64,000 nucleotides of DNA from positions 1,459,575 to 1,523,574 of the forward strand of contig RHLH01000001.1 of the NCBI GenBank assembly GCA_003712165.1, written 5' to 3'. Source of the DNA: Phycisphaera sp. GTDB lineage: Bacteria > Planctomycetota > Phycisphaerae > Phycisphaerales > UBA1924. Each line of letters begins with the position of its first letter. Position 1 is the stretch's first letter. Made by a program: the position numbers and the translations under genes. Under the pieces are notes generated by a model that was given only the letters and a program-made list of their open reading frames with translations, was not told where the DNA came from and ran no database searches. This document shows positions 1-64,000 of this stretch, piece by piece.

Positions 1-2
1 AG

Positions 3-200
3 AAGGGGCAGGTGCAGGTGCTCGTTGGGCAGCCGTATTACGGGTGGGGTTACGAGTCAGTCATGATGCTCTTCAACAAGGTGCACAACGGGCAGGACCC
101 GGAGAGTGAGTTCAACTACGCGCAGTTCGACATCGTCACGAACGAGAACGTTGACGAGTTCGCAGAGAACTGGAAAATCTGGGCCCCAGGCTCAAACTGA
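3..200 (+). CDS. C-terminal fragment of a periplasmic sugar-binding protein (ABC substrate-binding component); 5' end lies outside the window
   Basis: The frame is open from the window edge to the stop at 198-200. The tail QPYYGWGYESVMMLFNKVHNGQDPE...DIVTNENVDEF looks like the C-terminal lobe of a type I periplasmic binding protein. It sits directly upstream of a two-cassette sugar ABC ATPase. Confidence 0.4.
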   Translation, partial: KGQVQVLVGQPYYGWGYESVMMLFNKVHNGQDPESEFNYAQFDIVTNENVDEFAENWKIWAPGSN

Positions 201-259
201 TAAAGCTCATCGCAACCTGGTGGTGAAAGCCAACAGGTTGCATTTCAGGAACATGTGCC

Positions 260-1861
260 GTGGCGAACGAGAACGAATCACTGCTGTTGAGTGTCAAGGG
301 CGTTTCAAAGCGCTTCGGGATCACGCAGGCGCTCAGCGATGTCTCCGTCGAGTTTCATGCTGGAGAGGTTCACGCCTTGATGGGCGAAAACGGAGCTGGC
401 AAGAGCACACTGGGCAAAGCCATTGCAGGGCTGCACAAGCCGGATACTGGTTATATCGCGATCGAGGGCAAGCAGCTCAAGCTCGGCTCGATCGATGACG
501 CGTTCGCAGCTGGTGTCCGCATCGTGCACCAGGAACTCGCACAGTGTCCCAATCTGAGTGTCGCCGAAAACCTGTGCCTGCACGACATGCCAAAGAAGTC
601 AGTCTGCACGGTTGATTTCAACGAGATGACTCGCCGGGCAGCCGAACTGGTCCACAAACTTGATCCGAGCATCGATGTCACGATGCCGCTCGGCAGACTC
701 AGCCCGGGCAAGCGGCAGATATGCCAGATCGCCGCCTCGCTCGAAGACGGCGCCGATCGCGGAGGCTCGTCTCCACGGATCATCGTATTCGACGAGCCTA
801 CAAGCTCACTCTCGATAGCCGAGGCGGATCGACTGGGTGAGATCGTGCGCGAATTAGCGCAGCAAGATCTGACGGTCATCTACGTATCGCATCGGATGGG
901 CGAGATATTTGCTTGTTGTGATCGAGTGACTGTGCTCCGTGACGGCAAATTCGTCGCAACGAACCAAGTTAAAGAGATCGATGAGGCAACCCTCGTCGAG
1001 CAGATGATCGGTCGCAGAGTCGTCACACCCGCTGGCAAAGCCGGCGGAGAAGTGAGCGAAGCGAGCGCACTTCAGGATGCGGCGGGCGTCGGGGGCGTGC
1101 ATCCAGATACCGGCAAAGTCGTGCTGAGCGCCAAGTCGATCACGTCGCCGGGCAAGCTCCGAGACGTCTCACTCGAGGTCCGCGCCGGGGAAGTGCTCGG
1201 TATCGGCGGGCTTGTCGGCGCCGGACGGAGTGAACTGCTGGCTGCCATCTTCGGCCTCGACCCGCGGGCTACAGGCGAATTGTCCATCGAGGGTCAGCAG
1301 CTGCAGATCGGCAAGGTGCGCTCCGCCATCAAGGCTGGCCTCGGACTCGTGCCCGAGGACCGGAGGCACGAGGGGCTCTTCTTCGATCTCGGAGTCGATG
1401 AGAACATCGTTGCCCCACGGATGTCTGCGCTCGCCAACTGGTCGTTGCCGTTCGGGCTCCGCAAGATCGGAAAAGAAGCCCGCCTCGTGCGTGACCGGAT
1501 CAAGGCATTCCAGGTCAAGACAGCGAGCACGAAGAGCAAGCCGGGAGAGCTCTCGGGCGGCAACCAGCAGAAGCTGCTCATCGCCCGGTGGATGGGCAAG
1601 GAAACCAAGATTCTGCTACTCGACGAGCCGACGCGCGGTATCGACGTAGGAACGAAGGTTGAGGTCTACAAGCTGATCCGCAAAGCTGCGGACAAGGGGC
1701 TTGCGGTTCTGCTCGTCTCGAGCGAGATGCCCGAACTGCTTGCGCTCTCAGACAGAATTATGGTCCTCGCCGACGGCGTGTGCACGGGCACGCTCGCGGG
1801 CGATGAGATGACGCAGACAAACGTCCTCACCCTTGCAACCCGTAAGACAAGCGCTGCTTAG
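260..1861 (+). CDS. Sugar ABC transporter ATP-binding protein with two fused ATPase cassettes (RbsA/MglA/XylG type)
   Basis: 533 aa, GTG start. Walker A GENGAGKST and GLVGAGRSE; ABC signatures LSPGKRQ and LSGGNQQK; Walker B IIVFDEPT and ILLLDEPT. Confidence 0.9.
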   Translation: MANENESLLLSVKGVSKRFGITQALSDVSVEFHAGEVHALMGENGAGKSTLGKAIAGLHKPDTGYIAIEGKQLKLGSIDDAFAAGVRIVHQELAQCPNLSVAENLCLHDMPKKSVCTVDFNEMTRRAAELVHKLDPSIDVTMPLGRLSPGKRQICQIAASLEDGADRGGSSPRIIVFDEPTSSLSIAEADRLGEIVRELAQQDLTVIYVSHRMGEIFACCDRVTVLRDGKFVATNQVKEIDEATLVEQMIGRRVVTPAGKAGGEVSEASALQDAAGVGGVHPDTGKVVLSAKSITSPGKLRDVSLEVRAGEVLGIGGLVGAGRSELLAAIFGLDPRATGELSIEGQQLQIGKVRSAIKAGLGLVPEDRRHEGLFFDLGVDENIVAPRMSALANWSLPFGLRKIGKEARLVRDRIKAFQVKTASTKSKPGELSGGNQQKLLIARWMGKETKILLLDEPTRGIDVGTKVEVYKLIRKAADKGLAVLLVSSEMPELLALSDRIMVLADGVCTGTLAGDEMTQTNVLTLATRKTSAA

Positions 1862-1872
1862 CATGACGCAAC

Positions 1873-4044
1873 TCAGTCAAGTTCGATAGTGATCACGGAT
1901 CCATCTCGGCCCGAGCCGAACGCTTCCTGCCCGTCTCCGAGCAGCAGACGCACGTGCATGTCACGGATGGGTCTCTTCCTATCGCCCTTGGCACCGGTCA
2001 TCCGGATCTCGACACGATCACCGATCCGTTCAGCGGTGTAGGTGCTGAGCAGGTAGTCGCCGTTCTGGTAGCTGTACCCGTCGCCGCTGTCTTCGTAGAG
2101 CGACCCCCACGCCCTGCCGTCCTCGTCGAGGGATACGACAAGCGTCAGCGGATTGAGCGGTTTCTCGCTCGTGTACTGCATCACCGGACCGGTCGGGATG
2201 ATCGACCCGCCCTTGACAAAGAATTCGGGGATATCCGCGTTGTCGGCGCCCTCGAGATTGAGCTTGTTCCAGATCCCGTTGGGCATGGTCATCGCGCGAT
2301 CGCCGTGCAGCGTCAGGCTGGGCTTGATAAGAAGACCCTCGCCTAGGAGGAACATGTCGTCCTCCGTTCGCAGTGCCGAGTCCGACGGGTCCGCGAAGAA
2401 CACGGGTTGCGTGATGGGCGCCCCCTGCGTATGCGCGTCGTAGAAGAGCGAGTAGTAGTAGGGCAGCAGTATGTAGCGGTTATTGAGCGCTTGCCTCGCG
2501 GTGTGCTCGACTTCCTCGCCGAATGCCCAGGGTTCCTTTTGGCGGTTGCCGACCGCGGTGTGACCGCGTGCGAACGGGAACAGCACGCCGTACCCGAACC
2601 AGCGTTCGAACTGATCCGCGTCACCGTTGCCGATGAAGCCGCCGATATCAGGACCGTAGAAGGGGAATCCAGAGAGGCTCATATTCAGCACCATGGGCAC
2701 CGAGCCCTCAAGATCCCACCAGTCTGCGGAGTTGTCACCCGACCAGCCCGCGGCGTACCGCTGACCACCGAGGTAAATCGCTCGGCTCAGAACGAAGGGC
2801 CTCTTGTCAGGATTCGCTTTCTGAACACCCTCTCGCGTCGCTTTGATCATGAGCATGCCGTAGACGTTATGGAACCGTGCGTGCGAGCCTCCGCCGCCCA
2901 TCTCGGGATCGCCAGCGTGCACGTTGTCCTCGGGCATGGTTTTGGACTCCACGTTGAAGATCGCGGGCTCGTTCATGTCGTTCCAGACACCGGTGATGCC
3001 CTGCGCCATGAAGCCCTCGTAGAGCCCCGCCCACCAGTCGCGTGTCCGCTGCCGTGTGTAGTCGGGGAAGACGCACCATCCGGGCCAGACCTCGCCCTTG
3101 TAGATATCCCCGTGGGCGGTCTTCACCGCGTGATCACCCTCGATTAATTCCTCGTACACGCTGTAGCCCTCGGGCGGGAAGCGTTCCGTCTCAGCTCCGA
3201 TGCCCGGGTCAATCATCCAGACGTTGTGGAAGTTGAGTTCATTGAGCAGGTACTCGTTGAGCCCCTTCGGATCGGGGAAGAGCTCGTCGTCGAACCTGAA
3301 GACCCGGTACTCGTCCATGTAGTGGATGTCCATCCAGATGACATCCGCGGGCAGGTCCCTGTCGCGGAAGCCCTGCGCGATCTCGCGCACCTGCGAATCC
3401 GGGTAGTAGCTGTATCGGCACTGGTGATACCCGATAGCCCACTTGGGAGGCATCGGGATTTTGCCGGTCAACTCAGCGAGTGTCTTCACAACCTCGAGAG
3501 GTGAATCCCGCTCGATCACGATCACGGGGAACTCGGGTCCCTCAGCGTGGAATGTGATGTCTTCGGTCAGGTCGATCTCGATGCGGTACGTCGAATCGCC
3601 AATCACACCGAACGAACTGCCGTCCTTGCGCACAGCCAGCACCCACGGGTGCGACTTGTAGAGCGACTGCGTGCCCTCCTTGTAGCCGTACGAGTCGGAG
3701 TTCCAGAGCACGGTCTTGCGCCCGTTGCGCAGGAGCGGTCCGGGAACCTCGCCCGTGCCGTAGAGGCTCGTGCCGGGGTCGATCTCGATCGTGAAGCTAC
3801 TCCGGCCCTGCTCATCCGTGAAGAAGCCAGGCTCGACCGCGAATCCCTCGGGAGACGCACCGGTCGCGGGCATTCTCGGATCCAGGAGTGCGAACGAGGG
3901 GTACGCGTTCGCCTTCGCCCCGGCAGAAGCGTGAAACCGGACAATATCGTCGCCGATCGATTCTGAAACGACCTGCGCTGTGACAGCCGGCGCGATGATG
4001 CCGGTGAACGAGGCGAGCAGAAGACCGATGTGTCTCATTCGCAT
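1873..4044 (-). CDS. Secreted glycoside hydrolase family 31 alpha-glucosidase
   Basis: 723 aa with signal peptide MRMRHIGLLLASFTGIIAPAVTAQ. GH31 signature block GVWNDMNEPA plus the DVIWMDIHYMD block. Divergent from a GH13 amylase. Confidence 0.9.
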   Translation of the reverse strand: MRMRHIGLLLASFTGIIAPAVTAQVVSESIGDDIVRFHASAGAKANAYPSFALLDPRMPATGASPEGFAVEPGFFTDEQGRSSFTIEIDPGTSLYGTGEVPGPLLRNGRKTVLWNSDSYGYKEGTQSLYKSHPWVLAVRKDGSSFGVIGDSTYRIEIDLTEDITFHAEGPEFPVIVIERDSPLEVVKTLAELTGKIPMPPKWAIGYHQCRYSYYPDSQVREIAQGFRDRDLPADVIWMDIHYMDEYRVFRFDDELFPDPKGLNEYLLNELNFHNVWMIDPGIGAETERFPPEGYSVYEELIEGDHAVKTAHGDIYKGEVWPGWCVFPDYTRQRTRDWWAGLYEGFMAQGITGVWNDMNEPAIFNVESKTMPEDNVHAGDPEMGGGGSHARFHNVYGMLMIKATREGVQKANPDKRPFVLSRAIYLGGQRYAAGWSGDNSADWWDLEGSVPMVLNMSLSGFPFYGPDIGGFIGNGDADQFERWFGYGVLFPFARGHTAVGNRQKEPWAFGEEVEHTARQALNNRYILLPYYYSLFYDAHTQGAPITQPVFFADPSDSALRTEDDMFLLGEGLLIKPSLTLHGDRAMTMPNGIWNKLNLEGADNADIPEFFVKGGSIIPTGPVMQYTSEKPLNPLTLVVSLDEDGRAWGSLYEDSGDGYSYQNGDYLLSTYTAERIGDRVEIRMTGAKGDRKRPIRDMHVRLLLGDGQEAFGSGRDGSVITIELD

Positions 4045-4241
4045 TGAGAGTCTCCGGAGGGCGGCAGGTCATTGCACAGTCGTGCTGCGGTCAAGTTATA
4101 GGCTGTTTTGAGAGCGTCTAAGCGTGCCTATCGCTGTATACACCGTGAGAATAACAGCTTCCAGTTCTTTGGAGGCATGCGCTCGGCCCGTATACTTTGT
4201 GCGAATCTGTTCGTACACAAGCGCTTGCAGGAGCACACCCA

Positions 4242-7028
4242 ATGCGTGCACAGACCCGTCTACTCGCCGCCTCGACCATCGGCATCCTCGCCGGACAGGC
4301 GGCAGGTCAGGGCCAGTACCCTCCGATGCTCCAGTGGTTCGAGATGCCATGGAACGACATGGAACACCGCGTGCCCGATTTCTTTCTCGCCGGGTACCGC
4401 TCCACGTGGCTCCCACCGATCTCAACGACGGTTGCCCCAGCCGCATCGAAGTCACCCGGTTACGACCCGCTCGACAGGTTCGACCTCGACGGCACGATTT
4501 ACGGCACAGAAGACGACTTCCGCGCGCTCGTCGATGAGATTCACCAGGCTGACGGGCTCGTCAACATCGACCTCATCATGAACCACAACGGGTTCCGCCG
4601 AGCGGACCAGGGATTCCATATCGAGGGCGGCTATCCGGGCTTCTGGGCCAACCCGCCTGCGGGCAGAGATTTCACACCAACTGATGATTGGGGGGAATTT
4701 CACAATTCGTTTACGAACGCCGGATACCTGCAATCCGAGAACCCAAACGCGCCGCGCTACGACCTATTCAACGGCGATCTCGTAGCGCTCATTGATATCA
4801 ACCAGTTCGATACAACCCAGTTCATCCGCCAGCCGATCGCTGCGGGCGATCCGAACAACATTCCCGCGGGCACGATCCGCAACCTGCCCAATGCCGACAA
4901 CGCGCGGTTCTACCCCGACACCAACCTCGCGGGCGACACCATCAACAACCCGGGGACATTCCGCAACCCGGCGAACATCAACTTCACGCGCCATCCATGG
5001 AACCCGTTCAATGTGATGAATGGTGATCCGGTCCTCGAAACACCGGGCGATTACCTCGTGCGCCACACGCGCTGGCTCGCAGAGCAGATCGGTGTCGACG
5101 GCTTCCGTCTCGACGCGGCCAAGCACATCCCCTCGTCGTTCTGGGATCTCCAGTGGGACAACGCAGTCCACGACAACTGGGTTCACCCGAGCGGTGAGAT
5201 CGTCACCGCCTACAGCTTCGGCGAATCCACCGCGGGCAACGGGTTTGTCTACGACAACTACATCCGCAAGCCAAACAACAATGTCCGCTCGGGCGATCTG
5301 TTCGGCAACCGAGATACGCTCGATCTCGACGGCGCCGGAGCGCTCCGCAACCTCATCGGCGCGGGCGGCTTCGGCACTTGGCAGGACCCGCTTAACCGTC
5401 ACTTCGACAACACCGACGGCTTCAACGACGGCACGCTCGGTGTCAACCACGTCTTCAGCCACGACAACGGGAGCTTCGGCGACGGCAGCTCAGTTCCGGC
5501 TGACCCAAACCGTCAACAGATGGGCATCCCGATGAACGTCTATGTCCTGATGCGCCCGGGCCAGAGCATCATCTATCACAACGAGCTCGGCATCACACGC
5601 CCCGCGGGTAACTTCAGTCCCCGCAACGGCGTCCCGATTGCGCTCGGCCGCGACCGTGCGACGGGCAATCCGGACGACACGATTACAAATATCGTCCATC
5701 TCGCAAATGAAGTCGGCCGAGGTGATATCGACGTGACTTCCTACACCGACCCCGTCGTGCCGAACATCGACGATGTGTTCGTGTTTGAGCGCCGCCAGCG
5801 GGGCGGCCCCGCCAACTCACTCATCGCGGTCAGCGACCGGCGCGACCCCGGATTCCAGACACGAAACGTGAACTCGAACTTCGCGCCGGGTACACGCCTG
5901 CACGAACAGACAGGAAACGCGGCAGACCTGATGGTCGATCCGAATAACGACATCCCCGAGGTCATTGTCGTCGACGGATCGGGCAGACTCACCATCAACG
6001 TGCCCAACAACGTTTCCTCGGCAGGAGCGCACGAGAAGGGCTTCGTGATTTATGCCCCGGCGCTCCCGACCGCGACACTCAATATCACCAGCGTAACGGG
6101 CCAGTTGCCGCCTGAACTCCCGTTCCTGCCGCTCTTTAAGAAGCGGATCAACAGCATCGACATCGTCGAGGGTTCTACCTTCGAGATTCAGGTCTCTACG
6201 ACCCAGACCGACGCCCTCGACCCCGACACGGACGACAACGCGCTCTTCAAGATCAACCAGGGCTACGTCGATTACAACCAGAACGGCAGCGTCGACTTCC
6301 CGGTCGGCCTCGAAGACTTCAACAACAACGGTGTCCTCGAGTTCCCCGTCGAAGAAAACATCCTGGGCGGCTTCGAGCAGTTTATCACCGAAAACTCCCC
6401 CCTCTTCGGCAGCGGCAACTCGACAGGTACCTACCGCCAAGTCATCGATGCATCGCAGCTTGAAGACGGGCTCAACTACATCACGGTCAACGTGTTCCGT
6501 CACCGCGACGACGGGGGTGATCCGATCTTCCGTCAGCTCCGAGAGGTCATCTACCTCGACAACGAACCGCCCGGTATCGAGTTTGTCGATGCACCGGACG
6601 AGATCGATACTGCAGGCGCAACGTTCAACTTCAAGGCGACCGATCGAACAACCGTCAGCGTTGTCGCAATGCTCAATCTCGCTGACGGGATCGATCCAAT
6701 CGAGTTTGGCAGGACCCGCCCTTCGGCTGTCCAGAAAAATCGCTTCGACTGGGAGTACTCGTTCCTCGGTCTCCAGCACGGGATCAACACGGTTACGGTC
6801 GTCGCGTACGAGGAGTCCGACCGCGGCAACGCGGTCACGCACGAGTTCTTTGTGAACCTCTGCCCGGCGGACGTGAACAAAGACGGCATCGTCTCGCCGA
6901 CCGACTTCACCGCGTGGATCAACGCGTTCAACAACAACTTTCCCGAGTGTGACCAGAACGCCGATGGTTCTTGCACGCCCACTGACTTCACCGCGTGGAT
7001 CGCAAACTTCAACGCGGGTTGCCCATAA
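4242..7028 (+). CDS. Secreted GH13 alpha-amylase family enzyme with a long beta-rich C-terminal extension and a terminal Cys-bounded dockerin-like module
   Basis: ATG 4242 is preferred because it gives a signal-like N-terminus, MRAQTRLLAASTIGILAGQAAGQ. GH13 regions I DLIMNHNG, II GFRLDAAKHI, III FGES, IV FSHDN. The C-terminus is CPADVNKDGIVSPTDFTAWINAFNNNFPECDQNADGSCTPTDFTAWIANFNAGCP. Confidence 0.85.
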   Translation: MRAQTRLLAASTIGILAGQAAGQGQYPPMLQWFEMPWNDMEHRVPDFFLAGYRSTWLPPISTTVAPAASKSPGYDPLDRFDLDGTIYGTEDDFRALVDEIHQADGLVNIDLIMNHNGFRRADQGFHIEGGYPGFWANPPAGRDFTPTDDWGEFHNSFTNAGYLQSENPNAPRYDLFNGDLVALIDINQFDTTQFIRQPIAAGDPNNIPAGTIRNLPNADNARFYPDTNLAGDTINNPGTFRNPANINFTRHPWNPFNVMNGDPVLETPGDYLVRHTRWLAEQIGVDGFRLDAAKHIPSSFWDLQWDNAVHDNWVHPSGEIVTAYSFGESTAGNGFVYDNYIRKPNNNVRSGDLFGNRDTLDLDGAGALRNLIGAGGFGTWQDPLNRHFDNTDGFNDGTLGVNHVFSHDNGSFGDGSSVPADPNRQQMGIPMNVYVLMRPGQSIIYHNELGITRPAGNFSPRNGVPIALGRDRATGNPDDTITNIVHLANEVGRGDIDVTSYTDPVVPNIDDVFVFERRQRGGPANSLIAVSDRRDPGFQTRNVNSNFAPGTRLHEQTGNAADLMVDPNNDIPEVIVVDGSGRLTINVPNNVSSAGAHEKGFVIYAPALPTATLNITSVTGQLPPELPFLPLFKKRINSIDIVEGSTFEIQVSTTQTDALDPDTDDNALFKINQGYVDYNQNGSVDFPVGLEDFNNNGVLEFPVEENILGGFEQFITENSPLFGSGNSTGTYRQVIDASQLEDGLNYITVNVFRHRDDGGDPIFRQLREVIYLDNEPPGIEFVDAPDEIDTAGATFNFKATDRTTVSVVAMLNLADGIDPIEFGRTRPSAVQKNRFDWEYSFLGLQHGINTVTVVAYEESDRGNAVTHEFFVNLCPADVNKDGIVSPTDFTAWINAFNNNFPECDQNADGSCTPTDFTAWIANFNAGCP
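6861..7028 (+). other. C-terminal double PTDFTAW / DxNxDG dockerin-like (EF-hand-like) module, copy 1
   Basis: Internal duplication (SPTDFTAWINAFNN / TPTDFTAWIANFNAGC) with 4 Cys. It is near-identical at protein level to the tail of the CDS ending at 42833. Confidence 0.7.
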
Positions 7029-7066
7029 GACCTACGATCACGCCTCGAAACCAACCGGAGAACGGC

Positions 7067-8344
7067 ATGTCAGTCGCACGAATTGCCTCTGTCGCACTCG
7101 CTGTCTTGGCCCTGTTCCTTCCCGCCTCGGCGTGGTCGCAGGATCAAGCCCAGCCCGAGACACTTAGTCAGGGCTTCATCATCGTTGTCGATGACCCTGG
7201 AAGACTCGCGTCGGAGAGCCAGCCGATATACATCGGAACGAATCACGGCAACTGGCACCCGGGCAACCCGGTCTTCAAGATGTCGCCCCGATCCGACGGC
7301 AAGTGGCAGATCATCCTTGACAAACCAGAAGACCCGGCCCGGATGCAATTCAAATTCACCCGCGGCTCGTGGGAAACCGTTGAAGTCGGTGCCGACGACG
7401 AACAGATTGCCAACCGCACGCTTCCCACTATCGACCCGTCTGCGTACGCCGATGGCTCCCGCCCAATCTTTGAGTACTCGGTGCCCAAGTGGGCCGACCA
7501 ACTCCCCGGCGCCGTCCAGCAGCGTGGAGTCGAGGACACGACGACCGAGCTCGATGTCACCGGTACCGCGATGCGTCTGCAGCTCATCGGTGGAGCGGGC
7601 CGGGCGCACGGCATCGCGCGCGACGCGATTGTGTGGCTTCCTCCGGGATACGAAACCAGTGATCAGGACTACCCGGTTCTCTATCTCATGGACGGTCAGC
7701 ACGTCTTCATGAAGCAGCCCAACGCGCCGGCAGAGTGGCACGCCGACGAGACGGCGACCGAACTCATCGAATCAGGAGCCATCGAACCCATTATTATCGT
7801 GGGTATCCCACACTCCGGATACAGCCGCGGCGACGAGTACCTGCCAGCTGAACTGCACGACGGTGTCGAGCCATCCGCCGACGAGTTCATCGGATGGATC
7901 GAGCGGAGCGTGATGCCCCGAGTCGAACGGGCGTTCCGTGTCAAAACCGGTGCGAGTTACACGGCTGTCGGCGGCGCAAGCTACGGCGGGGTGTTCTCGC
8001 TCTACGCCGCAAGCAAGCGTCCTGATCTCTTTGGTTCTGCGATCGTCGAGAGCCCCTCTGTGCTGAGCAGGAACGGCTACATGATGACCATGTTCGCCGC
8101 GGGCGGGTTCAACTGGCCCGATCGCATCTTCCTCGGTATGGGCACGAACGAAGCCGGCACAGCCGACGAAGCAACCGACCTGAACGATCGCTACGTCAAA
8201 GCCGCCCAGAAACTGGAAGAGCGAGCCGTCGAATCGGGAGTGGATATCAAGTTTGTTCTCGGTGCAGGCCAGGTTCACAACGAGAGCGCCTGGGCAGAGC
8301 GCTTCAGGGCGGCGTTGGTTCACCTCTACGGCTCAGAAAACTAA
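7067..8344 (+). CDS. Secreted esterase (esterase D / siderophore-esterase-like alpha/beta hydrolase) with an N-terminal carbohydrate-binding-like beta-sandwich
   Basis: ATG 7067 with signal peptide MSVARIASVALAVLALFLPASAWSQ. The N-terminal domain has GNWHPGNP...KFTRGSWETVE. The hydrolase core has YPVLYLMDGQHVF and the nucleophile elbow GGASYGG. Confidence 0.7.
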   Translation: MSVARIASVALAVLALFLPASAWSQDQAQPETLSQGFIIVVDDPGRLASESQPIYIGTNHGNWHPGNPVFKMSPRSDGKWQIILDKPEDPARMQFKFTRGSWETVEVGADDEQIANRTLPTIDPSAYADGSRPIFEYSVPKWADQLPGAVQQRGVEDTTTELDVTGTAMRLQLIGGAGRAHGIARDAIVWLPPGYETSDQDYPVLYLMDGQHVFMKQPNAPAEWHADETATELIESGAIEPIIIVGIPHSGYSRGDEYLPAELHDGVEPSADEFIGWIERSVMPRVERAFRVKTGASYTAVGGASYGGVFSLYAASKRPDLFGSAIVESPSVLSRNGYMMTMFAAGGFNWPDRIFLGMGTNEAGTADEATDLNDRYVKAAQKLEERAVESGVDIKFVLGAGQVHNESAWAERFRAALVHLYGSEN

Positions 8345-8350
8345 CCAGCC

Positions 8351-9787
8351 TCAGCGCTTGTCGCGAACGACCATAAGCCTCACTTCGGTCATTTCCTCGA
8401 TGGCCGAGCGGACGCCTTCGCGCCCTAGCCCCGAGTCTTTGACGCCTCCGTAGGGCATGTGATCAACACGGAACGAAGGCACATCGTTGATGACAACACC
8501 CCCGACGCGCAACTGGTCCCAGGCCTTATGCATATTCGTTACGCTATCGGTAAACACACCTGCCTGCAGGCCAAACCGGCTCTCGTTGACTATCTCGATC
8601 GATCGATCAAACTCATCAAAGCGTGAAAGCAACACGACAGGGCCGAAGACCTCTTCTTGGTTGATCGTCATACCCACCGGCACATCCTCGAGCAGTGTCG
8701 CTTCGAGCATCGAGCCTGCTCTTCGCCCCCCGGCGAGCAATCTCGCGCCGCCAGCAACCGCTTCGTTAATCCATGATTCGATACGCTTAGCCGATTGCTC
8801 GTCGATCATGGGGCCGATGAACGTGTCACGATCCCCCGGGTTCCCGCTTTTGAGCCCGGACACTTCAGCGACAAGCCCATCACGCAGTCTGTCATACACG
8901 CTCGAGTGCGCCAGCACGCGCTGCACGCTGACACAGCTCTGTCCGGACTGGTAATACCCGCCGAAGACAATCCGCTCGATAGCTGTTTCGACATCGCCCG
9001 ATTCATCGATCACACAAGCGGCGTTCCCTCCGAGCTCGAGCGTGACCCTCTTCAGCCCTGCTCGCGTGATGAGCTCCTTGCCGACCCTGTCCGAACCGGT
9101 GAAGCTGAGGTACCGAATCCGCTCGTCGGTCACCAGAGCCCCGGCGTCCTCTACCCGGCTCGGCAGCACTGAGAACGCACCGGGCGGAAGATCAGTCTCG
9201 GCAAGAATCTCCCCGATGATCAACGCGCCGATCGGTGTCTTGTCAGAAGGTTTGAGCACGAACGGGCATCCGCACGCGATCGCCGGCGCAACCTTGTGCG
9301 CAACAAGATTAAGCGGGAAATTGAAAGGCGTGATGAATGAGCAGACGCCCACCGGCACACGCTTGGTCATCCCTCGGTATCCATCGGCGCGCTGGGTGAT
9401 CTGCATCTCGATCACCTCTCCGTTGAGCCGCGTGGATTCCTCGGCAGCGATCTCGAACGTATCAATCAGCCTCGTGACCTCGCCCTCGCTGTCCCTGATC
9501 GGCTTGCCCGCTTCGACGCAAAGCACTCGCGCAAGCTCCGAGCTGCGCTCCTTGAATCTGTCGACACAATGACGGAGCACGGCCTTGCGCTGATACGCGG
9601 GTATGCTCGCACACTCGTCAGCAGCGGCAGCACAAGCAGCTATCGCTGCATCGATCATCTCAGCACTCGCCAGCGGAACACACGAGGCCACTCCGCCCGT
9701 GTAGATATCGCGTACTTCGAGGTCGGTGTTGGGTATCTCTGGCTTGCCGGCCAGGTAGAGCGGGTACACATCCTTGATATCGGGCAT
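8351..9787 (-). CDS. NAD(P)-dependent aldehyde dehydrogenase family protein
   Basis: Start taken at MPDIKDVYPLYLAGK (9787) rather than the upstream in-frame ATG at 9874. ALDH motifs: LELGGNAA (catalytic Glu), GQSCVSVQR (catalytic Cys), SFTGS. Confidence 0.85.
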   Translation of the reverse strand: MPDIKDVYPLYLAGKPEIPNTDLEVRDIYTGGVASCVPLASAEMIDAAIAACAAAADECASIPAYQRKAVLRHCVDRFKERSSELARVLCVEAGKPIRDSEGEVTRLIDTFEIAAEESTRLNGEVIEMQITQRADGYRGMTKRVPVGVCSFITPFNFPLNLVAHKVAPAIACGCPFVLKPSDKTPIGALIIGEILAETDLPPGAFSVLPSRVEDAGALVTDERIRYLSFTGSDRVGKELITRAGLKRVTLELGGNAACVIDESGDVETAIERIVFGGYYQSGQSCVSVQRVLAHSSVYDRLRDGLVAEVSGLKSGNPGDRDTFIGPMIDEQSAKRIESWINEAVAGGARLLAGGRRAGSMLEATLLEDVPVGMTINQEEVFGPVVLLSRFDEFDRSIEIVNESRFGLQAGVFTDSVTNMHKAWDQLRVGGVVINDVPSFRVDHMPYGGVKDSGLGREGVRSAIEEMTEVRLMVVRDKR

Positions 9788-9812
9788 CGTGTCCCCTGCA
9801 GCGGTGTCGTGA

Positions 9813-10385
9813 TTACTGTGACGGGCTCTCAGCGTCGTCGTTCGGGCTCGAAACTGGATCAAGCCCCTCAACATCGACCTCGCTCTCTGAGAGCAGCATG
9901 TCCGAGTAGCTCACGCTCAGCATTTCACCAAGTGCCGGCTGGAGCTTTGATTTCAACTCGTGCACCTTCTCGTGGCAATCCCGCACGTTGTGCGCACGCG
10001 AGACGATCGCCTCGATCTCAAGGTAATCCCCGAGCCCGTCAACTCGGTCGAGATGCACACGCACGTTACCCGTGAGATAGAGAAGCCGCTGCTTGCGCAC
10101 GACGACCAGCACCGGGAGCGTGTCGGTGGCGAACCGCTGTCTCGCCGTCGGTTCGTCGTAGATCACGTAATGGCTCAGCCTCGCCTCGGCTTTGTTTGCG
10201 CGGTCGTAGAAAATGAACTCGGTGTCCTCGCCGGGTTGCTCACGCTTCTTCAGGCGCCCCGAGGGCACCTTGTAGTACGTATCAGTCTGCTCCAAAGCCT
10301 CGGCTTCGGTCGCGCCGATCGCGATACAGATCGACTTGGCAAGGTCATAATCGCGCAGCTCGGCTTTGAACTCGACATTGTGCAT
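9813..10385 (-). CDS. CYTH-domain protein (class IV adenylate cyclase CyaB / triphosphate tunnel metalloenzyme-like) with an acidic C-terminal tail
   Basis: 190 aa. N-terminal HNVEFKAEL (ExExK-type start of the CYTH tunnel), YYKVPSGRLKKRE, YLEIEAIV. It lies 9 nt downstream of the ligA stop on the same strand. Confidence 0.65.
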   Translation of the reverse strand: MHNVEFKAELRDYDLAKSICIAIGATEAEALEQTDTYYKVPSGRLKKREQPGEDTEFIFYDRANKAEARLSHYVIYDEPTARQRFATDTLPVLVVVRKQRLLYLTGNVRVHLDRVDGLGDYLEIEAIVSRAHNVRDCHEKVHELKSKLQPALGEMLSVSYSDMLLSESEVDVEGLDPVSSPNDDAESPSQ

Positions 10386-10394
10386 GCGAACAGC

Positions 10395-13551
<3,157 letters not shown>

Positions 13552-13593
13552 TCTGGTATTCTGGCACTTCTGGGCCCTCAGGCTGTACAAAGA

Positions 13594-13622
13594 TTGACAC
13601 CGCGGGAGGGTCCGACTTGAAT
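13594..13622 (+). promoter_or_regulatory. Candidate sigma70-type promoter for tatA (TTGACA-N17-TTGAAT)
   Basis: TTGACA at 13594-13599, a 17-nt spacer, then TTGAAT at 13617-13622, about 38 nt upstream of the tatA ATG. Confidence 0.35.
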
Positions 13623-13659
13623 CGCACGCTGGGCTCAGGGCCCCGCGAGAGGAGCCGAC

Positions 13660-13947
13660 ATGTCCACACTTGGTTTTCTGGGGAATCTTGGGCCGCTGGA
13701 AATCGGGGTGATCCTGCTGGTTGGGATCCTTCTGTTCGGCCGGAGACTGCCCGAGGTGGGCCGCGGGCTCGGCAAGAGCATTGTCGAGTTCAAGAAGGGC
13801 CTTAAGGATGTCACCGACGAGATCGATGACGCGACCAAGGAGGCCAAGAGCCTGCCCAAGGACGCCGAGGCAGCCCCGAAGCCCCTCGATTCGGACCCGT
13901 CCAAGTCAGAGGCCACGGTGAGCCGATCCGATCCCGTTGGGTCGTGA
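13660..13947 (+). CDS. tatA: Twin-arginine translocase subunit TatA/E
   Basis: 95 aa. N-terminal TM plus amphipathic helix: LGPLEIGVILLVGILLFGRRLPEVGRGLGKSIVEFKKG. Charged tail. Confidence 0.9.
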   Translation: MSTLGFLGNLGPLEIGVILLVGILLFGRRLPEVGRGLGKSIVEFKKGLKDVTDEIDDATKEAKSLPKDAEAAPKPLDSDPSKSEATVSRSDPVGS

Positions 13948-13999
13948 CTTTTGGGCTTGGCAGCATAGAGTCAGGGCCGCCTGATGGCGGCAAAGTTGC

Positions 14000-14074
14000 G
14001 GCGAGGTAGCTCAGCTGGTTTAGAGCGCTGGATTCATAACCCGGAGGTCGGGGGTTCAAGTCCCCCCCTCGCCA
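14000..14074 (+). tRNA. tRNA with CAU anticodon (elongator Met, or Ile2 if lysidine-modified)
   Basis: Hand-folded cloverleaf: acceptor GGCGAGG/CCTCGCC, D arm GCTC..GAGC, anticodon loop TTCATAA, T arm GGGGG-TTCAAGT-CCCCC, discriminator A. No encoded CCA. There is one A-C mismatch at the base of the anticodon stem. Confidence 0.85.
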
Positions 14075-14136
14075 CTTACATTCGTGCAACCGATGGTTAT
14101 TCGGACCCACTCGAGAATCCAGGCCCTCGTCTCCAG

Positions 14137-14157
14137 CACGCCGCTTCCGGCGTGTTT
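14137..14157 (+). terminator. Possible intrinsic terminator after the tRNA
   Basis: CACGCCG-cttc-CGGCGTG followed by TTT. Confidence 0.3.
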
Positions 14158-14211
14158 CGGCTATCGTGGTCCTGTCTCGATTGGGTATCCGGGTCGGAGT
14201 AGAGGGCATCG

Positions 14212-16140
14212 ATGAGCAAAGCGAGCAGAACTTTCAGCAATGCCCCGGCCGCCCTGTCGGTTCTGGCCCTCTGTGCCGGGCTGGCACTCGCACCAGCGAC
14301 GCTGGCCCAGGACGACAACACGCCGCCCCAAGCGACCCCCGAAGAAGTCGGGATTCTCGTCCAGGCCTACCCGTATAGCTCTCTCAGGCTCGTTTATGAC
14401 AAGGTGCACCCCGAAGTCCCACTGATCGAGTCGATGGCGGATTTGTCCGTCAGCATCGATACATCGAGCGAGACCCTCGACGCGGCTCCCAACGCTACCG
14501 GGGTTACGCTCGGGCAGGTGCTTTCGCTCAAAGATCGCAGGATCTCGGTCTCGGCGATCAACGAAATCTCGCGAACCGTCGTGGCGGAGCTCAACAGGCA
14601 GGGCATCGTGGGCGTGCTGGTTGCGCCGGACCCCTTTCAGATCAACCCGAATACCGCCGTCGATCTGCGAGAAGCTCCTGGCATTCTGAATCTCAAGATC
14701 TACGTCGGGGTCGTCACGAGTGTCCGCACGGTCGGCACGGGTGACCGCTTCAATGAAGAGCAGGTCGTTGACCACCCCGCGCACCGACGGATCTCGCTGC
14801 TCTCACCCGCGAAGCCCTACACAGAAGGCGACCGTGGGAAGCGTAAAGACCTGATCCGCAGTGATGTGCTCAACGCGTATGTGCACAGGCTCAACAGGCA
14901 TCCGTCGAGGCGAGTCGATCTCGCCGTCGCCGCGGCAACGGACGAGCAGGAAACGCCGAACGCGGTGACACTGGACTACCTCGTCCGCGAGTCAAAGCCT
15001 TGGCTGGCGTACGCCCAGTTATCCAATACCGGAACGGACGCGACAAACGAGTGGCGCGAGCGGTTTGGCTTTGTCCACAACCAGGTGACCAACCGTGACG
15101 ACGTCTTTCAGGCCGACTTCGTGACGTCGAGCTTCGACAACAGCTACGCGGCACTGGTTTCGTACGAAGCCCCGATCCCCGGGACAGACCTCATCCGTGT
15201 GAAGCTATTCGGTGACTGGAGCGATTACACCGCTGAAGACATCGGACTTCCGGGGCAGGATATCGACGGCACGGCAACGACTTTCGGCGGTGAAATCATC
15301 ACCAGCGTCTACCAGAAAGAATCCTACTTCGTTGATGCGTTCGTCGGTGTCAAGCACGAGAACGAGGATGTCTCGAACGATGTCGCGGGCTCGTCGGGAG
15401 ATACCGATTTCGTCATCGGCACCGTCGGGCTCCGCAGCGAGCAGCGTCTGCCGACTCGGTTCCTATTCTCTGAAGTCGCGATCGATCACACGCTTGACGG
15501 CGGTGCACCTGGTGAGATCCCGGGGCTTGGCCGGCTCCGCGCCGAGGATGAGTGGACGCTCTTCCGCTGGAACCTGAGCACGTCTTTCTTCCTGGAACCC
15601 CTGCTCGATCCGGACGGCTGGAAAGAAGAGGGTACGTTCGGCAGCAGGCTCGCCAACGAGCTCGCGTTCGGGTTCAACGGCCAGTACTCGTTTGGTGACA
15701 GGCTGATCCCGCAGCAGCAGCAGGTCGTGGGCGGCTTGTATTCGGTCCGCGGATACCCGCAGTCAGTCGCAGCGGGCGATACGGTGATCGTCGCGACGGC
15801 TGAGTACCGCATCCATATACCGCAGCTGCTTGGCACGTCCGCCGAGCCTGGGCAGCTGTTCGGCGAGCCATTTAGGTACAAGCCAGATCGGGCGTACGGC
15901 TACGCGGACTGGGATCTCGTTCTCGCGGGATTCGTAGATTACGGTCAGACCTACATCGAAGACGCGGACTCGACTGAGAACGAGGAGTCGCTGCTCGGTG
16001 CGGGCATCGGCCTCGGGTTCGAGTATCGAAGGTATCTCAGGGTTCGGGCTGACTGGGGTGTCGCGCTTGAGGACACCGATAACGGCGAGGTCGAGAGCGG
16101 TGATTCCGAGTTCCACTTTGTCGCCACGCTGGCATTCTGA
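14212..16140 (+). CDS. Two-partner secretion outer-membrane transporter (TpsB; ShlB/FhaC/HecB family)
   Basis: 642 aa with signal peptide ...LALCAGLALAPATLAQD. POTRA-like N-terminal half. Conserved GGLYSVRGYPQ block. C-terminal beta-barrel ending ...EFHFVATLAF (terminal Phe). Confidence 0.85.
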   Translation: MSKASRTFSNAPAALSVLALCAGLALAPATLAQDDNTPPQATPEEVGILVQAYPYSSLRLVYDKVHPEVPLIESMADLSVSIDTSSETLDAAPNATGVTLGQVLSLKDRRISVSAINEISRTVVAELNRQGIVGVLVAPDPFQINPNTAVDLREAPGILNLKIYVGVVTSVRTVGTGDRFNEEQVVDHPAHRRISLLSPAKPYTEGDRGKRKDLIRSDVLNAYVHRLNRHPSRRVDLAVAAATDEQETPNAVTLDYLVRESKPWLAYAQLSNTGTDATNEWRERFGFVHNQVTNRDDVFQADFVTSSFDNSYAALVSYEAPIPGTDLIRVKLFGDWSDYTAEDIGLPGQDIDGTATTFGGEIITSVYQKESYFVDAFVGVKHENEDVSNDVAGSSGDTDFVIGTVGLRSEQRLPTRFLFSEVAIDHTLDGGAPGEIPGLGRLRAEDEWTLFRWNLSTSFFLEPLLDPDGWKEEGTFGSRLANELAFGFNGQYSFGDRLIPQQQQVVGGLYSVRGYPQSVAAGDTVIVATAEYRIHIPQLLGTSAEPGQLFGEPFRYKPDRAYGYADWDLVLAGFVDYGQTYIEDADSTENEESLLGAGIGLGFEYRRYLRVRADWGVALEDTDNGEVESGDSEFHFVATLAF

Positions 16141-16155
16141 TCGCAGGAGTTCCTC

Positions 16156-19100
16156 ATGATCCGATCGAGCACAGCCAGAAAAGCCGCCACCCCGGTCATG
16201 CTTGCCATGCTCGCGGGCACCGCTGTCGGGGGCCCCGAGGGCGAGCAGGTCGTCGCTGGCCAGGCGGATTTCGTTCGCGACGGCGTCCTGACAGAGATCA
16301 CCGCCGCCGACAACACGATCATCAACTACCAGTCGTTCAACATCGGTGCCAACGAAACAGTGCGTTTCATCCAGCCCGGTGAGCAGGCACGCGTTCTCAA
16401 CCGCGTGCTGGGGCAGGACCCATCGCAAATCAACGGGTCGCTTCTCTCGAACGGTCATGTCTACCTCGTCAACGAGGCGGGCGTGTTCTTCGGGAACCAG
16501 GCGGTTGTCAATGTCGGCTCGATCACCGCTGCCGCGGGGACCATGACGGACGCAGACTTCCTTGGTGGTATCGATCGCTTTACCGGCATGACCGGAGCGA
16601 TCGAGAACCGCGGCGTGATCAACGCGGGCGAGGTGCACTTCGCGGGCCGGCTCGTGACAAATCTCGGATCTGTCTTCGCGCCTGAGGGTCTCGTCACGAT
16701 GTCCGCAGGTGACGATGTCTTGATCGGTGAGTTTGGGGGCCATCTTTTCGTCAGCGCATCAGGTGCGACGGAAGGGGGTGTTGAACAGCAGGGCGAGATC
16801 AACGCAGCCGGCGGCAGAGTCATGGTCGGTGCGGGGGACATGTTTTCGATCGCGATCGGGCCCGGTTCAACGACAAAGGCGGGCACCATCGACGTCCGCG
16901 GGGGCGAGGGATCGATTGTCACGGCGTCGGGCTCGCTCGATGTTTCGGACACCGCGCCAGGACGCATGGGCGGATCTGTCACGATCACCGGCGACGGCGT
17001 CGCGGTACTCGGCGCCGACATTGACGCATCGGGCGATGCCGGGGGCGGTCGTGTCTATATCGGTGGTGGTGTTCAGGGACAGGATGTCACGATCGAGAAC
17101 GCGAGCCGGGTGAACGTTGACGCGGAATCGACCATCAACGCCGATGCGATCAATTCAGGCAACGGCGGCGAAATCGTCCTCTGGTCCGACGACGCGACGC
17201 TCTTCTCTGGGAATATCTCAGCGCGGGGCGGGGAGCAGTCTGGCGATGGCGGGTTCGTCGAGGTTTCAAGCACGGGCTGGCTCGGTTTCTTCGGACACGT
17301 ATCGACTGGTGCTCCTAACGGTGAAGATGGTCTGCTTCTGCTTGATCCGGTCAACATCAACATCATCTCCGGCGCTGCCGGGACGGGAGCGGACGACGCG
17401 CTCCTGGACGACAATCAACTCCCGGCGAGCGATGCGGCTGGCCTGGATGTCCAGATCTCCGACGGCACTATTGAGGCCCTCAATGACACCGATATCCTGA
17501 TCGCCGCAACCGGTAACATCGCGATTGCAAATCTCGTTGATGGCGAGTTGGCGTTACCCGTGACATCGGGCAACACGTTTACGTTCAACGCTGGCGACAC
17601 GTTTGCGATGGCTGGCCAGAACACGATTACAACCGCAGGCGGGAACCTCTCGGTCACGGGTGTCAACGGCATCCAGATTCCGGGCATCAACACCGCCGGC
17701 GGCGACCTCACACTCCAATCCAACGGCATGATCCGGATGCTGCGCAGCATCGATGATGCTGGATTACTCACGATCAACGCTTTGGGTGGAGATCGGAGGG
17801 TCGAGCTCGCAGGGGCGACGTTCGACTCACTCGATCTCGATGCTGATGAGCTGAGCCTCTCGGGTTCGCTGTTCTCTTCTTCGGCGCTCGACCTGACCGG
17901 ACTCATGCGAATCGAGTCGATCAATCCGCAGGCGAACGTGTCGATCGCTGCTGTCGACGGAGTTGACGCGTTTGATATCGATATCGACCCCTCAACAACG
18001 ATCACTGGCCCGGGTGGCATGCGGTTCGTCGCACGGACACTCTCGCTGTTCGATGTCTCGGGCTTGTCGCAACTCCAGGTGACGACGACAGAGGGGCTCT
18101 CACTCGGCGGCAACTTCCGGATGGACAACGCCGAGACAGGGCTTGGTGGGCTCGTCGATCTAAGCGACGCCGGAACAATTACTCTCGTGTCGGATGTGCT
18201 CATCGATACGGATGTTCCGGGCATCGACGAGATGGCCGGTGACATTATCCTCGACGGAGCAATCGTTCGAGCATCGACTCCCGGCGTGCAGACGCTGACT
18301 CTCGACGCGAATTCATTTGATAAGGACGCCAACGACGGCCGGATTGTGCTGGGTGATTTCAGCCCATCCAGCCAGGTAGGCAACATCGCGCTCTTCGGCG
18401 GCGAGCTCGTGCTCATGGGCGACGTGTTTGCTCCTGGCGGGCTCGATCTGTCGCGGATGCAGTCGCTCAATGTCGCAGGCGATGTGACTATCAACACACG
18501 GGGCGGCAATCTCACCCTTGGTGATCGCGGCCTCGACGGCGTCGGCAACCTCATCATCGATCTCGACACGGACATGGGAGATTCGGGGTTCCTGCTGACC
18601 GATGCGGAGATCGGAGGCGAGACGCCGCTCGGCTCGCTCACCATCTTTGCAAACCAGATACATGTTCCCGAGGTCACCACCAGCGGCGATCAGCTTTACC
18701 GCGGGCAAGAGATCTTCATCAGCGAAGACCTCGTCAGTCAGGGCGGGACGATCACATTCGGGAGCGAAACCCGTATTCTGGAAGACGTCGAGCTCGAGTC
18801 GATCGGCGGCACCATCCGGTTTGCCGAACGCGTCGCCGGCCAGGGCAACCTTGTGACAATGACCGAGACAGGCGCGACTGTGTTTGAGAAGAGTGTCTTT
18901 CTGCCGAGCCTTACCGCGATGGGTGATGTTCGGTTCGATGGAACTGCGCAGAACATCATCATCACGAACGACATCGTGCTCGGTGAAGAGATCGGTCGAG
19001 ACCGGATCGATCTTGCCGTTGGAACAAAGGTTATCCGCTCTGAGATGGGCGATGTGATCTTCAACGGGCCGGTCAATGGGCCCGCGAATCTAACCGTCGC

Positions 19101-20442
19101 AGCCGGACCCGGTGACACGAGCGACGATGTCCCGGTCGTCAGATTCGGTTCCAACGTGGGCGGCGCCGAGAGCCTCGCGTCACTCACACTGGGTGACGGC
19201 AACGCGTTCATCCCGCGGGTTGCGACCATCGTCGCGGCGAACTTCGATGAGGACGGCGAGCCGCTTGCGGATCAGTCGTTCACGTTCCGCACGACTGGCA
19301 ACCTTTCCATGGGGCAGAACGAGAAGCTCACTGTTCTCGGCTCACTCCTGATCGAGTCGATTTCTGGTGTTGTTACGCTCTCCGACGTCACATCGGTTGG
19401 GGATATGCGGTTTAACGCACCCCGCATCGACGTCCTCTCCAGAGCGGCGAGCACGGTCTTCGAGGTTGATCCCACGCAGGACCCGGTTGTACTGCTCGAC
19501 CAAGACGGCAGGACAGATACCGGCGTGGATATCGTCACGGGTGGCAGTGTTATCTTCGACTCCCCGGATATCCGCGTGATCGGTTCGGGGTTTGCGCAGC
19601 CCGTGATCGCTGAGCCCCTGGGTGAGATCAAGATCGACGGGTTCCAGACACGAGCATCGAACGAGTTGACGCTTGAGCAGTTGTACTTCAACCGCCGGAC
19701 CGGAACCGGAGGCGGTGCGATGCGCGACGAGACGACCGTGCTCGACGCGAGAGCCACCGGGTCGGTCACCGTGCCGCTGGCTCAGGGGTTGCCGCCCGAG
19801 CATGCGCAATTCACCGAGGCATCCGAAACTGCTGAAGGGATCTTGGAGCCAAACCCGAGTTCGGGCAAGCTTCCTGAAGGTGACCAGGGCGGCGTCATGC
19901 TGCGTTCAACAAACGCGCGTGAGAGGCAACTCGCGAGCGAGGGCGTGATCTGGCACATTGATCTCGCGGAGAGTGTTAGGCCTGACGCGGGGGACTTCCA
20001 GATCGCTTCAGGCAGACTGAAACAGGCCATGGTGCGTGAGTTCCGCGGCTCGTGGAACTCGCTTGCCGTCGCGCTCGGTGTCGAGAAGGGCGACCGTGAT
20101 GAAATGCTCTCGCGAGTTCGATCGCTGCTCGGTGTCGCGGTCGATCAGTACAAGCGGTCCTCCGGTGAGCGTTTCGTAGATCCGCAGCATTTCGCGCTCT
20201 TTGCGGACCTGCGCTCGGCAAACAAGGATGCCTGGATCGCATTGGGTTACATCGCCTCGATCATCGAATCGGGCGACAATCTCGGCATGACCCCCAGGGA
20301 AACTGTGAGGTTCCGCAACGGCGTGCTCAACGCGATCAAGCCAAACGGCATCGACCGGGTCGATCTCGCCAGACTCGTCGAGTACGCGGGGCAGTCAGAT
20401 GCTCAGCAAGCGAATATTGAGGCCCCGGAGGGGCAACGCTAG
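16156..20442 (+). CDS. TpsA exoprotein (filamentous haemagglutinin-type beta-helix) with a non-repetitive helical C-terminal region
   Basis: 1428 aa. N-terminal TPS secretion domain: TEITAADNTIINYQSFNIGANETVRFIQP...RVLNRVLG..PSQINGSLLSNGHVYLVNEAGVFFG. Long Gly/Asn/Asp/Thr-rich beta-helix. It lies 15 nt after tpsB. Confidence 0.85.
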   Translation: MIRSSTARKAATPVMLAMLAGTAVGGPEGEQVVAGQADFVRDGVLTEITAADNTIINYQSFNIGANETVRFIQPGEQARVLNRVLGQDPSQINGSLLSNGHVYLVNEAGVFFGNQAVVNVGSITAAAGTMTDADFLGGIDRFTGMTGAIENRGVINAGEVHFAGRLVTNLGSVFAPEGLVTMSAGDDVLIGEFGGHLFVSASGATEGGVEQQGEINAAGGRVMVGAGDMFSIAIGPGSTTKAGTIDVRGGEGSIVTASGSLDVSDTAPGRMGGSVTITGDGVAVLGADIDASGDAGGGRVYIGGGVQGQDVTIENASRVNVDAESTINADAINSGNGGEIVLWSDDATLFSGNISARGGEQSGDGGFVEVSSTGWLGFFGHVSTGAPNGEDGLLLLDPVNINIISGAAGTGADDALLDDNQLPASDAAGLDVQISDGTIEALNDTDILIAATGNIAIANLVDGELALPVTSGNTFTFNAGDTFAMAGQNTITTAGGNLSVTGVNGIQIPGINTAGGDLTLQSNGMIRMLRSIDDAGLLTINALGGDRRVELAGATFDSLDLDADELSLSGSLFSSSALDLTGLMRIESINPQANVSIAAVDGVDAFDIDIDPSTTITGPGGMRFVARTLSLFDVSGLSQLQVTTTEGLSLGGNFRMDNAETGLGGLVDLSDAGTITLVSDVLIDTDVPGIDEMAGDIILDGAIVRASTPGVQTLTLDANSFDKDANDGRIVLGDFSPSSQVGNIALFGGELVLMGDVFAPGGLDLSRMQSLNVAGDVTINTRGGNLTLGDRGLDGVGNLIIDLDTDMGDSGFLLTDAEIGGETPLGSLTIFANQIHVPEVTTSGDQLYRGQEIFISEDLVSQGGTITFGSETRILEDVELESIGGTIRFAERVAGQGNLVTMTETGATVFEKSVFLPSLTAMGDVRFDGTAQNIIITNDIVLGEEIGRDRIDLAVGTKVIRSEMGDVIFNGPVNGPANLTVAAGPGDTSDDVPVVRFGSNVGGAESLASLTLGDGNAFIPRVATIVAANFDEDGEPLADQSFTFRTTGNLSMGQNEKLTVLGSLLIESISGVVTLSDVTSVGDMRFNAPRIDVLSRAASTVFEVDPTQDPVVLLDQDGRTDTGVDIVTGGSVIFDSPDIRVIGSGFAQPVIAEPLGEIKIDGFQTRASNELTLEQLYFNRRTGTGGGAMRDETTVLDARATGSVTVPLAQGLPPEHAQFTEASETAEGILEPNPSSGKLPEGDQGGVMLRSTNARERQLASEGVIWHIDLAESVRPDAGDFQIASGRLKQAMVREFRGSWNSLAVALGVEKGDRDEMLSRVRSLLGVAVDQYKRSSGERFVDPQHFALFADLRSANKDAWIALGYIASIIESGDNLGMTPRETVRFRNGVLNAIKPNGIDRVDLARLVEYAGQSDAQQANIEAPEGQR

Positions 20443-20513
20443 ACTTATATCTCTCGCCCGATACGCCGGCTCTCGGTGTTTGGTTGAGCGATCCAGGATA
20501 ACGGAGGCATCCG

Positions 20514-22301
20514 ATGAAGAAGCCTGCAAGGTTGTTGACAGTACTCGCAGCGAACGCGGTACTCGCAGTAGGGGCACTCTCTGCTGCGGCACAGGAGAAA
20601 GTCGTCCAGTTGCCGATCCGCACGGACGGACCCAAGAGTCTCGATCCCGCTGTAGGATCCACGACCTATGACAATATGGCCTGTGCGCAGATCTACGAGA
20701 CCCTGCTCACGTACAAGTATGCCAATCCGTACGAACTCGAGCCGCTTCTGCTGACGGAGATGCCAACCACCGAGGACAACGGCAAGACTTGGCGCTTTAC
20801 GCTCAAGCAGGGCGTGTTCTTCCACGACGACGAGTGTTTCCCGGGCGGCAAGGGCCGTCAGGTTGTCACGGATGATGTTTTCTATTCGCTCAAGCGGCTC
20901 GCCGATGCGAAGAACCAGTTGAAGAACTGGTGGCTGCTCAAAGACACGATCGAGGGGTTCGACGAGTATAAGGACGAGCAGAATGCCTCCGTTGATGCCG
21001 GTGGGGTATTCGACTACGACGCGCCGGTTTCGGGCTTTCGGAAGATCGACGACCAGCAGTTCGAGATTGTTCTCAAGCAGCCCGTGTACCGGTTCCTCTA
21101 CATCCTCGCGATGTTCCAGACATCGATCGTGCCGATGGAAGCAGTGGAGCATTATGGAGAGGACGACTTTGCTTTCAACCCGGTAGGTACGGGGCCATTC
21201 ATTCTCGACGAGTGGATCCCCAAGAAGAGCCTGACCGCGGATCGGAATCCGAACTACCACGAGGTGCTCTACCCGGCCGAGGATCAGTGGTCGCGAGACG
21301 ATCGCCGAAACAGGCTTCACCGCGCTGCGGGCCAGGCCGTGCCCTTTGTGGATCGCATCGAGTTCACCATGTTCGTTGAGGACCAGCCAATGTGGCTGCG
21401 GTTCCAGGCGGGCGACATCGGTCTGACCCAGGTTCCCGCGGAGTACTTTGAGCAGGCTTTCGATGGCCGGACCAAGCGGCTATTGCCTGAAACTCGTGAA
21501 CTGGGAGTTCGCCACCAGGTCGTCCCGCTCCTCGATTTCATCTTCCGCGGATTCAATATGGAAGACGAGTTGCTCGGAGGCTACACCGAGGAGAAGCGGG
21601 CGCTGCGGCAGGCGATCAACCTCGCGATTGATCTCGACGAGTTCAGCGAAACGTTCTACCAGGGAAACACCATCCAGTATGACGGGCCAATCCCGCCCGA
21701 TCTCGAAGGCTACCCCGAGGGTGGTACGGCGCCCGTAAGCTATCGCGGACCCGACCGTGAACGTGCTAGACAGAAACTTGCTGAAGCCGGGTACCCCAAT
21801 GGAGAGGGCCTGCCCCCGATCCGGTTCTACACCAGCCGGGGCGGCAACAACGCAGAACAGGTCGAAATGCTCAAGCGTCAACTCGCTGAGGTCAACATCC
21901 AGCTCGACGCCCAGCTTGTTGATTTCTCGACGCTGATCGAGTTTACGAACCTCAAGAAAGCACCCATGTTCGGTTTCGCGTGGTCGAGCGACTACCCTGA
22001 CGCGGAGAACAACCTCGCGTTGTTCTACTCCCCCAACGAGTCGCCCGGTTCCAACCACTACAACTACAAGCGTGCGGATTACGATGCGATGTACGAGCAG
22101 ATCCTCACTATGGAGCCCAGCTCCGAGCGGACTGAGATCTACATCCGCATGCGGGACATGCTTATCGAAGACGTGCCCTACATCGGATCCATGGCGCGCA
22201 CACGGTACTACCTCATCAATCCGTGGCTCCTCAACTGCAAGCCCACGGAGCGGTATTACGGCTGGTTCAAGTTCCTCGACGTCGACGACTCAAAGCGGTA
22301 A
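20514..22301 (+). CDS. ABC transporter substrate-binding protein, family 5 (Opp/Dpp/Nik type)
   Basis: 595 aa with signal peptide MKKPARLLTVLAANAVLAVGALSAAAQE. Typical SBP5 blocks (LDPA.., TWRFTLKQGVFFHDD, NPNYH). GGAGG RBS. Confidence 0.88.
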   Translation: MKKPARLLTVLAANAVLAVGALSAAAQEKVVQLPIRTDGPKSLDPAVGSTTYDNMACAQIYETLLTYKYANPYELEPLLLTEMPTTEDNGKTWRFTLKQGVFFHDDECFPGGKGRQVVTDDVFYSLKRLADAKNQLKNWWLLKDTIEGFDEYKDEQNASVDAGGVFDYDAPVSGFRKIDDQQFEIVLKQPVYRFLYILAMFQTSIVPMEAVEHYGEDDFAFNPVGTGPFILDEWIPKKSLTADRNPNYHEVLYPAEDQWSRDDRRNRLHRAAGQAVPFVDRIEFTMFVEDQPMWLRFQAGDIGLTQVPAEYFEQAFDGRTKRLLPETRELGVRHQVVPLLDFIFRGFNMEDELLGGYTEEKRALRQAINLAIDLDEFSETFYQGNTIQYDGPIPPDLEGYPEGGTAPVSYRGPDRERARQKLAEAGYPNGEGLPPIRFYTSRGGNNAEQVEMLKRQLAEVNIQLDAQLVDFSTLIEFTNLKKAPMFGFAWSSDYPDAENNLALFYSPNESPGSNHYNYKRADYDAMYEQILTMEPSSERTEIYIRMRDMLIEDVPYIGSMARTRYYLINPWLLNCKPTERYYGWFKFLDVDDSKR

Positions 22302-22350
22302 GACGCGTGCCGGCGGCAGCCCGCCGGAACGTTAGAAGGGAGACTGCCGC

Positions 22351-23343
22351 ATGTGGTCGTACATTCTCAGGCGCCTGCTGTACAACATACCGGTGTACCT
22401 TGGCATCATTCTTCTTGTGATGCTGGCGCTGCGCGTCAATGACCCGGTGACCGCTTATCTGGGTAAGAACGCTACCGAGGAGCAGTACAACACCATCAAG
22501 GAAGACTTTGGTCTTGACCGCCCGTTCTACGAGCAATACGCCTCGACCGTCTGGAATATCGTCACCCTCGATTTCTCTGCACGGTCATGGGAGCAGAAAA
22601 GGCCCGTGGGCGAGCTCATCTCAACCGCGGTGCCCGCAACGACCATGATCACGGTTCCGGCACTTCTGATAACCGCCGCGATCTCGATCCTGATCGGGTT
22701 GATCTGTTCGTTCTACAGGGGGAGGATCGCCGACCAGACACTGATGCTGCTCGCCGTGCTGGGGATGAGCGTGAGCTTCCTCGTTTACATCATCATCGGG
22801 CAGTATTTCGGCGGATACAGGCTGGGGCAGGAGGCGGGGCTTGTGCCCTTCGACATCGAAGGGTACGACGTACGACTCTCGACGCTCGGGTTTTGGGCCA
22901 GCTCTCCGATCGAGGCAGTGCAGACATGGCTGCAATACTGCGGGCTGCCCGTGCTGATCAGCGTCATCGTTGCTATGGGCTATGACACGAGGTTCTACCG
23001 CGCAGTCATGGTCGAAGAAACAGGCCGGGACTACATCACTACCGCAAGGGCAAAGGGGGCCGGCAGTCGCAAGATCATGTTTGTTCACATGCTCAAGAAC
23101 GCCATGATCCCGATCATCACACGTGTCATGATCAGCCTGCCCTTCCTCATCGTGGGCTCGATCCTGCTTGAGGTCTTCTTCTCGATTCCAGGTATGGGCC
23201 GCGCACTTATCACCGCGATCAACGCCAAGGACTTCCCCGTGGTTGAGTACATGTCCGCACTGTTCGCAGCGGTCGTGATTCTGACCGTGATCCTGACGGA
23301 TGTGCTATACGCCGTAGTTGATCCGAGAGTGAGGCTTTCTTGA
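22351..23343 (+). CDS. ABC transporter permease (DppB/OppB type)
   Basis: 330 aa. Starts MWSYILRRLLYNIPVYLGIILLVMLAL. EAA-loop region DYITTARAKGAGSRKIMFVHMLKNAMIP. Confidence 0.9.
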   Translation: MWSYILRRLLYNIPVYLGIILLVMLALRVNDPVTAYLGKNATEEQYNTIKEDFGLDRPFYEQYASTVWNIVTLDFSARSWEQKRPVGELISTAVPATTMITVPALLITAAISILIGLICSFYRGRIADQTLMLLAVLGMSVSFLVYIIIGQYFGGYRLGQEAGLVPFDIEGYDVRLSTLGFWASSPIEAVQTWLQYCGLPVLISVIVAMGYDTRFYRAVMVEETGRDYITTARAKGAGSRKIMFVHMLKNAMIPIITRVMISLPFLIVGSILLEVFFSIPGMGRALITAINAKDFPVVEYMSALFAAVVILTVILTDVLYAVVDPRVRLS

Positions 23344-24929
23344 TCAAGCGTTTCTTCAAGTCTCGTGGCTGGGGCAAGCTGCGCCGCAACCGCTTAGCGA
23401 TGGTCTCGCTCGCGGTCATCGGGTGCTACTTCCTGTTGGCCGCATGGATGATGACGATCGATGTCGTGCAGTGGATGGGCACGAAGACCGGCGCTTGGAA
23501 TCTGAAGGAGACACCCGTAGCCGGTGCTTTCCTGCCTGAGCAGATGCTCTCGCAGGTTGCCCCGCCCAGCCTGGGCGGACTCGGTAAGCCCATCGGTGTC
23601 ACCGGCCGTCTTGATTACGTGGACTTCTTCTTCAGCCGTGTCCGTGACGCGGTGGATGAACTGGACAAGCTCGGTCCTGACTCAGGCCGGACGGCCGAGG
23701 AGGTCATTGACTCCTATGCCGTGCAGGAACGAAAGATCTTAGATGTATCTCAAGAAGAACTGCGTGAGCGCGTCGAGCGGGGGGAGGAGATTCTCGCGGA
23801 GCTTGACGATGCACGATCGCTATCAAATGCCGCGTTGACTGTGCTGGTGCAGACCCGGGCTTCGCGTGTATCGATATCTGAGCTGCGCAGTGCTGGCGAG
23901 GAGGATGATCTGGCCCTCCTTCGCGAGGAGGTCGCCTTTGGGCTTGAGGAGATTTCTTACGCGGTCGACGACTACGCTGCCGTCTCGGGCCGGGATGATG
24001 CCTTTCCAGCCGATCCGATGGACGAAGTGCTCGATTCCGTTGATCTTCTGTTCGATACCGATGATCCTCTACCCGAGCTTGCCGATGCTCTGGCCGCCAT
24101 CGATGAAGCAGCACAAAGAGAAGCTGCTCTTCAGCTCGACGCCGCCGAGACGCTCTTGCCCGACGCCATGGAGTTTGTTGATCAGTTGATGCCAAAGCCT
24201 ACGGGCGTGGCCGGTATGGCCTACAACTCCAGGCTTCTTTTTGGCACCGATCGGCAGGGCCGATCCATTCTGGTGCGAGCGCTCTATTCAGCCAAGATCG
24301 CGATCCAGGTTGGTGTCATCGTCGGTCTGACCGCCGTGCTCATAGGGAGTCTTATGGGAGCCGCCGCTGCGTTCTTCGGCGGCTTCGTTGATCATGTCGT
24401 TACATGGCTCTACTCGATTTTCAGTTCGATCCCTCAGCTCGTTCTGCTCGCAGTGTTGAGCTTTATGTTTGTCTCCGGTCCGCTCCAAGAGTTCCGCGGC
24501 CTTCCATCGCTCTATCTCGCCTTTGCTTTGACATACTGGATCGGGCCTTGCCGCGTCATCCGAGGCGAGGCCATGAAGATCAAAGAACTCGAGTACGTCC
24601 AGGCCGCGACGGCGATCGGATTCAGCCGATTCTACATCTTGGTCAAGCACATCATCCCGAACACACTGCACCTGATGTTTATCAACTTCTCACTCCTTTT
24701 CGTTGGCGCGATCAAGGGTGAGGTCATCCTGACGTTCCTGAATCTTGGTCTTCCGCTGGGCGAGGGTGCCAGTTGGGGCATCATGATCAGCCAGGCCAAG
24801 AGTGAGGTCGTACAAGGATTCTTCTGGCAGATCGGCGCCGCAACGCTGTTTATGTTCATCCTGGTGCTGGCATTCAATATCCTGTCCGACGCACTCCAGG
24901 ACGCGTTTGATCCGAAGCACGTGAACTGA
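23340..24929 (+). CDS. ABC transporter permease (DppC/OppC type) with a roughly 250-aa acidic insertion after TM1
   Basis: 529 aa. The TTG start overlaps the upstream stop (TTGA). The core has LFGTDRQGRSILVRALYSAKIAIQVG and EYVQAATAIGFSRFYILVKHIIPN. Confidence 0.85.
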   Translation: MIKRFFKSRGWGKLRRNRLAMVSLAVIGCYFLLAAWMMTIDVVQWMGTKTGAWNLKETPVAGAFLPEQMLSQVAPPSLGGLGKPIGVTGRLDYVDFFFSRVRDAVDELDKLGPDSGRTAEEVIDSYAVQERKILDVSQEELRERVERGEEILAELDDARSLSNAALTVLVQTRASRVSISELRSAGEEDDLALLREEVAFGLEEISYAVDDYAAVSGRDDAFPADPMDEVLDSVDLLFDTDDPLPELADALAAIDEAAQREAALQLDAAETLLPDAMEFVDQLMPKPTGVAGMAYNSRLLFGTDRQGRSILVRALYSAKIAIQVGVIVGLTAVLIGSLMGAAAAFFGGFVDHVVTWLYSIFSSIPQLVLLAVLSFMFVSGPLQEFRGLPSLYLAFALTYWIGPCRVIRGEAMKIKELEYVQAATAIGFSRFYILVKHIIPNTLHLMFINFSLLFVGAIKGEVILTFLNLGLPLGEGASWGIMISQAKSEVVQGFFWQIGAATLFMFILVLAFNILSDALQDAFDPKHVN

Positions 24930-24932
24930 TCT

Positions 24933-25961
24933 ATGTCTGAAACCACTAAACAACCGATTCTCAGGGTTCGCGGGCTCAAGACCAGCTTCCGCACCGACCG
25001 CGGGACTGTGACGGCTGTCGACGATGTGAATTTCGATGTCTTCCCTGGTGAGACCATCGGTATTGTCGGTGAATCCGGTTGCGGTAAGACCGTCACCAGC
25101 AAAACGATCATGAGGCTTCTGCCTGAACGCAACAGCATCATCGATCCGACCAGCGAGATCATGTTCGGCGACCTCAACCTGGCGACCGCCTCGGAGAGCC
25201 AGATGCGCGAGGTGCGGGGTGATCAGATCGCCATGATCTTCCAGGAGCCCATGACCAGCCTGAACCCCGTGTTCACGATCGGCTGGCAGTTGGACGAGGC
25301 GCTCAAGTACCACACGAAGCTCGACAAAAAAGGACGCCGCGATCGAGCGATCGAGATGCTTAGGCTTGTCGAGATACCGAACCCAGAGCAGCGGTACAAG
25401 GAATACCCTCACCAGCTCTCGGGCGGTATGCGTCAGCGCGTCATGATCGCAATCGCGCTCTGCTGCGAGCCTGACATTCTCATCGCTGACGAGCCCACGA
25501 CCGCGCTGGACGTGACGATTCAAGCACAGATATTGGCTCTCATGGCGGATCTCAAGAAACGCCTTGGGACTTCGATCCTACTCATCACGCATGATCTCGG
25601 TGTCGTCGCGCAGGTCTGTGATCGCGTCATTGTGATGTATGCTGGTCGAATCATCGAGCAGGCACCGGTAAGCGATCTCTTCAAGCGCCCTCAGCACCCA
25701 TACACGAAAGCCCTCCTCGAGTCGATCCCAAAAGCAGGCAAACGGAATGCAGACGGCAGGCTCCCGACGATCAAGGGCATCGTCCCCAGCCTGTTTGAAC
25801 TGCCCAAGGGCTGTAGGTTTCAGGACCGCTGCCCGTTCAAAGAGCAGAAGTGCGTGGATGTCGAGCCCGATCTCAAAGCGCATGCATTCGATGACAGGCC
25901 TGTCCGGTGTCACTTCCCGAGGAACCAAGAAGTCGATCTGACCACAGGAGCCACGGGATGA
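24933..25961 (+). CDS. ABC transporter ATP-binding protein (DppD/OppD type)
   Basis: Walker A GESGCGKT, signature LSGGMRQR, Walker B ILIADEPTTALD, C-terminal oligopeptide-type extension (GCRFQDRCPF). Confidence 0.92.
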   Translation: MSETTKQPILRVRGLKTSFRTDRGTVTAVDDVNFDVFPGETIGIVGESGCGKTVTSKTIMRLLPERNSIIDPTSEIMFGDLNLATASESQMREVRGDQIAMIFQEPMTSLNPVFTIGWQLDEALKYHTKLDKKGRRDRAIEMLRLVEIPNPEQRYKEYPHQLSGGMRQRVMIAIALCCEPDILIADEPTTALDVTIQAQILALMADLKKRLGTSILLITHDLGVVAQVCDRVIVMYAGRIIEQAPVSDLFKRPQHPYTKALLESIPKAGKRNADGRLPTIKGIVPSLFELPKGCRFQDRCPFKEQKCVDVEPDLKAHAFDDRPVRCHFPRNQEVDLTTGATG

Positions 25962-26971
25962 CCGCTCCGGCTACACAACAACAAAGCAGCGCTGGGGCGC
26001 CGCAACAGAACGCGTTCGTTCACGCCGAGAGAATCCACAAGCGATTCCCAGTTCACGGCGGCATTCTCAACCGCGTTGTCGCGAACGTGCACGCGGTCAC
26101 CGATGTTTCGTTCTCGATCGCCAGGGGCGAGACTCTGGGCGTCGTCGGTGAGTCCGGCTGCGGCAAGTCGACACTCGGCAAGATGGTCATCCGCCTGCTC
26201 GAACCAACCGAGGGCAGGGTCTACCTCGCCGGCAGCGAGATCACCGGTCTCGACCACAAGCAGATGATGAGCGTCCGCAGACGCATGCAGATCATCTTCC
26301 AGGACCCATACAGCTCCCTCAACCCGAGGCTTACCGTCCGGGGACTGCTCAAGGAAGCGATCTCGTTCCACAACATCGTTACGCCTGACAAGATGGAGTC
26401 GTACATCGACGAACTCATCGCGACTGTCGGCATGAGGCCCGAGTCGAAGGACAAGTTCCCGCACGAGTTCTCCGGTGGCCAGCGCCAGCGCCTCGGCATC
26501 GCCCGGGCCTTGGCGCTCAAGCCTGAATTCATCGTCGCCGACGAGCCCGTCTCCGCGCTGGATGTATCGATCCAGGCGCAGGTCCTCAACCTCATGAAGG
26601 ACCTCAAGGAGCAACTCGGGCTCACAATGATGTTTATCAGCCACGACCTGAAGGTCGTCGAGCACTTCTGCGACAACGTCATGGTCATGTACCTGGGCCG
26701 GGTCATGGAGAAAATCCAGAGTGATCGCCTCCGCGAGCACGCCGAACACCCGTACACCAGGGCGCTGCTTGGTTCAAACCCGATCGACGACCCGGACGAG
26801 CGTCGCCCTCTGACAGTCCTTCAGGGCGACGTCCCGAGCCCGCTCAACCCGCCCCCTGGCTGTCCGTTCGCGGGCCGGTGCCCAGAGGTGCAGGACCGCT
26901 GCCGGACGGAGATGCCGCCGCTCGAGATGCGAGTCAACGGCCAAGCGGTCGCTTGCTGGGCCCGAATGTAA
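25958..26971 (+). CDS. ABC transporter ATP-binding protein (DppF/OppF type)
   Basis: ATG 25958 overlaps the upstream stop (ATGA). Walker [10 protein letters not shown], signature FSGGQRQR, Walker [22 protein letters not shown] tail. Confidence 0.92.
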
Positions 26972-27041
26972 CGAAACCTTACTGCGTGACAATCAATGAG
27001 CTTGATGGCTGCCTCACGCGCTTAGTGGCGTTGTGGAGCCT

Positions 27042-27080
27042 GAAAAGAAAAACCCGACTGAGAGCGCTAGCCGTCAGTCG
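27042..27080 (-). terminator. Intrinsic terminator oriented for minus-strand transcripts, about 225 nt downstream of tsf
   Basis: Minus strand reads CGACTGA-(12 nt loop)-TCAGTCG followed by GGTTTTTCTTTTC. Confidence 0.5.
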
Positions 27081-27249
27081 AGCCATGGGAAGAGAGAGAC
27101 AAGACACCCGAAATATGCAACAGCTTTTCGGGCGTGCCAGTAGTTTGGGTAACTTTTTTCGCTTTCTCATTCTGTAGGGCCCATTCGGCGTTTCAGGGCT
27201 GTGAGGCCGGTTTTCAGTTCCTGGGAGCGAATCCTGTGCCCATGAGAAA

Positions 27250-27271
27250 GGCCCGGGATTGCTCCCGGGCC
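27250..27271 (-). terminator. GC-rich hairpin immediately after tsf (terminator or attenuator)
   Basis: GGCCCGGGA-gcaa-TCCCGGGCC followed by TTTCTC on the minus strand, 32 nt after the tsf stop. Confidence 0.45.
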
Positions 27272-27302
27272 TCTTGTGATGCTCTGTGAATCTGGGGAAG
27301 GC

Positions 27303-28130
27303 TTACTCGCCCGCGTCGGCCTCGACACCTTCGCCGACTTCCCAGCGGAAGAACTCCTTGATCGCGGCTCCGCCGAGCAGGTCCTTGATCTTCTTCGAAG
27401 GGTCAACCACAAAGTCCTGCTCGTTGAGGGCGACCTCGGAGTAGAACTTCTTGATGCCGCCCTCGACCATCATCGCGGCGATCTCCTCGTTCTTGCCCGA
27501 CTCCACAGCCTGCTCCATGCGGAACTTGCGTTCTTTCTCGACGAGCTCGGCGGGAATGTCGTCAGCGGTGATCCCGAGAGGCCTCGGCACGACAGCGGTG
27601 ATGTGCATGCAGATCTGACGCAGGACGTCGTCGTCCGCACCGGCAGTCGCGTGGATGAGCACGGCGGTCTTGCCGTCGTGGTGGACGTAGGAGCTGAAGC
27701 TCTCGCCGTTGTCCTTCTCAATCTTGTGGACGCGGCCGATCGAGGCGTTCTCGCCCGTCGAGATACGGATGTCGTCCATGATCGCGTTCATCTCATCGGT
27801 CGGCGCGACCTCGCCTGCGGGCGCTGCGAGAGCGAGCTGGGCGATCTTGTCGGCGGCTTCGATGAACTTGTCGTTCTTAGCTGTGAAGTCGGTCTCCGCG
27901 CGGAGATCGACGATCGCGGCGGCGGTGCCGTTGACGGCGACCGCGACGCGACCCTCAGCAGCCGCACGCTCGGTGCGGCCTTCCATCTTGCCCTTCAGTG
28001 TCTTGCGGAGGTGGTCCTCGGCTGCCTCGATGTCACCGCCGGTCTCGGCGAGTGCTTTCTTGCAGGCCATCATGGGAAGACCAGTGCGGTTACGAAGGGC
28101 CATCACGTCTTTGGCGCTGATGTCGGCCAT
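27303..28130 (-). CDS. tsf: Translation elongation factor Ts
   Basis: 275 aa. MADISAKDVMALRNRTGLPMMACKKALAETGGDIEAAEDHLRK (UBA-like N-terminal domain). Directly downstream of rpsB. Confidence 0.95.
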   Translation of the reverse strand: MADISAKDVMALRNRTGLPMMACKKALAETGGDIEAAEDHLRKTLKGKMEGRTERAAAEGRVAVAVNGTAAAIVDLRAETDFTAKNDKFIEAADKIAQLALAAPAGEVAPTDEMNAIMDDIRISTGENASIGRVHKIEKDNGESFSSYVHHDGKTAVLIHATAGADDDVLRQICMHITAVVPRPLGITADDIPAELVEKERKFRMEQAVESGKNEEIAAMMVEGGIKKFYSEVALNEQDFVVDPSKKIKDLLGGAAIKEFFRWEVGEGVEADAGE

Positions 28131-28232
28131 GGTGAATGCTCCGGGTCATTGGGCGCCGCCGCTTGGTCTGGCGGCGCGAGTCTGTTTCTGAATGAGGCTC
28201 TCTCTCGCCTCGGCTCGTATCAACAAAGTGTG

Positions 28233-28249
28233 CTCTGAGGTGCTCAGAG
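28233..28249 (-). promoter_or_regulatory. Hairpin in the rpsB-tsf intergenic region (possible attenuator)
   Basis: CTCTGAG-cac-CTCAGAG lies 5 nt after the rpsB stop. A second 8-bp GC stem is at 28153-28177. Confidence 0.25.
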
Positions 28250-28254
28250 ACGAA

Positions 28255-29109
28255 TTACTCGGTGGGGGCGGCGACCGTGTCGGGCGCCGTGCGGGGGGCC
28301 TCATCGGTCGCAGATGCCGAGGCTTCGCCTCGAACGCTGCGACGGCTGCCCTGCTTGCGCTGGCGAGGAGCCTGCTCCTGGCCTGCGTCGTCTGCGCCCT
28401 CAGCTGCCTCGGTCCGCTGGCTCTTGCCCTCGGCGATCGACTTGCAGAGCTCGCGGACCACGACGTCGATCGAACGCATCGAATCGTCGTTGCCCGGGAT
28501 CGGGATGTCGGCGTACGCCGGGTCGGCGTCGGTATCGATCAGGCAGACGGTGGGGATGCCTAGCTTGCGGGCCTCGTTGATCGCCGTCATCTCGTGCGAG
28601 ACATCGATGATCACGAGGGCGCCCGGGATCTTCTCCATCCGGCGGATGCCGTCGAGGTTCCGCTTGATCTTCCGCATCTCGCGGCGGAGCTGGCTCTCCA
28701 TCTTCTTGGAGTAGCTCTGGAAGTTGTCCTCGGCTTCGATCGCTTCGAGCTCTTCGAGCCTCTTGAGGCGGGCACGGATGGTGCGGAAGTTGGTCAGCGT
28801 GCCACCCAGCCAACGCTCGGTGACGTAGTGCATCCCAGCGTCGGGGACGTACTGCTCGAGGATGCTGCGTGCCTGACGCTTCGTGCCCACAAAGCAAACA
28901 TCTTTGCCGCCGGCGACCGTCTTGTTAAGGAACTTCTTGGCGAGCAGGAGGCCCTTGACGGTCTCCTTGATGTCGATGATGTGGATGCCGTTGCGCTTGC
29001 CGTAGATATAAGGACCCATCTTCGGGTTCCAACCGCTGGCACGTTGGCCGAAGTGGATGCCCGCTTCGATGAGGTCCTGCACGAGAGACTGACTGGATTG
29101 TTCTGCCAT
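28255..29109 (-). CDS. rpsB: 30S ribosomal protein S2 with a low-complexity C-terminal extension
   Basis: 284 aa. GIHFGQRASGWNPKMGPYIYGKRNGIHIIDI, VCFVGTKRQA, and other S2 blocks. The last ~55 aa are charged and low-complexity. Confidence 0.95.
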   Translation of the reverse strand: MAEQSSQSLVQDLIEAGIHFGQRASGWNPKMGPYIYGKRNGIHIIDIKETVKGLLLAKKFLNKTVAGGKDVCFVGTKRQARSILEQYVPDAGMHYVTERWLGGTLTNFRTIRARLKRLEELEAIEAEDNFQSYSKKMESQLRREMRKIKRNLDGIRRMEKIPGALVIIDVSHEMTAINEARKLGIPTVCLIDTDADPAYADIPIPGNDDSMRSIDVVVRELCKSIAEGKSQRTEAAEGADDAGQEQAPRQRKQGSRRSVRGEASASATDEAPRTAPDTVAAPTE

Positions 29110-29536
29110 GGGAGATCTCCTGATCCCAGCGACACCGGCGACACCAAGCCGATCGGGTACTTAACCCGTGGCGTCACGCAAGGGCGCTTGCGGCGCGGAC
29201 AGTTGAGCCCGCTGGTTCTTCCTGTAACGAACCGGATTCCGTACCCGACTGAAGGGAGGAAGCCGACGCCTGCCACCGACCAGACAGGCGGGGCCATTCT
29301 AGGCCACGAAATGAGGCCGGACACTCAGAATTCGTGTGGATTCAAGGTCCGCCGGGGGTTCTCTTGCCCGGGGGGCCTGATCTAGGCCAGGCCGCCAGGG
29401 ATTGTCTATATGAGGAGAAGCAGGCCCCCAGCACACAATGCCGCATCTTGGCTACCTCAAGTCATGAGGCTCCTTTATCAGTCCGATGAGACTGATTGAG
29501 AACTCGTCTGAACACCATTTGAAGACATGAGCCGCC

Positions 29537-32065
29537 ATGATCGAAACTCATATTCAGCAACTTGCTAAGCAGGCCGCTTTGGTAGATCCACTCGATCTAC
29601 CTGGTCTGGTCTCTCTCGGGGAGCTATTTGAAGAGCTGTACGAGATGCTCGACGCTCCCGAGTACGCCCCTCTCTCGGAAAAGGCCCGCGAATCGGTCGA
29701 TCTCCTCGAGAGCATTGTCATGCATGAGGTAGTCGATCTCGATCAGACGTTCGCCGAGATCAACCGAACAATCGATTACGCTCAGGAGATCGTAAATGCT
29801 CTCCAGGACGGTCTTTCAGTCGATGATGTGCCTGTCCCAGGTCGCGATTCTGGCAGCGAGAACGCGGGTATCGATCCGGATTTGTTGGCTTCGTGGCTTT
29901 CGGGTTGTGCCGACATCCTTGAGGAGTTGGAATCGTTGACGGTCGGGCTCGAAACCGATCCGACTGACGAAGACCTCAACGAAGTCCGCAGGGGTATTCA
30001 CACACTCAAGGGAGAGTGTGGCGTTCTATCACTCGCAGTCGCGCAAAAAATCTGTCACGAGGCTGAGACGCTCATCGATGAGACCGCCGGTCAGGGTAAG
30101 GCGTTCCCAGCAAGTGAGATCCTTGCTGTCCTCGACTGGATGAAGGCATACAGCCAGCTTCTGGAATCCGACCCGGCCGCTGATGCACCCGAGCACGGCG
30201 ACCTTCTGGCCTCCCTTGCCATCAAATCAACCAGTGACGGTGATCAGCCGGGACCCGATATCGTTCCAGAGCCAGCTGATTCGGCTGAAGCCGAATCGCA
30301 GGCGGCTTGCCCGGCACAAGCAGATGACGGTTCGCTTGTCGAATTCCCGAGCGACATCGAACGGGACGACAACCTCGCTGATTTCCTGGGTGAGGCACGT
30401 GAGCACATCGCCGCCGGCGAGGTGGCGGTCCTCTCGCTTGAGAATGATTTCACCGACCTCGAACTCATCAACACTGTCTTCCGAGCATTTCACACGATCA
30501 AGGGTGTTGCAGGTTTCATGAACCTGACCCCGATCGTCACCGCGGCTCACAACGCCGAGTACCTGCTCGACGAGGCCCGAAAGCAAACGATCACACTCAA
30601 CTCTGCTTCACTTGATCTGATTCTTGAGTCGTGCGACATGATGTCTCAGCTGCTCGCGGTGCTCGAAGGTGAGCGTGCTCCGAGCCTTTCGGCGTTCAAT
30701 CACCACATCGAGCAACTGCAGCTTGCATCGAAGAACGAGCCTTTTGTTACGAGCAGGGGGGCTTCAGAACCTGCCGCCCAATCCTCCCAGTCGCCCGTCG
30801 CTGAGAAGCCGAATCTTACGGACGCCCAGGAGTCAGCCAAAGCACAAACCTCTTCGCCCAGTGGGGCGAAGAAGAAGTCTTCCGATGTCAATGTCAAGGT
30901 CAACACAGAGCGACTCGACAACCTCGTCACGATGGTCGGTGAGCTCGTTATCGCCCAGCAGATGGTTATTCAGGACCCGAGTGTTTCTGAAATCGAGGAC
31001 CAGCGTTTCCAGCGCAACATGAGCCAGACGGGCAAGATCATCCGTGATCTTCAGGAGGTCGCGATGTCACTCCGGATGGTGACGTTGAAGGGCCTCTTCC
31101 AGAAGATGGCACGCCTCGTTCGCGACGTCTCGGCTAAGGCCGACAAAAAAGTACAATTTATTATGGAGGGCGAGGACACCGAGCTCGACCGCACGGTTGT
31201 CGAGGAGATCGGGGATCCACTCGTACACATGATCAGAAACTCCTGCGACCACGGCATCGAGTCGCCGCAGGATCGAGTAAAGGCTGGCAAGCCCGAGACA
31301 GGTACCCTCACGCTCCGTGCGTTCCACCAAGGCGGCTCGATCGTCATCGAGATCGAAGATGATGGTAAGGGTCTTGATCGCAATAAGATTCTGAATAAAG
31401 CGATCGAAAAAGGAATCTATACACCCGACCGTGAGCTGTCGGAGATCCCCGACAGCGAGGTGTTTGGCTTTATCATGCTGCCTGGCTTCTCGACGGCCGC
31501 GAAGGTAACTGATATCTCAGGCCGGGGTGTTGGGATGGACGTCGTCCGTCGTAATATCGAGGCGCTGCGAGGGAAGCTGGAGATCAACTCCGTCGCGGGT
31601 AAGGGCACAACATTCAAGATGTCACTGCCGCTGACGATGGCAATCATCGACGGCATGGTTGTCCGTGTTGGAACGCAGCGATACGTCATACCGACGCTGT
31701 CGATCGAGCAGAGCTTCAGGCCAACGAAAGACCAGATTCATACTGTCGCCGGCCAGGGTGAGATGGCACTTGTCCGGGAATCGCTGCTTCCTATCCACAG
31801 ACTCAACTCGCTCTTCAAGGTGAATGAAGGCACGGACAATATCGAGGACGGGCTGCTTCTCGTACTCGAATCAAACGACACAAGGTGCTGTCTGTTGATC
31901 GATGAGATCATTGGACAGCAGCAGGTGGTCATCAAACGCCTCGGTCAGGGTCTTGAGCCCTTACGCGGTGTGTCGGGCGGCGCCATCTTGGGTGATGGCA
32001 GAGTCGCACTCATCATAGATGTTGCGGGTTTGCTGAACGAGGCAACCCAGCCTGAGTCTCTCTAA
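29537..32065 (+). CDS. cheA: Chemotaxis histidine kinase CheA with two HPt (P1)-like domains
   Basis: 842 aa. HPt motifs RRGIHTLKGECGV and FRAFHTIKGVAGFMNL. Kinase N/G boxes NSCDHGIE, DDGKGLD, GRGVGMDVV. C-terminal CheW-like P5 domain. Confidence 0.92.
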   Translation: MIETHIQQLAKQAALVDPLDLPGLVSLGELFEELYEMLDAPEYAPLSEKARESVDLLESIVMHEVVDLDQTFAEINRTIDYAQEIVNALQDGLSVDDVPVPGRDSGSENAGIDPDLLASWLSGCADILEELESLTVGLETDPTDEDLNEVRRGIHTLKGECGVLSLAVAQKICHEAETLIDETAGQGKAFPASEILAVLDWMKAYSQLLESDPAADAPEHGDLLASLAIKSTSDGDQPGPDIVPEPADSAEAESQAACPAQADDGSLVEFPSDIERDDNLADFLGEAREHIAAGEVAVLSLENDFTDLELINTVFRAFHTIKGVAGFMNLTPIVTAAHNAEYLLDEARKQTITLNSASLDLILESCDMMSQLLAVLEGERAPSLSAFNHHIEQLQLASKNEPFVTSRGASEPAAQSSQSPVAEKPNLTDAQESAKAQTSSPSGAKKKSSDVNVKVNTERLDNLVTMVGELVIAQQMVIQDPSVSEIEDQRFQRNMSQTGKIIRDLQEVAMSLRMVTLKGLFQKMARLVRDVSAKADKKVQFIMEGEDTELDRTVVEEIGDPLVHMIRNSCDHGIESPQDRVKAGKPETGTLTLRAFHQGGSIVIEIEDDGKGLDRNKILNKAIEKGIYTPDRELSEIPDSEVFGFIMLPGFSTAAKVTDISGRGVGMDVVRRNIEALRGKLEINSVAGKGTTFKMSLPLTMAIIDGMVVRVGTQRYVIPTLSIEQSFRPTKDQIHTVAGQGEMALVRESLLPIHRLNSLFKVNEGTDNIEDGLLLVLESNDTRCCLLIDEIIGQQQVVIKRLGQGLEPLRGVSGGAILGDGRVALIIDVAGLLNEATQPESL

Positions 32066-32079
32066 GTGAGGAATGCCAA

Positions 32080-32655
32080 ATGACGACGAACACGAATGCT
32101 GTGAACAAGGAGATCGCCGAGTCGGGCGATGATAACCAGGACAAATTCCTCTCGTTCTGCCTGGGCACCGAGGAGTACGGCGTTGAGATCTTGCGTGTAC
32201 GTGAGATCATCGGTGTTCTCGACATCACGCCGCTTCCGCAAACCGAAAGCTTTGTCAAGGGGGTCGTGAACCTTCGAGGCAAGATCATTCCTGTGATCGA
32301 GCTGCGTAACAAGTTCGGAATGGACAGCATCGACTACAACGAAGAGACATGCATCATCGTCGTGGAAGTCAACGACTCCGACGGGGGCGAGCAGTTCGAG
32401 ATGGGTGTGATCGTCGATAACGTCCGTGAAGTAAAGAATATTGGCAAGTCGCAGATCGAGCCCGCACCGAAGTTCGGGTGCTCGCTGAGCACAGAGTACA
32501 TCATGGGTATGGGCAAGGTGTCAGAGGGCGACATTCAACGCGTCCTGATCCTGCTTGACATTGATAAGGTGATGTCCGCTAGTGCAGTGAGCGACCTCGC
32601 GCAGGTGAGCAAGAGCAAGAACTGCGAAGAAGATTCCCAGCGAGCCGCGGCCTGA
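32080..32655 (+). CDS. cheW: Chemotaxis coupling protein CheW
   Basis: 191 aa. FLSFCLGTEEYGVEILRVREI and VVNLRGKIIPVIELR blocks. Confidence 0.9.
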   Translation: MTTNTNAVNKEIAESGDDNQDKFLSFCLGTEEYGVEILRVREIIGVLDITPLPQTESFVKGVVNLRGKIIPVIELRNKFGMDSIDYNEETCIIVVEVNDSDGGEQFEMGVIVDNVREVKNIGKSQIEPAPKFGCSLSTEYIMGMGKVSEGDIQRVLILLDIDKVMSASAVSDLAQVSKSKNCEEDSQRAAA

Positions 32656-32657
32656 GC

Positions 32658-33503
32658 ATGAATACGAGTACAAGCACCAACAAGCTGCTTACGGACAAGC
32701 AGTTCGTGAGAATCTCGAGCATAGCCTTCGACAAGTGGGGGTTGTCTCTGGGCGAGAAGAAAGTGCAGCTCGTCTCGACGAGAGTGTCGAAATACCTGCG
32801 CACGTCTAGGTTCTCTGGAGTTGACGCGTACCTTGACTACATCGAGCAGGAGGCAACCCCGGCCGATCTGCTCGAGCTCTTTGACCTGCTCTCAACAAAC
32901 GTGACGAGTTTCTTTCGTGAGATAGAGCATTTCAACTATCTTGAGCGTGAGTTCTACACCTCGCTGGCGCGTGGAAACACAACGAGACCAGGCAAGCGGA
33001 TCCGTATCTGGTCGGCCGCGTGTTCGACCGGGCCCGAGCCCTACTCCATGGCTATTCAGGCTCTCGAGTGTTTGCCCCAACTTGACAAGTGGGATTTCAA
33101 GATATTGGGGACCGATCTTGCTAACTCTGCCGTAGAGAAAGCCCGCAGCGGTATTTATCCCGCCGCGATGCTAGAGAACATGCCCAAGGAGCTGCTGGCT
33201 AAGTACTTCGAGCCCCAAGGCAGCGGTGAGGATCTCGCCTACAGGGTCAACGATCGAGTGCGCAGCCTTGTGACGATTGGTCAGTTGAATCTGATGGACG
33301 AATGGCCATTCAGAGGCAGGTTCGATGTGGTCTTCTGCAGAAACGTGATGATCTACTTTGACAAACCGACGAAAGATCGATTGGTGAACCGTATCTGCGA
33401 TGTACTCCAGCCCGGCGGCGTGCTTGCCGTTGGAAGCGCTGAGTCAGCAGGTAACGCAAGTCAGGAACTCCGTACGGTTCAGCCGTCGGTGTACGTGAAG
33501 TAA
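32658..33503 (+). CDS. cheR: Chemotaxis protein methyltransferase CheR
   Basis: 281 aa. TSFFRE motif, SAM-binding IWSAACSTGPEPYSMA, FCRNVMIYFD. Confidence 0.9.
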   Translation: MNTSTSTNKLLTDKQFVRISSIAFDKWGLSLGEKKVQLVSTRVSKYLRTSRFSGVDAYLDYIEQEATPADLLELFDLLSTNVTSFFREIEHFNYLEREFYTSLARGNTTRPGKRIRIWSAACSTGPEPYSMAIQALECLPQLDKWDFKILGTDLANSAVEKARSGIYPAAMLENMPKELLAKYFEPQGSGEDLAYRVNDRVRSLVTIGQLNLMDEWPFRGRFDVVFCRNVMIYFDKPTKDRLVNRICDVLQPGGVLAVGSAESAGNASQELRTVQPSVYVK

Positions 33504-33513
33504 AGGGAAATCG

Positions 33514-34041
33514 ATGTCAATCACAGCTGCATCGACAAGCGCAGAGCCTGCCGGCAAGCCAATTACTGTTGGGGTCGCTGATCTGAGCGTGGCCAAGGGG
33601 CCGGGTGTGACCATCGTTACGCATGCTCTCGGATCTTGCATCGGAGTGACGATTTACGACCCGACCACCAACGTTGGCGGCATGCTGCATTTCATGCTTC
33701 CGGATTCCAAGATCAATGCCGACAAAGCCGACGGCAACCCCGCAATGTTCGCGGATACCGGGATCCCCTTGCTCTTCAAGAAGGCGTACGAGCTCGGTGC
33801 AAAGAAGGAGAATCTCATCGTCTGCGCTGCGGGCGGGGCGGAGGTTCTTGTAGACAACGGGCACTTCAAGATCGGCTCGCGAAACCGAACCGTGCTCAGA
33901 AAGATATTCTGGAAGAACAACGTCTTGCTTTCTGCAGACGATACGGGCGGAAATCACAGCCGCACGCTTCATCTATCGCTTGATGATGGGCGAGTTGCCG
34001 TGCGAAACCGCGGAACGGAGAACATCCTGTGGCCGATGTAA
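33514..34041 (+). CDS. cheD: Chemoreceptor glutamine deamidase CheD
   Basis: 175 aa. ALGSCIGVTIYD (catalytic Cys), GGMLHFMLP, GGAEV. Confidence 0.85.
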   Translation: MSITAASTSAEPAGKPITVGVADLSVAKGPGVTIVTHALGSCIGVTIYDPTTNVGGMLHFMLPDSKINADKADGNPAMFADTGIPLLFKKAYELGAKKENLIVCAAGGAEVLVDNGHFKIGSRNRTVLRKIFWKNNVLLSADDTGGNHSRTLHLSLDDGRVAVRNRGTENILWPM

Positions 34042-34907
34042 ATGCACTCATCTCAGATTCTGAGTCGCTTCCCATGCTCCCGACTGCTACGTCGCAGCTC
34101 ATTGGGATGCTCGGTGATGATGACGTCTCAATCAACGATGTCGCCGAGATAGTTCGTGTCGATGAAGCACTTAGCTTCGCAGTACTTCGTTACGCGAACT
34201 CTGCAGCGTTTGGAGTCCCGTCACGCAAGTTCGATCTTCGAGAGAGTATCGTTAGGCTGGGCCGAAGCGCACTCACTAAAATCGTACTCGAGCAGCAGGC
34301 GGCGACCGTCTTCAGCGGCGGATGCGACGCGTTCGAACTCAGCAGGGAACGCCTCTGGCGCGGCGCAATCGGCGGCGCACTTGCTGCAGAAAGCCTGGCT
34401 GCTGAGCACAACCCGGAACTCAAGGATCTAGCGTTCGTAACCGGGCTTGTTCGCGATGTTGGCAAGCTTGTGCTCGATCGTGCCTACGGGGTTGACTATG
34501 TCACGTCAGTCCAGAGCAAGCTGTACGCCGATCGCACATTTGTCGACGCCGAGCGGGAAGCCTTCGGGACAGATCATGCTCAGGTAGGTGCTGCTCTTTG
34601 CCGTCATTGGCAGTTGCCAGAGCGGATCGCTCGTGCGGTTGAGTACCATCACTGCCCGCCAGAGGACGGAGAACTCCATGATGAGCTCACCGATTTCGTC
34701 CACGCAGGCGACATCGTCGCATTGTGGTCAGGTATCTCGCTCGGAAGCGACGGACTTCAGTACGAGCTGGCGGACCACGTAAAGAAGAGTCTCAAACTCT
34801 CACGGAGAGCAGCGGAGCGAGCTATCGCCTCTATGTGGGACTCTCTGCGCAGCATCGAAGAAGCGCTCGGTATCGAGACCGAGGACAAGGAAAGGAATAT
34901 CGCATGA
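34029..34907 (+). CDS. HDOD-domain signalling protein
   Basis: 292 aa. LPMLPTATSQLIGMLGDDDVSINDVAEIVRVDEALSFAVLRYANSAAFG, DHAQVGAAL, and the YHH block. The GTV start at 34029 is uncertain; an alternative ATG is at 34074. Confidence 0.75.
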   Translation: MADVNALISDSESLPMLPTATSQLIGMLGDDDVSINDVAEIVRVDEALSFAVLRYANSAAFGVPSRKFDLRESIVRLGRSALTKIVLEQQAATVFSGGCDAFELSRERLWRGAIGGALAAESLAAEHNPELKDLAFVTGLVRDVGKLVLDRAYGVDYVTSVQSKLYADRTFVDAEREAFGTDHAQVGAALCRHWQLPERIARAVEYHHCPPEDGELHDELTDFVHAGDIVALWSGISLGSDGLQYELADHVKKSLKLSRRAAERAIASMWDSLRSIEEALGIETEDKERNIA

Positions 34908-35283
34908 GTTGTAACCTGCTAATCGTCGACGACTCACCCATCCTGCGCTCAGCGATCAAGAAAGTCGTCAAGCTCGCGGGCCTCGAGGAAGACAGGATAT
35001 TCGAAGCCGGAAACGGCAAGGAAGCCCTGGAGATTATGTCTACCGTTTGGATCGATCTTGTGCTGCTCGATCTCAACATGCCCGTGATGAACGGCGAAGA
35101 GTTCGCTGAAGAACTTCGCAAGCAAGACGATCTTAAGGATGCCGCGGTAGTTGTTGTCAGCACCGAAAGCAATGAAGATCGCCTGAACCGGATGCGCGAA
35201 CTCGGTGCGATCGAAGTACTCCACAAGCCGTTCGAGCCGGAGGATCTGAGAAAGATCATTGTTACCAACCTAGGGGTGAAGCT

Positions 35284-35287
<4 letters not shown>
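34904..35287 (+). CDS. cheY: CheY-like single-domain response regulator
   Basis: ATG 34904 overlaps the HDOD stop (ATGA). LLIVDDSP, LVLLDLNMPVMNG (acceptor Asp), VLHKPF. Confidence 0.85.
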
Positions 35288-36842
<1,555 letters not shown>

Positions 36843-36891
36843 TCAATGACGCCCTACTCAAACGGGCGCACTACGCTTTAGCCAACTCCTG

Positions 36892-38745
36892 GTGAGGCGA
36901 ACCCGATCCGTGCTGCTGACCGCGAAGGACATCACGAAGACTTATGTGCTCAGGACGCTCTTTCGAGACCTAAACCTTGTCATTGAGCCCGGGGAGAGGA
37001 TCGGTGTCATCGGGCCTAACGGCGCCGGCAAAAGCACACTTCTTAAGATCTTCGCAGGCATCGTCCAGCCCGACGGCGGTCGTATCGCCAGCGCTCCCGG
37101 TCTAAAGGCCGTTTACGTTCCGCAGGACGACACCTTTGAGCCCGGTACAACCCCTCGATCGATCGTCACGCAAGCCGCGATGAACGCGGTAGAGGTCCAC
37201 GATGAGCACGAGGCAGAAACCCTCGCGGGGATACAACTCGGCAAAGCAGGATTCAATGAGTCGAATGTCAATGCCGAGGCGCACAGCCTCTCGGGCGGGT
37301 GGCGCAAACGGCTCACGATCGCGAGGGCGCTGGCCGAGGGCAGCGGCGACCCAGACCTCATCATGCTCGATGAGCCGACGAATCACCTCGATCTTGTTGG
37401 AATCAAATGGCTCGAATCGATCGTCAAGAAATCGGCAGGCGGGTCGGGCGGCAGTTCGGCGATTTTCGTCACGCATGACCGTGCTTTCCTCGAGTCCGTC
37501 GCAACTCGGATCATCGAGATCAGCGACGCGTACGCAGAGGGCATGTTCAGCGTCCGGGGGAACTACACGGAATTCCTCCGACGCAAGGAGGAATACCTCG
37601 ACTCGATTGCCAAAGCAGAACAGGTGCTCTCGAATCAGGTCCGCAAGGATCTGGACTGGCTCTCCAGAGGGCCGCAAGGGCGTCAGACAAAGGCGAAGGG
37701 CAGGATCGACGCGAGCCACGACAGGATGCGTTCACTGGATGAGCTTCGGGCGCTCAACGTCGCGGCTTCGCGAAAGGGAGCTGGGCTCGATTTCAACGCC
37801 TCTGATCGCAAGACCAGGAAATTGCTTGTTGCGAAGGGGCTTACCAAATCGCTTGGCGGGAAGCGGCTCTTCACGGGTCTGGATCTGACGCTTAGTCCCG
37901 GGACCTGCGTCGGGCTGCTGGGTCCTAACGGCAGCGGAAAGACGACGCTCATCCGCGTGCTCACAGGCAGACTCGAAGCCGACGAAGGAAACATCAAGCT
38001 CGCAGACCCGAAGCCCGAGATGGTGCTCTTCAGCCAATACCGCGAGTCGTTCGACCCCGAAACCCCGCTCCGTACGGCCCTCTCTCCAGGGGCCGAGCAG
38101 GTCAACTTCAGAGGCAAGTCTGTCCACATCATTGGCTGGGCGAAACGTTTCCTGTTCAAGGAAGAACAGCTGGATCAGCCCGTGAAATCGCTCAGCGGCG
38201 GCGAGCTTGCTCGTATCCACATCGCGAGCATCATGCTTCAGCCCGCGGATGTTCTCGTGCTTGATGAGCCGACCAACGACCTCGATATACCGACGCTCGA
38301 GATACTTGAGGAGGCGCTCGAGGACTTCCCGGGCACTCTCATCCTCGTAACCCACGACCGGGCAATGCTCGACAGGCTTGCCACGACGTACGTCGCTCTC
38401 GACGGACAGGGAGAAAGCGGCGTTTACGCGAGCCTAAACCAGGCGCTCGACGCCACGGTCGTGGAGACGCCGAAGCCGTCCACCAAGCCTGCCGGCGGCG
38501 GGGGGCTCAAGCCCAAAACCGGCAAGAAGGGTCTGACGTATCACGAGAAGCGTGAATACGCGTCGATCGAGGATGTCATCGCCGAAGCAGAACTGGTTCT
38601 CGAATCAGCACAGGCCAAGCTATCAGACCCGGAGGTTTCCGCGGACCACTCTAAAATGACCCTGGCTTGTCAAGAGCTTGACGAGGCTCAGAAGGAAGTC
38701 GAACGCCTCTACGCCCGATGGGAAGAACTGGAGGCCAAGGCGTAA
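36892..38745 (+). CDS. ABC-F family ATPase (Uup/YheS-like, no membrane domain)
   Basis: 617 aa, GTG start. GPNGAGKST / LSGGWRKR / LIMLDEPTNHLD and GPNGSGKTT / LSGGELAR / VLVLDEPTNDLD. C-terminal coiled-coil tail. Confidence 0.9.
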   Translation: MRRTRSVLLTAKDITKTYVLRTLFRDLNLVIEPGERIGVIGPNGAGKSTLLKIFAGIVQPDGGRIASAPGLKAVYVPQDDTFEPGTTPRSIVTQAAMNAVEVHDEHEAETLAGIQLGKAGFNESNVNAEAHSLSGGWRKRLTIARALAEGSGDPDLIMLDEPTNHLDLVGIKWLESIVKKSAGGSGGSSAIFVTHDRAFLESVATRIIEISDAYAEGMFSVRGNYTEFLRRKEEYLDSIAKAEQVLSNQVRKDLDWLSRGPQGRQTKAKGRIDASHDRMRSLDELRALNVAASRKGAGLDFNASDRKTRKLLVAKGLTKSLGGKRLFTGLDLTLSPGTCVGLLGPNGSGKTTLIRVLTGRLEADEGNIKLADPKPEMVLFSQYRESFDPETPLRTALSPGAEQVNFRGKSVHIIGWAKRFLFKEEQLDQPVKSLSGGELARIHIASIMLQPADVLVLDEPTNDLDIPTLEILEEALEDFPGTLILVTHDRAMLDRLATTYVALDGQGESGVYASLNQALDATVVETPKPSTKPAGGGGLKPKTGKKGLTYHEKREYASIEDVIAEAELVLESAQAKLSDPEVSADHSKMTLACQELDEAQKEVERLYARWEELEAKA

Positions 38746-38776
38746 TTCATCCGACCACATCGGATAACACCAACCC

Positions 38777-41221
38777 ATGACCAACAATGATGACAACGCG
38801 GGCAGCACGAAGCCGCGCGATGTCTCTCTCAACGTTCTGAGGGGGCCGAATCAGAGAAAGAGGCCCCATTCGAAGATGGGCAAACGCCGGGCCGCGGTGC
38901 TGATCTTCGTGCACATCCTTATTGTTGCTCACATCATCCAGTGGCTCATCACGGGATCAACGGTTTCGCCGGTCGAGCCGAGCGAGTCGATGGAAACGCT
39001 CGAGTTCGGCGAGGTCAACGCCGGATTTATCTTCTTTGTGCTTGCCATACTCGCAACCTTTGTGTTCGGGCGTTTTTTCTGCGGCTGGGGGTGCCACGTG
39101 GTGGCTCTCCAAGACGCCTGCACGTGGATGATGAACAAGATGGGCGTGCGGCCCAAGCCTTTCCGATCGAGGCTGCTAGTCTGGGCGCCGCTCATCTTCG
39201 GGCTCTACATGTTTGTCTGGCCCACGTTCAAGAAGGTTGCGCTCTTCCCGGTGCTCATGTCGGTGGGCATCGATCCTCCCATTTGGCTCGGCGGTGTCGC
39301 AGAGTTTCACGGGTTCAGTTCTGCTGTCATCGTTGAGGATTTCTGGGCAACCTTCCCGCCCTGGTTTGTCGCGATCCCGTTCTTCCTGGTCGTTGGGTTC
39401 GCAGCGGTGTACTTCCTTGGGTCGAAGGGATTCTGCACGTACGGGTGCCCCTACGGCGGGATATTTGGTGTCGCCGATCAGATGAGCCCGGGTCGTATCG
39501 TTGTGAACGACAACTGCCAGCATTGCGGCCACTGTACAGCAGTCTGCACGTCGAATGTCCGTGTCGCCGAAGAGGTGCGTGACTTCGGTATGGTTGTTGA
39601 CCCGGGCTGCATGAAGTGTCTCGATTGCGTGAGCGCGTGTCCGAACGATGCTCTGTGCTTCTCATTCGCCAAGCCCGCGATCCTGACGAAACCGGTCGAT
39701 GACGCCGCGAAGCAGCGGCGTGATAAAATCAAATCAAACCCGAAGCGGTTCGATCTCACCTGGCCCGAAGAGATCGCACTCGCTCTGGTATTTATCGCCA
39801 CGTTCATGGCTTTCCGGGGAATGCTGAACCTTGTACCCATGCTCATGGCTGCGGGCATGGCAGGGCTTGGCACGTTCGCGGCGTGGAAGCTCTGGTCGCT
39901 TATCACTAAGCCCAACGTGCGCATCCAGAATCTACAGCTTAAAGCCAAAGGTCGGGTGACCAGAACTGGTATGTCCGCCGGCGCGATCTCGACTCTCATC
40001 CTGCTGAGTGCAACCTGGAGCGGCTGGGTCAACGCGAACAGGTTCCGCGCTCACGTCGCACACGAGCGCATCGACGTGCCGCTTCAGATCGTGCTGCGGG
40101 ACGTGTATGTCCCGACAGAGGAAACACTCGCAAGGGCAAAGCGGGGGTATGAATCGTATCGGAACACTGCGGCGTTCTCGGAGGGCGGTTTCGGATGGCC
40201 TCTCAACGCAGAGCAGAAACGCAAGATGGCCTTTCTCGCCCTGATCGTCGGTGATGAAGCGCACGCGACCTCGCTGCTGAGGAAAGTAGTCGAAGAAGGC
40301 AACCCGACCGAGAGCCTCGTCAGGCAGATTGCTCAACTCATGAGAAGGCAGGGGGCGAGCGACAGCGACATCCTGGCATTCCTCCAGCAGCACGTGGAGT
40401 CTCGGGAAACGACCTCGGATCTCGTTCCCGATATCGCGATGCGCCTGACAAACGCCAACAACAACGATCCTTCTGATGCCTTTACCTTCTTCGACAAACT
40501 CATCGGCACCAGAGTCGACAACAGATCGTACAGGCTGCAGGCTGCGGAGTTCTCGATCGCGGCAGCCAGATGGGATCTCGTCCAGAGCTACCTCTCGGGA
40601 GTCGATGAGGAAGAGGTAGACACGGTCAATGACCTGATCCTGCTCGCAAGAATCAGAGCCAAGCTGAGAGAGAGAGAGAGGGCGATCGCTCTACTTCAAC
40701 GTGCTGCGGAGAACGAGAACGCCAGCGCACATCAACTGGGGGTCGTTATCTCGCTCCTATCTGCTGTCGGTGCTCAAGAGCTTGCGCTCTCCGTTGGAAA
40801 GGATGTAGCCGAGCGGTACCCAGAGTCGATCGCCCTGCTCCAGAGCGTGGCGGCGGTCGAGATGAGCCAGGGCGAAGCTGACTCGGGGCGGGCACGCATC
40901 CAGACAGCGGTTTCTCTGGCCGAGGAATCCCCTTGGGAGCTCCTTTCTATTGGTGAGTCTGCGGTGAGATTCGGACTGACTCTCAGGGACCGAGCGACAG
41001 CCGAGATCGGGCTGCAGGCGCTCATGGCTGCACGGGATCTCAAACCGGAATCGCCCATCATCGTCCACGATCTGGGGCAGGCTCTGCTGGCGACCGGGGA
41101 CCTCGACGCCGGGCTTGGGCTCATTAGACAGGCCTCCGAAATGGCTCCCACGAACAAACCGCTCGAGGCGGCGGCCGAACGTGCCCGTCAAAACGTCGAT
41201 CGAGTCCGGCAGGGCAGCTGA
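38777..41221 (+). CDS. Integral-membrane polyferredoxin (NapH/MauN/CcoG-like, 4Fe-4S dicluster) fused to a C-terminal TPR-like helical repeat domain
   Basis: 814 aa. FCGWGCH and CTYGCPYGG membrane-proximal Cys motifs. CQHCGHCTAVCTSN and CMKCLDCVSACPND (2x CxxCxxCxxxC). Several TM segments, then ~400 aa of helical repeats. Confidence 0.7.
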   Translation: MTNNDDNAGSTKPRDVSLNVLRGPNQRKRPHSKMGKRRAAVLIFVHILIVAHIIQWLITGSTVSPVEPSESMETLEFGEVNAGFIFFVLAILATFVFGRFFCGWGCHVVALQDACTWMMNKMGVRPKPFRSRLLVWAPLIFGLYMFVWPTFKKVALFPVLMSVGIDPPIWLGGVAEFHGFSSAVIVEDFWATFPPWFVAIPFFLVVGFAAVYFLGSKGFCTYGCPYGGIFGVADQMSPGRIVVNDNCQHCGHCTAVCTSNVRVAEEVRDFGMVVDPGCMKCLDCVSACPNDALCFSFAKPAILTKPVDDAAKQRRDKIKSNPKRFDLTWPEEIALALVFIATFMAFRGMLNLVPMLMAAGMAGLGTFAAWKLWSLITKPNVRIQNLQLKAKGRVTRTGMSAGAISTLILLSATWSGWVNANRFRAHVAHERIDVPLQIVLRDVYVPTEETLARAKRGYESYRNTAAFSEGGFGWPLNAEQKRKMAFLALIVGDEAHATSLLRKVVEEGNPTESLVRQIAQLMRRQGASDSDILAFLQQHVESRETTSDLVPDIAMRLTNANNNDPSDAFTFFDKLIGTRVDNRSYRLQAAEFSIAAARWDLVQSYLSGVDEEEVDTVNDLILLARIRAKLRERERAIALLQRAAENENASAHQLGVVISLLSAVGAQELALSVGKDVAERYPESIALLQSVAAVEMSQGEADSGRARIQTAVSLAEESPWELLSIGESAVRFGLTLRDRATAEIGLQALMAARDLKPESPIIVHDLGQALLATGDLDAGLGLIRQASEMAPTNKPLEAAAERARQNVDRVRQGS

Positions 41222-41471
41222 GATAACTCAGGATCACCGCATTCAGAATCACCGTATACTGTGTTCGAAGTTTGATTGGGCAGGAGCCATATCCGGACTT
41301 TGCTGTATGGAGAGAATGTCCGCAAATACAACAATCGAAAGAAACTATGCTCCAGGAGCCAAGATTTGTTACACTCGGCTATCTTGGTTTTACCATTCGA
41401 GCCGACCGCAGATGCCTAGTAATGGCTAGGGGGGTGTGCGGCCGGTATGACCGTGAAGAGATATAGGGGAT

Positions 41472-42833
41472 ATGAGAATGAGAATTTGCTTTGCACTCGT
41501 AGGCTGTGCCGCGATGGCTGGATCGGTGTCCGCTCAGGGTGCTGATGTCATCGCTGGTGACATCACTGGCCCGTCCTTCTGGGGCGGCCTCAACGGTGTC
41601 TCGGCCTACTCCATCGGTACCGAGTCGTGCAACATCGGTGATGTCGATCTCCTCTGGGACGACACCACAAGCGATGGAACACCTGCAAACCTTCACCCGC
41701 TCATGTCTCAGAACATGTTCCGCATGAAGGACGGCCGCTTCGAGCAGATCGGACAGAGCTGGCTCAAGCACGCATTCTTCGCTATTCAGGGCAGCGGCCT
41801 CTGCGCCCCGACATGTGACGCGCACCCGACCGGCGACGCCCTCGGCCCAGGCTGCAACGACCCCTACAGCTCAGGTCTCAACGGCTCGCAGAGTGGTCTT
41901 GGTCCGAAGTTCGAGGTCAACGCTGCGACTGGTGCGTACCCGTGGCCCTTCACCGGCGACGGCCAGACCGGCAACGTCCTCTACAAGCGAATCCAGGTCG
42001 ATAACGACGATCTCAACCCCTCGATGAACGCAGGCGCCATGTACTTTGGCGAAGGCCACTACGTGACCCCTGACGACGCCGCGGCTGGCAACGACAACAA
42101 CAACGCGTCGTACCGCCGCATCAACATCGGCAGCTTCTCCAGCGGCGGCTACAACGCCAACTTCACGGGCTCAACGATGCGTGGTTCGCCCGCGATTCAG
42201 GCCTGGCAGGACTTCGATGGAAGCGTCGTACTCAACTCGCTCGACGTCCCCAACGACGGCCGTTTCTGGATTGGGTACAAAACCTCCGACAACGGTGATG
42301 GCACGTGGCACTACGAGTACGCGATCTACAACCTGAACTCCGATCGTTCGGGCGGCAGCTTCCGCGTCCCGATCGGCAACGGTGTGACCGTCACCAACAT
42401 CGGCTTCCACGACGTGGATTACCACTCGGGTGAGCCGTTTGACAACACCGACTGGACCGGTTCGGTCGTCGGCAACGAGGTCGTCTGGAACTCACCCGCC
42501 GACTTCAACACCGATCCCAACACCAACGCCCTCCGCTGGGGCACGCTCTACAACTTCCGCTTCGACGCGGACGCACCGCCCCAGAGCGTCGACGCAGTCC
42601 TCGGCATGTTCAAGCCAGGCGCTCAGACGGACTACAACGTTCCCGGCGCCGGCCCCGAAGGCGCTGACTGCCTCGCCGACGTGAACGGTGACGGCGCCGT
42701 CACCCCGACGGACTTCACCGCCTGGGTCAACGCATTCAACAACAACCTCCCCGAGTGCGATCAGAACGGCGACAACGCATGCACCCCGACGGACTTCACC
42801 GCCTGGGTTGCGAACTTCAACGCCGGCTGCTAA
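41472..42833 (+). CDS. Secreted protein of unknown function with a C-terminal Cys-bounded dockerin-like module
   Basis: 453 aa with signal peptide MRMRICFALVGCAAMAGSVSAQG. I do not recognise the body. The tail is CLADVNGDGAVTPTDFTAWVNAFNNNLPECDQNGDNACTPTDFTAWVANFNAGC. Confidence 0.7.
   Translation: MRMRICFALVGCAAMAGSVSAQGADVIAGDITGPSFWGGLNGVSAYSIGTESCNIGDVDLLWDDTTSDGTPANLHPLMSQNMFRMKDGRFEQIGQSWLKHAFFAIQGSGLCAPTCDAHPTGDALGPGCNDPYSSGLNGSQSGLGPKFEVNAATGAYPWPFTGDGQTGNVLYKRIQVDNDDLNPSMNAGAMYFGEGHYVTPDDAAAGNDNNNASYRRINIGSFSSGGYNANFTGSTMRGSPAIQAWQDFDGSVVLNSLDVPNDGRFWIGYKTSDNGDGTWHYEYAIYNLNSDRSGGSFRVPIGNGVTVTNIGFHDVDYHSGEPFDNTDWTGSVVGNEVVWNSPADFNTDPNTNALRWGTLYNFRFDADAPPQSVDAVLGMFKPGAQTDYNVPGAGPEGADCLADVNGDGAVTPTDFTAWVNAFNNNLPECDQNGDNACTPTDFTAWVANFNAGC
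42669..42833 (+). other. C-terminal double PTDFTAW / DxNxDG dockerin-like module, copy 2
   Basis: Same 4-Cys, two-repeat layout as 6861-7028, and it ends in Gly-Cys-stop. Confidence 0.7.
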
Positions 42834-42855
42834 TCGCGGCTTGCTGAGCAAGTAC

Positions 42856-42900
42856 AAAAACGACCGGCCCGCGGTGAGCTCCGCGGGCCGGTCTCTTTTT
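42856..42900. terminator. Strong bidirectional intrinsic terminator between convergent genes
   Basis: AAAAA-GACCGGCCCGCGG-tgagct-CCGCGGGCCGGTC-TCTTTTT: a 13-bp GC stem flanked by an A-run and a T-run. Confidence 0.75.
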
Positions 42901-42920
42901 GCCTGTTGTCATCGATCTGA

Positions 42921-44738
42921 TCAGGGAGCCGCGGCGGCTTCCGCGGTCGGCAGGGCGTACTCAAGCGGGCCGCCAAGGCCGAGGTCCCACCCAAAGTACA
43001 TCCAGATCAGCAGCATGATCGCCCAGCCAATCGTGAACACGATCGTGTATGGCATCATCATTGCGACCAACGTGCCCATGCCGCTCTTGGGGGCGTACTG
43101 CTGCATGAACACAAGCACGATCACCAGGTACGGGTTCAGCGGCGTGATGATGTTCGATGTCGAGTCACCGATCCGGTATGCCGCCTGTGTGAGCTCCGGG
43201 CTGATGCCGGCAAACATGAGCATCGGAACGAAGATAGGTGCAAACATCGTGTACTTCGCTGACATCGACCCGATGAACAGGTTAAACACCATCGTCACCA
43301 GGATGAACGCGATGACCAATTCGCTCGGGCCGAGGCTGCTCTGCGAGAGCATCATGCCGCCCTCGAACGCGATCATCTTGTCGAGGTTGCTGTACTTGAG
43401 ATACTCGATGAACTGAGCCGCGAAGAACGCGAGCACAATGATCGGGGCCATGTTCGCGATCGCCCCGATCATGACCTTCGCAGCGTCTTTGCTCGAGGTG
43501 ACGTTCTTTAGAACAATGCCGTAGACGATGCCCGGGATGATGAACCCGAGGAAGATCAGGGGCGTGACGACGCTCACCCAGCGCTCGAACTGCGGGCTCC
43601 GTTTCTGGAATGCCTCGCCCTCAGTTGTCACGAAGATCGTCGCTTCTGCATCTACGTAGTAACCCTTGCCCTCAACCACAAGCGCAGGATCGGGTTCAGT
43701 CACATCGATCTGGCCTTGGTACGCGTCCGCGAGATACATAGCTGGTGGCTTGTCTGGTTGAAGTGGGTCAATGAGGCCCGGGATCTTGTCGTCATGGAGA
43801 GGCATGCCAGGCACCAGGACTGTGAACAGGAAAATCCCGATCAGCACACCCATCGTCACGACAGACGCAATAAGCCCCTTCTTTTCCTGCTCTGTGAGCT
43901 CCTGAGCCTCTAATTCGCTGTCGTCGATCTCGGAAGGCCCGCCGTCTTCGGGCGATTTGCCTGCAAGACGCCGCTCAACGAAGAACGAGGTCACAGCCCA
44001 GCCCATGCCGGTCACGACGAACGTTGATGTGATCGCGAACCACCAGTTGCACGTCGCGGCGACCGCGTAGTCCTCGTCCAGGATGTTCGCGCCGATCTGC
44101 GACAGGTTGGCCAGCATCGGGTCGAGGCCCGTGATGAGCAGGTTCGCGTTGAAGCCTGCCGCGACACCCGCGAAGACCGCGGCGATACCAGCGAGGGGCG
44201 ATCGGCCGACGGATTTATACATCGCAGCCGCCAGCGGGGGGAGCACGACGTAGCCCGCGTCGAGGCCCATCGAGCTCATGATGCCAAGGAACAGCATCGT
44301 CGGGGTCAGCATCGTGTTCGGGACGATCTTCATGAATGCTTTGAGCATCGCTCCGATCATGCCTGTGCGCTCGGCGACCCCGATCCCGAGCATGCCGGTC
44401 AGCACGATGCCGAGCGGGGCGAAGCCCATGAAGTTGGCCACCATGCTCTGCAGACACCAGTACAGCCCGTCCGCGGTCAGAAGGCTCTGGGGTGTCAGGA
44501 CATCTCCTTTATCCTCGAACCCGATCACGGTCTCACCAGCCTCGTTGACGGTCTGCACTGCCTGCTGAGGCTGGACTGTCCAGCCCGAGCTCACGGCGAC
44601 CTGGCTCGCGATCATGACGATCACGGCGCCGATCAGAAAGAGCAGGGCGGGATCGGGCAGCTTGTTGCCGATCCATTCAACGAGATCAAGAAGCCCACGC
44701 CGCTTGGCGGGCACGGATGCGGGGTCGGTGTCAGTCAT
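42921..44738 (-). CDS. AbgT family transporter (p-aminobenzoyl-glutamate / antimetabolite transporter family)
   Basis: Polytopic protein. The N-terminus LLDLVEWIGNKLPDPALLFLIGA matches my recollection of the AbgT/MtrF start. Start taken at MTDTD (44738); an in-frame ATG also exists at 44774. Confidence 0.8.
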   Translation of the reverse strand: MTDTDPASVPAKRRGLLDLVEWIGNKLPDPALLFLIGAVIVMIASQVAVSSGWTVQPQQAVQTVNEAGETVIGFEDKGDVLTPQSLLTADGLYWCLQSMVANFMGFAPLGIVLTGMLGIGVAERTGMIGAMLKAFMKIVPNTMLTPTMLFLGIMSSMGLDAGYVVLPPLAAAMYKSVGRSPLAGIAAVFAGVAAGFNANLLITGLDPMLANLSQIGANILDEDYAVAATCNWWFAITSTFVVTGMGWAVTSFFVERRLAGKSPEDGGPSEIDDSELEAQELTEQEKKGLIASVVTMGVLIGIFLFTVLVPGMPLHDDKIPGLIDPLQPDKPPAMYLADAYQGQIDVTEPDPALVVEGKGYYVDAEATIFVTTEGEAFQKRSPQFERWVSVVTPLIFLGFIIPGIVYGIVLKNVTSSKDAAKVMIGAIANMAPIIVLAFFAAQFIEYLKYSNLDKMIAFEGGMMLSQSSLGPSELVIAFILVTMVFNLFIGSMSAKYTMFAPIFVPMLMFAGISPELTQAAYRIGDSTSNIITPLNPYLVIVLVFMQQYAPKSGMGTLVAMMMPYTIVFTIGWAIMLLIWMYFGWDLGLGGPLEYALPTAEAAAAP

Positions 44739-44823
44739 GGGGGGGATTCTCGCGGATACCCACCCCCAAGGCAACCGAGGCGGATTCTCACCATGACCAC
44801 CCTATCTTGTCGAGAATGGAAGG

Positions 44824-45567
44824 ATGAAGAGCGTCGCGGTCCCGTACACGGCCAGCATGGGGGTAGGCGTGAATTCAGTCCCGCAGGAAACCTCGAGGCT
44901 AGGCTCGCTCATCCCGCCGGCCATCCTCGTCCTGCTTGTGCTGGGTGTCTGTATGGTCACCGCCTTCATGCTCGAAGGCGACGCAAGGCAGCAGTTCCTC
45001 GCCGAGTCAGGGCCTATCGAGACCGGGAGTGCTCTGAGCTACGTCGCCATCACTGTTCTGCTCTGCGGCTTCTCGTTCTGGCGAGTAGACCGTCGCTTCA
45101 CACTCCAGACCGCCGCGATCTCAGCCTTGCTCTTGGCGCGCGAGCTGGATTGTCACAACAGATTCACGACCGAGGGCGTGTTCCGCTCGAGTTTCTACTT
45201 CCGTAACAACGCATCGATCTCGGAGAAGATCATCGTCTCGATCATCATGATCGGGATCATCATCCTGCTCATCGACTACGCGCGAAGATACGCGGGCAGG
45301 TATATCAGGGGCGCATTGTCACTGACACCCTGGGTCCTTTGCGTCGGGGCTGGATTTGCGATGATCGTCCTGGGCAAAGCCATGGACTCATCTACGTGGG
45401 CGTTTGAGGTTGTGGGCGTAGAGCAACAACTCTCGATCAGCCTGATCAACATCCTCGAAGAGTCGCTCGAACTCGCCGGGGCCGTAGCGCTGCTTTGCGC
45501 TTCAGTTCTGTATATCCGTTCGGCTCTGCGGGAACGATCACCGAGAGCCAAGCCTCTCAACTCTTGA
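44824..45567 (+). CDS. Hypothetical polytopic membrane protein
   Basis: 247 aa with about 6 hydrophobic segments. No recognisable motif. Confidence 0.5.
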   Translation: MKSVAVPYTASMGVGVNSVPQETSRLGSLIPPAILVLLVLGVCMVTAFMLEGDARQQFLAESGPIETGSALSYVAITVLLCGFSFWRVDRRFTLQTAAISALLLARELDCHNRFTTEGVFRSSFYFRNNASISEKIIVSIIMIGIIILLIDYARRYAGRYIRGALSLTPWVLCVGAGFAMIVLGKAMDSSTWAFEVVGVEQQLSISLINILEESLELAGAVALLCASVLYIRSALRERSPRAKPLNS

Positions 45568-45787
45568 TTTCGGTCGAGGGTTCCTGCACCTTGCCACCCG
45601 CGATGAGTTCATCGCAGATCAGCTGCGCCTCAGTTTCCGAGTTGCACCGCTGATAGGTCGTCCACGAGTTCTGGCTCGATCTCCTCCATATCCACCAGTC
45701 GCCGTTCAGATCGTGCGCGACTCGGTAAGGGGCGTTCGGGACGAACCTCCGGGCAGGTGCCGAGCCTGATGAATTTGGCTGCAACAT
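45557..45787 (-). CDS. Small hypothetical protein (76 aa), last gene of the SecA-like operon
   Basis: ATG 45787 is preceded by AAGGAGG 7 nt upstream and lies 62 nt after the SecA-like stop. Trp-rich core DLNGDWWIWRRSSQNSWTTYQRCNSETEAQLICDEL. Confidence 0.5.
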   Translation of the reverse strand: MLQPNSSGSAPARRFVPNAPYRVAHDLNGDWWIWRRSSQNSWTTYQRCNSETEAQLICDELIAGGKVQEPSTEIKS

Positions 45788-45849
45788 GCCTTGCCTCCTT
45801 TCAGAAGAGGTGCATTCAGGATACCCCAAATTGACAACAAATGCGACTT

Positions 45850-47850
45850 TTAACTCTTCGAGGTATGCATGGCCATCTCTTGCCAGGCGTCGCTCCGTGC
45901 AGTTGTGACCCTATGAGATGCCGCCCTGCGGGAGGCCAGCCACTGGGCCTGGCGCCAGAGCAACGCGGTCAGGGGCTTGATTGAGAGCTTTTTGGCCAGC
46001 CATATCAGGGGGGGGAGGCCCGACGCACAGATGAGCTGATCGTCGAACGCGACATACATCTGCGCGGCACCGGGGTCGCCCTGTCTGCCCGCCCGACCGA
46101 ACAGCTGGCGATCCACGCGACGCTCCGAGTGTCTTTCGGTTCCGAGTACAAACAGGCCGCCGAGTTCCTTGGCCTCTGGGTCGAGTTTGATGTCAGTCCC
46201 TCGGCCTGCCATGTTCGTCGCGACCGTGACCGCGCCGACCTTGCCCGCGTGAAGCACGATCTCGGCTTCTTCCTTCTCGCGCTCGGCGTTTAGGACCCTG
46301 CACACGATCCCCTTCTCGATCAGCATCGCGCCGAGCTTCTCAGACGTCAGGACGCTCCGGGTCCCGATGAGCACGGGCTTGCCCTTCTTGTGAAGCTGCG
46401 CAGTCCTTTCGACCACGGCTTCCAGTTTCGCGTCTTCGTTTTCGAACACGACATCCTCGCGTTCGTCACGAATGACGGGTCTGTGTGTCGGCACGCGAAC
46501 GACCGCTTCGCCGTACGTGCGCCAGAGTTCGTCGGTTACTTCCTTGAGCGTGCCGCTCATCCCCGCAACGTATCTGTACTGCTGGAAGAATCTCGCGTAG
46601 CTGATGCGCGTTGATGTCCGCCTGGCTACCGTCGGATTGAGCCCTTCTTTGGCTTCGACCGCCTGATGAAGCCCGGCTTGCCACTGCCTTCCCTCAAGCA
46701 CGCGTCCCGTCGAGCGATCGACGATCTCGATTTTGTCATCACGGATGATGTAGTCATCACCCTTGATTTGTATCTCCTTCGCCAGCAGCGCGGTCCGCAC
46801 GATCTCCTCGCTTCGCCTGGGCCCGGTCCAGAACGCGGGGAACGATCTGGTCATTTCTCTCAGCTTTGCACGCCCCATGTCGGTGATCTCGACATGTCTG
46901 AGCTTGCGATCAACCTTGTAGTCCCCCCCCTCGACCATGTCTCTTGCGATCGCGCAGGCCGTCCTGTGGTGTGCCCCGCTCCGGTCTTCGCCTGAGCGTT
47001 CGCTGAGCTCCTCAGCCGCGATGATCGCGGGCGTGGCTGCCTCGTCGATCAGGATGCTGTCGACTTCGTCGATGATGACCGCATTGAACCCCCGATGCAC
47101 TACACCCCGGTGCCAGCTCGGCTCGCCCTCTCCCGAGAGCTCGTGCAGGATCGATCCCGAGAGCGACACAGCGGGGGGAATCTCAAGGCGATCGCGCAGA
47201 AAGTCGAAGACGATCTGCTTGTCAGCCGCGTACGTGATGTCCGCGTCGTACGCAGCCTTACGATCGCCCCTTGGGGTGCTGTCGACCACCACGCCCACGC
47301 TCATCCCGAGCCTCTTGTACACGGGAGATGTGATCTCGGCGTCTCGGCTGGCGAGATAGTCATTTACCGTGAGCACGTGGACACCCCGGCCTGACCAGCC
47401 GTGGAGCACGGTCGGCAGGATCGCGGTGACCGTCTTGCCTTCGCCGGTCGCCATCTCCGCGAGCGCACCGTCGGCCATAATGAGACCGCCGATCACCTGC
47501 TCAACGTAAAGCGAGAGCCCAAGCTCCCTGCGGATCGCTTCACGCGTCAGAGCAAACGCATCATCGACCGCCCGGGCTTTGTCACGCCCGAGAAGCACCG
47601 CGTCGCGGTACTCATCCGTCAGCTCGCGCAGCGCAGCATCGCTGTGGTTTCGAAGCGCGTCAGATGCCTCGACGATCCGCTCGGCTCGTTCAGTGCGGTT
47701 GTACTTGAACGTCTTGCGTGCGTACTTGCCGTGGACCCAGCTTCCGAACATGTCGAACCCGTCTGGGGGAGGGGAGCGCCTGACGGAACGCGAGAGCATG
47801 GGCCAAAGCCTTCGCGACGCGGGCGGCATGTGCTCGGCGAGCAGACTCAA
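45850..47850 (-). CDS. SecA-like ATPase: DEAD motor plus preprotein-crosslinking-like insert, lacking the canonical C-terminal scaffold/wing/CTL domains
   Basis: 666 aa. Walker A MATGEGKTVTAILP (47431-47454), VHVLTVNDYLASRD, DEVDSILIDEAATP, TGRVLEGRQWQAGLHQAVEAKEG, NMAGRGTDIKL, GRAGRQGDPG followed by only ~72 aa. The TTG start overlaps the upstream stop (TTGA). Confidence 0.85.
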   Translation of the reverse strand: MSLLAEHMPPASRRLWPMLSRSVRRSPPPDGFDMFGSWVHGKYARKTFKYNRTERAERIVEASDALRNHSDAALRELTDEYRDAVLLGRDKARAVDDAFALTREAIRRELGLSLYVEQVIGGLIMADGALAEMATGEGKTVTAILPTVLHGWSGRGVHVLTVNDYLASRDAEITSPVYKRLGMSVGVVVDSTPRGDRKAAYDADITYAADKQIVFDFLRDRLEIPPAVSLSGSILHELSGEGEPSWHRGVVHRGFNAVIIDEVDSILIDEAATPAIIAAEELSERSGEDRSGAHHRTACAIARDMVEGGDYKVDRKLRHVEITDMGRAKLREMTRSFPAFWTGPRRSEEIVRTALLAKEIQIKGDDYIIRDDKIEIVDRSTGRVLEGRQWQAGLHQAVEAKEGLNPTVARRTSTRISYARFFQQYRYVAGMSGTLKEVTDELWRTYGEAVVRVPTHRPVIRDEREDVVFENEDAKLEAVVERTAQLHKKGKPVLIGTRSVLTSEKLGAMLIEKGIVCRVLNAEREKEEAEIVLHAGKVGAVTVATNMAGRGTDIKLDPEAKELGGLFVLGTERHSERRVDRQLFGRAGRQGDPGAAQMYVAFDDQLICASGLPPLIWLAKKLSIKPLTALLWRQAQWLASRRAASHRVTTARSDAWQEMAMHTSKS

Positions 47851-50030
47851 TTGAGCCGTCCGTCGATGAACTGCTGAACCCGCCTCGAAACCCGCGAAAG
47901 GATCGTGCTGGGTTTGAGTGCGACCCTGACTTTGGCTCGCCTGCCGGGGAGCAATCCATCGGTTGTTTCGGGCGTGACATCCACGAGCGTGAACGTTTCG
48001 AGCGATCGGCCTCCCTGCTGCGGGTCTGCGACGATCTCACCGCCGGTGACCGTCGAGAACTGCATCGACTCGATGTCTTTCGTCCCTGCGGGCCAGACGC
48101 GGGTCACGTTTGCAGGGATCGTTCTCCATGCTTCGCCTCGCAGCCGCACCTCGGTTCGGGCGTTCTGTTCGCTGAGTACAGGAAGGACAGCGCCCGCTCT
48201 CGCGTCCGTGATCGCTGCGCGGACCACGTAGCTGTCTTCGGGGATTACCGCTGCGATGACCGAGCCTCGTTCCAGGAACCGCCCGATCATGTTCCCCATC
48301 TCGTGACCCGAGCCGCCGATTGCGACAAACGTGCCGTCGATCTCGGCGATCACTTCCAGATCCCGCGCTCGCTCCTCGAATTCTTCAGCCTCGGCGAGCG
48401 TGCGTTCGTACTGAGCCTCGGCGACACGCCGCTCGGCGATGCCTCTGATCGACGAATCGTCAAGCGTCGCACTTGCCCGGTCGATGCGGGCGCGTGCCGC
48501 CCTGAGATCAGCAAGGATCGACGGGTTCTTGAGTTCGATCAGCACATCGCCCTTGGAGACACGCGATCCCGGCTCAACCGCGATCCGTTCGATGTAGCCC
48601 GAAGAGAGCGGTCTGACGATCGACAGCCCCTCTGACTCGACGACCGCGGGCAATGTCCCCGAAGCCGGCATCGGAATGACGCACAGCAACAGCACGATCG
48701 GACCAACGATCGCAAGCGTGACCCCGATGCTCCTGCTCCGTCTGCCCATCAGCTGGGGCGAAGTCAGCAGGAACCAAGTTGCCTTTACAACGGGCCAGAC
48801 GAACCACACAAACCCAAAGAACACCGCGAGAATGAGCCCGAGGCTGAGATACTGCGTGGAGATGATCGCCAGGATTGAGAACGTGATGAAAAGCCTGTAG
48901 GGCACTGCGCACGCGTGGTATGCAAAGAGCAGCCTCGCTTCAGCCGTGTCACGGATGTAGGGCGGCCTGGCGCTGATCACCCCGAACCATTTCTTGTGAA
49001 TCCAGTACTGCCAGATCGACTTGGCGCGCTGAGCCAGGTTTGGCGCACCGGCGAGATCGCACAAGATGTAATAGCCGTCGTAACGAAGAAGCGGGTTGGC
49101 GTTGAAGATCACAGTCGACACGCCCGAGATGAGCATCGTGTTGAACGCCAGCGCCCTCGCGAGCCCGGGCTCGGCGAACGCCCAGATGAACGTGGCGATC
49201 GCGGCGAAGAATATCTCCACGATCATCCCACCCAGTCCAACGACAACCCGGCGCCAGGTCTCCGAGAATTTCCAGGAACTCGACGCGTCGCAGTAGGGCA
49301 GGGGCAGCAGCATCGCAATCAGCATGACACCGATCTCGGTGCACCTGCCGCCCATCGCCTTGCAGGCCATCGCGTGCCCGAACTCGTGGACCGCACGGAT
49401 GAACAGGAAGAGGATGCCGATCCAGACGAGGTTCGCTGGGTCAAGGATGCCGTTGAAATCGCTGCTCAGCCGATCTGTGTGCGTGAGGAAGACACCGATC
49501 GCCGAAAGAACGAGCAAGAGCCAGGCGGCGAAACCGTACCGTGACCACATGACACGGAGGTATGGCTCGAGCCCCCGAAGCACCGGCTCTGGGTTCAAGA
49601 GCGGGATGTTGAAGAACATCCAGTTGCCAGTCCGCTGCTTGAGCCGCTGCTGCTTGAGCCTCGCCTGGCGTTCTGGCACCATATCCGCCGCGATTGGCTG
49701 GTCCCCTACGAGTAGACCGAAGAGCTGCATCTGCGAGAGCAGCTCGATGCACTCTTTCTGCGTCGGCGCATCGTCACCGAGCTGTGCCAGGCATGCTTCC
49801 CAAGCGTTGTCGACTGTTCGTTTGCCGTCGAGCAGCCCGAGGAAAAACCGCGCAGATTCGCTGAGCCTGTAGAAATGACCGCCCGATGGGTCATCGATGA
49901 CATAGCTCACCGTCGGACCGTGACGCTGGCGAACGAATCTCGCGTGCACGCTGACGCGTGGGCGTTGATCCGCCACGCGGTACCACATGTCCGCGAACGT
50001 GCTGCCGATATCTTCGCGCAGGAACGCCAT
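47847..50030 (-). CDS. Fusion protein: PqqD/RRE-like N-domain, M50 (site-2 protease) membrane domain, HlyD-type membrane-fusion domain
   Basis: 727 aa. YVIDDPSGGHFYRLSESARFFLGLLDGKRTVDNAW...ELLSQMQLFGLL (PqqD-like pattern). HEFGH in a TM segment (49374-49388). NANPLLRYDGYY (49074-49097). C-terminal lipoyl-like SSGYIERIAVEPGSRVSKGDVLIELK, a coiled coil and a beta-barrel. Confidence 0.8.
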   Translation of the reverse strand: MAFLREDIGSTFADMWYRVADQRPRVSVHARFVRQRHGPTVSYVIDDPSGGHFYRLSESARFFLGLLDGKRTVDNAWEACLAQLGDDAPTQKECIELLSQMQLFGLLVGDQPIAADMVPERQARLKQQRLKQRTGNWMFFNIPLLNPEPVLRGLEPYLRVMWSRYGFAAWLLLVLSAIGVFLTHTDRLSSDFNGILDPANLVWIGILFLFIRAVHEFGHAMACKAMGGRCTEIGVMLIAMLLPLPYCDASSSWKFSETWRRVVVGLGGMIVEIFFAAIATFIWAFAEPGLARALAFNTMLISGVSTVIFNANPLLRYDGYYILCDLAGAPNLAQRAKSIWQYWIHKKWFGVISARPPYIRDTAEARLLFAYHACAVPYRLFITFSILAIISTQYLSLGLILAVFFGFVWFVWPVVKATWFLLTSPQLMGRRSRSIGVTLAIVGPIVLLLCVIPMPASGTLPAVVESEGLSIVRPLSSGYIERIAVEPGSRVSKGDVLIELKNPSILADLRAARARIDRASATLDDSSIRGIAERRVAEAQYERTLAEAEEFEERARDLEVIAEIDGTFVAIGGSGHEMGNMIGRFLERGSVIAAVIPEDSYVVRAAITDARAGAVLPVLSEQNARTEVRLRGEAWRTIPANVTRVWPAGTKDIESMQFSTVTGGEIVADPQQGGRSLETFTLVDVTPETTDGLLPGRRAKVRVALKPSTILSRVSRRVQQFIDGRLN

Positions 50031-50042
50031 CGGTATGCCTCG

Positions 50043-51950
50043 TTACAGCCAGGACCACATGCGGAACGCGTCCACCATCGGCCTCGTGAGTTCCCAGAGC
50101 GGCGTGCTCCAGCCATCGCTCAGCTTCGCGGTGCCGGTCATCCCGGGCCTCAGCCACTCGGGTGGGTTCTCGATGATCGCCTCGATGAGAAAGACGTTCG
50201 CGCCCTCTCGAGGTTGCGCGACGGGGTTCACACGATCAACAACGATCGGGATCTCCTGACCCGGTCTAGCTCGGCTAGCGATCCAGCCCTTCTGCCCGAC
50301 CTCGACGCGTCCCGCGTTGCGCTCGTCGACCTCGATCACCACTTTCACACCCGGGCCCACGATCTCGAAGAGCGCTTTGGCCGCATCGACAGGGGCTCCG
50401 ACGAGTTTCTCGAGATCGCCCCGGCTCACTGTGCCGTCGATGGGCGCACGAAGCTGTGCGAGAGTCAGTCGCTCATTGATCAGGTCGATCGACGCGTTCG
50501 CCTCTTCGATCTCGGCCTCACGTTGCCGTGCGAGTGAACGACTGCCCTCAGCGAGCGCGTTGTCCCGCTGCGTCGTGAGAGTCGCGACCCGCTCGTTGAG
50601 TTCAGTCAGGCTCAGCATGAGCTCGGTGGTATCGAGCGTCGCGACGACATCGCCCGCCTGAACGGAATCACCTGGCCTGACCTCGAAGCTCTTGAGGAAC
50701 CCCGCAAACGGCGGGACCACCGCCCGGCCGATCTCTGCCTTGAGTTCCATTGAGCCCTTTACCCTCGAGGGGATCGGGATAATCGCGAGCAGGATGAAGA
50801 TCACAAGAGCCGTGAGCGCCAGCAGCTTCTTGCCTGTATGCCTTGGGCCGACAATGCCTGCGCCGAGATCCACCATGTCATCGCGCAGGACCTCGGGCGT
50901 GCGCCTATCCGCGAGCCTTCGGGTGTACACTGCGGGCCCGACGAACTCTGCGATCAGACGAAGCAGCGGGAGGACCGCGTCCGGGAACGGGTCGGAGGCG
51001 TCGCGTTCGAGCACCATCACGCCAACCAGGTCATCTTCGATCCGTAGCGGCAGGCTCACGATCGAGCTGGGCCCGAACGACTCGCTCAGCCTCGCGTGCT
51101 CGTGCGTCACACGTCGGCTGCCGGGCTCATTCTCCATCATCTGGGACGGTGGGTACAGCACCTCCGCATCCTGGAGAGCCGCCTCTTCCATGACCGCTTC
51201 GAGTGCTTCGACTGTTGGCGCGTGCTTGTCCAGGTCGTCTGAGCCGCTCACGGACACAACGCGGAGGTAGTCGCCTTTGAGCATCCCGATGGAGACACGT
51301 GTGCAGCCGAACCGGCGGCGCATCTCATCGCAAAGCAGAGACCCCATCGCTGAGGCTGTGGCACCCTTCTGCGCCTGGTCGAGGAGTTCCAGCGTCTCGC
51401 GGAGCATGACCTTGTGCTCGGCTTCGGTCAGGAACGACTGCTTCCAAAGGAAGCCCTCGAATCTCGCTGCGCTCAGGGAGAGCCTGTCGAGCTTGATGCT
51501 CTGGGGTTCTCTGTCCGAGGTGGGCACGAGAACGATGCTTGCTCCTTCGCTCTTGCCGTCGGCAGTAAGCGGGGCAGCCAGTGCTGTGTGTGTCGCGCTG
51601 GCGGCGTAGAAATCGTGCGCACCGGCGAGTGTCATAGCTTCCGACATGCCAGCGGATGATGACTGCGACGCCTTCTGCCCGAGTGTGCTCAGCTTCTTCG
51701 TCGTTGACTCGTCGAACGCGATGTCTTCGTTCGCGTGGTACACGACGAAGACCCCTGCCGGTCTCGACTTTCCTTGGCGCAAGAAAACGGCGCCTGCATC
51801 GGCGCCGGTGATCTTGCACTGGAATTCGAGAAGCTTGCCGAGGAATTCGCGGAGCGCGTAGTGCCTGGCACCCTGCGGCGTCTCTACAGACTGTGCCGAG
51901 TCGGTCGTGATCTCACCAGCTTGGCTCTCGGTCTGTTGTTCGGTTGACAT
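50043..51950 (-). CDS. Tandem GAF-like domains, single TM, HlyD-type membrane-fusion domain
   Basis: 635 aa. The cytoplasmic N-terminal half has two GAF-like segments (...ADAGAVFL..., ...IVSLPLRIEDDLVGVMVLER...). TM LLALTALVIFILLAIIPIP. Lipoyl-like FAGFLKSFEVRPGDSVQAGDVVATLD, coiled coil, barrel. Confidence 0.72.
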   Translation of the reverse strand: MSTEQQTESQAGEITTDSAQSVETPQGARHYALREFLGKLLEFQCKITGADAGAVFLRQGKSRPAGVFVVYHANEDIAFDESTTKKLSTLGQKASQSSSAGMSEAMTLAGAHDFYAASATHTALAAPLTADGKSEGASIVLVPTSDREPQSIKLDRLSLSAARFEGFLWKQSFLTEAEHKVMLRETLELLDQAQKGATASAMGSLLCDEMRRRFGCTRVSIGMLKGDYLRVVSVSGSDDLDKHAPTVEALEAVMEEAALQDAEVLYPPSQMMENEPGSRRVTHEHARLSESFGPSSIVSLPLRIEDDLVGVMVLERDASDPFPDAVLPLLRLIAEFVGPAVYTRRLADRRTPEVLRDDMVDLGAGIVGPRHTGKKLLALTALVIFILLAIIPIPSRVKGSMELKAEIGRAVVPPFAGFLKSFEVRPGDSVQAGDVVATLDTTELMLSLTELNERVATLTTQRDNALAEGSRSLARQREAEIEEANASIDLINERLTLAQLRAPIDGTVSRGDLEKLVGAPVDAAKALFEIVGPGVKVVIEVDERNAGRVEVGQKGWIASRARPGQEIPIVVDRVNPVAQPREGANVFLIEAIIENPPEWLRPGMTGTAKLSDGWSTPLWELTRPMVDAFRMWSWL

Positions 51951-51976
51951 CCGCTGTGCCTGCTTCGGGATCCTGA

Positions 51977-52366
51977 TCAGTCAGCCAGCTTCGGGCCTTC
52001 TTCGGCACCGGGAGCGCGCTGGATGGCGATCTCGCCGTTGCGCTCCTCGTACTGGCGGATGACCTGCCCGAGGGTGATGGCGAGCCTCTTGGCTGCCGAC
52101 CAGTTCATGATGGTGCGGTTGCCCACCGAGAAGAGCAGGGCGGGCTGGCCGTCCGGGCCCTGGGTGGGGAGGTTCATGCCGAAATCGAGCACGACCTCGT
52201 CGTTGGTGGTGGAGGTGCGGATGGTGTTGGCGTAGGTCGAGGTCATCTTGCTCTCGTCGATACGAAGCTGGACCTGCTGCTGTTGCTGCTGCTCGTCGGC
52301 CATCTGGGTGTCGCCTTTCATCTGGTTTTCGGTTTGTGACGTCGTGGGGCCGGTCTCCGCCGGCAT
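51977..52366 (-). CDS. DUF3467-like small protein with an N-terminal poly-Gln tract
   Basis: TSTYANTIRTSTTNDEVVLDFGMNLP...NRTIMNWSAAKRLAITLGQVIRQYEERNGEI matches my recollection of the DUF3467 pattern. The start is uncertain (ATG at 52366, 52321 or 52303). It lies 26 nt upstream of the GAF-MFP gene. Confidence 0.55.
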   Translation of the reverse strand: MPAETGPTTSQTENQMKGDTQMADEQQQQQQVQLRIDESKMTSTYANTIRTSTTNDEVVLDFGMNLPTQGPDGQPALLFSVGNRTIMNWSAAKRLAITLGQVIRQYEERNGEIAIQRAPGAEEGPKLAD

Positions 52367-52509
52367 TTGGGCCCCGCTCGGAGCCGCTGGGCACTCTGTC
52401 CCTTACCGAAGGCTATGCCACCCGACGGCGAGGTCCAACCTGTCCCGTGATTCGGGTCTAGGTGTCCCAACGGGAAGCCAGGCGAGAAGCTGGGTTATCT
52501 ATAGGGCGA

Positions 52510-53325
52510 TCAGAAGCTCACACGGGCGTGCATGCCGCTGGGCAGCAGCTCGGGGTTGGGCACCTCGATCCGGATGAGCACCTCCCGGACGCTGGCCTCA
52601 CCCGCGGTGCTGATGAAGATGATCTTGCCATCTGCGGGAGCGTCCGTCTCAACATCAAGCCAGACAACACTCGCGGATTGGCCGACCTCAAGCGTGCGAG
52701 ATACGGGAACTGGCACGCTCACGTCGATGCGGACCGGGTTCACCTGCACGATTGTGACCACGGGCGTCTGCTCGTCCACCGTCTCGCCTTCGCGGCGGGA
52801 GATGTTGATGACGTCGCCGTCAATCGTGGAGTGCATGCTCATCTCGTCGAGACGGGCCTGTTCGCGCTCGACGGTGATCCTGCGTTGTTCTGCCTCGAGT
52901 TCTGCCGCTCTGACCTCGACCTTCGCACGATCGACAGAGAATCGTGCCTCGCGGAGATCCTGCTGGTTGGCGCCGCCCTCAGCGCTGGATTGCTCGACGA
53001 GTTCGAGTTCGCGCTCGGCGAAATCGAGCGAGATCCGAGCGAGCTGCAGCCGTGTATCGTCAGCCTGCTGGGCCTGAGCCAGTGCAAGGGATGCCCGCTG
53101 GACAGCATCATCGAGCTTCATGATGTGGTCGCCGACCTTCACCTGATCGCCGGGTTCAACGTTTACATCCGCGATCTTGCCCCGGACCGCAAACGCGAGC
53201 TCGCGCACTTGCGAGGGACGGGAGACGCCCGTGTAGGCACCGGGCTGGGGGATGGTGAGGCCGCCCAGGGTGAGGAATGCCAACGAAGAAGCTGCAGCAG
53301 CCAACAGGATCGCTCGGTTCCGCAT
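52510..53325 (-). CDS. Periplasmic membrane-fusion (HlyD / efflux adaptor) family protein
   Basis: Start MRNRAILLAAAASSLAFLTLGG (signal peptide) with a GGAGGA RBS. Lipoyl-like VRGKIADVNVEPGDQVKVGDHIMKLD, a short coiled coil and a beta-barrel. The longer track ORF runs through the tRNA and is rejected. Confidence 0.75.
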   Translation of the reverse strand: MRNRAILLAAAASSLAFLTLGGLTIPQPGAYTGVSRPSQVRELAFAVRGKIADVNVEPGDQVKVGDHIMKLDDAVQRASLALAQAQQADDTRLQLARISLDFAERELELVEQSSAEGGANQQDLREARFSVDRAKVEVRAAELEAEQRRITVEREQARLDEMSMHSTIDGDVINISRREGETVDEQTPVVTIVQVNPVRIDVSVPVPVSRTLEVGQSASVVWLDVETDAPADGKIIFISTAGEASVREVLIRIEVPNPELLPSGMHARVSF

Positions 53326-53392
53326 CGGGAGGTCCTCCGAATAAAGTGGATCATCGGGTTGAGAGGTCGCTGGTCTGTAGCGACTTGTTGAA

Positions 53393-53476
53393 TGCCGGAG
53401 GGGGGACTTGAACCCCCACTCTGTTTCCAGAAGTGGATTTTGAATCCACCGCGTCTGCCAATTCCGCCACTCCGGC
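53393..53476 (-). tRNA. tRNA-Leu (CAA anticodon), type II with long variable arm
   Basis: Minus strand: GCCGGAG-TG-GCG..CGC, anticodon arm GTGGA-TTCAAAA-TCCAC, variable arm TCTGGAAACAGA, T arm GGGGG-TTCAAGT-CCCCC, acceptor CTCCGGC, discriminator A. No encoded CCA. Confidence 0.9.
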
Positions 53477-53639
53477 TTTGAGGCGATCATGCACCGGGCA
53501 GCCCCCAAGGTCAACTGCTTCCTCTGGCGCTTGGTCCGATGCGGGCAGGGTTCTACACTTGTCTCCTGTCCAAACCCCGACCCGGCCGGCGCCGGGGCGG
53601 TTTCTGTGAGCCATACGTACCCAGCCGAGGGAAGATCCA

Positions 53640-55001
53640 ATGTCCGAGTCCACCGAGCAGCGAATCAGCACGTGCACCGTTTCAGACGCGGGGCCCTGCC
53701 TCAAGCGGCTCAGCATCGAAGTCCCGGCTGACGTCGTCACCGAGCGGATCGACGAGTCTTTCGACACCCTGATCAGCGAGGCCGCCCTCCCGGGCTTCCG
53801 CAAGGGGCACGCCCCCAAGGGTCTCATCGAGAAGCGGTTCGGCGATTCAGTCCGAGGCGAAACCAAGAGCCAGCTCGTCGCGACCGCGTATTCGGAGTCG
53901 ATCGAGGAGCACGGCATCAAGGTCGTCGGTGATCCGATCTCCGAGTCGCTCCCCGATGCCAAGCTTGAGAAGGGCCAGCCCCTGAAATTCGAAGTGGACG
54001 TCGAGGTGATGCCCACGTTCGACTTGCCCGAACTCGACAAGCTGGCGATCAAGAAGCCCGTTCTCGATGTGGATGACTCGGTCGTCGCCGACGAGATCGA
54101 GAAGCTCACGCTCGCAGAGGGCGAGCTCGAAGAGCAGGAGACTGCTGCTGCCGGGGATTACATCTCTGGCCACGGCATCATGAAGGCCGGCGACGAGGTC
54201 ATCCACGACATCCCCGGCGCGGTTGTTCAGGTGCCCACCGACAAGGAAGGCATGATCCTTGGTGTGATGGTTGCCGACTTCGCCAAGCAGCTTGGCAAGC
54301 CCAAGGCCGGTGACGAGGTCTCGATCAAGACCAAGGGTCCGGAGCACCACGAGGTTGAGGCTGTCCGCGGGCAGGACCTGGATATCACGTTCAAGGTCGA
54401 GCGCGTTGATCGCATCATCCCCGCGGAGATCGATCCACTGCTTGAGCGTTTCGGCCTGGAATCCAAGGAGAAGCTTGAGGAGGCGATCAAGAACCGCCTC
54501 GAGCAGCGTGCCGCTGTTGAGCAGCAGATGGTCATGCGTCAGCAGGTCGCGAGCCATCTCCTCAAGAACGTTGACATGGAACTCCCCGAGCGTCTGACCG
54601 CCAAGCAGAGCGAGCGGATGCTCCAGCGGAAACGCGCCGAGCTGATGTACAGAGGCGTCGATCCGATGGAGATTGAAACGAACATCGCAAAGCTCCGCGA
54701 AGCGTCAGCGAGCGAAGCCTCCCGCGAGACCAAGCTCTTCTTCATGCTGAGCAAGGTCTCCGAAGATCGCGGCGTGCAGATCCAGCAGGCCGAGGTCGAC
54801 GGCGCGATCGCACAGATGGCCTTCCGCCAGGGCGTGCGTCCGGAAGGCTTGCGTCAGCAACTGATCCAGAACAAGCAGATCGGCACCATCGTCCAGCAGG
54901 TCATGGAGCACAAGGCTCTCGACTCGATCATCTCGACCGCGGAGATCGAAGAGGTCAGCAAAGACGAGTGGGAGAAGTTTGCCAAAGAGCAGAACAACTG
55001 A
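53640..55001 (+). CDS. tig: Trigger factor
   Basis: 453 aa. Ribosome-binding signature region LPGFRKGHAPKGLIEKRFG, a central FKBP-like region and a C-terminal helical arm domain. Confidence 0.92.
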   Translation: MSESTEQRISTCTVSDAGPCLKRLSIEVPADVVTERIDESFDTLISEAALPGFRKGHAPKGLIEKRFGDSVRGETKSQLVATAYSESIEEHGIKVVGDPISESLPDAKLEKGQPLKFEVDVEVMPTFDLPELDKLAIKKPVLDVDDSVVADEIEKLTLAEGELEEQETAAAGDYISGHGIMKAGDEVIHDIPGAVVQVPTDKEGMILGVMVADFAKQLGKPKAGDEVSIKTKGPEHHEVEAVRGQDLDITFKVERVDRIIPAEIDPLLERFGLESKEKLEEAIKNRLEQRAAVEQQMVMRQQVASHLLKNVDMELPERLTAKQSERMLQRKRAELMYRGVDPMEIETNIAKLREASASEASRETKLFFMLSKVSEDRGVQIQQAEVDGAIAQMAFRQGVRPEGLRQQLIQNKQIGTIVQQVMEHKALDSIISTAEIEEVSKDEWEKFAKEQNN

Positions 55002-55016
55002 TCTGGCAAAGACAAA

Positions 55017-55034
55017 GCCCCGCACGCGCGGGGC
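55017..55034. terminator. GC hairpin after tig
   Basis: GCCCCGC-acgc-GCGGGGC, 16 nt after the tig stop. No clear U-tract. Confidence 0.35.
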
Positions 55035-55059
55035 CTGATCCAATCAGGAATTGACTCAG

Positions 55060-55094
55060 CCGGACGCTTTATCTGAAGCGTCCGGTTGTTCTTT
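55060..55094 (+). terminator. Intrinsic terminator (plus orientation) between convergent genes
   Basis: CCGGACGCTT-tatctg-AAGCGTCCGG followed by TTGTTCTTT. Confidence 0.55.
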
Positions 55095-55494
55095 AGGCGT
55101 GCTCTTCGTCGTCGATGGACTCGTCATCGGGCAGGGCAGCGATCTCGAGTTCATCCGATTTGGCACTCGCGCTGATGGTGCCGCACTTGGGACAGATGAC
55201 TCCGTACTGGCCGGGAGGCTCGTTGTCGAGTTTTTCACCGCAGCCGATGCAGACAGGATTGCTGAGCTGAGCCGCAACCTTGTTGACGACCAAAGCCGCC
55301 ACGGCGAAAGCTCCGACGACAACTGGGAGGGTTGGCAAGATGCTCATAGAGAGGAGCCCAAGCGTCGCCAGTCCGAGGCCCAAGACGATACCGAACGCGC
55401 GGAGTCGGAGCTTGTGCAGGTACGCGATCTGCTTCTCGACCGCCAGTCGCTTCGACCTGTACCACTCTCTCAGCATGGCGACTCCCTGGCCCAC
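55093..55494 (-). CDS. Small membrane protein with a C-terminal zinc-ribbon (CxxC...CxxC) and acidic tail
   Basis: 133 aa with two hydrophobic helices (FGIVLGLGLATLGLLSMSIL, VVVGAFAVAALVV), then CIGCGEKLDNEPPGQYGVICPKCG. Preferred over the antisense N-terminal extension of the 55051 ORF. Confidence 0.5.
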   Translation of the reverse strand: MGQGVAMLREWYRSKRLAVEKQIAYLHKLRLRAFGIVLGLGLATLGLLSMSILPTLPVVVGAFAVAALVVNKVAAQLSNPVCIGCGEKLDNEPPGQYGVICPKCGTISASAKSDELEIAALPDDESIDDEEHA

Positions 55495-55575
55495 ACCATC
55501 TTGTGGGGCAGCAGTACTGTATCGTCATCTGGATCGCAGGGCGAACAGGCCGCTGGCGGGTTTAGAGTGCTCTTC

Positions 55576-57060
55576 ATGAGAATCCTGCATGTGAACTTCG
55601 TACCGCTCGTCGAGGGCCCCGCCCGGGCCGGGGGGGTCGCGGGCTACATGCAGAATCTGGCACTCTGCCAGCGAGATCTGGGCCACACGGTAGGGGCCTT
55701 GTCGAGCGGCGACGGGTATAAACCAGACTTACAGGGTCGGGGCCTCGGCAGGGTTCATTGGCGTCAGATCGAGCCTTGGCGGGGTATTGACAGGCTCAGG
55801 ATCGTCAATTCTCCGATCCTGGCCCCGGCGCTGTGGCAGTTCGGGCGAGCAGAAGCTGACGGGGCGGACCCTGCGCTCGAGGGGATCTTCTCTGAGATCG
55901 TGACTCAGTGGCGAGCGGATGTCGTTCACTTCCACACGCTTGAGGGGCTTACTGCTTCGTGCATCCAGGCCGCCAAGAACGCGGGTAGCCGGGTCGTCAT
56001 GAGCCTGCACAACCACCACGCGTTCTGTCCTCAAGTGTACCTGATGAGAGGCAGACGCATCCCTTGTGTCGATTATGAGGGTGGCAGAGCCTGCGTGGAG
56101 TGCGAGCAATCGATTGACATCAAGTCAGAGCAGTTCCGGCGAGCGGGATTGATGGAAACCAGTCCACCAAGCATCGAGCCGCCGCCTTTGGCGCCGATCA
56201 TGCGATTCGAAGAAGACGGTTCGTTCTCGGCCGAAACTCAGGTTCTGATCGAGCAGAGCCACGCGCTTTGGCAGCCGCTGGACAACGTGCCGCCCGATTC
56301 TGATCTCGCGCGAGAGTCTCACAACGGTTACGGAGATCGGCGTCGCGCGATGGCCGGTGCTTTATCTGAATGCGATCGCGTGCTCGCGGTGTCCGAATTT
56401 GTGCGCAGTCTCGCGGTATCGATGGGAGTCAGAGAAAGCCAAGTGGTCGTGCAGCCGATCGGGACGCTCCCATGCGAGCGGCTCGCGATGCCCAAGCGGG
56501 GCGAGCACGATCCGCTGAGGGTCGTGTTTCTCGGGTTCAACAACTACTACAAGGGCCTGGCGATGTTTGTAGACGCGATCGGGTTCCTGCCGGCGGCATT
56601 GCGGAGCCGGGTTCACCTGTCTGCGTTTGGTCCGGGGTGTCCTTCGATTCGTGAGCGGGCAGAAGCGATCCGGCCAGGCCTCGCTGGGCTCGAAATGGGA
56701 GGGCCGTACTCCAGGGAGGATCTTCCAGATCTGCTCCGAGATCGTCATATCGGGATCGTCCCGTCCGTCTGGTGGGACAACGGGCCCCAGACACTGATGG
56801 AGTTTCAGGCGAGGGGAATCCCTGTGCTTGGAGCTGACTTGGGTGGAATCCCGGATCGGATCGAGCACGGTGTGAACGGGTTGCTGTTTAGGGGCAACGA
56901 TCGCAGGGATGCAGCCGAGCAGCTCAAGAGGCTTCTGACAGAGCGTGGTCTCTTGGGCAGGCTTTGGGGAGGGACCGAGCCGGGCCCGACGATCGCCGAA
57001 CATTCGGCTGAGGTTGTCGGTGTGTATGAAGAATTGCTAGAGTCATCTCCGCGCTCATGA
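55576..57060 (+). CDS. GT-B fold glycosyltransferase (family 4/1-like) with a Cys-rich insertion
   Basis: Start MRILHVNFVPL (typical GT4 N-terminus). C-terminal sugar-donor block WWDNGPQTLMEFQARGIPVLGADLGGIPDRIEHGVNGLLF. Insertion HNHHAFCPQVYLMRGRRIPCVDYEGGRACVEC. Confidence 0.8.
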   Translation: MRILHVNFVPLVEGPARAGGVAGYMQNLALCQRDLGHTVGALSSGDGYKPDLQGRGLGRVHWRQIEPWRGIDRLRIVNSPILAPALWQFGRAEADGADPALEGIFSEIVTQWRADVVHFHTLEGLTASCIQAAKNAGSRVVMSLHNHHAFCPQVYLMRGRRIPCVDYEGGRACVECEQSIDIKSEQFRRAGLMETSPPSIEPPPLAPIMRFEEDGSFSAETQVLIEQSHALWQPLDNVPPDSDLARESHNGYGDRRRAMAGALSECDRVLAVSEFVRSLAVSMGVRESQVVVQPIGTLPCERLAMPKRGEHDPLRVVFLGFNNYYKGLAMFVDAIGFLPAALRSRVHLSAFGPGCPSIRERAEAIRPGLAGLEMGGPYSREDLPDLLRDRHIGIVPSVWWDNGPQTLMEFQARGIPVLGADLGGIPDRIEHGVNGLLFRGNDRRDAAEQLKRLLTERGLLGRLWGGTEPGPTIAEHSAEVVGVYEELLESSPRS

Positions 57061-58757
57061 TGGGGACGCAGAGCTGGGCTGACGGAGTAGCTGTGCAGGA
57101 AACGCAGACAAAGCCCACGCAGGACGCCGTACCGACGACAGGAGGCACCGCTCCTCGCGCGACCGCTGTGGTTGTCGCTGTGGTTGTGACATGGAACCGT
57201 AAAGAGATGGTTGCTGGCGTCATCGATGCGCTGGTTGCGCAGGCGAGGGCGTGTCCGTCGCTGCATGTTGTTGTCGTGGACAACTCATCGACAGACGGCA
57301 CCAGCGATTATCTCACCAAGAAGTACAGCCCTGAGAGGGTGGTTCGGAACGCAACTGAGGCTGCGCTCTCGCCGAGTTTCGTGGATGAAACCGCCAACGA
57401 GGCAGGAAACGTGCCGGGGTTTGCGTCGTTTACAGTCGTGCGTAATCTGCACAACCTCGGTGGTTGTGGCGGGTTCAACACCGGGTTCAAGTACGTCGAG
57501 CATCGTTTCGGAAGGTTCGGCTCCCAGGACGCGCCTGACTTCGTCTGGCTGTTGGATGATGATATCGACCTTCCCGCCGAGGCACTCACGAAACTGCTCG
57601 ACGCGGCGAAAAGCGACCAGAGCATCGCTCTCGTTGGGTCGCGCACAGTCGATATCGGTGACCGGCGATCGACGATTGAGAGCACGATTTACTTTGACCC
57701 TGCATCGGGTCTCATGGGGCCGGACCCTGCGCCCGGGCACGAGTTCGCCGACGAGCATCAGCGCTGGATCGACGACACGCGTGACGAGGCGGGCAATCGT
57801 GTGTTTTCGGGTGTGCGAGACGTGGATATTGTGAGCGCGTGCAGCATGCTCGCTCGATGGCGTGATGTCTGCAAGGTCGGGTTCTGGGATGAGCGTTTCT
57901 TCATCTACTGTGACGATGCCGACTGGTGTCTGCGTTTTCGGGGTCAGGGCAAGCGGGTCGTTTGCGCACTCGACGCGATTGTGTTCCACACTCCCTGGAC
58001 ACACAAGCTGACATCCGAACGGGGTTACTACCTCAACCGCAATCTCGCCTGGATGATCCGGCACAACGTGAAGGAGCCGATGCTTAGGCGGACGCTCTTC
58101 AAGTGGGCCGCGAGGCTAATGAGTCAGGCGAAGACCGCGATCCTGAATCGCAGAATCCACGAAGCCGACCTGCTCATGCGAGCGGTCTCCGATTCGATCC
58201 GCAGCAAGGGCGGCAAGCTCGACACGAAGCCGACTGATCGGTACACCGCTCTGCAGGCACTCGGAGCGTGCAACGCGCTCGGGAAGAACGTTGTGCTCGT
58301 TTGCCCGGGACGGCACGCGTACATGCAGGCAGAGCTCTTCCGGGCGCACGTGATCAACGGGCTTGTGCAGGGTGGCCGTGCATCAGAGATTCCGAAATGG
58401 ATCGTGCTTGCACATGTGGATTCACCTGCGCCAGAGCACGGGGGCGAATCGCCGGCGGCCGGTCAACACAGACCCGAACTGCGGTTCTACGAACATGATC
58501 GTTTCAACAAACTCGATGCGCAGCTCGATTGGCTGAGGCATCCTCCGCAAGCAGTGGTCGTGTTTGATGGCAAGTCTGACTTCCCGATGCTGCGAGGGAT
58601 GCGAACAATGCACGTCTCGAGCAATGATTACGACGCGGTTCGTGTTGAGCGAGATGGTTTGCGTGTCAAGCTGGGGCTGATTGCGCGTTGGTTTGTGCTC
58701 GGAGTTCGGGTGGTCTGGAGCGTTCTGCGTGCAAAGCGCATCGAAGCGTCGGTTTAG
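57057..58757 (+). CDS. GT-A fold glycosyltransferase family 2
   Basis: 566 aa. The ATG overlaps the upstream stop (ATGA). VVVVTWNRKEMV...VVVVDNSSTDGT, and DDDI (DxD). Confidence 0.8.
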   Translation: MMGTQSWADGVAVQETQTKPTQDAVPTTGGTAPRATAVVVAVVVTWNRKEMVAGVIDALVAQARACPSLHVVVVDNSSTDGTSDYLTKKYSPERVVRNATEAALSPSFVDETANEAGNVPGFASFTVVRNLHNLGGCGGFNTGFKYVEHRFGRFGSQDAPDFVWLLDDDIDLPAEALTKLLDAAKSDQSIALVGSRTVDIGDRRSTIESTIYFDPASGLMGPDPAPGHEFADEHQRWIDDTRDEAGNRVFSGVRDVDIVSACSMLARWRDVCKVGFWDERFFIYCDDADWCLRFRGQGKRVVCALDAIVFHTPWTHKLTSERGYYLNRNLAWMIRHNVKEPMLRRTLFKWAARLMSQAKTAILNRRIHEADLLMRAVSDSIRSKGGKLDTKPTDRYTALQALGACNALGKNVVLVCPGRHAYMQAELFRAHVINGLVQGGRASEIPKWIVLAHVDSPAPEHGGESPAAGQHRPELRFYEHDRFNKLDAQLDWLRHPPQAVVVFDGKSDFPMLRGMRTMHVSSNDYDAVRVERDGLRVKLGLIARWFVLGVRVVWSVLRAKRIEASV

Positions 58758-58771
58758 GAGGCGGGGTTGTG

Positions 58772-60457
58772 ATGGATCAGCCCACGGGCACACCTGAGTG
58801 GCCTACGACCGATTCGCCCCTCACGATTGCGGTGCTTGGATGGGCGAGGCTTGCCCTACAGGCGGCCGAAGGGACCGGGTACAACCTGAGCGCATCAGAA
58901 CTCGCAGCGGGGCTTGCGATGATGGGGCACAGGGTTCTCTATCTGTCGAGCGGGTTTAGGTACTCGGTTGTGCCGGGTATGCGTGTTCGTCATCGCGAGA
59001 CCTGGCGTGGTGTGGAGTGCTTCGAGGTCATCAACAGCCCGAATCTCTCGCCGAGTGCCGCGAACTTTAAGAACCCTATGCAGGAAACCAGTTCCGAAAA
59101 GCAGTCTTCGGTGGTAGCTAGCTTTCTTGCAAACAAGGGCGTCAAGATCGTGCACTCGCACTCGCTCGAGGGGCAGGGGCTTGATCTGATCAGAGAGCTC
59201 AAGTCTCGCGACATCCGCACAGTTGTCACGCTTCACAACTACTGGCACGTCTGCCCACAGGTTGATCTGATTTACCAAGAGCACGAGCTCTGCTTCGATT
59301 ACGACGGCGGGCGGCGGTGTGACGATTGTCTTGAGGAGTCATCGCCACGCGTGAAGAAGCTCAAGCGGATTCTGAACCGGTCGGCCGAGCGGGTGCTGGG
59401 GCCGAAGCAGTCGGAGCTGATCAGGCTCAAGTCCAAGCGCGTGCTCAGCAAAGCCCTCAACGGGGACGGCGAAGAAGCCCAGCCCAGCGCGGTCAATCGG
59501 AACACTCGACCCGATCCTGAGGTCGCGCGTGGGCACGACGCGAGTGGTAACAACGAGGGGTTGATTGACCATACATTCGCGGATTCGAGCATCAAGATGG
59601 GCAAAGAGCCTGTTTGTCTCGATCTCGATGCAAACGAGCAGTTTCTCAGTAAGGGCGATGTGCATCTTAAGGTGCTCAACGACTATGGCAAGCGACGTGA
59701 GATAGGCATCGCGGCTCTGAACGAAGCGGACCTTGTGATACCGCCTTCGGAGTTCAATTCGAGACTGCACGCCTCGATGGGTGTCGATGAGAGCAGGCTG
59801 CGAGTGGTCCGTTACGGCCAGCCGCACTTCGATCAGATCAACCGGAAGGCCAGGCGGTCGCCGTTCTATGACAGGGTTCCGTGGAGCGCCGATGACGCGA
59901 CCAGACCTCTTCGGTTCGGGTTCTTCGGGACTGTTCGACCGAACAAGGGGCTGGAAGTGCTCGTTCGCGCGATCGACCAGCTCGAACCCGGTGCCCGCAG
60001 ACGCTGCCAATTCGTGATCCGTGCGCACGGGGGCGACTGGGCGTTCCGGAAGCGGATGGCCAAGTATCCGGAGGTCAACTTCCTCGGCGGGTACGACTTG
60101 ATCCAGCTCATTGCATCATCGGGTGAGTACGACGTGGGTGTGCTGCCGCACATCTGGTTTGATAACTCACCGCTGGTGATGTGGGAGCATCTGCACGCGG
60201 GTAAGCCCATCATCGCGGCGAGGCTCGGGGGCGCGGCTGATACGATCAAGCCCATCGATAAAGCCAGTAGCCAACCCGGCAACGGACTCTTCTTCCCAGG
60301 CGGGTGTCCCGACAAGCTCGCTGAACGCATCACCCAGTTGGTGACCGGTGAGATCCCGATCCCGAGCGCAAAGTCGGTACACGAGGCGTCCACGCTCACG
60401 AGCTACCCGGCGCACGTGAGTGAGGTGGACGGGATATATCAGGAACTGATGGGCTAA
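58772..60457 (+). CDS. GT-B fold glycosyltransferase (family 4/1-like), paralogue of 55576-57060 with the same Cys-rich insertion
   Basis: ATG 58772 follows an AGGAGG RBS. IWFDNSPLVMWEHLHAGKPIIAARLGGAADTI. Insertion HNYWHVCPQVDLIYQEHELCFDYDGGRRCDDC. Confidence 0.8.
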   Translation: MDQPTGTPEWPTTDSPLTIAVLGWARLALQAAEGTGYNLSASELAAGLAMMGHRVLYLSSGFRYSVVPGMRVRHRETWRGVECFEVINSPNLSPSAANFKNPMQETSSEKQSSVVASFLANKGVKIVHSHSLEGQGLDLIRELKSRDIRTVVTLHNYWHVCPQVDLIYQEHELCFDYDGGRRCDDCLEESSPRVKKLKRILNRSAERVLGPKQSELIRLKSKRVLSKALNGDGEEAQPSAVNRNTRPDPEVARGHDASGNNEGLIDHTFADSSIKMGKEPVCLDLDANEQFLSKGDVHLKVLNDYGKRREIGIAALNEADLVIPPSEFNSRLHASMGVDESRLRVVRYGQPHFDQINRKARRSPFYDRVPWSADDATRPLRFGFFGTVRPNKGLEVLVRAIDQLEPGARRRCQFVIRAHGGDWAFRKRMAKYPEVNFLGGYDLIQLIASSGEYDVGVLPHIWFDNSPLVMWEHLHAGKPIIAARLGGAADTIKPIDKASSQPGNGLFFPGGCPDKLAERITQLVTGEIPIPSAKSVHEASTLTSYPAHVSEVDGIYQELMG

Positions 60458-60461
60458 CCGA

Positions 60462-61616
60462 TCAACCGTTCCACGAACGCAGTGCCGGGCCCGTGTAGTT
60501 GGCGATCGGGCGGATCAGGCGGTTGTTTGCGTGCTGCTCCATGATGTGAGCAGCCCAGCCCGTGACGCGGCTTGCGACGAAGATCGGCGTGTACTGCGGG
60601 ACGGGGATGCCCATCGTGTAGTACGTCATGCCGCAGGGGAAGTCGACGTTCGGGTAGATCGTTTTCTGTTCTTCCATGATCTTCTGGACTTCTTCGCCTG
60701 TCTCGAAGAGCTTGACAAACTCGCCGCCCTTCTGCTCGGCGACCTTGCGGCCAAGGCCATGCAGGATCGGTGCGCGGTGATCGCCGTTCTTGTAAACACG
60801 GTGGCCAAAGCCCATGAGCTTCTTCTTGGTTGCAAAGGCGTCCTGCATCCAGTCGTTGACGCTGCCTTTGCCGGCGTTGACGAACTCGGTGATCTCAGCG
60901 AGCATGACCATCGCGGCCTCGTTTGCGCCCCCGTGGAGGGGGCCTTTCAGAGCGGCGATCGCGCCGGTCATCGCGCCGTGCATGTCGCTCAGCGTGCCCG
61001 CGATCACACGGCTCGTGAACGTTGAGGCGTTGTAGTCGTGCTCGGCGTAGAGGATGAGCGAGACATCCATAACCTTCTCGGCTTCTGCGGTCGGGCGCTC
61101 GCCGGTCATGAGGTAGAGCAGGTTCGCCGCGTGCGAGAGCTTGGCGTCACCGCCCGTGTCGGGTGCGATGATCTCGTGGTCGTCGATGATGTTCTGCATA
61201 TGCCCGATGATGGTCGGGATCTTGGCAACGATTCTCTTGGCCTTGCGGAGGTTGGCCTCGGGGGAGTTGTCCTGGCTGTCGGGATCGCAGTTGCCAGCGA
61301 TGGAGAGGACGGTTCGGACCACATCCATCGGGACCGCCGAGCCCTGCTTGAGCAGCGGGCCGCAGGTCTTGAGTGTTTCGATTGCCTGGGGCGACAGGGC
61401 GCGGTTCGCGATGAGCTCGTCCTTGAAGAACCGGCTCTCTTCTTCGTTGGGCTTCTCACCGTGCAGAAGGAGGTACGCGACGTCTTCGAAGGTCGCGTTC
61501 TCGGCGAGATCGTGGATCTCGTAGCCGCGGTAGATCAGAGCGCCCTGTTCGACTGAGCAGATTTCGGTATCGCCAGCGACGACGCCTTCGAGACCTGCGG
61601 GCTTGGTTGCTGACAT
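60462..61616 (-). CDS. prpC: Citrate synthase family enzyme, probably 2-methylcitrate synthase given the neighbouring prpB
   Basis: 384 aa. Citrate synthase signature region GFGHRVYKNGDHR. GGAGG RBS. Directly downstream of the methylisocitrate lyase gene. Confidence 0.8.
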   Translation of the reverse strand: MSATKPAGLEGVVAGDTEICSVEQGALIYRGYEIHDLAENATFEDVAYLLLHGEKPNEEESRFFKDELIANRALSPQAIETLKTCGPLLKQGSAVPMDVVRTVLSIAGNCDPDSQDNSPEANLRKAKRIVAKIPTIIGHMQNIIDDHEIIAPDTGGDAKLSHAANLLYLMTGERPTAEAEKVMDVSLILYAEHDYNASTFTSRVIAGTLSDMHGAMTGAIAALKGPLHGGANEAAMVMLAEITEFVNAGKGSVNDWMQDAFATKKKLMGFGHRVYKNGDHRAPILHGLGRKVAEQKGGEFVKLFETGEEVQKIMEEQKTIYPNVDFPCGMTYYTMGIPVPQYTPIFVASRVTGWAAHIMEQHANNRLIRPIANYTGPALRSWNG

Positions 61617-61715
61617 AAGAGGACCTCCGCGGAAGTTGTTTGTGGAAACACGCCGATCACGGTCGGCCTGTATACAGGCACTATACGCCCGAAATGTTGT
61701 CCGTCTCGCCGCGGG

Positions 61716-62609
61716 TCAGTGGCTCGGGAACGACCATCCCTCGCCCTGCGGGTCGTACCCGAGCAGGGTGTAAAGGTCGGCGCGGTTCTGCATCTCGTCG
61801 AGCGATCCAGAGACACTCCCGGTCGCTTTTAGGTCAGACAGCATCCGCACAACCGCACCCATTGCTGTGCGAAGCGTCGACACCGGGAAGATGACAAAGT
61901 GGTAACCGAGCTCTTCAAATCGAGTCAGCGGAGTGATCGGGGTTTTTCCGAATTCTGTCATGTTTGCCAGCAGGTAGGGCGGCTTGTCGCACAGCTTGCC
62001 GATTTCGTCGGCGAACCTCGCAAACTCATCTTCTGACTCAAGACCCTCTGGGAAGATCATCGACGCTCCCGCTTCGACGTACGCGTGGGCACGCTCGATC
62101 GCAGCGCCGAGACCGTCAACTGATCTTGCGTCGGTGCGTGCGCACACGATGAAGGAACCGCCCGAGCAGTCTTGCGCGGCCTGCACGGCCCAGCTGAGTC
62201 GGCTCACTGATTGTTCCATCGGGATCAGCGCCTTGCCCGCGAGGTGGCCGCAGCGCTTCGGGAAGACCTGGTCTTCGATGTGGCAACCCGCGGCCCCGGC
62301 GTTGTCGTACTCGAGCACGGTCCGCCTGACCATCTCTTCCTCGCCGAAGCCCGTGTCCGCGTCGGCGATCACGGGCAGACCCGAACTCATCGACACCTCC
62401 CGGACGGCTTGCGCGAACCTGTCCAGGCTGAGAATGCCGACATCGGGCACGCCCGAGGAAGCGGATAACGCTCCGCCCGACAGGTAGCACGCGTCGAACC
62501 CGGCCTGTTTTACGGCTCTGGCAACGAGCCCGTTGAAAGCGCCGGGGGCGCCAACGACGCCCTTGTCCATGAGATTGCGAAGCGTGACACCCGGGTGTTG
62601 TTGAGTCAT
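61716..62609 (-). CDS. prpB: Methylisocitrate lyase (ICL/PEP-mutase superfamily)
   Basis: 297 aa. FPKRCGHLAGK (K[KR]CGH motif), ADTGFG, CARTDA, MTEFGKTP. Confidence 0.85.
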   Translation of the reverse strand: MTQQHPGVTLRNLMDKGVVGAPGAFNGLVARAVKQAGFDACYLSGGALSASSGVPDVGILSLDRFAQAVREVSMSSGLPVIADADTGFGEEEMVRRTVLEYDNAGAAGCHIEDQVFPKRCGHLAGKALIPMEQSVSRLSWAVQAAQDCSGGSFIVCARTDARSVDGLGAAIERAHAYVEAGASMIFPEGLESEDEFARFADEIGKLCDKPPYLLANMTEFGKTPITPLTRFEELGYHFVIFPVSTLRTAMGAVVRMLSDLKATGSVSGSLDEMQNRADLYTLLGYDPQGEGWSFPSH

Positions 62610-62623
62610 GCGAGATTGTAGGT

Positions 62624-63097
62624 TCAGTTTGTGGCGGTGGTATTGGGCCGAACGCCGTAGGTATGCATTGCGGATTCAATCTGTTCCTGCTCGGTCGTGT
62701 CCGGGAACAGCTTGTATCGAGGAGCGACGATCTCTTTGCACGAGTTGACTGTGATGTGGAAGAGAGACGAGAACGGATAGTCGGGGCCAGCGAGAGCAAT
62801 GAGCGGCTCGGAGTAGCCTCCAAACCTGCTGTCTGACTTGGTAATGATCTCGGCGGTACCGAAGATCTGGTTGCCGCGTTGTGTGAAGATGTCGAGCACG
62901 CTCACGCACACGCGTGGGTTCCCGCGGATGTTCTTCATTGAGCCGGGCGAGGCGATGTTGGCGATGAGCAGGGCATCATCGCCGTGAGGTGCGAAGATTT
63001 CCTTTGGGGAGACACTCGGCTGGCCTGACGAATTGCTCGTTGCGAGCCAGCAGAGGACGCTTTGTTCGATGGAGTGACGTGCTTCGGGCGTGAGCAT
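62624..63097 (-). CDS. Pyridoxamine 5'-phosphate oxidase-like (split-barrel flavin-binding) family protein
   Basis: Start taken at MLTPEARHSIEQSVLCWLATSNSSGQPSVSPKE (63097). The general PNPOx-like pattern is present; the assignment is tentative. Confidence 0.5.
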   Translation of the reverse strand: MLTPEARHSIEQSVLCWLATSNSSGQPSVSPKEIFAPHGDDALLIANIASPGSMKNIRGNPRVCVSVLDIFTQRGNQIFGTAEIITKSDSRFGGYSEPLIALAGPDYPFSSLFHITVNSCKEIVAPRYKLFPDTTEQEQIESAMHTYGVRPNTTATN

Positions 63098-63146
63098 GGC
63101 ATTCCCTTTCTCAAGAACAAGTCTCATAAATCGGTATACTCGCGCC

Positions 63147-64000
63147 ATGATACAAACCGCACTCGTCGCTCTCGTTCTGACCACGGCCTCAGCCGAGCCT
63201 CCCGAGGAGGTGGTGGGGGGAGCCATCGCTTCGATTGAGGCAGAGCAGGTCATGAGCGATCTCAGCACGCTCGTAGACTTCGGGACCAGGCACACGATGT
63301 CCGAGACGCTGTCAGACGAACGAGGCATCGGTGCTGCCCGTCGGTGGCTGGCGGGCGAGTTTGAGCGGTACGCGGCCGAGGCTGGGCGTGACGATGTCGT
63401 CGTCGAACTCGAGTCTCATACCGTGGTTGCCGATGGTCGGCGAATCACCGAAGACACCGAGGTGGTCAACGTCGTCTGCACGATCCCGGGCTCTGACCCG
63501 GGCGCAGAATCGAGGCACTACTACATTGTTGCGCACTACGACTCCAGGGTCAGCGGTGCACTCGATGCCGAGAGTGATTCTCCGGGCGCGAACGATGACG
63601 GCTCGGGCACGGTTGTCTGTCTCGCGGTCGCTCGTGCGCTGATGAACGTGCGTCTGGAATCGACGGTTGTCATCATGCCGGTCGCGGGTGAGGAACAGGG
63701 GCTCTATGGGTCTCGGCGCCACGCGGGGATCGCTCGTGATATGGGAAAAGACATCCGTGCGATCCTGAGCAACGACACGGTGGGCGATCCGACAGGGCCC
63801 GGGGGGCGAGAAGCTAGATCAGAAATCCGTGTCTTCTCAGAAGGGATCCCGACTGCGATCCTCGCCGAGCAGGGGAGGGCGCCGAACGCGGTCAGGATGA
63901 TCAGGTCGTTGTCAGCTGAATCTGACAGCACTTCGAGGCAGCTCGCGAGGTACCTGAAAGAAGTCGCAGATTTACATGACCTGCCCGTCAAACCAAAGCT
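63147..64000 (+). CDS. Secreted M28-family metallopeptidase (partial, continues past the window end)
   Basis: MIQTALVALVLTTASAEP signal-like start. HYYIVAHYDS and SPGANDDGSGT metal-ligand blocks typical of M28. No stop before 64000, so it is absent from the ORF track. Confidence 0.75.
   Translation, partial: MIQTALVALVLTTASAEPPEEVVGGAIASIEAEQVMSDLSTLVDFGTRHTMSETLSDERGIGAARRWLAGEFERYAAEAGRDDVVVELESHTVVADGRRITEDTEVVNVVCTIPGSDPGAESRHYYIVAHYDSRVSGALDAESDSPGANDDGSGTVVCLAVARALMNVRLESTVVIMPVAGEEQGLYGSRRHAGIARDMGKDIRAILSNDTVGDPTGPGGREARSEIRVFSEGIPTAILAEQGRAPNAVRMIRSLSAESDSTSRQLARYLKEVADLHDLPVKPK

Follow-up and report, generated by a model that had tools for sequence, protein, structure and literature searches.

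The closest described relative of the locus analysed here was reported in 2015 by Kamneva, Poudel and Ward from comparative genomics (PLoS One 10:e0129066, PMC4452313). In that paper, a "secondary SecA_DEAD protein" without wing and scaffold is encoded beside M50-HlyD, GAF-HlyD and HlyD proteins, and type-I-like secretion was proposed, with the ATPase in place of the ABC transporter and the M50 protein as a possible pore. Canonical SecA was reported to be present in all carriers, the secondary SecA_DEAD clade was placed as sister to actinobacterial SecA2, and in Methylobacterium extorquens the GAF gene was expressed while the others were silent or low. A literature search for experimental follow-up of this module or any of its members returned none.

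Our preliminary description had regarded the gene composition as undescribed. This has to be withdrawn, as the same module and essentially the same hypothesis are contained in the 2015 paper. The locus agrees with the modules defined there in encoding SecA_DEAD, PPXD and NBD2 without SecA_SW next to M50-HlyD, GAF-HlyD and small HlyD proteins. Its loci (e.g. META1p2399-2402 of M. extorquens AM1) share the same four core genes, sometimes with an OEP gene nearby, and our locus adds a member from the Phycisphaerae, a small MFP gene upstream and a lineage-specific 76-aa ORF. The terms DUF3467, PqqD and Phycisphaera have no occurrence in the main text, and in the sections consulted no mention of giant neighbouring genes was found. 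The paper gives no functional data. The DUF3467 component, the PqqD/RRE start of the M50 protein and the giant LEPR-XLL neighbours described below were not found in it.

Organization of the locus

The window, i.e. the whole 64-kb stretch of DNA analysed, derives from a member of the Phycisphaerae (Planctomycetota). All six closely packed minus-strand genes of the preliminary description are present as ORFs. Their spacing was verified on the sequence, with intergenic distances of 26 and 12 nt and an overlap at TTGA, and so were the three lipoyl-type motifs. Profile annotation with Pfam and NCBIfam also bore out the domain calls, except for a second GAF domain. The features are as follows.

53393..53476, minus strand: tRNA-Leu(CAA) (ARAGORN), directly upstream of the small MFP gene
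52510..53325, minus strand: small MFP (HlyD-type adaptor), 271 aa; Pfam HlyD_D23 3.5e-16, HlyD_3 1.3e-12
51977..52303, minus strand: DUF3467 protein, 108 aa from MADEQQ; PF11950 E 2.9e-17
50043..51950, minus strand: GAF-TM-MFP fusion, 635 aa; Pfam GAF_3 6e-12, HlyD_3 1.3e-13, HlyD_D23 2.4e-13
50931-51353, minus strand: GAF domain of this fusion (residues 200-340; Pfam), in the cytoplasmic N-terminal region
50769-50825, minus strand: its predicted TM helix (residues 376-394)
50046-50768, minus strand: its periplasmic MFP domain (Pfam HlyD)
47847..50030, minus strand: RRE(PqqD-like)-M50 metalloprotease-MFP fusion, 727 aa; Pfam PqqD, Peptidase_M50, HlyD_3
about 49701-50003, minus strand: RRE domain; PqqD 30.8 bits, GA 23.4
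48666-49553, minus strand: polytopic M50 domain (Pfam Peptidase_M50)
49374-49388, minus strand: HEFGH motif, intact
49071-49103, minus strand: NANPLLRYDGY motif, intact
47850-48665, minus strand: periplasmic MFP domain of the M50 fusion (Pfam HlyD_3)
45850..47850, minus strand: truncated SecA-like ATPase, 666 aa; SecA_DEAD 5.5e-83, SecA_PP_bind 8e-23, P-loop_SecA 4.6e-54
47431-47454, minus strand: Walker A (GEGKT), intact
47059-47070, minus strand: DEVD, intact
46654-46968, minus strand: PPXD (Pfam SecA_PP_bind)
45557..45787, minus strand: Trp-rich ORF, 76 aa, with the RBS AAGGAGG seen in the sequence

The tRNA-Leu(CAA) gene marks the upstream boundary. A promoter-like site lies upstream of it at 53514-53486, and the tRNA and the MFP gene may share a transcript. 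A longer MFP ORF reaching up to 53640 was rejected, as it overruns the tRNA gene and Met 53325 opens the signal/anchor. Neither another SecA nor a TolC-family gene was found among the scanned ORFs of the 64-kb window.

Proteins of the module

The SecA-like protein consists of NBD1, PPXD, NBD2 and about 35 residues of the scaffold helix. Walker A, DEVD and GRGTD motifs are intact. Wing domain, two-helix finger and C-terminal tail are missing, and Pfam SecA_SW gave no match. Identity to canonical SecA is ~41% over NBD1-PPXD-NBD2, and in the PDB alignment with B. subtilis SecA only residues 20-554 align. The truncation point is common to all 41 complete orthologues, and the C-terminus of the window protein lines up with those of 22 orthologues, which share a single end point. 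An N-terminal extension is conserved in the alignment of orthologues, and hence the start is either TTG 47850 or ATG 47829; this also rules out the internal MFGSW as a start.

Against a family HMM built from 37 module-linked SecA-like proteins of non-planctomycete phyla, the window protein scored 702 bits end-to-end (model positions 6-641 of 648), compared with 538-565 bits in two to three pieces against canonical TIGR00963 and PRK09200. The score of 538 bits against TIGR00963 is below the cut-off of 800, and the protein has neither the full helical scaffold nor the wing domain, two-helix finger (IRA1) and C-terminal tail of a canonical housekeeping SecA. The SecA2 models gave 473 bits (TIGR03714, cut-off 930), 406 (TIGR04221, cut-off 725), 514 (TIGR04397, cut-off 1085) and 383 (NF012136, cut-off 1100). 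These profile scores indicate orthology to the module-linked SecA-like proteins of other phyla and not to canonical SecA. In genome annotation the motor appears under the PGAP names "prepilin peptidase", "DEAD/DEAH box helicase" or "hypothetical", which need correction.

The M50-MFP protein opens with a conserved, predicted leader-binding domain of the PqqD/RRE type. HExxH and NxxPxxxxDG (NPLLxxDG) are invariant across phyla in this family, as are residues of the N-terminal domain. The AF2 model (pLDDT 84.9) comprises an RRE-like N-terminal beta3-alpha3 fold, TM helices and an MFP hairpin, and Foldseek matched it to MexA, MacA and AcrA at E ~1e-13. Residues 43-408 matched NCBIfam daptide_HExxH (NF041824) at E 4e-43, with 147.9 bits against a cut-off of 300, and YydH/LiaK (NF058609) was matched at E 1e-8, with 34.8 bits against a cut-off of 225. 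The protein thus combines the PqqD-like RRE and the polytopic HExxH/NxxPxxxxDG protease of the RRE-M50 RiPP peptidases but stays below their family cut-offs, and the gene tables inspected contain neither a RiPP tailoring enzyme nor a conserved short precursor. At least 560 relatives of the M50-MFP family were found in the GTDB species scan, and the family comprises about 3,900 clusters at 50% identity.

In the GAF-MFP protein only a single GAF domain is detectable with Pfam, although two had been claimed; residues 30-190 match no family. The small MFP reaches 109 bits against NCBIfam RND_mfp (cut-off 94.9) and carries an N-terminal signal/anchor from Met 53325, MRNRAILLAAAASSLAFL, with a single hydrophobic segment at residues 5-23. 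The three MFP domains of the locus (Pfam, NCBIfam) provide the HlyD/MFP adaptors characteristic of type I systems. On the plasmids described below, PGAP names the adaptors "efflux RND transporter periplasmic adaptor".

The identification of the DUF3467 gene was upheld by PF11950, whereas its start, formerly placed at 52366, had to be moved to MADEQQ at 52303 on the basis of an alignment of 37 homologues. The same alignment revealed a conserved C-terminal tail, GP(R/K)LA(D/E). The protein is soluble, without a TM segment, and its identity across the Phycisphaerae is 70-80%, compared with ~50% for the SecA-like protein. A search for a match in fold or to SecB found none, and a role as cytoplasmic chaperone or targeting factor is a guess. 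The 76-aa ORF and its AAGGAGG were confirmed, but its membership in the conserved module was not. It matches no Pfam or NCBIfam family, is kept in only two syntenic near relatives (64-78% identity), and is missing after the SecA-like gene in loci L001, L003 and L096-L098. It is a lineage-specific accessory gene outside the conserved module.

Distribution and genomic neighbourhood

Co-occurrence of the genes across phyla had been named beforehand as a test capable of refuting the module, and the genes do co-occur. The order GAF-MFP, M50-MFP, SecA-like was found in 80 GTDB species-level loci of about ten phyla and on five alphaproteobacterial plasmids. The taxa concerned are Planctomycetota, Verrucomicrobiota, Lentisphaeria, Nitrospirota, Alpha-, Beta- and Gammaproteobacteria, Desulfobacterota, Myxococcota, Rokubacteria and Acidobacteriota, and within the Phycisphaerae the order is kept with unrelated flanks. 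Because the same genes recur together in differing flanks in more than 90 loci, their clustering is not due to chance. Across phyla, orthologues of each of the five module proteins share 25-44% identity. A SecA-like gene is present in 72 of the 80 GTDB loci and missing despite downstream room in only 4, a GAF-MFP orthologue lies directly upstream of M50-MFP in 73, and small MFP orthologues occur in 51. DUF3467 precedes GAF-MFP in 28-29 of the 80 loci and on all five plasmids, and is missing from about 50 of the 80. It is a recurrent fifth component of the module.

The absence of an ABC, RND or MFS pump from the module held up, since none was noticed adjoining it when the gene tables of the examined loci were read. 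An ABC gene was found neither in the window operon by profile scan nor adjoining the module in the inspected tables, which also contained no SecY2/Asp genes. Locus L003 has one ABC ATPase gene, which is convergent and not conserved. That no TolC is encoded is correct for the window, but elsewhere same-strand, in-operon TolC/OEP genes occur in 11 of the 80 GTDB loci and on plasmid L005.

Giant genes of 1,200 to 12,700 aa adjoin the module in 30 of the 80 GTDB loci and on four of the five plasmids. In the GTDB loci they are same-strand ORFs with a lower limit of 1,200 aa, and on the plasmids they span 8,848 to 12,738 aa. All four plasmid giants match NCBIfam NF012209 LEPR-XLL (28-34 bits, cut-off 17) and have no hydrophobic signal peptide. 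Wherever visible, the N-termini of the giants carry the LEPR-XLL motif and no Sec signal. An HMM of the motif retrieved nine more N-terminal leaders (31-37 bits), all beside the module, and nothing else above 7.4 bits, the reversed-sequence control included. The motif was readable in only 8 GTDB loci and 4 plasmids, because the N-termini of most upstream giants lie beyond the fetched flank. The LEPR-XLL giants bear Big_9, cadherin-like and RTX repeats; no common C-terminal motif was found among four compared. These adhesin-like neighbours are probably the cargo of the module. Of the "peptide or protein substrate" suggested in the preliminary description, the protein alternative is favoured by the neighbourhoods, which point to giant LEPR-XLL proteins, and the small RiPP-like peptide is not. 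No adjacent giant, LEPR-XLL leader or TolC gene was found in the window or in the 13 Phycisphaerae loci of the GTDB sample. Locus L040 is a partial exception among the latter, with a divergent PATR/RHS protein and the variant leader LEERRLFAA.

Interpretation and comparison with known systems

We interpret the locus as coding for the inner-membrane and periplasmic components of an envelope-spanning, type-I-like exporter that depends on TolC. The place of the ABC transporter would be taken by a SecA-derived motor together with an RRE-M50 intramembrane protease. We give this reading a probability of roughly 0.55. Recognition by the RRE, cleavage by the M50 domain, driving by the SecA-like protein and bridging of the periplasm by the MFPs, as had been suggested before, is the most parsimonious account of the anatomy. 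The predicted topology of the module proteins agrees with an exporter, and sequence and model show a soluble motor in which the catalytic motifs of SecA and its preprotein clamp (PPXD) are retained. In such an exporter the RRE would bind the N-terminal leader of the cargo, which in other phyla would be the LEPR-XLL leader of giant Ig/cadherin/RTX-repeat proteins. DUF3467 would serve as cytoplasmic chaperone or targeting factor. The SecA-like protein would clamp the unfolded chain and feed it, driven by ATP, through the M50 TM domain and the adaptor-anchor assembly, and the M50 site would cut off the leader. The three adaptors would build a periplasmic duct to a TolC-family channel, unlinked in this window, and the GAF region would gate or regulate the exporter. 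In this Phycisphaerae genome the cargo would be encoded elsewhere.

We know of no structural precedent for an M50 domain as polypeptide conduit. The motor without two-helix finger, the about 50 of 80 loci without DUF3467, the Phycisphaerae loci without giants and the silent or low expression of all module genes but the GAF gene in M. extorquens count against the exporter reading. More tentative, and in our estimate short of an even chance, is the extended proposal of a distinct and widespread secretion system. Here, an N-terminal LEPR-XLL leader would act as the secretion signal, read by the RRE and cut off at the M50 site, proteins of up to ~12,000 residues would be exported N-to-C via a hetero-oligomeric MFP duct and TolC, a motor without the SecY-coupling tail and the RRE-M50 protein would replace the ABC transporter, and DUF3467 would be the dedicated chaperone.

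The PqqD/RRE-M50 architecture is that of a RiPP leader peptidase, as reflected in the matches to daptide_HExxH and YydH/LiaK, and a review (PMC10885120) describes the RiPP M50 protease EpeP as probably both cutting its peptide and exporting it, a parallel on which the exporter reading also draws. A small peptide recognised by the RRE, freed of its leader by the M50 domain and then exported would be consistent with the Phycisphaerae loci, which have no giant neighbour and, in the lineage of the window, a small conserved ORF after the SecA-like gene. We nevertheless consider this unlikely, as the scores lie far below the family cut-offs, tailoring enzymes and conserved short precursors are missing from the inspected gene tables, the small ORF is confined to its lineage, a short peptide would hardly call for a SecA-type polypeptide motor and three adaptors, and the neighbour, where conserved, is a giant LEPR-XLL protein. 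The motor could also be a SecA2-like paralogue that brings a subset of proteins to SecYEG, the M50 and MFP genes being merely co-regulated envelope functions. Its identity to canonical SecA, its matches to NCBIfam SecA2 models at E 1e-121 to 1e-154 and the position in the 2015 tree agree with this. Such a role is rendered quite improbable by the failure to reach any SecA or SecA2 cut-off and by the loss, in every member, of the wing, two-helix finger and tail needed for SecY/SecB coupling. Furthermore, the gene is translationally coupled via TTGA and sits invariably next to M50-MFP (about 72 of 80 loci), the inspected gene tables show no SecY2, and Sec signal peptides are lacking in the candidate cargo.

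A trans-envelope duct is indicated by the three adaptor domains, which are MexA/MacA-like and have hairpins, and by the in-operon TolC genes. They argue against a signalling device without transport, in which site-2-protease-like regulated intramembrane proteolysis would be controlled by GAF and remodelled by the ATPase, as do the polypeptide-handling modules PPXD and RRE and the lack of a conserved sigma or anti-sigma partner. This possibility, to which we attach even less weight, draws on the classical role of M50 proteases in regulated intramembrane proteolysis, on the GAF domain and on the clear expression of the GAF gene alone in M. extorquens (PMC4452313). Least probable of all is an MFP-TolC efflux pump for small molecules, lipids or metals with an unusual energiser. 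The best NCBIfam matches of the adaptors are RND/CzcB-type MFPs and the PGAP label is in line with efflux, but no RND, ABC or MFS permease was seen adjoining the module, the conserved cytoplasmic PPXD and RRE bind polypeptides, and the module is linked to giant exoproteins.

If the exporter reading is true, diderm bacteria have a separate means of exporting proteins in one step, in which a Sec-type polypeptide motor serves a complex of protease and adaptors in place of SecYEG. The RRE, a domain familiar from the pathways of peptide natural products, would have been reused as a secretion-signal receptor, the export of a large class of giant surface proteins with the orphan LEPR-XLL motif would be explained, and DUF3467 would gain a role. 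Through the proposed link of the module to its cargo, the system can be tested in Alpha- and Gammaproteobacteria that are open to cultivation.

In canonical SecA, the two-helix finger inserts into SecY. The SecA2 systems of Gram-positives and mycobacteria resemble the module in using a second SecA paralogue for a subset of cargo, but SecA2 keeps the scaffold, the two-helix finger and a (reduced) wing and partners with SecY or SecY2, whereas the SecA-like protein of the window stops ~35 residues into the scaffold helix and scores below every SecA2 cut-off. The daptide, YydH/LiaK and EpeP proteases share the fusion of a PqqD-like domain to a polytopic HExxH/NxxPxxxxDG protease, but have no MFP domain and no SecA partner, act on small peptides and are encoded near RiPP tailoring enzymes.

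In PCAT systems (CvaAB-TolC, PCAT1) the leader is cut by a protease borne by the exporter, and export is driven by ATP through an MFP-TolC duct. The module would share this logic of leader recognition and cleavage by an inner-membrane exporter protease. PCATs unite a C39 cysteine peptidase with an ABC half-transporter in a single polypeptide and handle small bacteriocins with double-glycine leaders. In the module, by contrast, the protease is an M50 metalloprotease with RRE, the SecA-derived motor is a protein of its own, the adaptors are of three different kinds and the cargo is probably giant. With the classical type I systems for giant RTX adhesins (LapBCE-LapA, SiiCDF-SiiE; review PMC8277102) it has in common that giant repetitive Ig/cadherin/RTX proteins have MFP and TolC genes as neighbours and that a one-step trans-envelope route is presumed. 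These systems depend on an ABC transporter and on a C-terminal signal that is not cleaved, whereas the module has no ABC gene and its giant neighbours carry an N-terminal LEPR-XLL leader.

Genes and conservation of the module

All six minus-strand open reading frames of the module are present in the window with the coordinates and spacing claimed in the preliminary description, as are the lipoyl-type motifs of the adaptors, the GEGKT motif, the TTGA overlap of start and stop codons and the AAGGAGG site. HMM searches (Pfam, NCBIfam) confirmed the HlyD/RND-type adaptor, DUF3467 and the GAF-TM-adaptor and PqqD-M50-adaptor fusions. The tandem GAF-GAF arrangement did not hold up: a single GAF domain is detectable in the GAF-adaptor, and a second one in residues 30-190 was rejected, as no similarity of this region to anything was found. 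In the order of transcription the genes are as follows.

Genes of the module
52510-53325, minus strand: small HlyD/RND-type adaptor (Pfam and NCBIfam)
51977-52303, minus strand: DUF3467 protein (Pfam/NCBIfam); start MADEQQ (52303) taken from homologues
50043-51950, minus strand: GAF-TM-adaptor fusion
47847-50030, minus strand: PqqD-M50-adaptor fusion (M50-adaptor)
45850-47850, minus strand: SecA-like ATPase; start TTG 47850 or ATG 47829
45557-45787, minus strand: 76-aa Trp-rich ORF; homologues of 76-80 aa in the closest relatives (loci L094, 12069-12311, and L095, 12061-12297)

The start of the SecA-like protein was placed at either TTG 47850 or ATG 47829 because the N-terminal extension is conserved. 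The Trp-rich ORF (pattern …GDWWIWRRS..N.WTT.QRC.SE.EAQ..CDELI…) matched no Pfam or NCBIfam family; it follows the SecA-like gene in the closest relatives only, and its role as a conserved precursor was therefore rejected. A longer ORF upstream of the small adaptor is an artefact which overruns a tRNA-Leu(CAA) gene (53393-53476, minus strand). This tRNA gene separates the first gene of the module from the divergent trigger-factor gene (53640-55001, plus strand). Upstream of the tRNA is a sigma-70-like site (53514-53486), and hence the module and the tRNA may share one transcript.

The best protein matches of the module genes all bore Phycisphaerales or Planctomycetota names, which assigns the window to a Phycisphaerae genome. 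With a cross-phylum alignment of the M50-adaptor as query, a scan covering a single genome for each GTDB species yielded at least 560 relatives; the counts of loci with a given gene refer to the best 80 of these, from about ten phyla. Neighborhood mining across phyla bore out the expected co-occurrence of M50-adaptor, GAF-adaptor and SecA-like genes in most of these 80 loci. The SecA-like gene was found in 72, the GAF-adaptor in 73, the small adaptor in 51 and DUF3467 in 28-29 of the best 80, and in only four of them was the SecA-like gene missing despite downstream room. The M50-adaptor family as a whole comprises 3,918 cluster representatives at 50% identity (E <=1e-30). Within the Phycisphaerae, the module recurs amid unrelated flanking genes, synteny being limited to close relatives. 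A tblastn search of PLSDB placed it on five alphaproteobacterial plasmids, with five out of five components orthologous to those of the window at 25-44% identity. In five loci of Rhodobacterales and Mesorhizobium (L026, L044, L048, L066, L088) the M50-adaptor and SecA-like genes are about 0.9 kb apart, with possibly an extra gene between them; in other lineages they abut or overlap. The SecA-like gene of Marinobacter suaedae (L085) is unlinked to its module.

Motor, protease fusion and DUF3467

Pfam detected only SecA_DEAD, SecA_PP_bind and P-loop_SecA in the SecA-like protein. The region alignable to it corresponds to residues 20-554 of B. subtilis SecA (NBD1, PPXD, NBD2), and beyond NBD2 about 35 further residues form the beginning of the scaffold helix. 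The protein has no wing domain, no two-helix finger and no C-terminal tail, and its Walker A, DEVD and arginine-finger motifs are unbroken. All 41 complete SecA-like proteins among the best 80 of at least 560 loci share this end point, and the C-terminus of the family is conserved ('AQ..AER....R.......L...LaFsG'). An HMM built exclusively from non-planctomycete members matched the window protein end-to-end with 702 bits; canonical SecA models matched it in pieces with 538-565 bits. For orthologues on plasmids (L005 of Methylosinus sp. C49, L007, and L008 of Mesorhizobium ciceri R30) and among the protein matches (P0015, P0079, P0087, P0117), NCBI gives the SecA-like protein as 'prepilin peptidase', 'DEAD/DEAH box helicase', 'translocase' or 'hypothetical protein', and the M50-adaptor as 'PqqD family peptide modification chaperone'. 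This naming is a systematic misannotation of the family.

In the M50 fusion, HEFGH and NANPLLRYDGY are unbroken, and the catalytic M50 residues and several residues of the RRE are invariant across phyla. The AF2 model is confident (pLDDT 84.9) and has three parts. The modeled N-terminal domain is of the beta-beta-beta/alpha-alpha-alpha type, the usual fold of PqqD-like RiPP recognition elements (RREs). It is followed in the model by a transmembrane helix bundle, and the adaptor domain at the C-terminus contains a hairpin of two helices. This adaptor domain resembled MexA, MacA and AcrA in Foldseek (E about 1e-13), in a whole-chain search dominated by the MFP domain. A hydropathy scan predicted the RRE, the GAF region, the SecA-like protein and DUF3467 to be cytoplasmic and all three adaptor domains to be periplasmic. 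Some precedent for a role of M50 proteins in export is provided by the RiPP M50 protease EpeP, which is thought to cleave and export its own product (review, PMC10885120).

DUF3467 is unusually conserved within the Phycisphaerae, at 70-80% identity; the motor reaches about 50% and the protease about 44%. These proteins (51977-52303, minus strand; homologues P0241-P0360) have a Gln-rich N-terminus and a variable linker before a conserved extreme C-terminal GP(R/K)LA(D/E). The AF2 model, three strands plus a helix, is poor (pLDDT 60); Foldseek against PDB returned nothing for it below E 0.1, and the DUF3467 profile matched no PDB sequence. The idea of a SecB-like chaperone was unsupported, with an hhalign probability of 0.1 against E. 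coli SecB.

Outer-membrane partner and candidate cargo

An iterated TolC profile revealed same-strand OEP genes within the module in 11 of the best 80 of at least 560 loci. These belong to Nitrospirota, Verrucomicrobiota, Lentisphaeria, Desulfobacterota and Acidobacteriota, and one OEP gene was likewise found on the Methylosinus plasmid (L005). Four of the genes identified by the profile were confirmed by Pfam OEP. Their position inside the module favors a tripartite architecture that depends on TolC. No canonical SecA, TolC or ABC exporter turned up among the large ORFs scanned elsewhere in the window. An unlinked TolC gene is common for type I systems.

On four of the five plasmids the gene directly upstream of DUF3467 encodes a protein of 8,848 to 12,738 aa. 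All four giants open with basic residues and then (L/F/M)EPR(V/L)LL(S/N)AD; a hydrophobic Sec signal is absent from each of them, and each matches the NCBIfam 'LEPR-XLL domain' (NF012209) above cut-off. In 30 of the best 80 of at least 560 loci the module is adjoined by an ORF of 1,200 aa or more on the same strand, most of these ORFs being cut off by the 10-kb flank. Every N-terminus visible beside the module bears the leader: nine ORFs in eight loci of Nitrospirota, Verrucomicrobiota, Alpha- and Gammaproteobacteria. They scored 31-37 bits with a motif HMM, and everything else, reversed controls included, reached at most 7.4 bits. The giant neighbors carry Big_9, cadherin-like, He_PIG and RTX calcium-binding repeats and are extracellular adhesin-like proteins. 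No paper discussing the function of LEPR-XLL was found, the term turning up once in each of two unrelated papers.

Neither the LEPR-XLL leader nor a relaxed 'LE.R.LL' was found in the window by regular expression or motif HMM, and an adjoining giant gene, leader or TolC was found neither there nor in any of 13 sampled Phycisphaerae loci. Six-frame ORF translation of 23 planctomycete loci (about 600,000 residues) yielded a plausible variant only in the Phycisphaerales locus L040. There, a large PATR and RHS-repeat protein (645-6616, minus strand), divergent from the module and divided into two overlapping ORFs, perhaps through a frameshift, starts 'IETLEERRLFAA'. Its 'LEERRLFAA' is a possible planctomycete variant of the leader. 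Since the RRE is kept in Phycisphaerae, leader-bearing cargo is expected to be encoded elsewhere in the genome.

Other secretion-related genes were observed in the window. Two secreted proteins with Sec-type signal peptides (4197-7028 and 41472-42833, both plus strand), one of them alpha-amylase-like, end in near-identical tails of about 50 aa matching Pfam Dockerin_1 (…DVN.DG.V.PTDFTAW.NAFNNN.PECDQN.D..CTPTDFTAW.ANFNAGC). It resembles a C-terminal domain for sorting or anchoring that is specific to the lineage; L094 holds a syntenic homologue. A two-partner secretion pair consists of a ShlB/Omp85-type TpsB transporter (14212-16140, plus strand) and, behind it, an exoprotein of 1,428 aa that contains a TPS domain (16156-20442, plus strand).

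Prior work and proposed mechanism

The composition of the module is not undescribed, as initially assumed, because it was reported by Kamneva, Poudel & Ward 2015 (PMC4452313). That paper describes 'secondary SecA_DEAD domain proteins' having lost the wing/scaffold domain; the conserved locus that encodes them also holds genes for Peptidase_M50, HlyD/biotin-lipoyl and GAF-HlyD proteins and sometimes OEP genes. It proposed a type-I-like system with the SecA_DEAD protein as ATPase and the M50 membrane protein as a possible pore. Its main text does not mention DUF3467 or PqqD, and no mention of giant neighboring genes was found in the sections consulted. Literature searches on DUF3467, LEPR-XLL, SecA_DEAD with HlyD and SecA-like with MFP returned this paper alone as relevant; a preprint on Omnitrophota giant proteins was unrelated to the module. 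The locus is a member of a published kind, and no experimental follow-up was found in the literature, including papers citing Kamneva et al. The interpretation in the preliminary description is thus supported in part: the kind of machine that it suggested stands, and its small-peptide substrate is probably wrong. The link to LEPR-XLL giants, the RRE domain and DUF3467, none of them found in the 2015 paper, open the system to direct testing.

Sequence comparison and structural models establish the parts list and predicted topology of the module. In the mechanism that we propose as the most likely, the RRE would bind the N-terminal leader, and the SecA-like motor would clamp and drive the unfolded chain. 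The M50 domain would provide or line the inner-membrane passage and also cut off the leader, and the three adaptors would build the duct to TolC. The GAF region may regulate the system, with DUF3467 as a putative cytoplasmic helper. Functionally, the nearest parallel to the module is the peptidase-containing ABC transporter system, in comparison to which every inner-membrane part of the module is an unrelated replacement.

Follow-up and report, generated by a model that had tools for sequence, protein, structure and literature searches.

A fusion of an RRE domain, an M50 protease and a membrane-fusion domain as a candidate core subunit of a conserved, probable export system with a truncated SecA-like ATPase

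The window (the whole 64-kb stretch of DNA that was analysed) carries a gene whose product joins an RRE (PqqD-like) domain, an M50 site-2 protease core and a membrane-fusion protein (MFP) domain in one chain, and this gene belongs to a widespread gene set that forms a fixed operon in at least six phyla. We give slightly better than even odds to the reading that the fusion protein forms the inner-membrane core of a conserved, multi-gene, envelope-spanning export system working by the full mechanism set out below. The probable role of the gene set is to recognise, trim and export very large proteins that bear an LEPR-XLL tag. A literature search found no paper describing it. The features of the operon are as follows, with the basis of each assignment in brackets.

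45850..47850, minus strand: truncated SecA-like ATPase, 666 aa, TTG start (Pfam SecA_DEAD, SecA_PP_bind, P-loop_SecA)
47847..50030, minus strand: RRE-M50-MFP fusion protein, 727 aa (ORF, ATG start, translation)
49713..49940, minus strand: RRE/PqqD-like winged-helix domain, residues 31-106, predicted cytoplasmic (Pfam, model topology, Foldseek)
48981..49541, minus strand: M50 (site-2 protease) membrane core, residues 164-350 (Peptidase_M50 and daptide_HExxH matches)
49374..49388, minus strand: HEFGH zinc-binding/catalytic motif, residues 215-219, with H215, E216 and H219 (conservation)
49074..49103, minus strand: NANPLLRYDG, second M50 motif, N310-G319 (conservation)
49074-49097, minus strand: NPLLRYDG within it, residues 312-319 (translation)
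48678..48947, minus strand: three further transmembrane helices, residues 362-451 (hydropathy peaks, model)
47850..48671, minus strand: periplasmic membrane-fusion (HlyD/MexA-like) domain, residues 454-727, alpha-hairpin 503-556 (Pfam, profiles, Foldseek)
50043..51950, minus strand: GAF-TM-HlyD protein, 635 aa, with cytoplasmic GAF domain, TM helix 376-394 and periplasmic MFP domain (Pfam GAF_3/GAF, HlyD_3/HlyD_D23; TM peak)
51977..52366, minus strand: DUF3467 protein, probable start 52303, 108 aa (Pfam DUF3467, E 2.9e-17)
52510..53325, minus strand: small secreted HlyD-like protein, 271 aa (HlyD_D23 and HlyD_3 above threshold)

The preliminary description of this DNA had proposed a three-part fusion at 47847-50030 on the minus strand, and the ORF, the Pfam and NCBIfam matches and the structure models all bear this out, as arithmetic on the translation does for its motif coordinates. 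The full-length AF2 model has a pLDDT of 84.2. At E <= 1e-30 the family comprises 3918 representative clusters; among the best 150 of these, almost every one is full length. Across 82 orthologues the RRE and M50 regions are the most conserved, with the M50 core highest (mean 0.49). The daptide RRE-S2P model NF041824 (NCBIfam) covers residues 43-408 (E 4e-43) with 147.9 bits, about half of its equivalog cutoff of 300 bits.

Known RREs bind peptide leaders. Pfam PqqD (PF05402) matches residues 43-106 with E 3.9e-7 and 30.8 bits, above the gathering score of 23.4, and the model of the N-terminal region (pLDDT 77.6) has the topology beta-beta-beta-alpha-alpha-alpha, with strands at 31-37, 40-46 and 53-56 and helices at 58-65, 73-87 and 91-103, which is the winged-helix fold of an RRE. 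The best PDB matches of this model are TbiB1 with its leader bound, lasso B1, TglI, ThcOx and CteB, with Foldseek probability up to 0.99 and a target-normalised TM score of 0.68, but with a marginal E of about 0.05. The RRE proposed in the preliminary description is supported by an above-threshold profile and by a structural match at that E value. R55 on beta3 and Q91 and L98 on alpha3 are conserved in about 100% of the 82 orthologues, and E93 on alpha3 is near-universal too. The position of these residues in the groove between beta3 and alpha3 is indirectly consistent with putative leader-peptide binding.

The M50 core shows both family motifs at the positions first reported, HEFGH and NPLLRYDG. 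Pfam Peptidase_M50 (PF02163) matches residues 206-311 with 25.6 bits, slightly below the gathering score of 27.2, and the same family is present in the precomputed annotation of many homologues. None of 42 homologues departs from either motif, and in the 82 orthologues, which come from many phyla, HExxH and NxNPLLRYDG are conserved to at least 95%, so the core is not a degenerate scaffold that has lost its motifs among orthologues. In the model both motifs sit in predicted helices, in the HExxH plus NxxPxxxxDG arrangement of the family, and the core consists of helices with a re-entrant beta-hairpin at 233-247; D318 is presumably the third zinc ligand, as expected from the M50 family. With these motifs the core reads as an intact intramembrane metalloprotease. 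Three extra helices follow in the model (362-393, 395-423 and 431-451), the last of which anchors the periplasmic domain, and an odd number of helices would fit an N-terminus inside and a C-terminus outside.

The C-terminal half had been called a HlyD-type adaptor, an assignment that holds: Pfam HlyD_3 matches residues 582-652 with 32.2 bits against a threshold of 22.2, HlyD_D23 and Biotin_lipoyl_2 match the region below threshold, and profile matches include MacA, MexA, ZneB and HlyD. In Foldseek the C-terminal half of the full-length model matches MexA, AcrA and MacA with E of 1e-14 to 1e-15 (MexA 6e-15). The TM anchor at 431-451 followed by a periplasmic MFP fold is the architecture of HlyD/MFP proteins, and the NCBIfam cutoffs of MFP subfamilies are missed (RND_mfp, 43.0 against 94.9 bits; type_I_hlyD, 31.8 against 208.65).

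The invariant partners of the fusion gene, a truncated SecA-like ATPase and a GAF-HlyD protein, had been overlooked. The GAF-HlyD gene lies immediately upstream of the fusion gene in 69/69 loci, separated from its ATG in the window by a 12-nt spacer containing GAGG, and the SecA-like gene lies immediately downstream in 64/67 loci, with its TTG start overlapping the TGA stop of the fusion gene at the junction. The same gene order occurs in Planctomycetota, Proteobacteria, Desulfobacterota, Nitrospirota, Verrucomicrobiota, Kiritimatiellae, Rokubacteria and Omnitrophota. The DUF3467 gene, whose product has no sequence relative in the PDB, immediately precedes GAF-HlyD in 32 loci of several phyla, and the small HlyD-like protein, which has an N-terminal signal-peptide-like segment as judged by eye and whose start was set by comparison with the related locus L001, is encoded near the system in many loci. 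A TolC-type outer-membrane factor (Pfam OEP, E 1e-34) adjoins the system in 15 of 80 loci. Apart from TolC, for which no gene was found in the 64 kb, and a substrate gene, of which none is visible, the Phycisphaerales window holds the complete machinery. Related loci show no conserved ABC transporter family next to the system, and no inner-membrane channel is evident for it. A 76-aa ORF that follows the SecA-like gene occurs in close relatives alone and resembles a small folded protein, and glycosyltransferase genes lie near the system in the window and in three related loci (L001-L003), a synteny absent in other phyla.

The SecA-like protein aligns solely to residues 20-554 of B. subtilis SecA, with about 40% similarity, and keeps NBD1, the PPXD (preprotein clamp) and NBD2 along with the ATPase motifs GEGKT136, DEVD261, GRGTD549 and GRAGRQG585. 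No SecA_SW domain was found in it with Pfam, and the helical scaffold, wing and two-helix finger are absent, the alignment ending at SecA residue 554. All NCBIfam SecA/SecA2 models score below cutoff (538-565 bits against 800-862). The protein is a SecA-like ATPase without any of the parts by which SecA docks onto SecY.

Also missing from the preliminary description is a genomic association, seen in both directions, with giant LEPR-XLL proteins, which bears on the substrate. LEPR-XLL is an N-terminal motif of 24 residues (NCBIfam NF012209, cutoff 17 bits). Giants with the motif adjoin the system in 8 loci; adjacent ORFs include those of L033, L038, L041, L049, L059, L071, which has two, and L084, and six of the ORFs exceed the cutoff with 19.5-34.0 bits. 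In the reverse direction, a search by the motif alone recovered the system nearby in 12 of 80 metagenomic loci (the best 80 of at least 108), and in 10 of those 12 the giant gene closely follows the SecA-like gene or the place where that gene would be expected; among the 44 loci of this set with at least 3 kb of upstream sequence, the system is upstream in 11. Since this search started from leaders of system-adjacent giants and kept the best 80 loci, its set may be biased towards their orthologues. System and LEPR-XLL genes are mostly not adjacent (about 90% of system loci and 75-85% of LEPR loci), and no LEPR-XLL ORF was found in the window or within 10 kb of the system in close Phycisphaerales relatives. 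The LEPR leaders have no hydrophobic core and no Sec signal, the system-adjacent giants are composed of extracellular-type modules, and the giant of L073 carries RTX repeats. The leader sequence L-E-A-L-E-P-R has the same L-x-x-hydrophobic-E spacing as the motif E-L-x-x-M-E-A-P of the daptide leader that the homologous MpaP recognises and removes. The two-way link suggests that the substrates are very large secreted proteins, not small peptides.

The best reading of these data is a tripartite, leader-removing exporter driven by a SecA-like motor. Its substrate would lack a Sec signal peptide and begin with a short basic leader ending in phi-E-x-LEPR-x-LLSAD, typically at the head of a giant protein that resembles an adhesin or an enzyme. 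The RRE would bind the leader at the membrane face, the SecA-like motor would feed the chain in and the M50 site would cut the leader off, with the MFP domains of the fusion protein, GAF-HlyD and the small HlyD-like protein forming a periplasmic duct to TolC. The GAF domain might gate activity and the DUF3467 protein might serve as an accessory or chaperone, both being guesses. M50 proteases are not known to conduct polypeptides, a point against the export reading.

The preliminary description had instead suggested coupled recognition, cleavage and export of a peptide. The logic of joining these steps in one chain stands, with a precedent in MpaP (PMC10028931), and the analogy drawn to C39-peptidase ABC exporters is apt; the small-peptide cargo is what the 84 related loci speak against. 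A RiPP- or bacteriocin-like system, in which the RRE binds a short precursor encoded elsewhere or unannotated, the M50 site cuts its leader and the HlyD/TolC duct exports it, would accord with the RRE fold and PqqD match, with a daptide leader peptidase as the closest characterised relative, and with a window whose lack of a visible substrate gene leaves room for a small unlinked precursor. Yet the 84 loci have neither a conserved RiPP tailoring enzyme nor a short ORF family common across phyla, and daptide precursors and MpaB/C/D/M enzymes are absent from them and from the window. The clade-specific 76-aa ORF could be such a precursor gene, but its restricted distribution and apparent fold count against it. 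The fusion protein also reaches just half the daptide equivalog cutoff, and one would not expect a short peptide to need a preprotein motor of the SecA type. Because giant LEPR-XLL proteins are what recurs beside the system, in a link that runs both ways, very large proteins are favoured, and we regard the peptide reading as unlikely.

The link to LEPR-XLL giants might also be real while the system only processes or anchors them, by leader removal or surface tethering, and translocation takes another route, or the cargo might not be protein at all, for example a glycan that the glycosyltransferases encoded nearby in Phycisphaerales would produce. The want of an evident inner-membrane channel, the glycosyltransferase genes and the RTX repeats of the L073 giant, which are typical of classical T1SS cargo, would suit such readings; set against them are the restriction of the glycosyltransferase synteny to close relatives, the retained preprotein-binding domain of SecA and leaders free of any Sec signal, which leave them quite improbable. 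M50 proteases act classically in signalling, and with a GAF sensor domain as obligate partner the protease might cleave a membrane or regulatory protein on a GAF-sensed signal, as in regulated intramembrane proteolysis or membrane quality control (cf. RseP, SpoIVFB), with the HlyD-like domains as scaffolds and not a duct. That the neighbourhood has no conserved sigma/anti-sigma factor or regulator family of another kind, that RREs of known systems bind peptide leaders, and that three MFP-type proteins, TolC in 15 loci and a preprotein-translocase-type ATPase speak for transport make this very unlikely.

Returning to the export reading, it is possible, though we would put it at somewhat under an even chance, that the gene set represents a new secretion class, in which a free-standing, SecY-independent SecA-like motor, an RRE-guided metalloprotease-MFP, a GAF-gated adaptor and TolC export LEPR-XLL giants in one step. 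If true, this would account for the orphan LEPR-XLL motif as well as for the truncated SecA-like domains found on giant proteins.

Among known systems, MpaP/DapP of daptides (NF041824) is likewise an N-terminal RRE fused to an intramembrane M50 site-2 protease, which removes the leader (PMC10028931). In contrast, the fusion protein has three additional TM helices and a C-terminal membrane-fusion domain, its loci have no MpaA/B/C/D/M-type neighbours, a SecA-like ATPase replaces the ABC transporter, and its likely substrates are giant proteins instead of peptides of about 50 aa. With type I secretion and C39 PCATs (HlyB-HlyD-TolC; CvaB, ComA) the system shares a putative MFP and TolC-type duct, a leader recognition and cleavage module within the inner-membrane component, and putative large repeat-rich substrates lacking Sec signals. 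It differs in having a SecA-type ATPase and no ABC transporter, a zinc M50 protease instead of a cysteine C39 peptidase, a putative N-terminal LEPR-XLL signal in place of a GG leader or C-terminal RTX signal, and up to three different MFP-type proteins. The C-terminal 270 residues of the fusion protein have the lipoyl, alpha-hairpin and beta-barrel fold of tripartite efflux adaptors (MexA, AcrA, MacA, EmrA), whereas here the MFP is joined to a protease and an RRE and no RND, ABC or MFS pump is encoded alongside. The motor resembles SecA/SecA2 in NBD1, the preprotein cross-linking domain, NBD2 and all ATPase motifs, and departs from SecA in lacking the scaffold, wing, two-helix finger and C-terminal tail, which bind SecY, lipids and SecB, and in its translational coupling in an operon with MFP proteins. 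Giants of Omnitrophota and Actinobacteria fused to SecA-like domains without scaffold and wing have been described, with a proposed role in export (bioRxiv 10.1101/2023.11.21.568195; eLife PMC8195603), reports in which RRE-M50-MFP, GAF-HlyD, TolC partners and an LEPR leader are unmentioned. Those proteins share with the present system the SecA_DEAD and preprotein-binding domains and giant secreted proteins, whereas here the motor stands on its own as a protein of 666 aa encoded in a fixed operon.

The minus-strand ORF at 47847..50030 starts with ATG and encodes a fusion protein of 727 residues. The preliminary description had located the motifs HEFGH (49374-49388) and NPLLRYDG (49074-49097) and an adaptor-like C-terminal half in this protein, and these positions are correct. 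Pfam searches assigned its parts as follows.

Pfam matches of the fusion protein
residues 43-106, PqqD, 30.8 bits (threshold 23.4)
residues 206-311, Peptidase_M50, 25.6 bits (threshold 27.2)
residues 467-569, lipoyl and barrel-sandwich domains, weaker matches
residues 582-652, HlyD_3, 32.2 bits (threshold 22.2)

The top NCBIfam match is the daptide model NF041824, a model of RRE-site-2-protease proteins, which covers residues 43-408 with an E-value of 4e-43 but reaches 148 bits only, its cutoff being 300. For residues 1-140, an AlphaFold2 model built on a 27-sequence alignment (pLDDT 77.6) contains strands at 31-37, 40-46 and 53-56 followed by helices at 58-65, 73-87 and 91-103, and the PDB structures that match it best are RRE domains that bind leaders, namely TbiB1 with leader, lasso peptide B1, TglI, ThcOx and CteB. 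The TbiB1-leader match has a probability of 0.99 and a TM score of 0.68 normalised to the target, with Foldseek E-values of only about 0.05, so the RRE fold proposed earlier for the N-terminus is upheld by the structural match jointly with the above-threshold Pfam PqqD match. Residues R55 (beta3) and Q91, E93 and L98 (alpha3) of this domain are almost universal among 82 full-length orthologues, and leaders bind at beta3/alpha3 in known RRE:leader structures. The M50 motifs are not degenerate: H215, E216, G218, H219, N310, N312, P313, D318 and G319 show no variation across 42 homologues with identities as low as 42%, and the motif residues are at least 95% conserved in the 82 orthologues, which come from many phyla. 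In the full-length model (pLDDT 84.2), the C-terminal half matches MexA, AcrA and MacA with E-values of 1e-14 to 1e-15, in addition to the profile matches. The model and hydropathy would fit a protein that has its N-terminus inside, crosses the membrane with seven helices, forms a re-entrant hairpin in addition and places the membrane fusion protein (MFP) domain outside. The three-part fusion is thus real, its active site is intact, and the protein is more interesting than first framed.

The fusion gene lies within a tight minus-strand operon in the window, together with the following genes.

Operon members other than the fusion gene
52510-53325 (-), small secreted HlyD-like protein
51977-52366 (-), DUF3467 protein
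50043-51950 (-), GAF-TM-HlyD protein
45850-47850 (-), SecA-like protein

Only 12 nt, containing GAGG, separate the GAF-HlyD stop codon from the ATG of the fusion gene, and the TTG start of the SecA-like gene overlaps the fusion gene's TGA stop. In the SecA-like protein, the domains SecA_DEAD, SecA_PP_bind and P-loop_SecA are recognised, and its Walker A, DEVD and arginine-finger motifs are intact. Because it aligns to residues 20-554 only of B. subtilis SecA and falls under the cutoff of every SecA and SecA2 NCBIfam model, it does not possess the scaffold, wing, two-helix finger and tail, the parts by which SecA engages SecY. At the other end of the operon, a tRNA-Leu(CAA) gene at 53393-53476 (-) lies just upstream of the small HlyD-like gene, so the 5' extension of the longer ORF at 52510-53640 is spurious. 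Directly after the SecA-like gene, a 76-aa ORF (45557-45787, minus strand) with the core YRVAxDLxGDWWxWRR...WTTFxRCxSExEA..CDEL and two cysteines is conserved in the related loci L001, L002/L003 and L006 and absent from more distant loci; with no Pfam match and close relatives only, it was rejected as a precursor or DUF2188-like protein.

The fusion protein belongs to a large family. A word-indexed search gave 2892 matches at E <= 1e-5, the top 120 being nearly all full length at about 730 aa, and an exhaustive search gave 3918 clusters (50% identity) at E <= 1e-30, the best 150 aligning nearly all end to end; at least 590 stretches with the protein were confirmed among species-representative genomes. 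The window comes from a Phycisphaerales-like planctomycete; the best match is 94% identical, and the named relatives are Phycisphaerales MAGs. Source records give the protein unspecific names ("PqqD family peptide modification chaperone", "putative peptide zinc metalloprotease", "biotin/lipoyl-binding protein"). The gene order of the operon recurs in three relatives whose contigs are long. Among the best 80 loci from species-representative genomes, the GAF-HlyD gene is immediately upstream on the same strand in all 69 with enough flank, and the SecA-like gene is immediately downstream in 64 of 67, seven of them with start/stop overlaps; the exceptions are L049, L060 and L080, the last two without an adjacent SecA-like gene. 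These loci represent Planctomycetota, Beta-, Alpha- and Gammaproteobacteria, Desulfobacterota, Nitrospirota, Rokubacteria, Verrucomicrobiota, Kiritimatiellae and Omnitrophota. DUF3467 directly precedes GAF-HlyD in 32 loci, and a TolC-family outer-membrane factor (Pfam OEP, E 1e-34) adjoins the system in 15. The fusion protein is therefore consistently paired with a GAF-MFP protein and with a SecA-like ATPase that is SecY-incompetent, while DUF3467, the small MFP and TolC are frequent neighbours. A SecB-like chaperone role was considered for DUF3467 and is not claimed, as neither sequence nor profile searches gave a PDB relative. None of four proteins had a PADLOC match, and anti-phage defence was set aside.

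Gene maps of distant loci revealed giant ORFs adjoining the system, with N-termini that consist of a short basic stretch followed by phi-E-x-LEPR-x-LLSAD. This arrangement occurs in eight loci (L033, L038, L041, L049, L059, L071 with two copies, L084; weak variant in L052), and the six giants tested score above the cutoff of NF012209 ("LEPR-XLL domain"). An HMM built from the motifs gave real matches at least 18 bits and noise no more than 8 bits, and 5 of 11 matches to a loose LE.R.. regular expression appear to be due to chance (L019, L023, L055, L075 and window position 9721). As a reverse test, metagenomes were scanned with the pattern EPR[LI]LL[SA]AD and a 3-sequence LEPR alignment, an 8-sequence one being too divergent. 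The system is nearby in 12 of the best 80 of at least 108 loci so retrieved, with seed motifs taken from giants adjoining the system, and of the 44 loci that extend at least 3 kb upstream of the motif, 11 contain it. In 10 of the 12, the giant gene comes after the SecA-like gene, or occupies that gene's expected position, on the same strand, and in L153 and L157 it adjoins the small HlyD-like gene. For a single-copy system of about 7 kb in a genome of several megabases, we estimate chance adjacency at well under 1%. LEPR-XLL giants are thus associated with the system genomically in both directions. In the majority of system loci and of LEPR loci the other partner is not adjacent, and no LEPR-XLL gene was found in the window or near the system in close relatives.

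The LEPR leaders have no hydrophobic core and therefore are not Sec signal peptides. The adjoining giants carry CARDB, PKD, fn3, Big_7 and laminin-G modules or RTX repeats, and the complete LEPR proteins have no common C-terminal sorting tag. Giant RTX-repeat proteins, with N-termini beyond the ends of the loci covered, end just upstream of DUF3467 in Geomonas (L073, 78-7502, also with a matrixin-like peptidase motif) and Desulfomicrobium (L039, 23-7378). In an Omnitrophota locus without a separate SecA-like gene (L049, 12651-22061), the fusion gene directly precedes a LEPR-variant giant of more than 3100 aa (MESRILLSA); since Omnitrophota giants with a SecA-like domain as part of the chain have been reported, the motor may form part of a fusion farther downstream, beyond the locus. 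The system of a Planctomycetota MAG (L071) is adjoined by a tandem pair of LEPR-XLL ORFs (nt ~756 and ~1955, minus strand; LEPRLLLDG and LEPRLLLNG), which suggests that one system has several substrates.

Elsewhere in the window, 16156-20442 (+) encodes 1428 aa, with an N-terminal domain of the filamentous-haemagglutinin (TPS) type that makes the product a probable two-partner-secretion exoprotein, and the ORF upstream (14212-16140) may be its transporter. An alpha-amylase-like protein with a C-terminal GC-type dockerin domain (4197-7028, plus strand) and a 453-aa protein with a type I dockerin/EF-hand motif (41472-42833, plus strand) are also encoded, and dockerin-tagged proteins lie near the system in L002 as well. 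A probable trigger factor (53640-55001, plus strand, by synteny with L001) is followed by three large glycosyltransferase genes (55051-60457, plus strand), a synteny common to L001-L003 only and absent from other phyla. Ordinary neighbours are a 4Fe-4S/TPR membrane protein (38777-41221, plus strand), an AbgT-family transporter (42921-44774, minus strand), CheA (29537-32065, plus strand) and the NAD-dependent DNA ligase LigA (10395-12728, minus strand).

The domain and operon facts we hold to be practically certain. How the system works can be proposed in outline: at the cytoplasmic face the RRE would capture the LEPR leader, the chain would be driven by the SecA-like motor, the M50 site would remove the leader, and the MFP domains with TolC would carry the protein through the periplasm and outer membrane. 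We favour, by a little over an even chance, this full statement of an RRE-guided, leader-removing exporter with a SecA-like motor. The preliminary description had instead suggested that the fusion protein recognises, cleaves and exports a peptide, but no neighbouring gene supports such a small-RiPP role: all-against-all clustering of ORFs within 9 kb of the system yielded no conserved tailoring enzyme, regulator or ABC transporter and no short ORF family common to several phyla, the short ORFs recurring across phyla being only antisense shadow ORFs and the families described here. We consider the small-peptide proposal unlikely. A machine for processing only, or for other cargo, fits less of the evidence and seems unlikelier still, and a signalling protease, which also accounts for less of it, is the most improbable of the three.

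To our knowledge, the route by which giant surface or secreted proteins without Sec signals, common in environmental bacteria, are exported is largely unexplained. The locus connects the LEPR-XLL tag, giant-protein export and truncated SecA-like domains to one concrete machine, in which three modules not previously known in combination come together, an RRE-guided site-2 protease, the MFP/TolC ducts and a motor of the SecA type. RRE biology would widen from small RiPPs to large secreted proteins, and cultured carriers (Bradyrhizobium tropiciagri, Geomonas paludis and Azonexus hydrophilus) make genetics feasible.

Two papers have independently noticed giant secreted proteins to which a SecA-like domain with neither scaffold nor wing is fused, and suggest this domain as their exporter, without a mechanism (bioRxiv 10.1101/2023.11.21.568195; PMC8195603); M50, PqqD, HlyD, GAF, TolC partners and the LEPR motif are unmentioned there and in a 2026 Omnitrophota preprint. 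No relevant paper was found on combinations of PqqD/RRE, M50, HlyD and the SecA-like protein, or on DUF3467, and the literature uses found of LEPR-XLL, which is curated by NCBI, are annotation labels only, once each, in two papers on unrelated subjects. Daptide clusters were discovered by way of a marker protein, MpaP, in which an RRE precedes an intramembrane site-2 protease and which is described as the RRE-dependent leader peptidase (PMC10028931). Daptide leaders carry the motif E(-8)-L(-7)-x-x-M(-4)-E(-3)-A-P(-1), in which the essential Leu(-7) and Met(-4) occupy RRE pockets, and this motif has the L-x-x-hydrophobic-E spacing in common with the LEPR leader L-E-A-L-E-P-R; by analogy only, this supports LEPR-XLL as a recognition element close to the cleavage site. 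By those families' own criteria the system lies outside the daptide, T1SS and SecA families. That it constitutes a distinct class of secretion system is a tentative suggestion, to which we give somewhat less than an even chance; the nearest parallel to its working, we infer, is a tripartite exporter that cleaves leaders, here with a new engine.
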